Assembly (NCBI RefSeq): GCF_006345805.1
Contig: NC_043023.1
Coordinates: 8,122,001-8,186,000 of the forward strand
DNA: 64,000 nucleotides
Source: Octopus sinensis
Taxonomy: Eukaryota
Reading direction: 5' to 3'
This document shows positions 1 to 64,000 of the stretch, piece after piece. Numbering within the stretch: the first letter of the stretch is position 1; each line of letters opens with the position of its first letter. The notes beneath the pieces are model-generated. The model was not told where the DNA came from. It made no database searches and saw only the letters and a program-made list of their open reading frames with translations. Position numbers and translations under genes: made by a program.

Positions 1-340
1 CAACCACATGGTTCTGGATTCAGTCCCAATGCGTGGCATCTTGGGCAAGTGTCTTCTCTATAGCCCCGGGCCGACCAATGCCTTGTGAGTGGATTTGGTT
101 GACGGAAACTGAAAGAAGCCTGTCGTATATATATATGTGTGTGTTTGTGTTTGTCCCCCTAGCATTGCTTGACAACTGATGCTGGTGTGCTTACTTCCCC
201 GTCACTTAGCGGTTCGGCAAAAGAGACCGATGGAACAAGTACTGGGCTTACAAAGAATCAGTCCCGGGGTCGATTTGCTCGACTAAAGGCAGTGCTCCAG
301 CATGGCCGCAGTCAAATGACTGTAACAAGTAAAGAGAGAG
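1..340 (+). mobile_element. tRNA-derived SINE, family 1 (5'-truncated at window edge)
   Basis: Matches fuller copies at 11303-11845, 24517-24870 and 51545-51945: head GGAGTGGCTGTGTGGTAAG..GGTTCAGTCCC (A/B-box-like), internal (TA)n(TG)n, tail GCTCCAGCATGGCCGCAGTC. Confidence 0.8.
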
Positions 341-736
341 AGAGTATATATATATATATATATGGAAGGGCATCAAGCTGTAGAAACTCTGCGAGATCAG
401 ACTAGAGCCTGGTGCAGCCTTCTGGCTTCCCAGATCCCTGTCGAACCGTCCATCATATGCTAGCATGGAAAACGGACGTTAAATGATGATGATGATATAT
501 ATAAATATATATATACACACACACACGTCAATTCATGTGTGTGTGTATGTGTGCATATCTAATACTATAAATGCGAATATCAGTGCGTCACACTTTTTCA
601 ACTTTACTCCTAGAGGCCGTAGCCCAACATATCATACCATTTTGGAATCAGGCTCAATCTGTGGGTAAATTAAGAACTTTCCAGGGCGAATCTGGACCTG
701 TAAGCCTGAAATTTTGGATTCCCAAGTTAACATTAC

Positions 737-1144
737 GGATCTTTTCGGTTTGAACGCCAGTTTTTTCTAGCGGTGTCATATGAAATTGTCACCCATAATT
801 ATGACCCTAGTATCGATCTATTGCATTTCAATCTGTTTTCGGATTAGGGTTAGGGGAGAGGGGAAGGGTATCTTTATTTCTTCAGAAATATAAATAAACC
901 CAATCTGTTTCTTAAACGAGGGACATATTCGTACGGCACAGAATGTTTTCACCTTAATAGACGTCATTGATTGGTTGAAATTGAAGAAAAAAACCAACAA
1001 ATATCTTACAAACTATAGAATTTTCTCAAGAAAGCCAAGAGAAAAAGATGTTTTATAAACACATTCTACAAGTATACGAAGTTTAAAAGTGTTTAGTTAC
1101 GTGGAAAATATTTTTAAAAACTGCCGTTCAAACAGAAAAGGTCC
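737..1144 (+). mobile_element. MITE, GGATC-terminated, putative Merlin-like non-autonomous DNA transposon
   Basis: TIRs GGATCTTTTCGGTTTGAACG..CAGTTTT / AAAACTGCCGTTCAAACAGAAAAGGTCC; 8-bp flanks AACATTAC (729-736) and ATCATTAC (1145-1152) match 7/8. Confidence 0.8.
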
Positions 1145-1543
1145 ATCATTACTGCTCTTGTTTTTTGTGATTTTCGTTTTTTTACATGATTTTTGTGATG
1201 CATTTCTTTGCATGATAACAATTTCTAATAGCTGGATCCCTGAAAACTTCACAGAAAATATAAAAAATGTAGGCATCTATTAAAAGAGACTTCATTTAAT
1301 AACTATCAAATAATTATCCCATAATCAGAAATATTAAATTTCTAAATATCTCATAGAGATATGTACGGTGGTGGAGCGATAGAGTCGTATACTGTCAACC
1401 TAATGTGACAGTCCTGTAAGGGAATTACACCACCGCTGTTTAGCCCTAGGAAGCATCGACGCTGCCTGTCGGCCTTGATACATTTCCTGTGTCCTTATAT
1501 ATTTACGAAGGGGAGACAAACACCCCCAACAGCTAGGCCTGCA

Positions 1544-1589
1544 TCTAGAGACATGCATGTTTCTGGGTCTTGCCCATCATCAGTCTAGA
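1544..1589 (-). ncRNA. Type I minimal hammerhead ribozyme with intact core
   Basis: Minus strand: UCUAGA-CUGAUGA-UGGG caaga CCCA-GAA-ACAUGCAUGU-C|UCUAGA; stems I and II pair, stem III is a palindrome, GUC cleavage triplet. Confidence 0.85.
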
Positions 1590-1944
1590 GTAGCAGAGGC
1601 CTGCTAGCTGAAGATATTTGTCTAGACTTCGTAAACATATATATTGGTGTATACACCACTGACTTTGTTGCCTCACAAATTCTGGGAAAATGGATGCTTT
1701 TTGACAAAAGTTTCAACAAATAATCACTTAGATCCTGTTGATTGAATGTATGGAAAGATTTGTTGGAAAACGTTTTTTCAAGGGGTTGGGGAAAGGAGTT
1801 TGGGAAAATAGACGCAACCCAACATTTTCTCCTTTGTAACTTACAGGAAAATGTGCATTTTTTAATGAAATTTCATGCAGTTAGCTTTCCAACGGCATAG
1901 ATTATAATTACTGAAGTTGAGGGTGAGTGGTGGCTATATATCTG

Positions 1945-2245
1945 TAGTTCTCCATGCTAGCATGGGTTGGACGGTTCGACCGGGGCTCTGGGAAGCCAGA
2001 AGGCTGCACCAGGCTCCAGTCTGATCTGGCAGTGTTTCTACAGCTGGATGCCCTTCCTAATGCCAACCACTCCATGAGTGTAGTGGGTACTTTTTATGTG
2101 CCACCTGCACAGGTGCCAGGCGAGGCTGGCAACGACCATGATCGAATTTAGTGCATTTTACATGCCACCGGCACGGAAGCCAGTCAAGGCGGCGCTGGCA
2201 TCGGCCACGATTCAGATGGTGCTTTTTATGTGTCACCGGCACATA
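1945..2245 (-). mobile_element. SINE-like repeat, family 2 (CCATGCTAGCATGG palindrome, usually a (TGA)n tail)
   Basis: Shares core GGATGCCCTTCCTAAYGCCAACCACTCC with copies near 9665, 12055, 17205, 22410, 25075, 27025, 36565, 38470, 41385 and 45545. Confidence 0.8.
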
Positions 2246-4477
2246 ATTTTTCGAATTTTAACCAATGAATCGCCTCTAATTGAGCTAAGATTATTTGCTG
2301 CGTCTAAAACATGAGACAACATCCTGTCACTAATCCTAACCCTAAATTTTAATTCTTTTTACTTGTTAAATTAATTTAATTCTTACGCGTTTAAAAAAAA
2401 AACGTCCATTGCTTTAGTTTTTTTTTTACACGCGTAACAATTAAATTAATTTAACAATTAAGAAAAACAAAATAGGGTTAAGGTTAGGCTGAGGCTTAGT
2501 GACAGGATGTTGTATCAGTTTTAGATGCAGCAAATGATTTTAGCTCAATGGAGGTAATCGATTGGTTAAAATTGCCGAAATACTCGGATTTCCAGACGAA
2601 ATATCTTACAAACTATAGAATTTTCTCAATAAAACCAAGAGAAAATGTTGTTTTATAAACACATTCTGCCAGTATACGAAGTTTAAAAGTGTTTAGTTAA
2701 CTAGAATTTGTGTTGACATCTGGCGTTCAAAAGGAAAAGATCCCCCTCCTCTTTTACTCTGCTCCTCACTTCAGCTATACCTCCTCTTCTTCTTGTCGCC
2801 CTTTTCAAGCCTAGCAAGGCTCATGGGACCGGTTTCCTGGTTTCTGTGACGTATGTGGGATCTTTTCCTTTTGAACAGCATTTCTGCAATTTTAACCAAT
2901 CGATTACCTCCATTCAACTAAAATCATTTGCTGCGTCTAAAACTGAGACAACATCCTGTAACTAACTCTAAAACTCCCCCTAACACTAACCCTAACCCTA
3001 ATTTTTTTTTCTTAATTGTTAAATTAATTTAATTCCATTGCTTTAGTTTTTTTTACACGCGTAACAATTAAATTAATTAACAGTTAAGAAAAATTAATTT
3101 AGGGTTAGGGGGGAGGTTTAGGGTGAGTTACAGGATGTTGTCTCAGTTTTAGACGCAGCAAATGATTTTAGTTCAAAAGAGAGCATAGGATTGGTTAAAA
3201 TTCGAAAAATTAAACTACTTTAAACAAACAAATTACAATTTTCTTAAGAAAGCCAAGAGAAAAAAATTTTTATCTTGACACATTCTACCAGTATACGAAG
3301 TTTAAAAGTATTTAATTAACTAGAAATTGTCTGCCGTTCAAAAGGAAAAGATCCCTATGTGTGCCCCCCAACTGGACGGGACGCCAGTCCATCGCAGCAT
3401 TACTCAAGAAACAGGAAAAGGGAGTGAGAGAAAGTTGTGTCGAAAGAGTACAACAGGGGTCGTCACCACCCCCCTGCCAGAGCTTCATGGAGCTACTAGG
3501 TGTTTTTGATCAATAAACACACACAACGCCCAGTCTGGGAATCGAAACCGTGAGTCTGCTGCCCTAACCACTGGGCCATTGCGCCTCCATACCTCCTCTG
3601 CTTAACACTTTTTATTTCTACCTCTGCTCTCAACTGTAGAGAAGTAACAGAAACATGCACAGCTATTTGCTGAGAGGGAGACAAGACAGACATATATATA
3701 GGGGTAGAGTTTACGAAAAAACAAAAGACAAAGACACGTGGTGTACAAAAACAAACTTTTCCTTTTGAACGGCAGTTTTCAGCACAATTCCTAGTTAACT
3801 AAACACTTTTAAAGTTCGTATACTGGTAGAATGTCTTTATAAAACATCATTTTTTCTTGGCTTTATTGAGACAATTCTATATGTTGTAACATATTTCCAC
3901 TTTAAAATCGAGCATTTCGGCACTTTTAACCAATCAAATACGTCCATTTGGAGTCAAAACATACCGTGCTGTATGAATATGTCCCTCGTTTAAGAAACAG
4001 ATTGGGTTTATTTACATTTGCGAAGAAAAAAAGATACCTTTACCCCCACCCCTAACCCTAACTAAACCTGACCCTAAGATAGATTGAAATGCAATAGATC
4101 GATACTAGGGCCATAATAATGGGTGACAATTTCAAACGACACCGCTAGTAATAAATCCCATCTTTATTTTGACACATTCTACCAGTACACGAAGTTTAAA
4201 ACTGTTTAATTAACTAGAAATTGTGTTGAAAACTGCCGTTCAAAGGGTAAAGATCCATTTAGGGTTAGGGTTAGGATCAGTGACAGGATGTCTCAGTTTT
4301 AGAAGCAATCGATTGATTAAAATTTGAAAAATTAAACTATGTTAAACTTACAAATTACAATTTTCTCAAGAAAGGCAAGAGAAAAAGTTGTTTTATTTTG
4401 ACACATTCTACCAATATACGAAATTTTAAAGTGTTTAGTTAACTAGAAATTGTCTGCCGTTCAAAAGGAAAAGATCC
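2246..4477. mobile_element. Cluster of nested and partial GGATC-ended MITEs
   Basis: Ends TTCAAAAGGAAAAGATCC or variants at 2743, 3354, 4256 and 4477; left ends at 2858 and ~3756; internal CCCTAA/TTAGGG tracts. Confidence 0.75.
3366..3588 (-). mobile_element. tRNA-derived SINE, family 3
   Basis: Reverse complement of the head GGAGGCGCAATGGCCCAGTGG..TTCGATTCCCAGAC seen at 51954. Confidence 0.75.
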
Positions 4478-4679
4478 AATTTATGTGCTGGAAAAGGAGT
4501 AGACTTTATTAAAATAATCTGGTGTAAATTTGGAAAAACTCGATGGTAATTTATTGACAGAATGAGAGAAAGAAAATCACTGGAGCGGAAAAAGGAGTAG
4601 ACATTATCAAAATAATCTGGTGAATGGGACAAAGAAAATCACTGGAGCGGAACCAACAACTCAGCAGAGCCATCTCTAG

Positions 4680-5011
4680 GAAAATTAGAGAAATACAATC
4701 ATACGAAGGGAAGTAACTTCTACAACACAGTGAACCACTCAATGTTACAGTAATTATTTTTCGAAGCGGGAACCTGACAATAATTAGGAAAATATATCTC
4801 TTCGTCTTAATTAATAACTTTGAAACTGAAATGTTGATTTGATGCTTATAAAATACTATGACCGACTGATACATGTGATAGAGCTGAAATTAATTAGTAA
4901 AGTGAGAATAAAACAGCGTAATTAATTAGTAAATGTGAGGAGTCCGATTGAAGAATTCCACATTAATATATGTTATCCTGTTGTTTATGAGGCATTGATA
5001 AAACGGTAAGT
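4680..5011 (+). promoter_or_regulatory. Putative promoter and non-coding first exon of ZNF-A, ending at donor ACG|GTAAGT (5005/5006)
   Basis: Module conserved upstream of all four ZNF loci (13260-13750, 18000-18336, 26270-26400), each with ACG|GTAAGT; acceptor TTTCAG at 6486. Confidence 0.5.
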
Positions 5012-5424
5012 TGATAAAGATTTACTCTAATGTTATATTAATAATAGTAATGATGATGATGATTTCAAAACTGGCCAGGGTCAGCAATCTTTATACGAGC
5101 GATAAGTCGATTGCATGGGTCCCGGTTTTTTCCCGAAAGAGATGAAAGACAAAGTCGATCTCATCCGTATTTGAACTCAGGACTTTCCGCCGAGGTTGGC
5201 TTTGTATTTCATTCCATTCCGTGTGAAGAAAATAATAATGATGATGATGATAATAGTAATCTTTTGATAATTAAAACAATAACCTTTTGTGCTTTTGACC
5301 TGAAAATTGGCGGTAAGGCATAAGTGAATTACATGGACCCTAGTACTTGATTGCTTCTTATTTTTTCTACCTGGAAATGATGAAAGGGGACCTTGATGTG
5401 ATATGAACTTTGAGAGTAATGATG

Positions 5425-6156
5425 CGATCTTTTCACTTTGACCGGCAGATTTTAAAAATAATTTCTATGTAACTAAAACATTTTAAACTTCGTATACTGG
5501 TAGAATGTGCTTTAAAAAAATGGTTTTCTCTTAGCTTTCTTGAGAAAATTCTGCATTTTGTAACATATTTGTTTAATTTCTTGCATTTCGGCAATTTCAA
5601 CCAATTAATGACGTCTATTGATGTGAAAACGATTTCTGCCGTAACATTTTCTGGCGGCATTATATGAAAATATCCCTGTTACATATATATATTCGTTTAA
5701 GAAACAGATTGGGTTTATTTACATTTCTGAAGAAAAAAAGATACCCTTCCCCCAACCCTAAAACAGATTGAAATGCAATAGATCGATACTAGGATCATAA
5801 TTATGGGTGGACACTAAATAGGGAACGGTTTTGTTATCCAGCTCTGTTTACGAGTGACCCCTCAGTTTATGGCCACGGGGTATCTTTTTTCTCATAAAAA
5901 ACGGACATTTTCATATGACGCCGCCAGTATATGTTACAGCAGAAATCGTTTTCACCTCAATAGACGTCTTTGATTAGTTGAAATTGCCGAAATGCAAGAA
6001 ATTAAACAACAAATATGTTACAAAGTACAGAATTTTCTCGATAAAACCAAGAGAAAAAGATGTTTTATAAACACATTCTACCAGTATACGAAGTTTAAAA
6101 TTTTTTAGTTACATAGAAATTATTAAAAAAATCTGCCGGTCAAAGCAAAAAGTTCC
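5425..6156. mobile_element. 732-bp long-TIR MITE, putative Merlin-like
   Basis: ~250-bp inverted arms; perfect 8-bp TSD TAATGATG at 5417-5424 and 6157-6164. Confidence 0.88.
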
Positions 6157-6823
6157 TAATGATGTGTAGGGCACTGCCCATGGGCTCATCGTAGACAACA
6201 TGAAGACAGGGACCTTCACTGCTGGATAGCTAGCGAGCTGGTCCAGAAAAGGGAATTCCGGTTGGGCAACATGAAGTCTTAAATCAAACATTTTTCTGAA
6301 AGGTAAAGGTGAAGTGTGTAGTGAACTTGTGTGGGTATACCAATGTTTCAATGCCTCTATGAACTCTGACCCCTGAAAACATTGACATTAAATGGCTGAC
6401 AGTGTTCATGTTGTAATATTTACAATGTTGAATTACTATGTCACTTAACTATCCTCTTTATCTTACTGCTTCTTTTTCTATTTCAGAATATCACATCATG
6501 TTGACATGAAAGAAATTACTTCATTCAGATATGCCTTTGATATTTCTATCAACTAAAGGAAGATGATATATTTATAAGGAGCATTCATCTATATATCAAC
6601 GTTTCTATATAAATATAATCTTGTCTGCAATGTAGAGGAGGTGATTGCTTTACATATTTGGATAACTTTACAAACGAGTTGACAGTTTTCACCTGTTGAT
6701 TTAGGTATTAAGTAAGATCACAGAAGAAAGAAAGATTGACATTAAATTATTCTTTGAAAAAGTAATGCAAATGGACACAAACATATTCATAGAAAAGAAG
6801 AAAACAATATTATTGTGATATAT

Positions 6824-7903
6824 ATGACAAATTATCCTGTCATAATGAATAATTTAACTGAACCTAAAAACCCTGATACAAGAGAGAAACTATATTTCTG
6901 TGATGTCTGTGGTGAATCATTCTCTCGAAGAAATCACTTGACTATTCACAAGTGTATTCATACAGGAGAGAAGCCATATCATTGTAATATCTGTGGTGAA
7001 TCATTCTCTGAAAATGGCAGTTTAACTAAACACAAACGCATTCATACAGGAGAGAAGCCATTTCATTGTAAGGTCTGTGGCAAATCATTCATTGAAAGTG
7101 GTAACTTGAATAAGCACAAGCGTGTTCATACAGGAGAGAAGCCATTTCATTGTAATATCTGTGGTAAATCATTCTCTGAAAATGGCAGTTTAACTAGACA
7201 CAAACGCATTCATACAGGAGAGAAGCCATTTCATTGTAACATCTGTGGTATATCATTCATTGAAAGTGGTCACTTGAATACACACAAGCGCATTCATACA
7301 GGGGAGAAGCCATATCATTGTAATATCTGTGGTGAATCATTTTCTCTAAAGAGCACTTTAACTCAACATAAACGTATTCATACAGGAGAAAAACCATATC
7401 ATTGTGATATCTGTGGTAAATCATTCTCTCGAAGTAATGGCTTAATTAAACACCAGCACGTTCACACTGGAGAGAAACCATATCATTGTGATATCTGTGG
7501 TAAGTCATTCTCTCGTAGTGGCCGCTTGTCTGATCATAAACGTATTCATACTGGGGAAAAGCCATATCAGTGTGATATCTGTGGTAAATCATTTGCTGAA
7601 AATAGCTATTTAATTATTCACAAACGTATTCATACAGGAGAGAAGCCATATCATTGTGATATCTGTGGTAAATCATTCTCTCGCAGTGGCCACTTTTCTG
7701 ATCATAAACGCATTCATACAGGGGAAAAGCCATATCATTGTGATATCTGTGCTAAATCATTCTCTCGCAGTAGTCAATTGTGTAGACATAAACGCATTCA
7801 TAATGGGGAAAAACCATATCATTGTGACATCTGTGGTAAATCATTCTCTGAAAGTGGTGTCCTAACTAAACACCAGTGCAGGATAGAAACCATATCATCG
7901 TGA
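6824..7903 (+). CDS. C2H2 zinc-finger protein ZNF-A (11 complete fingers plus a truncated 12th)
   Basis: Open frame of CxxC..HxxxH units with TGEKP linkers; first ATG 6824; frame ends after an 8-bp deletion in finger 12. Confidence 0.9.
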   Translation: MTNYPVIMNNLTEPKNPDTREKLYFCDVCGESFSRRNHLTIHKCIHTGEKPYHCNICGESFSENGSLTKHKRIHTGEKPFHCKVCGKSFIESGNLNKHKRVHTGEKPFHCNICGKSFSENGSLTRHKRIHTGEKPFHCNICGISFIESGHLNTHKRIHTGEKPYHCNICGESFSLKSTLTQHKRIHTGEKPYHCDICGKSFSRSNGLIKHQHVHTGEKPYHCDICGKSFSRSGRLSDHKRIHTGEKPYQCDICGKSFAENSYLIIHKRIHTGEKPYHCDICGKSFSRSGHFSDHKRIHTGEKPYHCDICAKSFSRSSQLCRHKRIHNGEKPYHCDICGKSFSESGVLTKHQCRIETISS

Positions 7904-8646
7904 CATCTGTGGTAACTCATTCTCTGAAAGTGGTGTCCTAACTAAACACCAGTGCAGGATAGAAACCATATCATTGTGATATCTGTGGTAAATCATTCTC
8001 TGAAAGTGGTGTCCTAACTAAACACCAGTGCAGGATAGAAACCATATCGTTGTGATATCTGTGGTAAATCATTCTTTGAAAGTGGTGTCCTAACTAAACA
8101 CCAGTGCAGGATAGAAACCATATCATTGTGATATCTGTGGTAAATCATTCTCTGAAAGTGGTGTCCTAACTAAACACCAGTGCAGGATAGAAACCATATC
8201 ATTGTGATATCTGTGGTAAATCATTCTCTGAAAGTGGTGTCCTAACTAAACACCAGTGCAGGATAGAAACCATAACATTGTGATATCTGTGGTAAATCAT
8301 TCTCTGAAAGTGGTGTCCTAACTAAACACCAGTGCAGGATAGAAACCATATCATTGTGATATTTGTGGTAAATCATTCTCTGAAAGTGGTGTCCTAACTA
8401 AACACCAGTGCAGGATAGAAACTATATCATTGTGATATTTGTGGTAAATCATTCTCTGAAAGTCGTGTCCTAACTAAACACCAGTGCAGGATAGAAACCA
8501 TAACATTGTGATATCTGTGGTAAATCATTCTCTGAAAGTGGTGTCCTAACTAAACACCAGTGCAGGATAGAAACCATATCATTGTGATATTTGTGGTAAA
8601 TCATTCTCTGAAAGTGGTGTCCTAACTAAACACCAGTGCAGGATAG
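7811..8646 (+). repeat. 76-bp minisatellite, 11 units, derived from one zinc-finger unit lacking 8 bp
   Basis: AAACCATA anchor recurs every 76 bp from 7811 to 8647 (one variant AAACTATA). Confidence 0.92.
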
Positions 8647-9715
8647 AAACCATATCATTGTGATATCTGTGGTAAATCATTCTCATACAATGGTGACTTG
8701 ACTAATTATAAGCATATTCATACTGGGGAAAAAAATATCACTGTGATATCTATCGTAAATCATTTTCTCAAAAACGCCATTTATGTACACGTGAGTATTC
8801 ACACAAAAGTGCAACCATTCAGTATTAATCTTTATTACAACAATTATGGCTATTTTTTTCTGCTGAAAGACAGGGCTATTTTTATCTCTTCAGATATGAT
8901 GTTATCAACTTCAATTTCAATAATGTCAACATCAAATTCATGAATGTCATGTATATATATGGAAGTATATCAACAATGCCTTTGATTTCTGAAGATGATT
9001 GCTCTGGATTTTTGAGCAATTTGTTTTGAGAGAATAAAGAAATGGGAATAATGAATAAAAGGTTACACTGAAGTTGGTTTTGTCTATGTGTTTTCATCAT
9101 TGTTGCTGTTATCATCATCATCCTTTAGTGAAATTTTTTTTCCTTTACTGGCATGGGTGGCACAGTGTGACATTAGCTGGCAAACCATGATGCTGCACTT
9201 GGTTCCAGTCTGATTTGTTTGGGTTTCTTTGGATGTATTCTCCTAATAGAGTTTATGCTGTGTGCGTATGCGCACACACACATGTACGTGTGTGTATGTA
9301 CATACATATATCATCATCATCATCATCCTATGAAAAAATATATATATTTCCAATGATACCGAGGGGAAGGGGGTCCGCCACACTTTTTCCAAGCAAAAAT
9401 AAGGAGTTTGCAGCATATTGTGAGGTCAGGGTACTTGAATCCATGCAAAAAATCTGAGTTATTTTGTTTGTCTTTATGAAAATCTTTTGGGTGAAAATAA
9501 TAAAATTTACCCGAAATTCTTCTGGACACAAACTTCTCCGAAAAAAATTGTGACAACAAATTCGTATGTAATCGTATTCTATACCATCTAAAAAGTATTG
9601 TGATCGTAATCTATCTCATCAGAAATGTAGTCATGGAAAATTTTGAATTACTGTTAATCTACCAAATCATCATCATCAATTAACGTCCGCTTTCCATGCT
9701 AGCATGGGTTGGACG

Positions 9716-9854
9716 ATTTGACTGAGGTCTGGCAAACCAGACTCCAATCTGATCTGGCAGAGTTTCTACAGCTTGATGCCCTACCTAACGCCAACCAGCT
9801 GTAGAAACTCTGCCAGATCAGATTGGAGTCTGGTTCGCCAGACCTCAGTCAAAT
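9716..9854. repeat. Near-perfect hairpin formed by a folded-back family-2 SINE
   Basis: 58-bp arms (9716-9773, 9797-9854) with 1 mismatch and a 23-nt loop; paralogous copy at 22460-22598. Confidence 0.9.
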
Positions 9855-10191
9855 ATACATATATATATATATGTACAAATGATAAGAAGACAAAGAAAAT
9901 TGTTTAACACATTGTGGCTGGGCAGTAAAAACAATTCCCCTGGTACTGAAATTCGTGTGATGGGTGAAAAGTTATTTGACCAGCGACTTCGGAAAATGGG
10001 AGAAACTATTAAATAGATAACTTGACATTTGCTCAGGAATTAAACAATGAAGATATTTATGTTTGTGGTGGCGAAGTTATGTGATCTGCAGTAGAGTAGA
10101 CTAAATCGCCTCCCACCAAGCAGACCAACTTCGTAGCCTTAGAGTAAATAGGCAAGGGAAGAGAGATGCAAAAACAAAAAAAAAATGAGAA

Positions 10192-10549
10192 CTATATATA
10201 TATATAAAGCTGAAGTTGTCTGTGTATGGCAGGTTTGGTAGCCTTCAAATAACACTATCTCCTCTGAGATCCTGCAGCGCAAGTTGGCCAAACTTGAGAG
10301 TTTGATAAAAGAAGGCTTACTCTCCATTCCATAAAGGAAAAAATTAAAATCGGACCATGTTAACACCAAAAATTATTTACATCACAAAGGTACTTTTTCT
10401 CTATGAAAATCCCTATTTTTTACGATTTTTTGACTGCTGTGTCGTCATTTTTCGGTGTATTTCAACAAGAAAAATGTTCACTTAAAGAGGATAACAAGCT
10501 ACATAATGCAAAATTTTTACATTTCAAAAATTCCAATATATACTGCTAG
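10192..10549 (+). mobile_element. Non-autonomous Helitron (3' hairpin deleted)
   Basis: (TA)nAAAGCTGAAGTTGTC start and CTGCTAG|T end; same family as 22936-23333, 53168-53557 and 54111-54530. Confidence 0.7.
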
Positions 10550-11070
10550 TATATATATAAAGAGCTATGTGTAATGACTGTATGACCCAAGGTATTTGTA
10601 ATCAGTCTCCCCTCTACAGGCCACCAATGTCATCCAAGTGAAGGCCAAAAGCCAATGCAGCTTGGCACCAGTGATGTTGCAGCTCATTTCTACAGGTGAG
10701 TGAACTGGACCACCATGAAATAAAGTGTCTTGCTCAAGAACACAACACACAGCCTGGTCCAGGAATTGAACTCACTACTTAATGATTGTGAACCCAGCAT
10801 TCTAACCACTGAGCTATGTGCATCTCTCTCTCCCTCTTTCTCTGTGTGTATACATACATACATATATATGAATGTATATACAGGAGGCAGTTGACAAAGC
10901 CAGCTTCTATATATGGCTGAAATGAGAAGACCCAGAATAGATTTTCCTATTTTTAATTCCAATATTTATAGCTTGTACTTAACATTAAGGTTTTTAATAT
11001 AAATTACTTAATGAGTATAAGACTTTATTTAGATGTATATTAAATAAATAAATTAATTAATTAATAATTT

Positions 11071-11845
11071 AGGCGCAGGAGTGGCTGTGTGGTGAGAAAC
11101 TTGTTAACTAACCACATGGTTCCGGGTTCAGTCTGGTATATGTGTGTGTTTGTGTTTGTTCCCCTAACATTGTTTGACAACTGATGCTGGTGTGTTTATG
11201 TCCCCATTATTTAATGATGTGTAACTGTTCTTAGAATCATGTCTATTTAAAACAAAACTGAAGGGTCTCAGTTGGGGATTGATAAATATAAAAAAGTCAA
11301 TAAGGCGCAGGAGTGGCTGTGTGGTAAGTAGCTTGGTTACCAACCACACAGTTCCGGGTTCAGTCCCACTGCGTGGCACCTTCGACAAGTGTCTTCTGCT
11401 ATAGCTTCAGGCCGACCAAAGCCTTGTGAGTGGATTTGGTAGACAGAAACTGAAAGAAGCCCGTCGTATATATATATATAGGAGTGGCTGTGTGGTAAGT
11501 AGCTTGCTTACCAACCACACAGTTCCAGTTTCAGTCCCACTGCGTGGCTCCTTGGGCAAGTGTCTTCTATAGCCTCGGGAAGTCAAAGCCTCATGAGTGG
11601 ATTTTGTAGACGGAAACTGAAAGAAGCCTGTCGTATATATATATATATGTGTGTGTTTGTCTCCCCAACATTGCTTGACAACCGATGCTGAAGTGTTTAC
11701 GTCCACGTTACTTAGCGGTTCGGCAAAAGAGACCAATAGGATAAGTACTAGACTTACAAAGAATAAGTCCTGGGGTCGATTTGCTTGACTAAAAGACGGT
11801 GCTCCAGCATGGCCGCAGTCAAACGACTGAAGCAAGTAAAAGAGA
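11071..11845 (+). mobile_element. Three stacked family-1 SINE copies
   Basis: GGAGTGGCTGTGTGGT head occurs three times (~11078, ~11309, ~11481). Confidence 0.8.
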
Positions 11846-12322
11846 AAGAGAAAGGGTTACATTCTCTCTATAGATTAGTATAAAGGAGCTAATTTTGAAT
11901 TCCCATATACAAAGTAAACAATCAGGTGGGGTTGGTTGTATTTAACAGGAAAAAAGTAACCAAATAAGGGAGTATGGAATGTTAAATATTGGGGACTAAA
12001 ATTAATATCAAACTATCCATAATCAATACAGCTTAGATATTAGTATGAAAGAAATCATCATCATCATTTACTGTCCGTTTTCCATGCTAGCATGTGTTGG
12101 ATGGTTCGACTGGGCTATGGGAAGCCAGGAGGCTGCACCAGGCTCCAGTCTGATCTGGCATTGTTTCTACAGCTGGATGCCCTTCCTAACGCCAACGACT
12201 CCGTGAGTGAAGTGGGTGTTTTTTAGTGCTACCGGCACAGGGGCTGCATGAGGCTGGCAAACAGCCCCGATTTGTTGATGCTTTTATGTGTCACCGACAT
12301 GGACGGCGCTGGCATCTTCCAT

Positions 12323-12690
12323 GTTCGGGTGGAAGGAGACTGGAATAGGGTAACCATTGACATAATGAACTATTGGGAAAATGTATACCCCTCAATGGTC
12401 GACTGTGGTCCAGAGCAGATGGCTATATGGAGAGAGATCAGGATGGAAAGTGCTGCCAAAATTGCCAGAAGACAATGGAGGCAGTCTTCTGGTACAACAT
12501 ACCGTCCAGGTTAGGGCAAACCGAAGAGTCTGCCTCGAAAAGAGCCATATTCTAGTGAAAAGGGAGACATCTCAGCATGGTGTCTGTACAGTTCGAAGAC
12601 GAGGTGTGGGTGAAGACCCTGAATGCTTGTGTAGGGCATTGGCCATAAATTTATAACAGACGGACTATAGACAGGAACCTCACAGCAGGC
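12323..12690 (+). pseudogene. Decayed Gypsy-type LTR-retrotransposon integrase fragment
   Basis: WNRVTIDI..Y..MVDCGP..AIWREIR.ESAA.IA, then in another frame EAVFWYN..RLGQ.E and DEVWVK; duplicate at 25340-25710. Confidence 0.55.
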
Positions 12691-12724
12691 TACTTAGTGA
12701 GTTGCTCTGCAGAGAAGGGACTTC

Positions 12725-13124
12725 CGATCTTTTCCGTTTGACCGGCAGTTTTTTCTAGCAGTGTCATATGAAATTGTCACCCATAATTATGACCCTACTA
12801 TGGATCTATTGCATTTCAATCTCTTTTAGGGTTAGGGGTGGGGGGAAGGGTATCTTTTTCTTCCGAAATGTAAATAAACCCAATCTGTTTCTTAAACGAG
12901 GGACATATTCATACGGCACAGAATGTTTTCACCTTAGTAGACGTCATTGATTGGTTGAAATTGAAGAAAAAAAACAACAAATATCTTACAAACTATAGAA
13001 TTTTCTCAATAAAGCCAAGAGAAAAAGATGTTTTATAAACACATTCTACCAGTATACGAAGTTTAGAACTGTTTAGTTACGTGGAAATTAATTTAGAAAA
13101 CTGCCGGTCAAACCGAAAAGATCC
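12725..13124 (+). mobile_element. GGATC-family MITE
   Basis: TIRs CGATCTTTTCCGTTTGACCGGCAG / CTGCCGGTCAAACCGAAAAGATCC; duplicate at 25744-26145. Confidence 0.8.
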
Positions 13125-13926
13125 TAGAATATACAAATATACTTTGTTAAATTAATCTGGTGAGAATTTAAAAAAAACTTGAAGATGGAGTTATTGACAG
13201 AAAGGGACAAAGTTAAAAAAACACCGGAACGTATCCAACGAGTCAGTAGCGCTCTCTATTGGAGAATTGAGGAAATACAATCATATCAAGGGACACAACT
13301 TCTAAAAGACATCAACCACGAGGCCAAAGTAGCTAATTAGGGAAGTTAATTAGGGAGGTTAATTACCGATCACCGAGTCGCTGTTTATTTCTGAATACGG
13401 TAAGTTGACACAGATTTACTTTAAGGCTGTAATAGTGTTGATAATACTACTAATAATAAGGTAAATAATAGAATTCTGTGAACCTCTCGATGTTACAGTA
13501 ATTATTTTTCCAAGCGGGAACCTGACAATAATTAGGAAAATATATTTGTTCGTCTTAATTTCCAAACTGAAATGTTGATCTGTTGTTTATAAAATACTAT
13601 GACCGACTGATATATGTGATATAAAGTAAATTAGTTGGTATAAATGAATGTAATGTGGCATAATTAATTAGTAAAATGAGAAGAAACCGATTGAAGAATT
13701 CCACATTAATTAATTCTGACCTGTTGTTAATTAGGCATTGATAAAACGGTAAGTTGATGAAGATTTGCTTTAAGGTTATATTAATAATCGTAATGGTGGT
13801 TTAAAATTTCGGCCCAGGGCGAGCGGGAGTCGATGACACGGGCCCCAGAATTTCCTGAAAGGAATGAACGGCAAAGTCAACCTCGGCTGTATTTGAACCC
13901 AAGACTTACTGTCGGGATCGACTCTG

Positions 13927-14333
13927 GGATCTTTTCGGTTTGAACGGCAGTTTTTAAAAACATTTTCCACGTAACTAAACACTTTTAAACTTCGTATACT
14001 TGTAGAATGTGTTTATAAAACATCTTTTTCTCTTGGCTTTCTTGAGAAAATTCTATGGTTTGTAAGATATTTGTTGGTTTTTTTTCTTCAATTTCTGCAA
14101 TTTCAACCAATCAATGACGGTTATTGAGGTGAAAACATTCTGCCGTATGAACATGTCCCTCGTTTATAAACAGATTGGGTTTATTTACATTTCTGAAGAA
14201 AAAGATACCCTTCCCCTCACCCCTAACCCTAAAAGAGATTGAAATGCAATAGATCGATACTTGGGTCATAATTATGGGTAACAATTTCATATGACGCCGC
14301 TAGAAAAAACTGCCGTTCAAACCGAAAATATCC
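13927..14333 (-). mobile_element. GGATC-family MITE in reverse orientation
   Basis: Reverse complement of 737-1144 with both TIRs. Confidence 0.82.
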
Positions 14334-14788
14334 CCCAAGACTTACTGTGGAGATGGACTCTCTGTTTCATTTTTTTCAGTGTGAGTAAAAATAATAATAA
14401 TCTTTGGTACTTTAGGCACAAGTCCTGAAATTTGGTAGAAGGGCGTAAGTCGATTCCATGGACCCCAGTACTGTTCTTATTTTATTGATCTCGAAAGGCA
14501 AAGTCGACCTCGGCGGACTTTGAAGTGTTAGAGTAAAGACGGACGAAATGCTGTTAAGCATTTTGTGCAGTATGCTAATGATTCTGCCAGTAAATAATGG
14601 AATTCTGTGAACCCTTCGAAGTTACTGCAATCTGTGAAAATGCATAGAAAGATTGAAAAAATATGCTCGCTTGTCTTAGATATAAAAAAAGGGATTTTCC
14701 TGAAAGGTATGAGGAAGGTAGGCGTAGGGCCGAACTAAGCCTTGTGAGTGGATTTCATAGACAGAAACTGAAAGAAGCCCTTTGTATA

Positions 14789-14819
<31 letters not shown>

Positions 14820-15592
14820 GTATTTGTGTGTGTGTGTATGTTTTTGTGTCTGTGTTTGTCTCCCCAACATTGCTTGACAACCGATGCTGGTGTGTTTACG
14901 TGCCCGTAACTTAGCGGTTCAGCAAAAGCAACGAATAGAATAAGTACTAGGCTTCCAAACAATAAGTCCTGGGTCGATTTGCTTGACTGTATGGCGGTGC
15001 TCCAGCATGGTCACAGTCAAGTGTCTGAAACAAGTAAAAGAGTAAAAGTTGTGTAGGTATGCCAGTCTTTCAATGCTTCAATGAACTCCGACCCTTGCGA
15101 ACATTGACATTAAACGGATGACAGTATTGATGTTGTAAAATTTGCAATGTTGAATTATTATGTCACTTAACTATTCTCTTTATCTCACTGTTTCTTTTCC
15201 TCTTTCAGAATATCAGATCATGTTGACATAAAAGAAATCTTGTCGTTCAGATGTGATTTCGATATTTTTATCAACTTTCATCAACTAAAGGAAGACAATA
15301 TATTTATAAGGAGCCTTCATCAATACATCAACCTTTTTATATTGATATAATCTATGACAAACAACGGCAAAATATTTTTCTTGTCTTCACTGTCTGGAAT
15401 GTAGAGGAGGTGATTGCTTTACAAGTTTGGATAACTTTACGAAGGACCTGACAGTTTTCACCTGCTAATTCAGATATTAAGTAAGATCACAGCTGAAAAA
15501 CATAGCATTAAATTATTCCCTGACAATACTAACTGAACTGAACACAAACATATTCATAGAAAAGAGAAAAAAACAATATCTTTGTGATATAT

Positions 15593-16750
15593 ATGACAAA
15601 CTATTCTCTCAGAATGAATAATTTAATAAAATCTAAAAATCCTGATACCAGTGAGAAATCATATTCCTGTGATGTCTGTGGAAAATCATTCTCTCGAAGA
15701 ACTCACTTGACCATTCACAGATGTATTCATAATGGTGAAAAGCCATATCAGTGTGATATCTGTGGTAATTCATTCTCTTGTAATAGTCAATTGACTAATC
15801 ATAAACGTATTCATACTGGAGAGAAGCCATATCAGTGTGATATTTGTGGTAAATCATTTTCTGAAACTTGCAATTTAACTGTTCATAAGCGTACACATAC
15901 AGGAGAGAGGCCATATCATTGTGATATCTGTGGCAAATCATTCACTGCAAACAGTCATTTTACTAAACACAAGCGCGTTCATACAGGAGAGAAACCCTAT
16001 CGTTGTGATATTTGTGGAAAATTATTTTCTCAGAGAAGTCACTTGTCTGTTCACAAACGTACACATACAGGAGAGAAGCCATATCAGTGTGATATCTGCG
16101 GTAATTCATTCTTTTGTAATAGTCAGTTGACTACTCATAGACGTATTCATACTGGTGAAAAACCGTATGCCTGCGATTTATGTGATAAATCATTTTCTCA
16201 AATTAATGCTTTAACTAGACACAAACGTGTTCATAATGGTGAGAAGCCATATCATTGTGATATCTGTGGTAAATCATTATCTGCAAACGGTAACTTGTCG
16301 ATTCACAAACGCATTCATACTGGGGAAAAACCATATCACTGTGATATCTGTGGTAAATCATTTTCTGAAAATAGCACTTTAACTAAACACAAGCGTGTTC
16401 ATACAGGAGAGAAACCATATCGTTGTGATATCTGTGGCAAGTCTTTTTCTCTCAATAGCGCTTTAACTAGTCACAAACATATTCACACAGGTGAGAAACC
16501 ATATCGCTGTGATATCTGTGGTAAATCATTTTCTGAAAATAGCACTTTAACTATTCACAAGCGTATTCATACAGGTGAGAAGCCATATCAATGTATTATC
16601 TGCGGTAAATCATTTTCAGAAAATGGTCTCTTGACTAGACACAGACGTATTCATACTGGGGAAAAACCATATCAGTGTGATATCTGTGGTAAATCATTCT
16701 CACGAAAATTCCACTTAAGTAGACATATGAGTATACACACACAAGTGTGA
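15593..16750 (+). CDS. C2H2 zinc-finger protein ZNF-B (13 intact fingers)
   Basis: Uninterrupted ORF with 13 CxxC/HxxxH units ending SIHTQV*; acceptor TTTCAG at 15208. Confidence 0.93.
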
Positions 16751-17701
16751 CTGTATAAGTATTAAAATTTGTTACAACATGCCTAAAATTACTTCTAGTT
16801 TTTCTGCAAAGAGACAGGGATTTTTTTTATCTCTTCAAATTTCATGGTATCAACTTCAATTTCATCAATGTCAACATCAAATTCAACTAAGACTTTGATT
16901 TCTGAAGATGGTCATGCTGGAGTTTTGAGGAATTTGTTATGAGAGAATAAAGAAATGAGAATAAGGAATAAAAACTGAATTAAACTGAAGTTGGTTTTGT
17001 CTATGTACTTTCATCATTGTCGTCATTTTCATCATCATCATCCTTCAGCGATAGCTTTTCTTTATATGCTGTCAGGGGTGGGACGGTTTGATATGAGCTG
17101 GCATGCTGCACCAGGTTCCAGTCCGATTTGTTTGGGTTTCTTTGGATGTATTCTCCTAATATTAACCAGTTTACAGTTTATGCTGTGTGCTTTATATCAT
17201 CATCATCATCATTTAACATCCGCCTTCCAAGCTAGCATGGGTTGGACGATTTGACTGAGGACTGGTGAACGAAATGGCTGCACCAGGCTCCTTTCTGATC
17301 TGGCAGAGTTTTGACAGCTGGATGCTTTTCCTAACAACAACCACCCCGAGAGTGTAGTGGGTGCTTTTATGTGTCACCGGCATGAGGAACAGTCAGGCAG
17401 TACTGGCAACGGCCACGCTCAAATGGTTTTAGCTCAAAAGAGAGCATAGGATTGGTTAAAATTCAAAAAATTAAACTACGTTAAACAAACAAATTACAAT
17501 TTTCTCAAGAAAGCCAAGAGAAAAAGATGTTTTATTTTGACACATTCTACCAGTATACAAAATTTTAAAGTGTTTAGTTAACTAGAAATTGTCTGCCGTT
17601 CAAAAGGAAAGGATCCAATTTATGTGCTGGAAAAGGAGTAGACTTTATTAAAATAATCTGGTGTAAATTTGGAAAAACTCCAAAGTAATTTATTGACAGA
17701 A

Positions 17702-17975
17702 TGGGACAAAGAAATTCACTGGAGCGGAAAAAGGAGTAGACATTATCAAAATAATCTGGTGAATGGGACAAAGAAAATCACTGGAGCGAAAAAAGGAGTA
17801 GACATTATCAAAATAATCTGGTGAATGGGACAAAGAAAATCACTGGAGCGAAAAAAGGAGTAGACATTATCAAAATAATCTGGTGAATGGGACAAAGAAA
17901 ATCACTGGAGCGAAAAAAGTAGTAGACATTATCAAAATAATCTGGTGAATGGGACAAAGAAAATCACTGGAGCGG
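17702..17975 (+). repeat. 62-bp minisatellite upstream of ZNF-C
   Basis: GACATTATC at 17739, 17801, 17863 and 17925; present once (4600) in copy A. Confidence 0.9.
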
Positions 17976-18752
17976 AACCAACAACTCAGCAGAGCCACCT
18001 ATTGGAGAATTGAAGAAATACAATCATACGAAGGGAAGTAACTTCTACAACACAGTGAACCTCTCGATGTTACAGTAATTATTTTTCGAAGCGGGAACCT
18101 GACAATAATTAGGTAAATATATTTCTTCGGCTTAATTAATGACTTCCAAATTGAAATGTTGATTTGATGCTTATAAAATACTATGACCGACTGATACATG
18201 TGATATGACTGAAATTAATTGGTAAAGTGAGAATAAAACAGTGTAATTAATTAGTAAAATGTGAGGAGTCCGATTGAAGAATTCCACATTAATATATGTT
18301 ATCCTGTTGTTAATGAGGCATTGATAAAACGGTAAGTTGATAAAGATTTACTCTAATGTTATATTAATAATAGTAATGATGATGATGATTTTAAAACTGG
18401 CCCAGGGTCAGCAATCTTTCATACGAGAGATAAGTCGATTGCATGGGTCCCGGTTTTTTCCCGAAAGAGATGAAAGACAAAGTCGATCTCATCCGTATTT
18501 GAACTCAGGACTTTCCGCCGAGGTTGGCTTTGTATTTCATTCCATTCCGTGTGAAGAAAATAGTAATGATGATGATGATAATAGTAATCATTTGATAATT
18601 AAAACAATAACCTTTTGTGCTTTTGACCTGAAAATTGGCGGGAGGGCATAAGTGAATTACATATACCCTAGTACTTGATTGCTTCTTATTTTTTCTACCT
18701 GGAAATGATGAAAGGGGACCTTGATGTGATTTGAACTTTGAGAGTAATGATG

Positions 18753-19454
18753 CGATCTTTTCACTTTCACCGGCAGATTTTTAAAAAAATTTCTATGTAA
18801 CTAAAACATTTAAAACTTCGTATACTGGTAGAATGTACTTAAATGTTTTTCTCTTGGCTTTCTTGAGAAAATTCTGCATTTTGTAACATATTTGTTTAAT
18901 TTCTTGCATTTCGGTAATTTCAACCAATTAATGACGTCTATTGAGGTGAAAACGATTTCTGGCGGCGTTATATGAAAATGTCCCTGTTACATATTATATA
19001 TTCGTTTAAGAAACAGATTGGGTTTATTTACATTTCTGAAGAAAAAAAAAGATACCCTTCCCATATTGAAATGCAATAGATCGATACTAGGATCATAATT
19101 ATAGGTGGACACTAAATAGGGAACGATTTTGTTATCCAGCTCTGATTACGAGTGACCCCTCAGTTTATGGCCACAGGGTATCTTTTTTTTCATAAAAAAC
19201 AGACATTTTCATATGACACCGCCAGTAAATGTTACGGCAGAAATCGTTTTCACCTCAATAGATGTCTTTGATTGGTTGAAATTGCCGAAATGCAAGAAAT
19301 TAAACAACAAATATGTTACAAACTACAGAATTTTCTCAAGAAAGCCAAGAGAAAAAGATATTTTATAAACACATTCTACAAGTATATGAAGTTTAAAATT
19401 TTTTAGTTACATAGAAATTATTTTAAAAATCTGCCGGTCAAAGCAAAAAGATCC
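18753..19454. mobile_element. Long-TIR MITE, duplicate of 5425-6156
   Basis: Same TSD TAATGATG at 18745-18752 and 19455-19462. Confidence 0.88.
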
Positions 19455-20150
19455 TAATGATGTGTAGGGCACTGCCCATGGGCTCATCGTAGACAGCATG
19501 AAGACAGGGACCTTCACTGCTGGATAGCTAGCGAGCTGGTCCAGAAGAGGGAATTCCGGTCGGGCAACATGAAGTCTTAAATCAAACATTTTTCTGAAAG
19601 GTAAAGGTGAAGTGTGTAGTAAACTTGTGTGGGTATACCAATGTTTCAATGCCTCAATGAACTCTGACCCCTGTAAACATTGACATTAAATGGCTGACAG
19701 TGTTCATGTTGTAATATTTACAATGTTGAATTACTATGTCACTTAACTATCCTCTTTATCTTACTGTTTCTTTTTCTATTTCAGAATATCACATCATGAT
19801 GACATGAAAGAAATTACTTCGTTCAGATATGCCTTTGATATTTTTATCATCTAAAGGATGACGATATTTTTATAAGGAGCATTCATCTATACATCAACGT
19901 TTCTATATAAATATAATCTATGACAAACAACAGCAGAATATTTTTCTTGTCTGGAATGTAGAGGAGGTGATTGCTTTACAAGTTTGGATAACTTTACAAA
20001 CGAGTTGACAGTTTTCACCTGTTGATTTAGGTATTAAGTAAGATCACAGAAGAAAGAAAGATTTACATTAAATTATTCTTTGAAAAAATTAATGCAAATG
20101 GACACAAACATATTCATAGAAAAGAAAAAAACAATATTAATGTGATATAT

Positions 20151-21514
<1,364 letters not shown>

Positions 21515-22027
21515 TGAGTATTCACACAAAAGTGCAACCATTCAGTATTAATCTTTATTACAACAATTATGGCTATTTTTTTCTGCTGAAAGACAGGGCT
21601 ATTTTTATCTCTTCAGATATGATGTTATCAACTTCAATTTCAATAATGTCAACATCAAATTCATGAATGTCATGTATATATATGGAAGTGTATCAACAAT
21701 GTCTTTGATTTCTGAAGATGATTGCTCTGGATTTTTGAGCAATTTGTTTTGAGAGAATAAAGAAATGGGAATAATGAATAAAAGGTTACACTGAAGTTGA
21801 TTTTGTCTATGTGTTTTCATCATTGTCGCTGTTATCATCATCATCCTTTAGTGAAAATTTTTTTCTTTACTGGCATGGGTGGCACAGTGTGACATTAGCT
21901 GGCAAACCATGATGCTGCACTAGGTTCCAGTCTGATTTGTTTGGGTTTCTTTGGATGTATTCTCCTAATAGAGTTTATGCTGTGTACTTCAAATATATGT
22001 GTGCCTATGCACTCACACACACATGTG

Positions 22028-22086
<59 letters not shown>

Positions 22087-22935
22087 CATCATCATCCAAT
22101 GAAAAAATATATATTTACAATGATACCGAGGGGAAGGGGTTCCGCCACACTTTTTCCAAGCAAAAATAAGGAGTTTGCAGCACATTGCGATGTCAGGGTA
22201 CTTGATTCCATGAAAAAAATCTGAGTTTTTTTGTTTGTCTTTATGAAAATATCAAAATTTACCCAAAATCCTTCTGGACTCCAAATTCTCCGAAAAAAAT
22301 TGTGACAACAAATTCGTATGTAATCATAATCTATACCATCTAAAAAGTATTATCATCATAATCTACCACATCAGTCATGGAAAATTTTGAATTTCCGTTA
22401 ATCTACCAAATCATCATCATCATTTAACGTCCGCTTTCCATGCTAGCATGGGTTGGACGATTTGTTTGAGGTCTGGCAAACCAGACTCCAATCTGATCTG
22501 GCAGAGTTTTTACAGCTTGATGCCCTTCCTAACGCCAACCAGCTGTAGAAACTCTGCCAGATCAGATTGGAGTCTGGTTCGCCAGACCTCAGTCAAATAT
22601 ATATATATATATATATGTACAAATGATGAGAAGACAAAGAAAACTGTTTAACACATCGTGACAGGGCAGTAAAAGCAGTTCCTCTGGTACTAAAATTCGT
22701 GTGATGGGTGAAAAGTTATTTGACCATTGGCGACGGAAAATGGGAGAAACTATTAAATAGATAACTTGACACTTGCTCAGGAATTAAACAATGAAGATAT
22801 TTATGTTTGTGGTGGCGAAGTTATGTGATCTGCAGTAGAGTAGACTAAATCGCCTCCCACCAAGCAGACCAACTTCGTGGCCTTAGAGTGTGTAGGCAAG
22901 GGAAGAGAGATGCAAAAACAAAAAAAAAATGAGAA

Positions 22936-23333
22936 TTATATATATATATAAGGCTGAAGTTGTCTGTGTATGGCAGGTTTGGTAACCTTCAAATAACACT
23001 ATCTCCTCCAAGACCCTGCAGCGCAATTTGACCAAACTTGAGAGTATGATAGAAGAAGGCTTGCTCTTCCTTCCTTAGAAGAAAAAATTCAAATCGGACC
23101 ATGTTAACACCAAAAATTATTTACATCACAAAGGTGCTTTTTCTCTATGAAAATCCCTATTTTTTACGATTTTTTGACTGCTGTGTCGTCATTTTTCGGT
23201 GTATTTCAACCAGAAAAATGTTCAATTAAAGAGGATAACAAGCTACATAATGCAAAATTTTACTTTTCAAAAATTCCAATTCTAAAGGGTCGAAAAGAAA
23301 ACAAGCCCGAGCAACGCTGGGCTATACTGCTAG
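22936..23333 (+). mobile_element. Non-autonomous Helitron
   Basis: 3' hairpin GCCCGAGCAACGCTGGGC (23305-23322) followed by CTAG|T. Confidence 0.78.
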
Positions 23334-23483
23334 TATATATATAAAGGGCAATGTGTAAAGACTCCCTTCAGTCATTAATGACCATGGTATTGCATCTAGG
23401 AAGTTCACCTCAAAGGCACAACTCCAGGCAAGGTTCTTTTCACGGAAGACCAGCTGTTGCCCATGCACACCAGTCTCCCCTCT

Positions 23484-24054
23484 CATCATCATCATCATTG
23501 TTCGACCGTGGTCGAGACAATGGAATTTACCATGTTACGCCAGACTTCACGGTCCATCATGGCATTACGGAGGTCCTGTTGCTTGATGCCTGCATCCCTG
23601 GAGATTACATCAGGGTAGGAGAGTGTGCGCCCTCTGGTATTGTGAGTAGATGTCTTCCAGAGGAGAAGGGTAGAAATTGCCTCGTTTTCCGCTCTACAAC
23701 AATGTCCAGCAAACTGGACTCTCCTACCTTTCACAAGAGATGACACAGGTGGTAGTTTCCTATATATTTGCATTTTGGTTGGATGGTGCCTCCACGAGAG
23801 ATTTTGAGCTCTCATAAGGAGGCGAGTGTAGGTTCCATCCAACCGCCTCTCAAGCTTCTTTGATAACGTCCAGGTTTCTGAGCCATATAGTAGAATTGGT
23901 TCGACTGTGACTTTGAAGATTTCAAGTTTGAAGTCTCTACTTAGATTTGATGACCAGATCTTATGCATGTCATTACAGGCTGACCAGGCCATACCCTTTC
24001 TAGTTAGAAAGTCTTTCCCAGATGATGATATGTATGACCCAAGGTATTTGTAAT
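23484..24054 (-). mobile_element. 5'-truncated RTE-clade LINE (RT C-terminus)
   Basis: YKYLGSY, ILLYGSETWTL, FAGHC motifs; (TGA)n tail; 13-bp TSD CAGTCTCCCCTCT at 23471-23483 and 24055-24067. Confidence 0.88.
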
Positions 24055-26479
24055 CAGTCTCCCCTCTACAGGCCACCAATGTCATCCAAGTGAAGGCCAA
24101 AAGCTAATACAGCTTGGCACCAGTGATGTTGCAGTTCATTTCTAAAGGTGAGTGAAATGGACCACCATGAAATAAAGTGTCTTGCTCAAGAACACAACAC
24201 AGCCTGGTCCAGGAATCAAAATGACTACATGATTGTGAACCCAGCATTCTAACCACTGAGCTATGTGCATCTCTCTCTCTCTTTCTCTGTGTGTATACAT
24301 ACATACATATATATGAATGTATATACAGGAGGCAGTTGACAAAGCCAGCTTCTATATATGGCTGAAATGAGAAGACCCAGAATAGATTTTCCTATTTTTA
24401 ATTCCAATATTTATAGATTGTACTTAACATTAAGGTTTTTAATATAAATTACTTAATGAGTATAAGACTTTATTTAGATGTATATTAAATAAATAAATTA
24501 ATTAATTAATAATTTCGCCGCAGGAGTGGCTGTGTGGTAAGTAGCTTGTTAACTAACCACATGGTTCCGGGTTCAGGCCCACTGCGTGGCACCTTGGGCA
24601 AGTGTCTTCTGCTATAGCCTCGGGCCGACCAAAGCCTTGTGAGTGGATTTGGTAGACGGAAACTGAAAGAAGCCCGTCGTATATGTGTATATATATGTAT
24701 ATGCATGTTTGTGTTTGTTCCCCTAACATTGTTTGACAACCGGCAAAAGAGACCGATAGGATAAGTACTAGGCTTACAAAGAATAAGTCCTGGGGTCGAT
24801 TTTCTCGACTAAAAGGCGGTGCTCCAGCATGGCCGCAGTCAAATGACTGAAACAAGTAAAAGAGAAAGAGAAATGGTTACATTCTCTCTATAGATTAGTA
24901 TAAAGGAACTAATTTTGAATTCCCATATACAAAGTAAACAATCAGGTGGGGTTGGTTGTATTTAACAGGAAAAAAGTAACCAAATAAGGGAGTATGGAAT
25001 TTTAAATATTGGGGACTAAAATTAATATGAAACTATCCATAATCAATACAACTTAGATATTAGTATGAAAGAAATCATCATCACCATTTACTGTCCGTTT
25101 TCCATGCTAGCATGTGTTGGATGGTTCGACTGGGCTATGGGAAGCCTGGAGGCTGCACCAGGCTCCAGTCTGATCTGGCAGTGTTTCTACAGCTGGATGC
25201 CCGTCCTAACGCCAACGACTCCGCGAGTGAAGTGGGTGTTTTTTAGTGCTACCGGCACAGGGGCTGCATGAGGCTGGAAACAGCCCCGATTTGTTGATGC
25301 TTTTATGTGTCACCGACATGGATGGCGCTGGCATCTTCCATGTTCGGGTGGAAGGAGACTGGAATAGGGTAGCCATTGACACCATGAACTATTGGGAAAA
25401 TGTATACCCCTCAATGGTCGACTGTGGTCCAGAGCAGATGGCTATATGGAGAGAGATCAGGACGGAGAGTGCTGCCAAAATTGCCAGAAGACAATGGAGG
25501 TAGTCTTCTGGTACAACATACCATCCAGGTTAGGGCAAACCGAAGAGTCTGCCTCGAAAAGAGCCATATTCTAGTGAAAAGGGAGACATCTCAGCATGGT
25601 GTCTGTACAGTTCGAAGACGAGGTGTGGGTGAAGACCCTGAATGCTTGTGTAGGGCATTGGCCAGAAATTTATAACAGACGGACTATAGACAGGAACCTC
25701 ACAGCAGGCTACTTAGTGAGTTGCTTTGCAGAGAAGGGACTTCCGATCTTTTCCGTTTGACCGGCAGTTTTTTCTCGCGGTGTCATATGAAATTGTCACC
25801 CATAATTATGACCCTAGTATCGATCTATTGCATTTCAATCTGTTTTAGGGTTAGGGGTGGGAGGAAGGGTATCATTTTTTTCTTCACAAATGTAAATAAA
25901 CCCAATCTGTTTCTTAAACGAGGGACATATTCATACGGCACAGAATGTTTTCACCTTAGTAGACGTCATTGATTGGTTGAAATTGAAGAAAAAAACAACA
26001 AATATCTTACAAACTATAGAATTTTCTCAATAAAGCCAAGAGAAAAGTATGTTTTATAAACACATTCTACCAGTATACGAAGTCTAAAAGTGTTTAGTTA
26101 CGTGGAAATTATTTTAAAAAACTGCCGGTCAAACCGAAAAGATCCTAGAACATACAAATATACTGGTGAGAATTTTAAAAAAACTTGAAGATGGAGTTAT
26201 TGACAGAAAGGGACAAAGTTGAAAAAACACCGGAACGAATCCTACAAGTCAGTAGCGCTCTCTATTGGAGAATTGAGGAAATACAATCGTATCAAGGGAC
26301 ACAACTTCTAAAAGACATCAACCACGCGGCCAAAGGGATGTTAATTAGGGAGGCTAATTAACGATCACTGAGTCGCTGTTTATTTGTGAATACGGTAAGT
26401 TGACAAAGATTTAATTTAAGGCTGTAATAGTGGGTACTTGTATCACAGAGTGGTCCCGGTTGCGCACACGCGGATTCGC

Positions 26480-28120
26480 GCTAGCCAGACGTAGGTACTC
26501 GGTACTCGAGATCCTACGAGGTGACTTGCGCATGCGCTGTGCGCGATTCGCGCATGCGCGTTACAACTCCATCCCCCCATATAATTTGTGAACTTAATGA
26601 ATTAATTTCTTCACACAAATGTATATAATTTTTGGGATAAAATTACAGAGTAACACCTCCACGATTTTCACTAAAAAAAAACCACAAAAAAACCCCGGAT
26701 TTTTTAGATACCTTTCTGCTTTTTAAGACAATAAAGTGTTATTGGAGGGAAATCTGGCTGCTATTTGTAGCTGCCTGAATGACAACATAGCGATTTACAG
26801 ATAAATGAATTAATTACTATTTTACAGAATAAAATTAATGAATTAATTATATAAATTAAATAATTCTTGAAAATGAATTAATATTAATAATATTTTTTGA
26901 ACAAAGTAAATAATTTATAAAACTTAAATAATAATTTTTTTTACGCGAACGTATATAAATTGTGAAATTTTTTTTTTTTTTACAGACGTATATAATTTGG
27001 TAAACTCAATGAATTAATTTCTTCACGTCATCATCATCCGTTCTCCATGCTAGCATGGGTTGGACGGTTCGACCGGGGATCTGGGAAGCCAGAAGGCTGC
27101 ACCAGGCTCCAGTCTTATCTGGCAATGTTTCTACAGCTGGATGCCCTTCCTAACGCCAACCACTCCGAGAGTGTAGTGGGTGCTTTTTACATGCCACCCG
27201 CACAGGTGCCAGGCGAGGCTGGCATCGGCCACGATTCGGATAGTGCTTTTTACGTACCACCAGTCCAGGGGTCCTGGCATCTGCCGGGTGCCAGTCATAG
27301 GATTGGTTCAATTTCGATTTCACTTGCCCCAACATGTCTTCGCAAGCAAAGTGGGTTGGCATGGGTGCCTGTCGTCGGATGAGGTTCGATATCGACTTCG
27401 CTTGCCTCAACAGGTCTTTGTGTATAAATGTATAAATTTTTCGCACTAAATTCTTTCCGTAGAATTTATCAAAAAACGTGCAAAATTATTCCGTAGAATT
27501 TATCAAATTAAAAAACGCAAAATTAATATATTTTTTGAAATTGCAAATTATTTAGAATATAAAACAAATGAAGTTAAATTTTAAAAATAAATGTCATATA
27601 CTTATACTCTGTTAGGTGCTGTGTTCACACTTCAATTTACTATTTTCTAGAAATGTTGCTTTTCTAATTGAAACCATTTATTATTTAAGTTTTATAAATG
27701 ATTTACTTTGTTCAAAAAATATTAATAATATTAATTCATTTTCAAGAATTATTTAATTTATATAATTAATTCATTAATTTTATTCTGTAAAATAGTAATT
27801 AATTCATTTATCTGTAAATCGCTATGTTGTCATTCAGGCAGCTACAAATAGCAGCCAGATTTCCCTCCAATAACACTTTATTGTCTTAAAAAGCAGAAAG
27901 GTATCTAAAAAATCCGGGGTTTTTTGGGGTTTTTTTTTTAGTGAAAATCGTGCGGGTGTTACTCTGTAATTTTACCCCCAAAATTATATACATTTGTGTG
28001 AAGAAATTAATTCATTAAGTTTCACAAACTATATGGGGGTGGGTGGAGGTATAACGCGCACAGCGCATGCGCAAGTCACCTCGTAGGATCTCGAGTATCG
28101 AGTACCTACGTCTGGCTTAG
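26480..28120. mobile_element. Foldback element with ~450-bp inverted arms and a SINE in the spacer
   Basis: 26482-26935 is the reverse complement of ~27677-28117 (GCCAGACGTAGGTACTCG / CGAGTACCTACGTCTGGC). Confidence 0.8.
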
Positions 28121-28403
28121 CAATATTTAATACTTTCACTGTCATGTAATTTCTTTATTAAGATTATATAATCGTTACATAGAAGGACAAATACAGGACA
28201 TACATGTAAAAAACAGTTAAGAGGTTCGATTAAAAATTTTCCATGACATTTGGATTATTCATTATAAAAATTCGTCTGTAAATTGTCCTTTACATGACCA
28301 ATAGAATATTATAACATTACATAAACTTTCGATCTTACCGAAGTTATAAACCCCGGCACTTTATAAGGCCCCGCAGCTTTTGTTTCCTCTCCTCCCTCCA
28401 TAG

Positions 28404-31400
28404 TTAAGCTGGGTTTCTGACGCCCACCTTTTTTTCCACTTCCTTCCATCTTTTCTCATACACACCCCGTGGTAAGATCCTCTTTTCCAGCCCCATTTTG
28501 CTCTTCAGATGATATCTGAAGTAAGTGAGCAAGCCGGGGCCCGAGACAAAGGATCCTATCGCGACTCCTTCCATTCTTGTTCGCCACATGCATTCTTTTA
28601 CTACTGCAACCGTGCAGTGAAAACATGCCTCACCCTCCTTCGAGAGTCCAGTTGGCGGTATCATCTTAATCATAGACTCAGCCGACAGCTGTACTCGTCC
28701 CAGATGCGATAACACGTGTTCTGCGTAACTTATCAAGTCGGACAACTTCCGACAGTGTACAAAAGCGTGCTGGACGGTTTCATCGTCCAACTCGCACCTT
28801 GGACACGTCGGTGGCACTGAAATTCCGTGCCGCGATAACTTCTCGCGAACAGGTAAAGCATTCCTATAGCACTGCCAGGCCAGGGATCTTTGGAAATTAT
28901 CCAAGTACCCCGTCCCGAAAGTCTTTTTAAACAGGTTGATAAGCTGGTCTTCGTCAAACTCCAGAGCCCCTCCTAGGACGTCGTCGTTCTTTGCCTCTAC
29001 CAGCCTTCTATAAAATACCGAGGTGGTATTTCCGCAGCCGGCCTTGCCCGCCTTGTGGATCAGCGTGAGTGCCTGTCGGCACTCCTTTTGCCATGAAGTC
29101 AGTTTCCATCTTTTGATGAGACCGGGTTTAAAATTCACTAAGGAGGCCGGTCTCGGGAAAAATCCCCCTGCCAGCGGACTCCACATCTTATCACCCTCCA
29201 GGTGGTGCCAGAGATGCTTCAGCCTCAATGCATGTCTGCGCATCATCAACCAAGGCATTCCTAACCCACCCTTTAACGGTTCCTGGCAGCAAACGGAGCG
29301 CCTCACAAGTGGCTTTCCTCCCTTCCACAAAAAGCGGAAAAGGATTCGCTCCAACTTGCTAAGCCATGAATAGGGGCAAGGGACAACGGTCAGGCGGTAA
29401 GTGATTACAGATGCAATGAACATCTGCACCACCTCCGCCCTTCCTTTCAAGGACAGAAACCTTCGGGACCAGGTCCGTACTATGGCCTCCACCTTGCTCG
29501 TCACCTCACTCCAGTTCCTCTCCGTTTGGGAGTCTGGCCCAAACCAAACTCCTAGCAACTTAACAGGGCCATCCGTCCAGTGTCCCACGACACTGGACGA
29601 TATCGACTTGCTCCTCCAGGTGCCGAGGCACAAGCCAACCGACTTGTCCTTGTTAACCTTTGCTCCTGCCACCGCCTCGTATCCTCTGATAGCCTCTTCC
29701 ACACAAGGTAGCTGGGCCTCATTGGACACGATGAGGGTGACGTCATCCGCATAAGCAGTAACCGTCCTCCCACCTCCGATCTCATCCGAGTTACTTCCCA
29801 GCCTCTCCAACTTTCGCAGCAATGGCTCAAGAGCCAACACGTACAAAAGTGGTGACAAGGGGCACCCTTGACGAACTGAACATTCGATCGAAAACGGTTC
29901 CGTTAGGTAACCGTTTATCTGGACGGTGGACTTGATGCCGCTATACATAGCAGAGATCCACCCGTGAAATTCAGGGCCCAGTCCAGCCGCTTCGAGGACC
30001 GTCGCCAGGTACTCATGGTCTACCCTATCGAACGCTTTACTTTGGTCTAAATGGACCATTACCCCGCCCTTGCCGGTTAATTTACCCACCCTATCTAAGG
30101 TGTAGCGTATAAGGTGAAGGTTGTCCTGGATCGACCTGCCTGGAATTGCACATGTCTGTGCTCTCCCTACAAGTTTCTCCACGACAACCGTCAACCTTTT
30201 TGCCAACACCTTGGCCAGAATCTTTAACTCTACATTAAGTAGAGTTATGGGCCTGTAGTTACTAATGTTATCCCCCTTGCTCGGGTCTTTCTGGATTAGC
30301 GTCACCACTCCCCGGCTTACAGAACTGGGAATTCTCCCATTCTGCTGCCAGTTCGTGTAGACGCCTGCCAATATTCCCCCGAACAAGTCCGGCATACTTT
30401 GGTAAAACTCGTAGGGCAGACCATCCAACCCCGGCGCATCCGGCCAGTATCCCCTCTATCTCCGCGGGAGTGATCACTTCTTCACAGCACTCCACCTCAC
30501 GCCCCGAGAGCCGCGGTCCGCCGGCCAGGAAGTCCTTTAAGGTCCTCTCCCGCTCCGGCGCCACACCACTCCCGAACCCGCGGGCGAAATGCTGGTGAAG
30601 AAACTTTTGCATCTCCTCCTGTCCATAGATCTTTTGTCCCTGTTCGTCAGTTAAAGACTTGATTGAGGCTTTGTTACCTCTCTGACTCTCCACTCGACGG
30701 GCCCATCCGGCAACGTTAATACCTTCTCGTTTCCCAGCGCGTAGCTTAGCTCTGACTCTGCAACCTTCGTGTTTGGAGTTAAGGTGACGGTACAATACCG
30801 TCCTTGCCGCCATCACTCCGGATGCAGAGCCAGCTTCCATTGCCTCGTTTAGATTCTTAACTAAATCGTCCTCTATCCTAGACCTATCTATCCTTAGCTG
30901 ATTGCTAAATCTAATGGACTCTGAATGAATGGCTCTTTTGAGGGAGTGCCACCATCTATTGTTAATGATGGTGCCACACAATGCCCTCTGTACTAACACC
31001 TTAATCCGGGTACGGAAGTCTTCACAATTCAAAATAGCCTTGTTCAGCTTCCAGTACCCGGGTCCCTGTCTATGACACTTGTCTAATTGTATCCTACACG
31101 TCACAAATTTGTGATCCGTGTAAGGCACAATGTGAAATTGTGGACAACTAAACGTATCCTTATCTCTTTTCTTAATAAATATCCTATCTAGATACGATCT
31201 GTGTGAGCCGTCGTTGTTACTCCACGTCCACTGTGGAACGCTCGGCTCATCCAGTCGGTAACGGTCCACTAGATCAAAGCTCTCTAGTAGACCCTTGAGG
31301 CTAGGGTTCCCCTTCCTATTGGTTGAGCCGACACTGTCGACCCGCGCTTCAAGGACAGTGTTAAAGTCCCCTACTAGGATTACTGTTTTCGACGTCGCTA

Positions 31401-31779
31401 AAAAGGGCTCCAGGTTCCGAAAAAAACCCTTCTGTCTACCCTCATTCGGGGCGTAGACAGCTACCAACCTGAAGGACTGTTTACTTACGTGAGTCACATC
31501 CAGAACAACCAGCCTGCCTTCTGGGTCCAGAAAGACAGTACTTACCTGCAAGTCCAAGCTCTTCCTGATAAGGACTGCCACGCCTCTGCCTCTTCCTCGG
31601 CTAGGAGAAATAAATTTCTCGAACCCATTTAGAAGAGGCGAGAACACTTGGGCCTCGCTCATCTTGGACTCGGTTGCAATAGCTATGTCTACTCCATGTG
31701 TCGTGAGGTCGTTCAGGAAACAAATTTGTTTCCGTTTCGACCCCATTCCACGTACATTCACACAACCCAGCTTAGCCAT
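28404..31779 (-). pseudogene. Tx1 ORF2 (endonuclease and reverse transcriptase) with one frameshift at ~30430
   Basis: NVRG, GDFN, SYLDRIF, TDH (APE); SKAFDRV, RQGCPLSP, YADD (RT); CPRC..ETVQHAFVHC; the K(S/T)PG motif before LDGLPYEFY is disrupted. Confidence 0.9.
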
Positions 31780-31806
31780 TGTCGGTGAGAGAAAAAATAA
31801 ATGAAC

Positions 31807-33240
31807 TTACGGTTGAGAAAGGGAGCATGACAGTTTGAATCTGCCCGCTTCCCCTTCTTCCTCCCTTGTGGTCGTGGCTGCAGGGCTCTTAACCGGCGTT
31901 GCCACCGGGCTCTGGGTGGGTGTGGTTGCCGGGGTTATAACGAGTTTACCCTCCAGAACTTCTTTTGTCACATCTCTAATCAGTCTGTTCTTTAGATGTT
32001 CTTGAAGAACTTCCTCCTTCCACTCGTCTTCCTTTATTTTCGCGAAGCGAGTGGTTGCTTTTATGTCTGTAGCCTTGCTATATAATTTAAATTTTGAAAA
32101 TTTATAGTATTTATATACCCTTTCATTTTTCTCATCAAAAGCGATGATCTTATCATTTTTTTTTAAAGACTTTTTCACATCTTGTTTTATGGGGAGGGGC
32201 TTGGCGAACTGTTTCCCAATGAAAACAGTGCCATGGGGGTAGGGCTGGGGGATTTGTTTCGTGTGTATGTCTGCGGTGCTTGCTGATTTTTTCCTTGTTT
32301 GGGGAGGGGAGTCCAGGGTGTTGTCTTTTTTTCTTTTGTGTGTTACCTGTGTGTAGTCCATGTGTTCGGTACAATCCGTTTCTGTTTCTATGCTTGTCGT
32401 CGTCTTGTTATCCTTTTCTGCCTTCTCCCCTTCAGTGTTTGAAGCACTTTGAGGAGGGGCTTCATTGGTTTTCTTCTTTTTTATGCAGTTCGAGCGGACG
32501 TGACCCTTCTCTCCACATTTAAAACATCTCGGTCTGCGTCCCTCTACTGATACTCTCATTGATGTTCCATCTTCGTTGAATATCCTATCGGGTAGGTTCT
32601 CTAATATCTTGTTTTCCGCCTGAACGAGGAGCTCCAGCGTCTGTCCCTTCCAGCGTACCTCCTCTTTCCTTCTCATCTGCAGAATCGAAATTTCCCACTC
32701 TATATTGTGCAGGACCGCTGCTGCTACCCACATTATATCGTACCCTCTCGGTATGTCCTCTATCAGCAGTTTCGCTGTTCTTTTTCCCATGTACGAGGGT
32801 AGCAGCACGATCTCATCATTTTTCAGGGTCAATGATGACACCTCTCTTGCTATCTCCGCCGAGTCAAAATGTGCCTCAACAGTAGCGCTGCGCGCACCTC
32901 GAACGACATGGCGAATTTTGTCCCACACCGGGGACAAGCACTTTTCGACCATTTCGTTCCTGACGTCCATAATTTTCTTTTCTTTGTAGCTATACACTTT
33001 ATATATGACTGTTTTCTCCTTTATTTCTTGTACCTTCGCCTGCGGCGGTACAAGTTTGACTTCGTTTCCTTCCATTTTTACCAAGTTCCTGAATTCGAAC
33101 AGTTGTTCGATCTTGAATTCAACGTCCATCATGGTTCTGCCTACCGCGGCCGAAAAAGACTGTTTGGTTACTTCCGTTTCCTTTAATTCACTTGTTCCCA
33201 TCGCGGGGAAGTCATTCTTCGACGCCAAGTCGAAATCCAT
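31807..33240 (-). CDS. Tx1 ORF1 nucleic-acid-binding protein (477 aa)
   Basis: Intact ORF with CFKCGEKGHVRSNC (Cx2Cx4Hx4C), 27 nt upstream of the ORF2 ATG. Confidence 0.85.
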   Translation of the reverse strand: MDFDLASKNDFPAMGTSELKETEVTKQSFSAAVGRTMMDVEFKIEQLFEFRNLVKMEGNEVKLVPPQAKVQEIKEKTVIYKVYSYKEKKIMDVRNEMVEKCLSPVWDKIRHVVRGARSATVEAHFDSAEIAREVSSLTLKNDEIVLLPSYMGKRTAKLLIEDIPRGYDIMWVAAAVLHNIEWEISILQMRRKEEVRWKGQTLELLVQAENKILENLPDRIFNEDGTSMRVSVEGRRPRCFKCGEKGHVRSNCIKKKKTNEAPPQSASNTEGEKAEKDNKTTTSIETETDCTEHMDYTQVTHKRKKDNTLDSPPQTRKKSASTADIHTKQIPQPYPHGTVFIGKQFAKPLPIKQDVKKSLKKNDKIIAFDEKNERVYKYYKFSKFKLYSKATDIKATTRFAKIKEDEWKEEVLQEHLKNRLIRDVTKEVLEGKLVITPATTPTQSPVATPVKSPAATTTREEEGEAGRFKLSCSLSQP

Positions 33241-33860
33241 TCCTCAAAGAATGTTTCAAAAATTACCTCGAAGGTAATAACAATTTTAAATACAGAATTT
33301 TCTGCCCCGTAGGGCGAAAATTACCGTTACACAACGGGCACTGTTCAAATAACAATTAACACAAACAACGATGATCAAAATTTCGAACTCTCTCAACAAA
33401 GGCAGCAATTTCTCAAAACGCAGGAAAATGTGGAAAGTATGAAATGAATGTAAAAAAAGGGATAATATATGAGAAAATAAAAATAAAACGAACGGGACAG
33501 TTTATGCGAACAAGTTCAAGGTTGAGAGTTCAAGATTAGAAATGTATAGACGTCGTGGTATATTTTTTAAGGATTTCACATCAATAACAAAGTCACTTTG
33601 ATCCGTGAAAGAGAGGTGCAGCCAATGGTAAGTATCCAAGGGGTAAAGAAAATCCAATGTAGAGGTAAGAGTTGATAGTGGTGTTGGTAGAATATAGGAT
33701 GAAAGTGAGACCACCTGAGCGCATAATATATAACGGGAAGCTTTATGAAAATAGACAAAAGACGAAGGCAGGTTTACGGAAATAAACAAAAGACGAAGGC
33801 AGGTGGAAGACAAACAAACAATTGTATTAGTATGGTACTCAGGAATATAAATAAAGCAAG

Positions 33861-33898
33861 TCTTTTACGTTTCGAGCCTACGCTCTTCAACAGAAAGA
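33861..33898 (-). ncRNA. Hammerhead-like motif (A6U core variant)
   Basis: UCUUU-CUGUUGA-A-GAGC guag GCUC-GAAAC-GUA|AAAGA. Confidence 0.55.
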
Positions 33899-34347
33899 TA
33901 CACAGAGAAGAAACACAGAATGAAGGAGAAAAAAAATGCGTGCAGAGGCTAGCGAATCAACATGGCGATCTGATTTCGGCCAGAAGTCAAAGATCAAACG
34001 TGAGACGCAAGAGCAAAATTAGGGGAGATAATAGGGTTAAATGACCTCGCTCCAACATAAGAGTGTGTGTGTGTGTATGAGAAGAGTGTGTGTGGGTGTA
34101 TGAGAGAGTATTAGTGCGTATGAGCGGTCTGGACGTGTGTATGCATATATGATGTGATGTGTAAAGTCGTATGGTGTAGTGTAGAGAGAGGAGATGAGGG
34201 AAGAGGGGGGAGGTAACACGTATAATGTGTATTTGTGTGTATGTAATTATTGATGTAATTAGGTTATAATGACCTAATTACATTTGTTTTCATTGGTTAA
34301 TCTAATAATAATAATTGTTTTTCCTCTCCTCTTTGTATAACTTTCAG

Positions 34348-34384
34348 GCAACACTATAGTGTGGTATCGTTGATGCTGGCCCAG
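34348..34384 (+). CDS. ANK-RING-DD gene exon a (ankyrin; QHYSVVSLMLAQ)
   Basis: TTTCAG|..CAG|GTTAGT; 37 nt; joins exon b in frame to complete an ankyrin repeat. Confidence 0.65.
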
Positions 34385-34696
34385 GTTAGTTAACAAATAC
34401 ATATTATATCCTCTCTCTAGTATTCAATATTTATATCATCAAAATACCAGTGAAATTCTGGGGGTAGATTTAATCAACTGCACTGCAGCAGCCTTTTAAT
34501 ATAGCAGGTCTTGGGTCTGTGAAGAATAATTATGTTGGTAATAACAATGATGATAGTAGTCGTAGTGATGACAGTCCAACTGACCACCACTGCTGATAGT
34601 GCTATCTTTAATGGTCAGACAAAACAAGATCATTATGAATTCAACCCATATATATCAGATTATATATATCATCATCAACCACTCTGCCATATGCCC

Positions 34697-34950
34697 GTGG
34701 GCATATGGCATAGTGGTTAATAGTACAGGCTACTAACCCCAAGATTCCGAGTTCAGTTACAGGCCGTGACTTGAATAATAATAATAATAATAACAATAAT
34801 AATAACATTGAAAAATACCTTTGGAATGAGAACATAGGTTCGAAATTTCCTCAAGACACCTGACAAAGGCTGGAGGGTATATCAGCCGAAACATTGTGTT
34901 AACAACAAACAAGATGAGGACAAATATCCATCAAATGTAAATAATGTAAA
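34697..34950 (+). mobile_element. SINE with tRNA-like head, (AAT)n tract and hammerhead-like module (34855-34900)
   Basis: A-box-like TGGCATAGTGGTT and B-box-like GAGTTCAGTTA; GACAC-CTGACAA-A-GGCTG..CAGCC-GAAAC-ATT|GTGTT. Confidence 0.6.
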
Positions 34951-35097
34951 TAATGATGATCATCATCTTTTAGTGTCTGTCTCTCATGTTGTGTGTGTGT
35001 GTAAATTGTTGGTGTCTGCATTTTATCTTGTGTCCAATAATTTATTTGGCTTCTTGGCTGCTTTTTCCCTCTGCACGTATGTATAAATGTGTGTGTA

Positions 35098-35150
<53 letters not shown>

Positions 35151-35559
35151 ACCCAGAAAGAGAGTTACTCTTGTCAGACACATTGCACACTCAGATTATG
35201 CAGCAGAGATAAGTTAAAGGTCCTTGTCCCCAGCAACAAAGCTAAATGTGGGCATGCTGAACTCAGTCCCTATTGCTTCGTTAATCCATTATCATCAGTA
35301 CATGATGAATCAACTTCCCTTCTCCTCTCTCCCTGCCTAACTCAATGGATTAACTACCCTTACTGTATTTGTCTACCTAACTTATTTACCTGTATTTGTA
35401 TTAACATGGCTTTGCATGAATGCCGGGATGCAACACCCTTCACTGTTGGTGGTGACGATACCTGATTAACTCCTCTTTACAGGTATTCATACTAACACCT
35501 CTGTGCTAATACCAGCACAACACCCACGTCCAGTGGTGTTAGCAAGCGTTACATGAATG

Positions 35560-36300
35560 ATGCAGGATTAAATGCAAGGACAACTGCTAATGACATGCTG
35601 GCAGGAAAATGCTAATAACAACTTTTTCAGATGCTGATAGCTGCAGCCAACTGAAGGGCTACTTCTATGACACTTCAAAGATAAATGACCGTGACCTTCG
35701 TGGCTGGTGATTTCAATGGACGTGTTGGGCAGCACCCAGGTATCTTCCAAGGGGTACATGGTGGGACACAGAATTGTGGGAACAAAAACCATAGCCACCA
35801 TGTACACCATGGAAGCCCCCTGCATGTTGCCCAACGTGCCCATTGAAGTCGCCAGCCACAAAGAGAAGGTCCCTGTCATTCATTGATGAGGTAGTCTGCA
35901 AGAGGGTGTCATAAAATCAGTCTTTCTGTTCATCAGGTAGCCCTGGCTGAGGGTCATAGGCTGAGATAATGGTTGCTAATCCATGTTGCAGCACTAATCT
36001 AAACTTAAGTATTCCATCACAGACTCTGACTATCTTGATTATCTTATCAGCCCATTTCTCTGCAAGAAGTATACTCATGCCCCCGACTCCATCAGTGTGC
36101 CCTACCCAGAAAATCTTATACTTATGTTCTTTGCCTGTGAGGAACCTAGCAGAACTTCCTCTCCACCTTCTTGGATGCAGCACAAATCTACACGTCTCTG
36201 TTCAAGCATGTTAACATTCTCACCAGACCTACCTTTCAATGTGCCGATGTTGAGAGTACTAACCCTGAGGGTGTTGAAGATATGGGTCCATGAGACCCTG
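35560..36300 (-). pseudogene. Decayed RTE-clade LINE endonuclease
   Basis: TLNIGTL, DLCCIQE, IISAYDPQ.G, VAGDFNGHVG across shifted frames. Confidence 0.8.
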
Positions 36301-36470
36301 GGATGGGGGACAGCGGCATCATGTACCTGAAAAGAAAGCTTGCATTTGGCAGAACCCATAAACATACAATAGTCTTCAACCTGCAAACACTACACCATCA
36401 TTTTATGCACTACATCATCACATAGGAGATAAACCCTATATATATAAATATATGTATATATATATGTATA

Positions 36471-36502
<32 letters not shown>

Positions 36503-36515
36503 CACATATATATAT

Positions 36516-36570
<55 letters not shown>

Positions 36571-36968
36571 CATCGTTTAGCGTCCGTTTTCCATGCTAGC
36601 ATGGGTTGGACGGTTCTACTGGGGTCTGTGAAGCCAGAAGGCTTCATCAGTCCCAGTCAAATCTGGCAGTGTTTCTACGGCTGGATGCCCTTCCTAACGC
36701 CAACCACTCCGAGAGTGTAGTGGGTGCTTTTTACGTGCCACCCGCACAGGTGCCAGACAGAGCTGGCAAACGGCCACGAATGGATGGTGCTTTTTATGTG
36801 CCACCGGCACGAGGGCCAGGCGAGGCTGGCAACGGACACGAAACGGGGCGGTGCTGGCAACGGTCGCGAAACGGAAGGTTCTCTTACATGCCACCGGCAC
36901 TGGTAACACATCTGCAATTTCCATTGATCGATTTCGATTCTGATCGAAATCATTGCCATCATCCTCTC

Positions 36969-36999
<31 letters not shown>

Positions 37000-37842
37000 A
37001 TATATATATATATATATTTAAAATTAAAATCAAAATGTGGGTGAAAAATTGGATATTAATTTAATAACATCAATTTAAGACCAGTGGTCTAGCGTATAAA
37101 AAACTGAGATTCAGTAAATGATTTTCTGGAGAACAATTCATAGTGGTTGAGACCTATGCGGATCTCTTTTTAGCACAACGGCTTCCACATAGTGGTTTCC
37201 TCTTATATTTATGTATAAAATACTATTTACTGAATATATATATGTATATATTTATGTATGTATGTATTGGGATTGTATCACCAATTATTATGACACGATA
37301 CTGTTTACACTATAACCTTGTAGTAATAATAAAACATATTACGGATCAGGGTAACAACGACAATCCATACACAAGCCAACAAACAATGAAAACAACACCT
37401 TACGACTTCCTGCAATTAACACCTACTCTCTCTGGTCTCTCACTCAGACTGCTACTATTCATAGTCATTCAGTCAAGTCTGTTCTTGCATGCGTTCTTTT
37501 GACTCTCACCACAACATGTAATCGAGTCCAGGACCTATTCTATGTAAGCCTAGTACTTATTCTGTTGATCCTTTTTGCCAAATCGCTAGCTTACAGGGAT
37601 GTAAACACACCAGCATCGATTGTTAAGCAATGTTGGGAGGACAAACACAGACACACAAACACACACACACACACACACATATACGATGGGCTTCTTTCAG
37701 TTTTTGTTTACCAAATCCACTCACAAGGCTTTGGCCAGCCCGAGATGATAGTATAAGACACTTTCTCAAGGTGCCATGCAGTGGTACTAAACCCTTGAAT
37801 CATGTGGTTGGTAAGCAAGCTATTTACCATAGCCACTCCTGT

Positions 37843-37882
<40 letters not shown>

Positions 37883-38217
37883 AAATATATCTATATATAT
37901 GTGTTTGTGTGTATCTCACTTCCATAACATTCATGTATATGTGTGTGTATGTACAGGAATGTTAAGGATGTGGACACTAACCAACTCACCTGTTTTATGA
38001 ACCCCTTATTAATATAGCAGCATCATAATTCTTCTTTACTAGTTTTGATCTGCTAATTATATGTTCACTCTTGTTCTGCTCCCCTAAAATTTACTATAGT
38101 GAGAGATAGATATAGATTAGGCTGAAACAATCTGTTTAAGACCTCTTAATAGATTTATTCATGTCCCTAACACATATCCCATGTACATTTTCAATTTCTA
38201 TTTTTACTTCCACAAAG

Positions 38218-38430
38218 GATTCAGTGAAACTGGATATTGGGAATCATAAGAAAATAACACCATTGCTGGAAGCCGTCTCCAGGGCCCACCTCAGAATTAT
38301 CCGTAAACTTATTATACAGGGTGCAAATATTAATGCTGTCGACAATGATGGCAATAATTGTTTGCACCTCTCCATAATAAAGAAAGAGATGTTCCATTCT
38401 GAGGTGGAACCCATTCCCATTTTAGATGAG
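38218..38430 (+). CDS. ANK-RING-DD gene exon b (ankyrin repeats)
   Basis: AAAG|GAT..GAG|GTAAGT; 213 nt, phase 0-0; TPLLEAV..H..IIRKLI.QGANINAVDNDGNNCLHL. Confidence 0.9.
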
Positions 38431-39309
38431 GTAAGTTTTTAAAATTGTTTGTGAATATGTGTGTGTGGTTGGCATTAGAAAGGGCATGCAACCGCAGAAA
38501 CTATGCCAAAACTGGCAATTGGTACCTGAGCAGCTCTGCAGCTGCCCAGCTTCTGCCAAACTATCCAACCCATGCCAGCATAGAAAACGAATTAAAAATG
38601 ATGATGAGGAGGATGTGTGTATGTGTGAGTGAGAGAAAGAGAGAGATATAGAGAAACAGGCAGACATTGTTTGCTATTTTCTTTCACTCCCATCCACTTC
38701 TTTTCCTTTAGTATTAAATAATTCAGTTTCTCCTGATAGCACTAGTTGTATTATGTAACTAACAATATTCCATCTTCTTTCATCTTCAAAAGCATGACCA
38801 CTCCACTGTAAAGAAGGTAACCCGTCTTAAATATGTGTCATGTAAACACTGCCATAACTGTATGAAGGAGAGGTGACCAACGACAGAGATAAGTCTTTAA
38901 ATTTAAGAAAGAGAAATTCACAAACTGTTTTAAATATCGAATTTCAAGTTAAACGAGTTGAACTGTGTTAATTGCTAGAAAGCATATTTCATTAATCTTT
39001 TTCAAAGAAAGGAAAAGGAAAATAAATTCGTTTATGGACAATTAGATTTAAAGAAAATATATTCATGGACTTCGAAGAAAGTTTCTTTTATCAGTATGAT
39101 AATGAATATATAACTGAGATTATTCAAAGTTGATAATTAGGGTTCCAAATATTGCCAGGGCTTGGACTTTGTGTGTATACTGACTACAGTAATACCCCTT
39201 GCAATGATTGTAAAGAAGGGAGATGTGAGGAGAATGAATTTACATTAAGATGTGTGCACAAAAGTGTGATGTCACGAGATTGTATGTATGACGATGTAAC
39301 TAGACAGAT

Positions 39310-39457
39310 AGTCATAGAGGCCCTTTGTTACCAACAAAGATAGAAGCTCTCTGAACTTTGCCCTGCTTAATCTTATTCTAGCAGCTATGCTCTTGGCGCA
39401 TCCACCTCCACTACTGACTTGATTACCTAGATAACAGTAGCTCTCAACTACTTCTAG

Positions 39458-39460
<3 letters not shown>
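39310..39460 (-). pseudogene. RTE RT fragment
   Basis: VESYCYLGNQVSSGGGC.KSIAARIR..RAKFREL. Confidence 0.65.
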
Positions 39461-39505
<45 letters not shown>

Positions 39506-40519
39506 TTGTTTGTTTGTTTGAAAGACCTCAGCATCTATCCACTGGTAGATCTGATGGTGTTTATTGTCTGTTGTTGCAGAATTTAAGCAACTCTTTGATT
39601 CCCTAATATGTAACGGTCACTACAGATGTGTGACTGTATTTCAGACAGTTGATGGTCACCTATGTATTGTTGTAATGTCTTCTTTGGTGAGAAGAAGCTA
39701 CTCTAGCAGTCAATGACCCATTATTATAGGAATTGTCTATCAGACTAACAGTTTCAACAATTGCTTGACTATAATGTGCTGGTGTGTTGCCTCAACCACC
39801 ACACCAATCTTTACTTCACTTCATCAGCCAAAAATGTTTCTTTATAAATTTTGGAAACATTATTGATATGCTTGGATATGTCTGTCTGGTGTTGGTTTTG
39901 TTGCTGTGTCTGAAGAAATTATTATGTTCTTGGTGTTCTCTGTTCATTGTTTGTTGTTATGGAAATGAGTTGCACTTAGTGACCAGTGAAACATTTCCCA
40001 ATCAATATTTGGATTATCGAAATTACCAGTTTGAAAATATGGGTGACTGCTTTCATAGATGCAGATCTGAAGATGTCAAAAATCTGAGTTTTGATGGCAG
40101 TTTTGCAGATGGTAAACAAATTCAAGTAGGAGTATATATGTTGTTAAAAAAATACTTCTTGTTGCGACCAGTTAAAATCTCCATAAGGAATTACAGAAAA
40201 TCTTGAGTGACCATAGACCATCACACGACCCCCATGGTAATTAGAATAGCCTTTGTGTAACAAAATGTAGCTTGCCATTGTTTGTTGTTATGTTGTTGTG
40301 TTATATTTATATATACAATACTCTTCTATAAGTATTTCTTTTGTTATGGCCAGTTGGCTTTATCAAGCCAGTTGTAAAGATAGGTTCTTGTTGGTTTGTT
40401 GTGTTCTGTTATTTGTGATACTTGTTCCATTATATTTCCTACATTTGACATGATTTGCTTATCTACAATATATATTTGTGTAATATTCTACTCATCGTTT
40501 TATATTTCATCATTTGCAG

Positions 40520-40698
40520 TGCTGCAAAGAGCTCCAACTGGACATGGATAGGAGGCTCTCTGGAATAGTAGTTTTGAGTTACCTTGCCAGCCAAGGAGCC
40601 AGCTTATACCATCGTAATAAGAAGAAGAAAGTGACCCCATTGGACTGCATAGAAAATCAACATTTGAAAGAAAAATTACAAACATTTTTACAATCACT
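40520..40698 (+). CDS. ANK-RING-DD gene exon c (degenerate last ankyrin repeat and linker)
   Basis: TTTGCAG|TGC..CT|GTAAGT; phase 0-2; LSYLASQGASLYHRNKKKKVTPLD. Confidence 0.82.
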
Positions 40699-40824
40699 GT
40701 AAGTACTCACTGGCAACGCCAAGATAAACCAGGACATTTTCTCTTTTGTATATAATCATGTTTATATGTTTATTTAGTTTGAATTTTCCCAATGTATTAT
40801 TCCGTCATTAGTGTCTTGACTCAA

Positions 40825-41040
40825 GACAACAATAATGATTTCCAATTCTGGCACAAGGCCAGCAAGTTCAGGGAGGGGATAAGTCAATTACTACAGCCCC
40901 AGTTTTCAACTGGTACTTATTTTATCAACAGCAAGGTAAAGTCAACTGCAGCTGAATTTGAACTCAGCATGTAAAGGCAGACGAAATGCCAGAAAGCATT
41001 TTGCTCTGTGTGCTAATGATTCTGCCAGCTTGCAGCCTTA
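40825..41040 (-). mobile_element. tRNA-derived SINE, family 4
   Basis: Reverse complement of GGCAGAA(T)CGTTAGCAC..GAGTTCAAATTC; other copies at ~5065, 14395, 18390, 59010 and 60351. Confidence 0.7.
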
Positions 41041-41687
41041 AGACCACACAACAATAATAAGAACAATAAACAGAAAATACAGTTGTTAGTGGATCAAACG
41101 AAAAACACTATTTTGATGACATTCACATGATTGCTTGTGTTGACTGATATACCTCACCATCCACCCCTGACTATTTTAGAGCTCGGTGACCTCCATGAAA
41201 ATGTAGTACTAAATAATAAAGTGAATGAACCCATTTTGAAATTGCTATTTAGAAGTAAATAGGATTTATCTGTCTACCAACAATGTTTTCTCTCTCTCTC
41301 TCTTCTCTGATTCAATCAGTTGTCATGTACGCTTTCATGTGAAAATAACCTAAAACACACACTAACAATGTGTATGTCATCATCATCATTTAACGTCTGT
41401 TGTCCATGCTGGCATGGATTGGACTGTTTGACTGGAATGGCATGTTGGAAGGCTGCACCTTAGTCAGCCTTTGATATTTTCAGCCCACCCTTGTATGTGT
41501 ATGTTAATGTGACACTTGTATACACACAAACCTGCTTGTATGTAATTGTTTACAGTAGAATTTACGATGTACTCTTGTTGGTTACTGTTGTACCCCTTAA
41601 TATTCTGTACTCTAAACATGTCCACAACGAAATATTTTATTATAAATGAATGTTAATGATGGGATGTGTTAATATTTTGTTCTACAG

Positions 41688-41830
41688 GTGTTGGTTTTGT
41701 CAAGAGAAAAAGGCTACTGTCACACTCCATCCATGTCAACATACCGTTATTTGTCAGAATTGCTGTTCTCAAATGACATTTAAGCAATGCCCCATATGTC
41801 GACAACACATACTCCAGAAAAGTGGATTTG
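41688..41830 (+). CDS. ANK-RING-DD gene exon d (C3HC4 RING finger)
   Basis: CTACAG|G..TTTG|GTAAG; phase 2-1; CWFC..PCQH..CQNC..CPIC. Confidence 0.9.
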
Positions 41831-42678
41831 GTAAGAACATTCTTTCTTGATCTGTCTGTTGTCTCATTAACTTTCTGGTATGGAATAATGCACTTCATGT
41901 TGTAGTGGAGACATGCAACTCCTTGTTTGTAACTATATATGATTAACACTTGTTATAATGTTTGCCATCCTTTTAGACATTTTATACTCACACTCGTTAG
42001 TTTTTAGATGTGATTAATGCTAAAAGAGACATTGTTTTCTGACTCTTTCACCTTTTGGCTTTACTTTTGAGTTGATTCGTTTTAATTCGAACATGAAGCC
42101 TGGTCATTGCTCCAAGGTGGTATCAGAAAGTTCACGGACTAGTTCTGTAGCATGCCAACAGATGGCAGCACACCGTTTCGCGCACAGTGAGAGCTAGCAA
42201 TGACTTTCACGAGGCAGTGTGCTGGGTGACACCACTGCGTTTACTTCAAAAGTTGTGAAATTTGTGCTTTTGTGGTCATTTGTAGGCTGTAGTCTGCAAT
42301 TTTCTAATGGGCAGGAACAAGTAACCAATGTGAAATTTCGCGTTAGACTTGTCCAGCAAAACATAACAAAGAAACAACAAAACTAAGAGAAAAAGAGTGT
42401 TATGAAGTGATAACTAAGTGAGAGAATTTCAGAATTGTTAGATTAGTATATAGGATGTCTCAAGAGAAAGATGAGATTTAGAAAGGTTTACCCATTTTGT
42501 TCTGGTTGTAAATATTGAACTATTATATAGTAACAGCTTAGAAAGTGTTGACCGAAAGCATAGTGGTCACCAATTGACTATTGATGATATGAATGCCTTA
42601 CAATAATGGAATATAGATTATTAAAAGAGACAAAGAAATTTTACTATGAAGTATAAAACTTTGAAATGCTTATTTCAG

Positions 42679-43227
42679 TGTGTCCAAAGTTTGAAGAGAA
42701 AGCAGTCCAGACGGTTGCAGAGTCTGTTGGTGAGTATAAAATAACTGTAATTGATTTCTATAAATTTTACCTTCACCTGAAATATATTATTTGTGTGAAT
42801 GTCTGAGAACAGGTTCCATTCTTAGTTTCCAATTCTTATTTCAGTGTGTCCAAGGTGTAGAGAAAAAGCAGTCAAGACGGTTGTAGAATCTTTTGGTGAG
42901 TATAAAATAACTGTAATTGATTTCTATAAATTTTACCTTCACCTGAAATATATTATTTGTGTGAATGTCTGAGAACAGGTTCCATTCTTAATTTCCAATT
43001 CTTATTTCAGTGTGTCCAAGGTGTAGAGAAAAAGCAGTCAAGACGGTTGTAGAATCTTTTGGTGAGTATAAAATAACTGTAATTGATTTCTATAAATTTT
43101 ACCTTCACCTGAAATATATTATTTGTGTGAATGTCTGAGAACAGGTTCCATTCCTAATTTCCAATTCTTATTTCAGTGTGTCCAAAGTGTGAAGAAAAAG
43201 CAGTCAAGACGGTTGTAGAGTCTGTTG
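42679..43227 (+). CDS. Four 51-nt phase-1 micro-exons (42679-42729, 42845-42895, 43011-43061, 43177-43227) in a 166-bp tandem repeat
   Basis: Each unit has TATTTCAG|exon|GTGAGT and a 115-nt intron; peptides VCPKFEEKAVQTVAESV, VCPRCREKAVKTVVESF (twice), VCPKCEEKAVKTVVESV. Confidence 0.75.
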
Positions 43228-43647
43228 GTGAGTATAAAATAACTGTAATTGATTTCTATAAATTTTACTTTCACCTGAGATATATTGTTTGTGTGAATGA
43301 CTGAGAACAGGTTGTAGGAAAGAAAAGACACAATGAAGAGAAAAACAGTGTTATCAAGTGATAATTGAATGAGATATTCACAGAAATGTTAGATTATGTA
43401 GGCTGTCTTAATAGAGAGAGAAAAGGGGAAGAATTTAGGAAGGTTAGTCTATTTTGTGGTGGTCCTGAATAATGAGCTTTAACATGGTATCACAGCAGAA
43501 AGTATAAAAATATTAGCCAAAACCATAGTGGTCACCAGTTGACCATTGATAATAGGAATGTCTGACAATAATAAAATATAGAATAATAAGAAAAATAATT
43601 AAAAAAATTTAACTATATATTGTAAAACTTTTAAATATTTATTTCAG

Positions 43648-43719
43648 AGAGTTTAAATTTGGAGGAAAACCGCTCCCATAGCACATCGAAGAAGGTGGCA
43701 GTTAAGCAACAGCAAGTTG
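43648..43719 (+). CDS. 72-nt phase-1 exon, diverged copy of the death-domain first exon
   Basis: TTTCAG|..CAGCAAGTTG|GTGAGT; same length and ending as 47464-47535; no stop codon. Confidence 0.65.
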
Positions 43720-45899
43720 GTGAGTATAAAATAAGTCCGTAAGTGATTTCAAATTAGTTTTACTTCACTTGAGCATATTTTGTTTGTCAGAAGGACTGAG
43801 AACAGGTTCCATTCTTAATTTTCAATTGAAAAATTATCTGTTTAATAATTCTTTTGAAGAAATTACTGAAATTTAAGAGAATGCCCACCAAGGTTAGAAC
43901 AGACAAAAGTTAATGATGTCTTTTGGAATAGAGAACTAAAATATGTTATTTGGTTGGGGGTGAACAAGTGCTTTAACGACAAGGCCTTCGTTTTACATTT
44001 ATACTGTGTTTACTAATAAGTTGTTGTTGTTTTAGCAGGAGTCTCTCATAATCTGGCAGACTTACAATGAAATGCATTTCAAGTGTCAACATCCTGTCTT
44101 TTTGTCACTGATAGGAAATCTATCATTACATCCATTAAACGCATTGTCTTTATCGAAGTAGAAAACACTGGCTTGCTACTGAGATAGCCATTGCTTCTTT
44201 GTTGTTTTTCTCTCTCTCTCGCATTCTCTTTTTGATAGATACTAGCTGCAAGATGCAATAAATGACATTGTCCTCATCATTTATCATCTGATTTCCATGT
44301 TCCTGTGGAATGGATGGTGAGGGGGGGGGGTCACGGTCCAAGTCAGTTCTTATTAGCAGTTACTGTCCACCTTCATTGGTTGAGGATCATGTCCCACTAG
44401 AACATTCCAGCTTTCCTATGATGGTCTGCCCTTCCTAACACCATCCACTTTATAAAGGATCCTGGGTGCATTTTATTGTGGCACAAATACAAGAAAGATT
44501 GTTATGTATTCAACAAAATTAAACGTTCCTCTCTAACTTATGCAAAGAAATATCAGACATGTTGAAAGAAGAAAGGAAAGTAAATGAATTAGAGAGCAGC
44601 TCGTTAAGAAACCTTATGAGGTTACCCGGAAGCTGTTTGCAGATGCTAAGAGTGGCAGGATAAAATGTAATAAATGAAATCCAATTTAGGTATGGTTAGT
44701 GGTCAGTAGGGATAGCTAGAAAAGCTTTTTTAGCTATCCCTACTGACCACAATATATATATATTTAACTTATTTGTTTTATTTTTTACTAATCTGAAATT
44801 TCACCAGTTACAATCTGCTTTATTTTTGCAGCTATTAATCTTGTCCATTTCTGCCAAGGTGATGAACAAGTACCAGTTGTGTACTGGGATTGATGTAATC
44901 AATTAGTCCCCTCCTCTGTAATTGCTGGCCTTGTACCAAAATTTGAAACCAATATTATCCATTCCTGTTCAACTGTTTTCAATTCGCACACTACTACATG
45001 AAACCACAACATGCCATTACGGGTTTATTTCTGCTAGTTATAGGCCTGAATGTCCATGTTAGCTAACTGCAGGTTACTCTCATTGTCAGATGATTAACCT
45101 TGGTCATTACATTGTATCGTTTAAAAAGAAACAATGTTTTAGTAGTTGAATTAAGCTTTTATTATTATTATTATTAATTATTATTATTAACATTCATTCT
45201 CTGAGTTCAGTACCTTCTTGGGTTGACTTTTCATTTCATTCCTCATGGGTCAGTAAAACAATTACAAGTTACATAACATGTCAAACTAATTGACTTCATA
45301 CTCTCTCCTACAGATCTATCCACTTGTATTAATCGAAGAATTCATAATTAGCATTCATTTTTCAAAACCCTCGTTACCACACTATATTGCTGTCCAACTG
45401 AATCATCTCTTCCAATCATATCAAGTAAAACCTTTCGCTTTTCTGTATATTTTGGTGAGACTTCAGTTGGCTTTTTAGTGAGACTGATTGTTTGGTGTTT
45501 TAGAACGTGACCTTTAAACCAAGTATTGAGAAGACGACCCATCAAGCCAAGTAAAATTGCAGTCGTGGCAGATACTGGTGCCGTGCTGGTGGCATGTAAA
45601 AGCACCCATTGCACTCTGGGAATGGTTGGCATTAAGAAGGGCATCCAGCCGTAGAAACCATGCCAAATCAGACTGGAGTCTGATGCAGCCTTCCAACTTG
45701 TCAGCCTCAGTCAAACTGTCCAATCCATGCCAGCATGGACAATGGACGTGAAGTGATGATGATGAACTGGAGGGGCACATACAGGAGATCTACACTGATC
45801 CTAAGTGAGATAATTCATTCCCACTCATGGACAGTTTGAAATGCCCCCAAAAAACCATGAATCAAATCTCAACTTGGTGGTTTCTAGCAGAAACAATTA

Positions 45900-46930
45900 T
45901 ATAGCTGAGTGAAGAAGGCAAAAGCAAAGAGTGACCCAGGAGGTGATGGTGTATCATAGAAAGTATTGTACACAATTATGTTATAAGCTGTACTTAAAGA
46001 GTTGTGGCATAAAGGTGAAATGGTTGATGAGTAGTACAAAGCAGAAAAAAATTACTTACCAAAGAAAGCTGAAACAGAACTGATTGAGCAGTTCAGACCC
46101 TTTTCAATCTTGAATGTAGATGGCAAGATTTATATGGGTCCAGTTGCCAAGAGATCAGCTACACATCTCCAAAATAATGACTATGAGACCGAGAGTGTCC
46201 AGGATGCTGGAATTTCCAGAATCACTGGATGGGTAGAACATGATTTTTCAATCTGCAATGCAATACAAGACACAAAGAAGAATAAAAGGGATTTGAACGT
46301 TGTATGACCTGATCTGGTTGATGCTTATGGTTCTGTACCACACAAATTAGTGATGGAACCAATGAACTTCTTTTATATATGAGAGAAGATTAGAGATCTG
46401 GCTAGAAGCTGCTGTAATAATTTCAAAATGTGGTTCCTGACAGAAAATTTCACAACAGACATCGTTTGGAAACTGGAATTGCTGTAGGTTGCACAATATC
46501 AGTCATTTGGTTTGTGCTTGTTATGGAGATGTTACTTAGATCAGCAGATTGATCAGAAGAAATGGCTCGAGTGAAATCACCCAAGAAGGAATTTAAAGGA
46601 TGATATAACAATACTAACAAGAGACCAAAAGGGTATGCAAATAGTTCTGGATTAACTAATTCTTTGATCAAGAATGGGGTTTAAACCAAATAATTAATGC
46701 AGTCATGTGTCAAAAGGTTAGCTGAAGCAAGTGAAGTTCAAAACAGCATACAAAACCATGCCAAGGGTTAAAGAGAAACCTCTAAAATCTATTGGACGAT
46801 GGTATGCTACCTCATTGTCCAGTAAGAGTAGAGACATAGAGGTCATGGCACAAACTGAAGGCAATAGCTAAGACAACATTTCCTGGCAAATAAAAGATTT
46901 GATGCTTCCAGTTTGATCTGTATCCCTGCC
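45900..46930 (+). pseudogene. Decayed RLE-type (HERO-like) non-LTR retrotransposon RT
   Basis: KKAKAKSDPG.DGV, QFRPFSILNVDGKI, DL.DAYGSVPHKL, DDITIL with many stops; clade assigned from recalled motifs. Confidence 0.6.
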
Positions 46931-47463
46931 TTGCTTATAAAATCCTTGAGTATCAGTTTTTATGCAACATTTCAGATTTTTTTACTGCTATAATGTATGG
47001 ATGAACAATTAAATATAGTTAATAAGATTTTGTGAAAGCATAAAGTGTTTGGATACCTGATATGTTTTTGCTCCCCTCTGCCCACCTGGAAAGAAATCTG
47101 CTTCATTAAGAAGTCTTCTAACATCTCAAATACATGTGGCACATATATAAGAAAAAAAAATGAAAACTAAAAGAAAAACAGTGTTATCAAGTGATAATTA
47201 AATGAGATAATTGTAACATTGTTAGATTATTTAAGATGTCTTAATAGAGAAAGGAAATTGAGGAAGGTTAGTCTATTTTGTTGTAGACCTAAGTATTGAG
47301 CTATTTACCTGGTCCCACTGGAGAAAGCATAAAAATGTTGACCAAAAACAGAGTGGTCACCCGATGACCAGCGATGATGACAGGTATGTCCCACTATAAT
47401 AAAATATAGATTATTAATAAAGAATTTTTACTCAAGTATAACAGTTGCAAATATTTATTTCAG

Positions 47464-47535
47464 AAACTCCAAAGTTAGAGGAGAAGTGTCTCCAAGATGT
47501 TGCAAAACTGTTAGGAGTCGACTGGCAGCAAGTTG
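47464..47535 (+). CDS. ANK-RING-DD gene, death-domain exon 1
   Basis: TTTCAG|..GTTG|GTGAGT; ETPKLEEKCLQDVAKLLGVDWQQV joins GRNLGI of the last exon. Confidence 0.85.
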
Positions 47536-48842
47536 GTGAGTATAAAATAACAGTACTTAATTGATTTCAATAAGTGTCAGCTTTTGTTTGTCAGCATGAC
47601 TAAGAGAAGATCCCATTCCTACTTTCCAATTGAAAGGCTAGCTGTAAAGTGATTCTATTAAAGGTGTTGGTATTACTGAAACATCATAAAATAGCCACCG
47701 AGATTAGCGGGGTCAGTAAAATGGCTAAATTAGAGGACACAATTGATTTAATATTGTCTTTTGAGAGAGCAAATTAAGATATGTCATTTAAGGGTAAACT
47801 GGTGAGTTAATGATAATTTTTTTTTTGTTTGTTTTACATTTTTACTAAGTTTACATTTTGTTGTTTTTTCTTTGCAAAATGCTTGTTTTAATCAGAAATA
47901 CGATGGAAAGTGTTTCAGGTGGGACATCTCTGTCTTTCAGTTGGTAGTACAGGACTACATCATTAAGTGCATCCTTTTTTACATGCTCCTGTGTATAGTG
48001 AGTGGCATGTTGCAGTCACTCCAGTGTCCATTTAGTTGTGAACCACTCTTCACTGACATGTAATGCTTGATTGTACGTAGGTGGATGGTGTTTATGTTGG
48101 TGATTCCTCTCTTCTTTCCTGCAAGTTAAAACTCTCCTCTTTGCTTGGTTTAACTTAACACCTCTCTATTACACTGAGTAACAACGATTTTTGTCCATGG
48201 ATAACAATTGTTATTTCCTAGAAAATACGAGAATGGCTAGTATCTCCTTCAAACTTTGCTTTCGTCACAATATATACCTTGTAGACCTCACACATTTCAG
48301 CTGATGTTGTTTCACAGTGATTTTATGCTGTTGTCTTGATAAATTCACCACAGACACAGCAGAATGTATCTGCCAGATGCTTACAACCTCTTGATGCCAT
48401 CTGTGATGAATGCAGTTCTTGGATAGTTAGAAATAAACTGAACTGGTGATCTTATGATCCCTTTTTTTACACTGGTATCTATGTTGCCAGAACGTTCTAG
48501 AAATTCTTGGAAATTTTAGTAACTTCTTGATTATAGTTCTAGAAATTTCTAGAAAATTCTGCTTCAGTGACTCAGCACTGAATCTGTCTGGAAATAGGTT
48601 TCAAAACATTGATGTCCAGGTGACAAAAGCAACATTTGAAGGGAACAGATGTCCTTTCCTTTGATTTCTTGATGGAAATAAATAGGAAATAACACTTAAC
48701 TTATCAAAGACAACAAAAAATTAAAAGTTTGTTAAGCAGTGTTATTGATTTCTCTCTAAATCATGTTCTTGAACCATTCAAAGAGATCCTTATTATGAGT
48801 CATGAACCCATGTTGTCTACCAAAATGTGTTATACTTTTGTA

Positions 48843-50075
48843 TTGGGTCATCCCATAAGTAATGCAGTGTTTTCAATTGTATGAACTAAAAGTCGGAGGG
48901 GGATGGGATAAACTACCTGCATCAACTTGCTATAAAAGCAGTACCTTGTACTTATTCTTAGTGTGAGTTTTGAAGAGTGCAGTTAAATTTTAACAGTTAT
49001 TTTTTCAAAGCTATAATGGAAGTGACAAAGGAGCATATTCGACATATTTTGCTTTATGAGTTCAGTAAAAGCAACAATGCAACAGAAAGTGCGAGGAATA
49101 TTAATGCAGTATATGGGGATAGGACAATAAGTGTAAGCCAGTGTCAATGGTGGCTCCAGAAGTTCCGAGCTGGAAACTACAGCCAAGAAGATCAACTTTG
49201 TTCTGGAAGATATGTAGAGCTTGACGAGGACATCCTGCAAACCCTGGTGGAACAAAATCCCATTGTAACTAGCAGAGAAGCTTGGATTTGGTCATTCAAC
49301 CATTCATCGATACTTGCATGGTATTGGAAAAATCAGCAAATTGGGTCAATGGATTGCGCACAGAGTAAATGTGTGCTCTTCTCTGCTGCCATGTCTCATG
49401 AATGAACCTCTTTTGAACTGAATAGTGACTGGTGATGAGAAAAGGGTTCTCTATAAATACGTTATTCACCAAAGACAGTGGGTAGGGAAAGGAGAAATAC
49501 TGGCACTCCAGAATAAAAAAGGTCTCTACCCATGTAAGGTGCTGTTATCTGTTTGGTGGGATATGAAAGGTTTGGTCCACTTTGAACTTTTAAACCCTAA
49601 CCAAATGATAACAAAGGAGATCTACTGCGAGCAGCTTGAGTGGCTTAAGTCAGTGCTAGAAGAAAAATGACCATCTTTGGTTCCAAGATGACAGGTGTTC
49701 TTCGATCAGGATAATGCTTGGCCACATACAGCAAGGATGACATTCCAAAGGCTGGAGCAGTTTGAATGAGAAACAATTCCCCACCCACCATATTGCCTCA
49801 TCCGATTATCCTTTATTCTGCAGTCTTCAAAATCATTTGGACAGAAAAAAATATGAATTCTGTAGATGCAGGCAGAACAGTAGTGGAGGAATATTTTTCA
49901 TCACGGACAAGTCAGTTTTGGAAGAGGGGCCTTGCAAGTGCGCCAGATAGATGGAAGAGCATTGTAGAAAATGAAGGAGAGTATATTTTAGGTTAAAAAA
50001 GAACTTTGTTTATCTTAATTTTGAAGAATAAAAGATGTATAAAACAAATGCATTATTATTTATAGGATGACCCAA
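48843..50075 (+). mobile_element. Mariner (DD34D) transposon relic
   Basis: TIR TTGGGTCATCCCATAAGTAATGC with imperfect inverse ending at 50075; flanks TA and TG; transposase 49016-49996 with IVTGDEK, LSVWWD, DNA.PH, SSDY.LF broken by stops and frameshifts. Confidence 0.92.
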
Positions 50076-50979
50076 TGCTTTGTGTAGTTGAGATCATTCT
50101 GGTATCTTGTCTCTTTGTATTTGAATTGGCCCAGGTATGCCTAGTAGTACTGGTATTGTCTGATAGTTCAAACCATATCTTCTAGATATTTCTAACTCTT
50201 GATATGCTTTAGTTATCAATTATTCAGAAGAGGAGAAACATCACAGACAACTATTTCAGGCATTGACCATGGAATGTTATCAGATGGCCAAAATGGGAGT
50301 AAGGATACTAAATAGGATGTATAGTCCAGAGATCTGGGAATATCTTCAGGTTGAGCCAGTTCCTCTCCACATCTCTGGTACTATGGACATGTGTTGCAGG
50401 AACAAATGACAAGACAGATTCTTCAAGCCAAACCAATGGAGCAGGGGTCCTATGGGTAGATCACGAACTAAATGGTTGGGTAATAGCCATTGTCTTAGCT
50501 GTTTATGTTTGGGAACCCAACCAAAAGCTCTAATGACGGCTGCTTCTGATAGGACCCTATGGAGGAGATGCCTGAAGACTCTGTCTTTACAATCCTCCCA
50601 AGAATATTGAGCAGAGACAATGGATGGGTGGATCAAATGGATTGACTGTTGATGGTCTATATTGATTCTTTAGGTTCTCCATACACTTTTGCCTACACAA
50701 ACACTTCTCCTACCATCTGTTTACCATAAATTTTCGCAAGTGTAATTTTCAATTAATTTTCTTTAAAATCTTCACCATTTTCATCCTGTATTTCCACCTC
50801 TTCATTATTATAACATTCTTAGAAACAGAGAACAACATCTTTTATTTATTTTTTTATGTTTCTTAACTATTTCTCATTCACATAATTTATTTGTTACATT
50901 TATGACAACCTACAGTACACATCTTTTATGTAATTGTTAATGATTTTGAAATTATTTCTCATTGTTTTATGTTTTGCAG

Positions 50980-51185
50980 GCAGGAATTTAGGAATCAGAA
51001 ATATCAAACTGGGGAATATCAGGCATGACTATCCTTTTAACACTGAAGAGCAGGGCTTCCAGATGCTGCACACATGGTACACAAGTTGTGATCCAGAGAG
51101 ACGAACACTCAAAACACTCAGAAAAGCTCTTGAGGAAGCTGAATGCTTTGAGGCACTTCAATGTCTACCATCAGAAGAAAAGTGA
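50980..51185 (+). CDS. ANK-RING-DD gene, terminal exon (death domain C-terminal helices)
   Basis: TTTGCAG|GC phase 1; GRNLGIRNIKLGNIRHDYP.NTEEQGFQMLHTW..TLKTLRKALEEAEC; TGA at 51183-51185. Confidence 0.85.
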
Positions 51186-51678
51186 ACTTGTGTGTAAATG
51201 CTGCAATTGTTTAGTCCAAGGTCAACCTTGATTAAACAGAGACTCATGATCAAATTCCTTCCAGCCAGGACCCTCCTGACTTTATCCTTAGTGTAGGGAA
51301 CCCAGAATCACATTGTCCAATTTGATAATTGAATTGAGCAGGATTTGGCTACTAATTCTAGCAAATCTATCAAAAACATAAGAGATTCCCTTCCTGAATT
51401 GGTCCCTATCTTCTTAGAAATTAACTTTTCAAATAAAGATAAACTTTTAAATGTTTATTTGTTGTTGTTGCTGTGTATCCAACCTCCTCCCCATTATTGT
51501 GTAAACAGTTTTAATATCCTCTCAAATATTCATAGTTATCTACCTTCATTTAACCACACGGTTCCGGGTTCAGTCCCACTGCGTGGCACCTTGGGCAAGT
51601 GTCTTCTGATATAGCCTCAGGCCGACCAAAGCCTTGCGAGTGTATTTGGTAGATGGAAACTGAAAGAAGCCTGTTGTA

Positions 51679-51731
<53 letters not shown>

Positions 51732-64000: not shown

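Follow-up and report, generated by a model that had tools for sequence, protein, structure and literature searches.

The window, a stretch of 64,000 nucleotides of Octopus sinensis DNA, contains a gene of eleven + strand exons extending from 34348 to 51185. Each exon is bordered by ag...gt, canonical dinucleotides are present at 20 of 20 internal splice sites, and the exons join with phases 0, 0, 2 and then 1 throughout into exactly 374 codons, so that the eleven-exon, 374-aa model of a preliminary description of this DNA holds in its limits, phases and splice sites. The translation from the ATG at 34373, an open reading frame of 366 codons free of stops and frameshifts, is identical at 366 of 366 positions to XP_036370274.1 (P0273), isoform X2 of LOC115225502 from Octopus sinensis (366 aa). 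The locus is LOC115225502, already annotated in RefSeq, and the identity of its exons with independently annotated proteins places the gene model far beyond chance. The exons encoding the recognizable domains are the following.

34348..34384, + strand: exon X1, second helix of an ankyrin repeat, (K)QHYSVVSLMLAQ; acceptor site present
34373, + strand: start codon in X1, the MLAQ start of RefSeq isoforms
38218..38430, + strand: exon A, one full ankyrin repeat and the next helix; phase 0 in, 0 out
40520..40698, + strand: exon B, the last ankyrin repeat, cap-like (RLSGIVVLSYLASQGASLYHRNKKKKVTPLD), followed by a helix toward the RING; ends in phase 2
41688..41830, + strand: exon C, the entire C3HC4 RING, then a tail ...LQKSGF; ends in phase 1
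47464..47535, + strand: exon D1, helix 1 of the death domain, ETPKLEEKCLQDVAKLLGVDWQQV; phase 1-1
50980..51185, + strand: exon D2, helices 2-6 of the death domain; ends with the stop codon TGA

Exon X1, counted in full in the 374 aa described earlier, is real, but its acceptor marks it as internal in type, and its homologue in full-length paralogs (...LAVQKQHYGVVSLMLAQ) is likewise an internal exon. Coding starts within X1 at 34373, the sole in-frame ATG, which is preceded by eight codons (QHYSVVSL). The context of this ATG is weak, with T at -3 and C at +4; RefSeq isoforms at other loci (P0007, P0008) also start at MLAQ. No promoter or first exon of LOC115225502 was identified.

The reason why the gene begins in this manner lies in the relation of the locus to a paralog, L001 (O. 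sinensis VCDQ01005398.1).

34216..54720, + strand: segment colinear with L001 (blastn 92-96%, introns included)

Homology to L001 stops at 34216, 132 bp upstream of X1, and the exons of L001 that encode its ankyrin array lie past this end and are missing from the window. When long paralogs (permissive tblastn) and L001 (blastn) were compared with the whole window, no ankyrin exons appeared within the 34 kb upstream, only X1 and interspersed repeats. The breakpoint is preceded, at a distance of about 1 kb, by a LINE element. The locus is a recent 5′-truncated segmental duplicate of a full-length paralog. The duplication would have begun about 130 bp upstream of X1, and a start so close to this exon would have left the ankyrin array behind and led to translation from the internal ATG (MLAQ).

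The ankyrin, RING and death domains announced in the preliminary description all pass the curated Pfam cut-offs. For Ank the score is 30.6 bits in a 282-aa join without the micro-exons and 28.1 bits in the 366-aa isoform (cut-off 21.1). The claim of ankyrin repeats is correct to this extent, but the plural is generous here: a single full repeat scores (Pfam residues 26-55), accompanied by the half repeat in X1 and the cap-like repeat in B, altogether about 1.5 repeats. The region is modelled by AF2 with a pLDDT of about 90 (exon A). Its proposed resemblance to Mind bomb finds an echo in the structure of MIB1 (8v0e), which is the top Foldseek match of the ankyrin part (E 7.6e-4) and the only natural protein aligning over residues 2-132, with 29-30% similarity, but other ankyrin proteins match about equally well and the cap region alone had no match to MIB1 by sequence. 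The Mind-bomb likeness of this part is suggestive only.

The RING scores 42.8 bits (282-aa join) and 41 bits (366-aa isoform) against zf-C3HC4_3, with a cut-off of 27. Its ligand pattern, C-x2-C-x11-C-x-H-x3-C-x2-C-x8-C-x2-C-R, has 8 of 8 zinc ligands in C3HC4 cross-brace spacing, and the catalytic hallmarks that can be read from sequence are present, i.e. a Pro after Cys7 and an Arg after Cys8. The nearest solved RING sequences are those of cIAP1 (best, 3.9e-8), cIAP2, MYLIP and XIAP, all active E3s; by these matches the RING belongs to the IAP/MIB class, as had been proposed, and AF2 models it at moderate confidence (pLDDT 52-73). The death domain likewise proved to be complete. It scores 36.2 bits (282-aa join) and 34.9 bits (366-aa isoform) against PF00531, well above the cut-off of 22.6, and is modelled with a pLDDT of 90-97 within the whole protein and of 89 (pTM 0.80) alone. 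The top 35 Foldseek matches in the PDB are death domains in 35 of 35 cases (TMq 0.60-0.83), with CARDs appearing only at E >3. TM values of 0.65-0.83 were obtained against RAIDD, FADD, ankyrin, RIPK1, PIDD, Fas and TNFR1, and by sequence PIDD (8e-6) and RIPK1 (2e-5) are nearest. On these sequence and model comparisons, the C-terminal domain is a death domain of the PIDD/RIPK1/FADD/ankyrin type.

Five additional exons lie between the RING and the death domain.

42665..43313, + strand: tandem array of 3.9 units x 166 bp (Tandem Repeats Finder: period 166, 95% matches)
42679..42729, + strand: micro-exon m1, VCPKFEEKAVQTVAESV; 51 nt cassette, phase 1-1
42845..42895, + strand: micro-exon m2, VCPRCREKAVKTVVESF; 51 nt cassette, phase 1-1
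43011..43061, + strand: micro-exon m3, a cassette with a sequence identical to m2
43177..43227, + strand: micro-exon m4, VCPKCEEKAVKTVVESV; 51 nt cassette, phase 1-1
43648..43719, + strand: cassette exon m5, ESLNLEENRSHSTSKKVAVKQQQV; 72 nt, phase 1-1

Each 166-bp unit of the array, in which m1 to m4 are located, consists of one micro-exon and 115 nt of intron, and m5 is a diverged but full-length copy of D1. An alignment of m1-m5 with D1 reveals a common acceptor, TTATTTCAG, and a common donor, GTTG/GTGAGTATAAAATAA; judged by this alignment, the five linker cassettes are derived from death-domain exon 1. Since all of them are of phase 1-1, the reading frame is kept in any combination, and indeed the RefSeq isoforms of LOC115225502 differ solely in the cassettes included: m1, for example, is present in isoforms X2, X4/5, X6, X8, X10, X13 and X17 and skipped in X16. 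Exon D1 is kept in all RefSeq isoforms examined. The micro-exon linker described earlier thus turns out to be a set of five phase-1 cassettes, copies of D1 that are combined differently among isoforms. Within the array, exons diverge by up to 18% and introns by about 1%. The linker, with up to five cassettes, is predicted to be disordered (AF2 pLDDT <50). When isolated, and only then, it produces a weak, CxxC-type Pfam match to Gin (31 bits), and CxxC-bearing cassettes might pair into small zinc knuckles. We rejected the zinc knuckle in view of the pLDDT below 50 and of paralogs that often lack one cysteine, and it remains a low-probability lead.

The gene is not alone. Among the proteins retrieved, at least 91 have a RING followed by a death domain, in about 52 distinct death-domain clusters, and those relatives with both domains whose source was looked up all come from Octopus. 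PF00531, PF13920 and ankyrin-repeat families occur together in 34 of the 120 clusters listed, 34 of 34 from Octopus, and an exhaustive HMMER profile search yielded no combination of RING and death domain outside Octopus among the matches looked up. The lineage specificity suggested at the outset is borne out by this architecture search, and the family is, by its sequence matches, restricted to Octopus. The paralogs have an exon structure in common with LOC115225502 and are >45% identical to it across cap, RING and death domain, while their ankyrin arrays vary from about 1 to 11 repeats. In the literature we found neither a described ANK-RING-DD family nor these octopus genes, only context papers, and this order of domains appears unlike that of any described family found. 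The architecture had been called unusual, which is appropriate with respect to described families but not within Octopus, where it is common to dozens of RefSeq and UniProt paralogs.

Several known systems resemble the octopus protein in part. MIB1 and MIB2 also have an ankyrin block followed by a zf-C3HC4_3 RING, but they possess two or three C-terminal RINGs, whereas LOC115225502 has one internal RING followed by the linker and the death domain. Pfam detected no MIB/HERC2, ZZ or REP domain in the LOC115225502 product or in the full-length paralog P0204, which rules out a true Mind bomb ortholog. Vertebrate MIB2 ubiquitinates the death-domain kinase RIPK1 (PMC5912950). The cIAP1/cIAP2 proteins and the mollusc IAPs of BIR-DD-RING type share with LOC115225502 the RING class and the presence of a death-fold domain and a RING in one chain; oyster cIAP-like proteins combine a death-fold domain with an IAP-type RING (PMC8917759), and IAP families, like the octopus family, expand in molluscs. 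However, the death-fold domain of IAPs is CARD-like and precedes the RING, whereas here a true Death domain (PF00531) follows it and the N-terminus is ankyrin. An IAP identity is ruled out by the absence of a BIR domain, for which there was no Pfam match at E up to 1 in LOC115225502 or P0204.

Ankyrins, ANKDD1, DAPK1 and NF-kB p100/p105 also combine ankyrin repeats with a C-terminal death domain, and the death domains of ankyrin-1/-G/-B rank near the top of the structural matches, with TM values reaching 0.83-0.86. In contrast to these proteins, LOC115225502 has no ZU5/UPA, kinase or Rel homology region and carries a RING between ankyrin and death domain. The expansions treated by Kaur et al. 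2021 (PMC8195603) resemble the octopus family in being large, taxon-restricted and fast-diverging, and in both, domain shuffling has joined a death-fold adaptor domain to repeat arrays and to domains of the ubiquitin system. That paper describes TRADD-N and death-like combinations in marine invertebrates, and neither an ANK-RING-DD family nor an octopus expansion was found in the passages searched.

Taken together, we favour, with a probability of about 0.6, the reading that LOC115225502 is an intact spliced coding gene, a front-truncated recent copy of the Octopus family, which likely encodes a death-domain-tethered RING E3 ligase. By analogy, its most likely function would be that of a ligase tethered to death-domain assemblies. 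As inferred from the same domains elsewhere, the RING would bind an E2~ubiquitin conjugate, and the death domain, through homotypic DD-DD contacts, would attach the protein to paralogs or to death-domain assemblies; components of these assemblies would then be ubiquitinated. Clustering driven by the death domain may also bring RINGs together, which would be relevant because IAP-class RINGs function as dimers. The short ankyrin stub would offer little substrate-binding surface, the array being presumably what recognizes the substrate, and LOC115225502 may work either as a minimal ligase or by modulating its full-length paralogs.

A less likely explanation, although the best of the alternatives, is a truncated duplicate in decay without a function of its own, in which transcription and splicing persist only by virtue of good inherited splice sites and the isoforms are noise from splicing across a repeat array. 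The truncation at 34216, which removed the ankyrin array and the original start, the LINE near the breakpoint and the weak ATG context are in line with such a fate. Compared to L001, dN/dS is 0.82 overall, with dN at about 0.05 and intron divergence at about 0.057; coding sequence that evolves almost as fast as introns is compatible with relaxed constraint and with diversifying selection alike. Positive selection on death domain and RING was discarded, since the nonsynonymous versus synonymous counts (11.5 vs 0.5 and 5 vs 0, respectively) are too small to tell it from relaxed constraint. Against decay speak a 366-codon reading frame free of lesions, the integrity of every splice site and the preservation of all RING ligands and death-domain core residues. 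Moreover, LOC115225502 has one private change only at positions invariant in nine close paralogs, and the MLAQ-starting isoforms at other loci indicate that this start is not peculiar to the truncated copy.

Somewhat less probable still is that the short protein serves as a regulator, heteromerizing with full-length paralogs via RING or death domain as a decoy or dominant-negative form, with the cassettes setting linker length. Retention of RING and death domain next to only about 1.5 ankyrin repeats would suit this role, as would the established dimeric nature of IAP-class RINGs and the full-length close paralogs on the same 21.3-Mb scaffold, but a RING with every sequence-readable catalytic hallmark need not be inert. 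The link from RING to death domain is taken from RefSeq models (XP_) and from its recurrence in paralogs and in three species, and that it is an annotation fusion of a neighbouring ANK-RING gene and a small death-domain gene is very improbable. It is true that the annotation of some family members shows no Pfam Death match, that the model P0011 runs through the donor of a micro-exon at its end and that small octopus proteins with a death domain only exist (P0063, P0074), but phase 1 is held across seven consecutive junctions, the bridging cassettes are D1 copies with D1 splice signals, an independent death-domain gene would have neither a start codon nor an acceptor-less first exon, and the order recurs in the about 52 clusters and in entries of separate accession series, namely XP_ (RefSeq), A0A0L8 (UniProt, O. 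bimaculoides) and CAI/CAJ (O. vulgaris).

If the function as a tethered ligase holds, a Mind-bomb/IAP-type ligase and the death-domain platform that it modifies, which are separate proteins in vertebrates, would be united in one chain, offering an easy way into the connection between ubiquitination and death-domain signalling in cephalopods. Little is known of cephalopod innate immunity and cell-death pathways, and the family would represent a new case of lineage-specific death-fold expansion in marine invertebrates. We can only speculate that a large and rapidly diversifying family of RING ligases tethered by death domains has arisen in Octopus for innate-immune or cell-death surveillance, by a logic like that of TRIM or NLR expansions, with variable ankyrin arrays for recognition and with D1-copy cassettes that are combinatorially spliced and, as the 18% exon versus 1% intron divergence in the array would suggest, under diversifying selection. 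The cassette array itself illustrates neatly how new exons arise when an existing domain exon is duplicated in tandem, all in one phase and translatable in any combination. As to annotation, RefSeq names most paralogs 'MIB2-like', and this label, together with 'ankyrin-3-like' and 'PP6 regulatory subunit-like', conceals one coherent Octopus family.

Eleven exons of LOC115225502 were placed by hand between 34348 and 51185 of the forward strand, and each boundary was checked:

34348-34384, +, exon X1 (ankyrin part), 37 nt
38218-38430, +, exon A (ankyrin part), 213 nt
40520-40698, +, exon B (ankyrin part), 179 nt
41688-41830, +, exon C (RING), 143 nt
42679-42729, +, cassette exon m1, 51 nt
42845-42895, +, cassette exon m2, 51 nt
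43011-43061, +, cassette exon m3, 51 nt
43177-43227, +, cassette exon m4, 51 nt
43648-43719, +, cassette exon m5, 72 nt
47464-47535, +, exon D1 (death domain), 72 nt
50980-51185, +, exon D2 (death domain), 206 nt

The DNA is AT-rich, of O. sinensis type, with abundant microsatellites and transposons. An AG precedes all 11 exons and a GT follows all except the last, with junction phases of 0, 0, 2 and then 1 at the remaining seven. The preliminary description, according to which these exons join to 374 codons, was accurate with respect to codon count and phases. Exon X1 does not begin with an ATG but follows an acceptor site. The sole in-frame ATG lies at 34373, and translation from there reproduces RefSeq XP_036370274.1 (LOC115225502 isoform X2, 'uncharacterized protein') at 366/366 residues. 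The longest RefSeq isoform, which is also called X1, may include an extra 5′ coding exon.

All three domains claimed for the spliced protein exceed the curated Pfam cut-offs, with nearly equal scores in the join without micro-exons and in the 366-aa isoform, while no MIB/HERC2, ZZ, BIR, kinase or ZU5 domain was found by Pfam in either.

Pfam scores in bits (join; isoform; curated cut-off)
zf-C3HC4_3: 42.8; 41; 27
Death: 36.2; 34.9; 22.6
Ank: 30.6; 28.1; 21.1

The RING retains eight of eight ligands (C-x2-C-x11-C-x-H-x3-C-x2-C-x8-C-x2-C), with Pro after Cys7 and Arg after Cys8, and its nearest solved sequences are cIAP1 (3.9e-8), cIAP2, MYLIP and XIAP. An AlphaFold2 model of isoform X5, built with a 37-sequence family alignment, had its highest pLDDT in the death domain (264-345), at 90-97, followed by ~90 in the ankyrin part (20-133); the RING reached 52-73 and the linker (182-259) stayed below 50. 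Modelled by itself, the death domain reached a pLDDT of 89 and a pTM of 0.80, and the first 35 Foldseek matches in the PDB were death domains without exception, among them RAIDD, FADD, ankyrin-1/-G/-B, RIPK1, PIDD, Fas, TNFR1, DR3 and Pelle/Tube (query-normalised TM-scores of 0.60-0.83); CARDs appeared only at E >3. Together with the Pfam score, this confident fold bears out the complete death domain proposed earlier. By sequence, its nearest solved relatives are PIDD (8e-6), RIPK1 (2e-5), TRADD and FADD. The ankyrin part is short, X1 being half a repeat, exon A one full repeat and exon B a cap-like repeat. It had been said to resemble the ankyrin region of Mind-bomb, and the top Foldseek match of the whole model is indeed the MIB1 ANK structure 8v0e (E 7.6e-4, 29% identity over 114 columns), which is also the sole natural protein aligned over residues 2-132 among the phmmer matches listed. 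However, MIB1 scores little better than other ankyrin proteins and is not matched by the sequence of the cap region by itself, so that the likeness is a reasonable lead and not a demonstrated origin.

LOC115225502 and its relatives are already present in public databases under automatic names, and full-text literature searches yielded no description of an ANK-RING-DD family or of these octopus genes. Searching 5.8 billion proteins by word index gave 54 matches, every one from O. sinensis, O. vulgaris or O. bimaculoides. Among the 120 clusters listed with a full-length family profile, 34 combine Death, zf-C3HC4_3 and ankyrin-repeat families and are all from Octopus, and every non-Octopus match is ankyrin-only; when the RING-DD part of one paralog served as the query, Octopus was once more the only source. 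This restriction to Octopus applies to the collections searched, where the completeness of other cephalopod proteomes is uncertain. When 1.84 billion representatives were searched exhaustively with HMMER and a RING-DD profile, 1898 matches emerged, the best 150 of which include about two dozen new proteins with RING and DD (the 18 looked up and four others are all Octopus; P0071 and P0076 fall outside this count). The nearest non-Octopus matches are multi-death-domain proteins without a RING from starfish, amphioxus, coral and cod. With family-specific HMMs, a RING followed by a DD was found in 91 of the 284 retrieved proteins, which cluster by death domain into about 52 groups (~90% identity). 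Full-length members have up to about eleven ankyrin repeats (nine Pfam Ank stretches in the retrieved protein P0204). The RefSeq names of the paralogs ('MIB2-like', 'MIB1-like', 'ankyrin-3-like', 'PP6 regulatory ankyrin repeat subunit B-like', 'proteasome subunit 10-like') mask one single family. Each pairwise combination, ANK-RING, ANK-DD and death-fold with RING, is known. The architecture is unusual, as first supposed, when set against described families, but it is shared by a large Octopus expansion to which this gene belongs as a truncated copy. In marine invertebrates, death-fold domains are well documented to undergo lineage-specific shuffling (PMC8195603).

The truncation becomes apparent on comparison with L001, a paralog locus on O. 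sinensis contig VCDQ01005398.1 which encodes a 669-aa protein (P0205). Positions 34216-54720 are colinear with L001 at 92-96% identity, introns included. The homology ends at 34216, 132 bp upstream of X1; the ankyrin-array exons of the paralog lie past its side of this end, and nothing in the 34 kb of upstream window corresponds to them. The paralogs have an internal exon homologous to X1 (...LAVQK/QHYGVVSLMLAQ). The simplest reading of these alignments would be that the 3′ two-thirds of a family member were copied in a recent segmental duplication. RefSeq isoforms starting at the same MLAQ peptide, encoded from ATG 34373, occur at two further O. sinensis loci (P0007, P0008). In the RefSeq model of L001, a non-ankyrin stretch, LNFSYNKMASMPIKRTMMVTLLSIWQFKGK (13445-13534; P0205 residues ~284-313), directly precedes the X1-equivalent exon and could represent out-of-frame translation of an ankyrin exon. 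The 34-kb upstream stretch contains three C2H2 zinc-finger ORFs and a LINE element:

6815-7903, +, ORF with zf-C2H2 in 11 stretches (Pfam)
15584-16750, +, ORF with zf-C2H2 in 10 stretches (Pfam)
20142-20771, +, ORF with zf-C2H2 in 4 stretches (Pfam)
28404-33240, -, LINE-type retrotransposon with long open ORFs (ORF1 with a CCHC knuckle, endonuclease, reverse transcriptase)

The former, on the same strand, are single-ORF genes or fragments typical of the octopus zinc-finger expansion. The LINE has a GC content of 0.49 against about 0.35 around it and ends ~1 kb from the breakpoint at 34216.

Over 306 codons, the Nei-Gojobori method gave a dS of 0.060 and a dN of 0.049 between LOC115225502 and L001 (dN/dS 0.82), with an intron divergence of about 0.057. 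The RING carries 5 nonsynonymous and 0 synonymous changes, the death domain 11.5 and 0.5. Such a pattern would fit relaxed constraint or diversifying selection, the counts being too small to separate them. The short copy may be heading for decay. However, the reading frame is uninterrupted and no splice site is lost, which argues against simple decay, as do the retention of the zinc ligands and of the DD core residues invariant across paralogs and the fact that, where nine close paralogs do not vary, the protein encoded here has only one private change.

The 'micro-exon linker' of the preliminary description turns out to consist of copies of death-domain exon 1, since in an alignment of m1-m5 and D1 the 51-nt exons correspond to D1 with 21 nt deleted. 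When the flanks are aligned as well, the acceptor TTATTTCAG and the donor GTTG/GTGAGTATAAAATAA are common to all six exons. Exons m1-m4 lie in a tandem array (42665-43313, +) of 3.9 units of 166 bp with 95% matches, one unit being a 51-nt exon plus 115 nt of intron. Within this array exons have diverged more than introns: m1 and m2 differ at 9/51 exon and 1/115 intron positions (Fisher p = 1e-4), with the amino acid altered in 6 of the 8 differing codons, and m3 and m4 at 5/51 and 1/115 (p = 0.01). As every cassette is phase 1-1 with a length divisible by three, any subset keeps the frame. Cassette choice is the sole difference between the RefSeq isoform models retrieved, all of which keep D1.

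Cassettes in RefSeq isoform models of LOC115225502
X2: all five
X4/5: four; one of the identical m2/m3 left out
X6: all except m5
X8: m1, m4, m5
X10: m1, m2 or m3, m5
X13: m1, m2, m3
X16: m4, m5
X17: m1, m5

A D1-type exon with ~350-450 bp of upstream intron is present three times (42363-42842, ending in m1; 43315-43859, m5; 47139-47631, D1), a duplication that forms an older layer than the 166-bp array. The motif CP[RK]C in m2, m3 and m4 (42845-43227) yields CxxC-x13-CxxC across successive cassettes. The isolated linker gives weak zinc-ribbon-type Pfam matches (Gin, 31 bits) at an AF2 confidence below 50, and one cysteine is often missing in paralogs. The C-terminus of an O. vulgaris protein, P0011 (...VGEYKITVIDFYKFYLHLKYIICVND), is translated intron just 3′ of a micro-exon (42730-42806 here), making it an intron-retention model that stops ahead of the death domain.

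RINGs of the IAP/MIB class are E2-binding ubiquitin ligases that are dimeric in action, death domains assemble homotypically into signalling platforms and ankyrin arrays bind partners. By analogy with these roles the family looks like ligases of death-domain complexes: its members would dock onto such complexes and ubiquitinate their components, and DD-driven clustering could activate the RING. MIB2 ubiquitinates the death-domain kinase RIPK1 (PMC5912950). The cIAPs, which combine a CARD with the same RING class, do so too. Vertebrates thereby achieve a related end via separate proteins, whereas the Octopus family carries RING and DD in one chain. Module shuffling in molluscs is also seen in oyster IAPs with a BIR-DD-RING arrangement (PMC8917759). 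The short LOC115225502 copy may act as a minimal ligase, or it may be a modulator of its full-length relatives.

Further elements of the window include the following:

48977-49996, +, Mos1/mariner transposase remnant in several frames (HTH_48, 75 bits), in the last intron of LOC115225502
56554-58332, -, second reverse-transcriptase ORF (592 aa, RVT_1) in a GC-richer patch downstream of the gene
1-346, 10193-10537, 11480-11857, 22937-23345, 37522-37841, 51552-51946, 53170-53566 and 58559-58972, copies of an interspersed repeat of 350-400 bp

Both the window and L001 contain many copies of this repeat, in either orientation; it is probably SINE-like.

What the first reader, a model, noticed from the sequence alone, without database searches (positions are those of the whole stretch)
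42370..47790. Micro-exon array built from repeated duplication of a death-domain exon
Between the RING exon and the death domain lie six phase 1-1 exons with intact AG/GT sites. Four are 51-nt exons inside a 166-bp tandem repeat, so the repeat unit is exon plus intron; two are 72-nt exons. The 51-nt peptides (VCPKFEEKAVQTVAESVG) align with DD helix 1 (ETPKLEEKCLQDVAKLLG). About 300 bp of upstream intron and the downstream intron are homologous in three blocks (~42370, ~43325, ~47160). Seen in sequence: splice sites, frame and homology. Inference: the DD first exon was serially duplicated, truncated and amplified as a minisatellite, giving a linker whose length can vary by exon skipping or repeat number. 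Three units gained CPxC motifs that could pair into Zn sites or act as decoy DD helices.
Basis: partly seen in the sequence, partly recalled or inferred. Interest (0 to 1): 0.88.

Follow-up and report, generated by a model that had tools for sequence, protein, structure and literature searches.

The report
Octopus E3-ligase linker from duplicated exons
An octopus ubiquitin-ligase gene has copied the first exon of its death domain several times, most recently as a 166-bp exon-plus-intron tandem repeat, which gives a variable-length linker that public gene models already show as optional exons; it is a tidy but not unprecedented case of exon duplication.

Summary
The window matches Octopus sinensis LOC115225502, an ANK-RING-linker-death-domain gene named 'MIB2-like'. 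Between the RING exon (41688-41830) and death-domain exon 1 (47464-47535) lie four 51-nt exons inside a 166-bp tandem repeat, plus one 72-nt exon. All are phase 1-1 with AG/GT sites. Three blocks of exon plus about 300 nt of flank are homologous (E 1e-44 to 1e-60).

The duplication model holds. RefSeq isoform X2 is exactly the all-inclusive protein, and isoforms X5-X17 differ by whole units, but no reads were examined. The repeat-number part was measured directly. The O. vulgaris orthologue, 99-100% identical elsewhere, has five units. Paralogues have one to six. An O. bimaculoides relative has five older, dispersed copies.

I also found that the exon copies have diverged much faster than their own introns, both in the young array and in the old blocks.

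AlphaFold gives the whole array pLDDT below 50, so Zn sites or decoy helices get no support.

Verdict: a new member of a known kind (tandem exon duplication, coding VNTR with an exon-plus-intron unit). It is already annotated but not described in the papers searched. Interest is moderate.

The parts
38218..38430 (+). Ankyrin-repeat exon of LOC115225502. A short upstream exon encoding MLAQ was not located.
   Evidence: AG/GT sites and translation match P0022.
40520..40698 (+). Second ANK-region exon; ends in phase 2.
41688..41830 (+). RING exon (zf-C3HC4_3); ends in phase 1.
   Evidence: Pfam PF13920, 41.4 bits against a cut-off of 27; 100% match to P0022.
42364..42678 (+). Block A upstream flank, homologous to the introns upstream of the 72-nt exon and of DD exon 1.
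   Evidence: 72% to block B and 71% to block C over about 330 nt, E 2.5e-49 and 6e-44.
42665..43313 (+). 166-bp tandem repeat, 3.9 copies. Each unit is a 51-nt exon plus a 115-nt intron.
   Evidence: TRF score 1151, 95% matches; unit alignment.
42679..42729 (+). Micro-exon unit 1 (VCPKFEEKAVQTVAESV), phase 1-1.
   Evidence: The peptide is identical in O. vulgaris and O. bimaculoides.
42845..42895 (+). Micro-exon unit 2 (VCPRCREKAVKTVVESF).
43011..43061 (+). Micro-exon unit 3; exon identical to unit 2.
43177..43227 (+). Micro-exon unit 4 (VCPKCEEKAVKTVVESV).
43315..43960 (+). Block B: the second copy of DD exon 1 with its flanks.
   Evidence: 70% identical to block C over 597 nt, E 2.6e-73.
43648..43719 (+). 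72-nt cassette exon (ESLNLEENRSHSTSKKVAVKQQQV), a full-length diverged copy of DD exon 1.
   Evidence: 39/72 identical in register, z=5.4; conserved in paralogues; skipped in isoforms X6 and X13.
47148..47790 (+). Block C: the source copy, DD exon 1 with its flanks.
47464..47535 (+). Death-domain exon 1 (helix 1; ETPKLEEKCLQDVAKLLGVDWQQV).
   Evidence: Pfam Death domain begins here; aligns to the N-terminal start (first residues) of the PIDD and RIPK1 DD chains; AF2 helix from residue 276.
50980..51185 (+). Death-domain exon 2 with stop codon at 51183-51185.
   Evidence: Pfam PF00531, 35.8 bits against a cut-off of 22.6.

Best explanation
The gene is a truncated member of an Octopus-specific cluster of ANK-RING-death-domain E3 ligases. 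Its RING-to-DD linker was built by repeatedly duplicating the first death-domain exon together with its splice sites and flanking intron. Because that exon is symmetric (phase 1-1), every copy is an in-frame cassette. Shown: an old duplication gave the 72-nt copy and a second gave a copy that lost 21 nt. A 166-bp piece of that second copy (acceptor + 51-nt exon + about 100 nt of intron) was then amplified by unequal recombination into a minisatellite that still changes copy number. Inferred: the cassettes are spliced in combinatorially and encode a disordered, charged spacer of 0 to about 92 residues. That spacer sets the distance between the E2-binding RING and the DD that docks onto death-domain signalling partners. 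Also inferred: the copies were pushed away from the helix-1 sequence by selection, because they diverged faster than their introns.
For: Exon structure, frames and splice sites are verified. Block homology has E 1e-44 to 1e-73, and exon-level homology beats shuffles. The concatenated exons equal RefSeq XP_036370274.1 apart from its first four residues (MLAQ), whose exon was not located, and isoforms X4-X17 differ by exactly 17 or 24 residues at unit boundaries. Copy number is 4 here against 5 in the O. vulgaris orthologue, on a 99-100% identical background. Paralogues have 2 and 5 (one decayed), and proteins with 1, 5 and 6 units exist. O. vulgaris units 2 and 4 are mosaics of types B and C, a sign of recombination. 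O. bimaculoides L005 has five dispersed 51/54-nt phase 1-1 copies with homologous flanks, and isoforms differing by 17-18 aa. AF2 gives the array pLDDT 24-46 and the domains 80-90. Exon copies diverge faster than introns. Among 11 internal units, 15/51 exon sites vary against 10/113 intron sites (p=0.0017). Between blocks, exons are 49-59% identical against 76-82% for flanks (p<0.006).
Against: No read-level transcript evidence could be examined. RefSeq isoforms are models, and near-identical units invite mis-mapping or reverse-transcriptase template switching. One O. vulgaris model (P0009) joins the RING straight to DD exon 2. One unit in a paralogue is frameshifted (49 nt). pN/pS among units is 0.78, so constraint on the peptide is weak. 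The spacer function is inferred only from disorder prediction with a shallow 16-sequence alignment.
Confidence: 0.78

Rival explanations
1. The cassettes form a hypervariable region under diversifying selection in an expanded innate-immune or cell-death signalling family. Unit number, unit type and splicing would together generate functional diversity, not merely spacing.
For: Exon copies diverge 4-5 times faster than adjacent introns. Variable sites are spread evenly over codon positions (5/5/5). The family is a lineage-specific tandem cluster with many paralogues. The DD is closest to the PIDD, RIPK1, TRADD and FADD domains.
Against: pN/pS of 0.78 is not above 1. Synonymous sites are elevated too, which points to mosaic history or gene conversion as much as to selection. 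The unit 1 peptide is identical across three species, which is conservation rather than diversification. The sample is small and the units are not independent.
Confidence: 0.2
2. Adjacent CPxC units pair to form Zn knuckles (C-x2-C-x13-C-x2-C), or the helix-1-derived peptides act as decoy helices that compete for the death-domain core.
For: Three consecutive CPxC units here, four in the O. vulgaris orthologue and in P0030, two in P0014. There are motif-level Pfam hits to CxxC families, e.g. Gin at 31.4 bits.
Against: AF2 predicts no ordered structure for the array. Most units in the family have a single Cys (CPKS or CPKF). The window has an odd number of CPxC units (3), and splicing would break up pairs. 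The Pfam hits reflect the motif pattern only.
Confidence: 0.08
3. The units are non-functional pseudo-exons. The isoforms would be artefacts of gene prediction, repeat mis-mapping or template switching, and real mRNAs would skip the array.
For: No reads were examined. The O. vulgaris model P0009 skips everything. One unit is decayed. Peptide constraint is weak.
Against: 15 of 16 units in four loci keep the 51-nt length, an open frame and consensus AG/GTGAGT (or GTAAGT) sites. Much older copies in O. bimaculoides keep the same phase and sites despite about 30% flank divergence. Two independent annotations, of O. bimaculoides and O. sinensis, both include units.
Confidence: 0.08
4. The repeat is a transposable element or SINE that was exonised.
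For: The region is TE-rich: a mariner, a LINE, and degraded reverse-transcriptase-like ORFs at 46035-46900 between blocks B and C that were not confirmed by Pfam.
Against: The blocks occur only three times in 64 kb, all on the + strand and all around homologous exons. The same arrangement is seen only inside this gene family.
Confidence: 0.02

Closest known systems
Tandem exon duplication giving alternatively spliced exons (reviewed in PMC9013439)
   Same: Homologous neighbouring exons arise by local duplication of an exon plus flanking intron. The copies are in frame and are used alternatively.
   Different: Classic cases (Dscam1, tropomyosin, MHC) are mutually exclusive. Here several copies are included at once, as additive cassettes. 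Here the youngest copies form a true 166-bp minisatellite with minimal 115-nt introns.
Coding VNTRs whose unit holds whole exons and introns, e.g. human LPA kringle IV-2 (PMC6314250)
   Same: The tandem unit contains exon plus intron, so copy-number change alters protein length in frame.
   Different: The LPA unit is 5.6 kb with two exons encoding a folded domain, and it is polymorphic within a population. Here the unit is 166 bp with one 17-residue exon predicted to be disordered. Variation was shown only between species and between paralogues.
Schistosome micro-exon genes (MEGs; PMC10526429)
   Same: Short symmetric exons (3-81 bp) whose skipping produces protein variants.
   Different: MEGs are secreted proteins made almost entirely of micro-exons separated by long introns. 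Here the micro-exons form one linker inside an intracellular multidomain E3 ligase.
Vertebrate MIB2 (the name given to the family by the annotation)
   Same: Ankyrin repeats followed by a C3HC4_3 RING. MIB2 also acts in death-domain signalling through RIPK1 (PMC5912950).
   Different: No MIB/HERC2 or ZZ domains are listed for these proteins. They have a single RING and a C-terminal death domain, which MIB2 lacks.

Membership tests
Death domain (Pfam PF00531) | Profile match above the curated cut-off across the domain, including helix 1. | tested here: met
   35.8 bits against 22.6, profile positions 2-79 of 86. Matches PIDD, RIPK1, TRADD and FADD DDs at E 8e-6 to 1e-3. AF2 gives 5 DSSP helical segments between residues 276 and 358 (the first, 276-301, is a merged long helix), with block-mean pLDDT mostly 83-90 and one block at 74.
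RING finger, zf-C3HC4_3 | Profile match above cut-off with the Cys/His ligands. | tested here: met
   41.4 bits against 27. The Cys/His columns are nearly invariant in the family alignment.
MIB2 orthologue | MIB/HERC2 domains, ZZ finger and MIB repeats N-terminal to the ankyrin repeats, with tandem C-terminal RINGs. | tested here: not met
   The precomputed Pfam lists for family members contain only Ank, RING and Death families. The window encodes two ANK exons, one RING and a DD.
Tandem exon duplication | Neighbouring exons and their flanks are homologous. | tested here: met
Tandem exon duplication | Copies are symmetric (same phase at both ends), so inclusion keeps the frame. | tested here: met
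   All are phase 1-1 with lengths of 51 or 72 nt. O. bimaculoides copies are 51 or 54 nt.
Tandem exon duplication | Copies are alternatively included in mRNA. | not testable with these tools
   Only gene models were available: RefSeq isoforms X2-X17, and O. bimaculoides X1, X2 and a third isoform, differ by whole units. No reads were available.
Mutually exclusive exon cluster (Dscam type) | Exactly one exon of the cluster is included per transcript. | tested here: not met
   Models include one to four 51-nt units together (X16 and X17 have one, X2 has four).
Exon-containing VNTR or minisatellite | Head-to-tail unit containing a complete exon and intron. | tested here: met
   TRF period 166 at 95% identity in the window, L003 and L002.
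Exon-containing VNTR or minisatellite | Copy number varies between genomes. | tested here: met
   4 units (O. sinensis window) against 5 (O. vulgaris L003), with flanks 99-100% identical. Within-species polymorphism was not tested.
Schistosome-type micro-exon gene | Most of the coding sequence is made of symmetric micro-exons; the product is secreted. | tested here: not met
   Micro-exons make up about 92 of 366 residues. The rest is ANK, RING and DD.
Zinc ribbon or knuckle | Four Cys ligands in a conserved, ordered fold. | tested here: inconclusive
   A C-x2-C-x13-C-x2-C pattern exists in units 2-4, but AF2 pLDDT is below 50 and most family units lack the second Cys.

The most novel reading that the evidence does not exclude
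The array is a rapidly evolving, copy-number-variable and combinatorially spliced diversity region in an octopus-specific family of death-domain E3 ligases. Selection would keep the exons different while recombination homogenises the introns. That would make it a splicing-based diversification system in a cephalopod cell-death or immune pathway.
Probability: 0.15. Interest if true: 0.6.

Novelty: new member of a known kind. Interest (0 to 1): 0.38.

Why it matters
It is an unusually clean record of how a protein linker can be made from a domain's own first exon. Every stage is still visible in one 5-kb stretch: the source exon, a full-length diverged copy, a truncated copy, and a minisatellite that is still changing. 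Related species show both older and younger states. It would make a good teaching or model case for exon duplication, intron-definition splicing of minimal introns, and concerted evolution. It also flags an expanded octopus ANK-RING-DD family that the literature searched here does not describe. It does not open a new category of mechanism.

Tried and rejected
- **Gapped exon alignment:** a semi-global alignment with harsh penalties gave trivial end alignments for units 2 and 4 and the 72-nt exon. I replaced it with an in-register comparison anchored by the homologous acceptors.
- **Array-only word-indexed protein search:** returned one hit. The exhaustive representative search returned only Octopus family members plus unrelated low-complexity repeats (P0031-P0039, P0041-P0045), which I discarded.
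- **Fetching more loci:** attempts to fetch the O. sinensis paralogue loci and the O. bimaculoides locus of P0029/P0066 failed because they are not on record. A cross-species exon-versus-intron test at the true orthologue was therefore not possible.
- **Rfam:** no RNA family anywhere in the window.
- **TE origin:** rejected.
- **A-to-G excess among variable exon sites:** 9 of 15 variable sites are A/G, a possible RNA-editing link. The exon is purine-rich and the excess is not significant, so I did not pursue it.
- **Literature:** searches for the locus and the family found nothing specific.
Full report
**What is in the sequence**

The region lies in an AT-rich animal genome. On the + strand I verified ten exons with AG/GT boundaries. 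Joined together, they translate without a stop into an ankyrin–RING–linker–death-domain protein. The exons fall into four groups:
- Two ANK exons, at 38218-38430 and 40520-40698.
- The RING exon, at 41688-41830, ending in phase 1.
- Four 51-nt exons (42679, 42845, 43011, 43177) and a 72-nt exon (43648-43719).
- Death-domain exon 1 (47464-47535, 72 nt) and death-domain exon 2 (50980-51185).

All six small exons are phase 1-1. Pfam confirms the RING (PF13920, 41.4 bits) and the death domain (PF00531, 35.8 bits), and the domain match begins in the 47464 exon. Tandem Repeats Finder reports a 166-bp period with 3.9 copies at 95% identity at 42665-43313. Each unit is a 51-nt exon plus a 115-nt intron. 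The only slip is that five exons, not six, lie between the RING and the death domain. The sixth is death-domain exon 1 itself.

**Homology is well beyond chance**

The three blocks start at 42364, 43315 and 47148. Their roughly 315-nt upstream flanks are 71-74% identical (E 6e-44 to 1e-59), and their downstream flanks are also homologous. These blocks occur nowhere else in the 64-kb window and only on the + strand. They are therefore local duplicates and not a dispersed element.

With the acceptors as anchor, in-register identity to DD exon 1 is:

| Exon | Identity to DD exon 1 | z |
|---|---|---|
| Unit 1 | 29/51 | 5.0 (none of 20000 shuffles as good) |
| 72-nt exon | 39/72 | 5.4 |
| Unit 2 | 24/51 | 3.3 |
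| Unit 4 | 25/51 | 3.6 |

A multiple alignment shows that the 51-nt form is the 72-nt form minus 21 nt near its 3' end. The tandem unit runs from about 10-14 nt before the acceptor to about 100 nt past the donor. The join TTCCAATT|CTTATTTCAG is readable in the sequence.

**Identity of the gene and transcript models**

A protein search with the all-inclusive translation returned Octopus sinensis LOC115225502. Other isoforms differ by exactly one or more units:
- X4/X5 lack one of the identical units 2 and 3.
- X8 joins unit 1 to unit 4.
- X10 joins unit 2 or 3 to the 72-nt exon.
- X6 and X13 skip the 72-nt exon.
- X16 and X17 keep a single unit.

So the micro-exons and their skipping are already in public annotation.

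I could not inspect reads. These are gene models, and in near-identical repeats mis-mapping or reverse-transcriptase template switching can mimic skipping. One O. vulgaris model (P0009) joins the RING directly to DD exon 2, which would remove helix 1. That may be an annotation error.

**Copy number changes**

The O. vulgaris orthologous locus (L003) is 99-100% identical to the window in every exon and intron tested. It nevertheless carries five intact units (TRF 4.9 copies) against four here. Its units 2 and 4 are mosaics of the RCR…ESF and KCE…ESV types seen in the window. That is the signature of recombination or gene conversion between units.

Unit counts elsewhere in the family:
- Paralogue L001 has two units plus the 72-nt exon.
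- Paralogue L002 has five units, one of them decayed to 49 nt and frameshifted.
- Protein models have one (P0010), five (P0001) and six (P0030) units.

L002 is also chimeric. It is 96-98% identical to the window up to the array, but only about 70% identical in the death-domain part.

**The duplication habit is old**

O. bimaculoides proteins P0029 and P0066 carry a RING followed by a unit 1 peptide identical to the window's. A more distant O. bimaculoides gene (L005) has five dispersed 51- or 54-nt phase 1-1 exons spread over 8 kb. Each has flanks homologous to those of DD exon 1, and its isoforms differ by 17-18 residues. Another O. bimaculoides relative (L004) has none. The exhaustive search of 1.8 billion representative proteins found such arrays only in Octopus proteins.

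**Exons diverge faster than their introns**

Among 11 internal units from four loci, the figures are:

| Measure | Exon | Intron |
|---|---|---|
| Variable sites | 15 of 51 | 10 of 113 (Fisher p=0.0017) |
| Mean pairwise difference | 0.126 | 0.023 |

Variable exon sites are spread 5/5/5 over the three codon positions, and pN/pS is 0.78.

The older blocks behave the same way. Exon identity is 49-59% against 76-82% for the flanks, with p<0.006 for each pair. Unique introns of the same paralogues differ by only 2-5%. So it is the exons, not the introns, that depart from the baseline.

Two readings fit:
- Selection drove the copies away from the helix-1 sequence, or favoured diversity among them.
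- Recombination homogenises introns while exon variants are retained.

The data are few and the units are not independent, so I treat this as a lead rather than a result.

**Structure and function**

AlphaFold2, run with a 16-sequence family alignment, models the ANK, RING and death domains at pLDDT 80-90. It gives residues 183-278, the whole array plus the 72-nt exon, pLDDT 24-46. That fits a disordered, charged spacer. It gives no support to Zn knuckles or decoy helices, although a shallow alignment weakens this negative. Most units in the family have a single Cys.

The death domain is closest in sequence to those of PIDD, RIPK1, TRADD and FADD. This places the family in cell-death-type signalling. 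The 'MIB2-like' name reflects only the ANK and RING similarity. No MIB/HERC2 or ZZ domains are listed for these proteins.

My working model is a variable-length tether between the RING and the DD. This is inference.

**Comparison with known systems and novelty**

The closest known kinds are:
- Tandem exon duplication feeding alternative splicing (PMC9013439).
- Coding VNTRs whose unit contains exons and introns, such as LPA KIV-2 (PMC6314250).
- Schistosome micro-exon genes, in splicing logic (PMC10526429).

This case differs in three ways: the cassettes are additive rather than mutually exclusive, the unit is very small with a minimal intron, and it derives from a fragment of a folded domain. 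No paper in the held library mentions the locus or this family feature.

I rate it a new member of a known kind.

Noticed in passing
window 28404-33240, minus strand: A non-LTR retrotransposon with three long open ORFs of 477, 503 and 674 aa. The endonuclease (PF03372) and reverse transcriptase (PF00078 plus zf-RVT) are recognisable. The block is GC-rich (49-50%) against a background of about 35%. It may be a young, possibly active LINE.
   Followed up: partly
window 48974-49993, + strand (intron between DD exons 1 and 2): A mariner/Mos1-type transposase remnant, with HTH_48 and a partial DDE domain, broken into three ORFs.
   Followed up: partly
window 6758-7900, 15560-16747, 20031-21381, + strand: Three large C2H2 zinc-finger ORFs (12 or more fingers each) upstream of the ligase gene, with repeated flanking sequence. 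Together they look like a tandem ZNF gene cluster.
   Followed up: partly
window 44699-44750: A perfect 20-nt inverted repeat (GTGGTCAGTAGGGATAGCTA / TAGCTATCCCTACTGACCAC) with a 12-nt loop, inside the intron between blocks B and C. Its origin is unknown.
   Followed up: no
window 55456-55555: A 100-N assembly gap. It is followed by a GC-richer block with strong AT skew (56-58 kb) and then a roughly 1.3-kb TA/TATG-type microsatellite (59.1-60.4 kb).
   Followed up: no
L002 7846-15900 (O. vulgaris paralogue): A chimeric paralogue. It is 96-98% identical to the window from the ANK exon through the array, but only about 70% identical in the death-domain half, and it lacks the 72-nt copy. The recombination breakpoint seems to lie in or just after the array. 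The array also holds a frameshifted 49-nt unit at 10512.
   Followed up: partly
L003 (O. vulgaris orthologue), gene model P0009: The deposited O. vulgaris model joins the RING directly to DD exon 2. It omits all five units, the 72-nt exon and DD helix 1. This is likely an annotation error, or else an isoform with an incomplete death domain.
   Followed up: no
window 42679-43227 and the units in L001-L003: Nine of the 15 variable exon sites among units are A/G differences on the coding strand. In a heavily RNA-editing animal this raises the question of editing or hard-wiring. However, the exon is purine-rich and the excess is not significant.
   Followed up: no
window 38218 upstream: The gene here has only two ANK-region exons before the RING. 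Paralogues have many ankyrin repeats (450-563 aa), so it looks like a 5'-truncated duplicate. The short first exon encoding MLAQ was not located.
   Followed up: no
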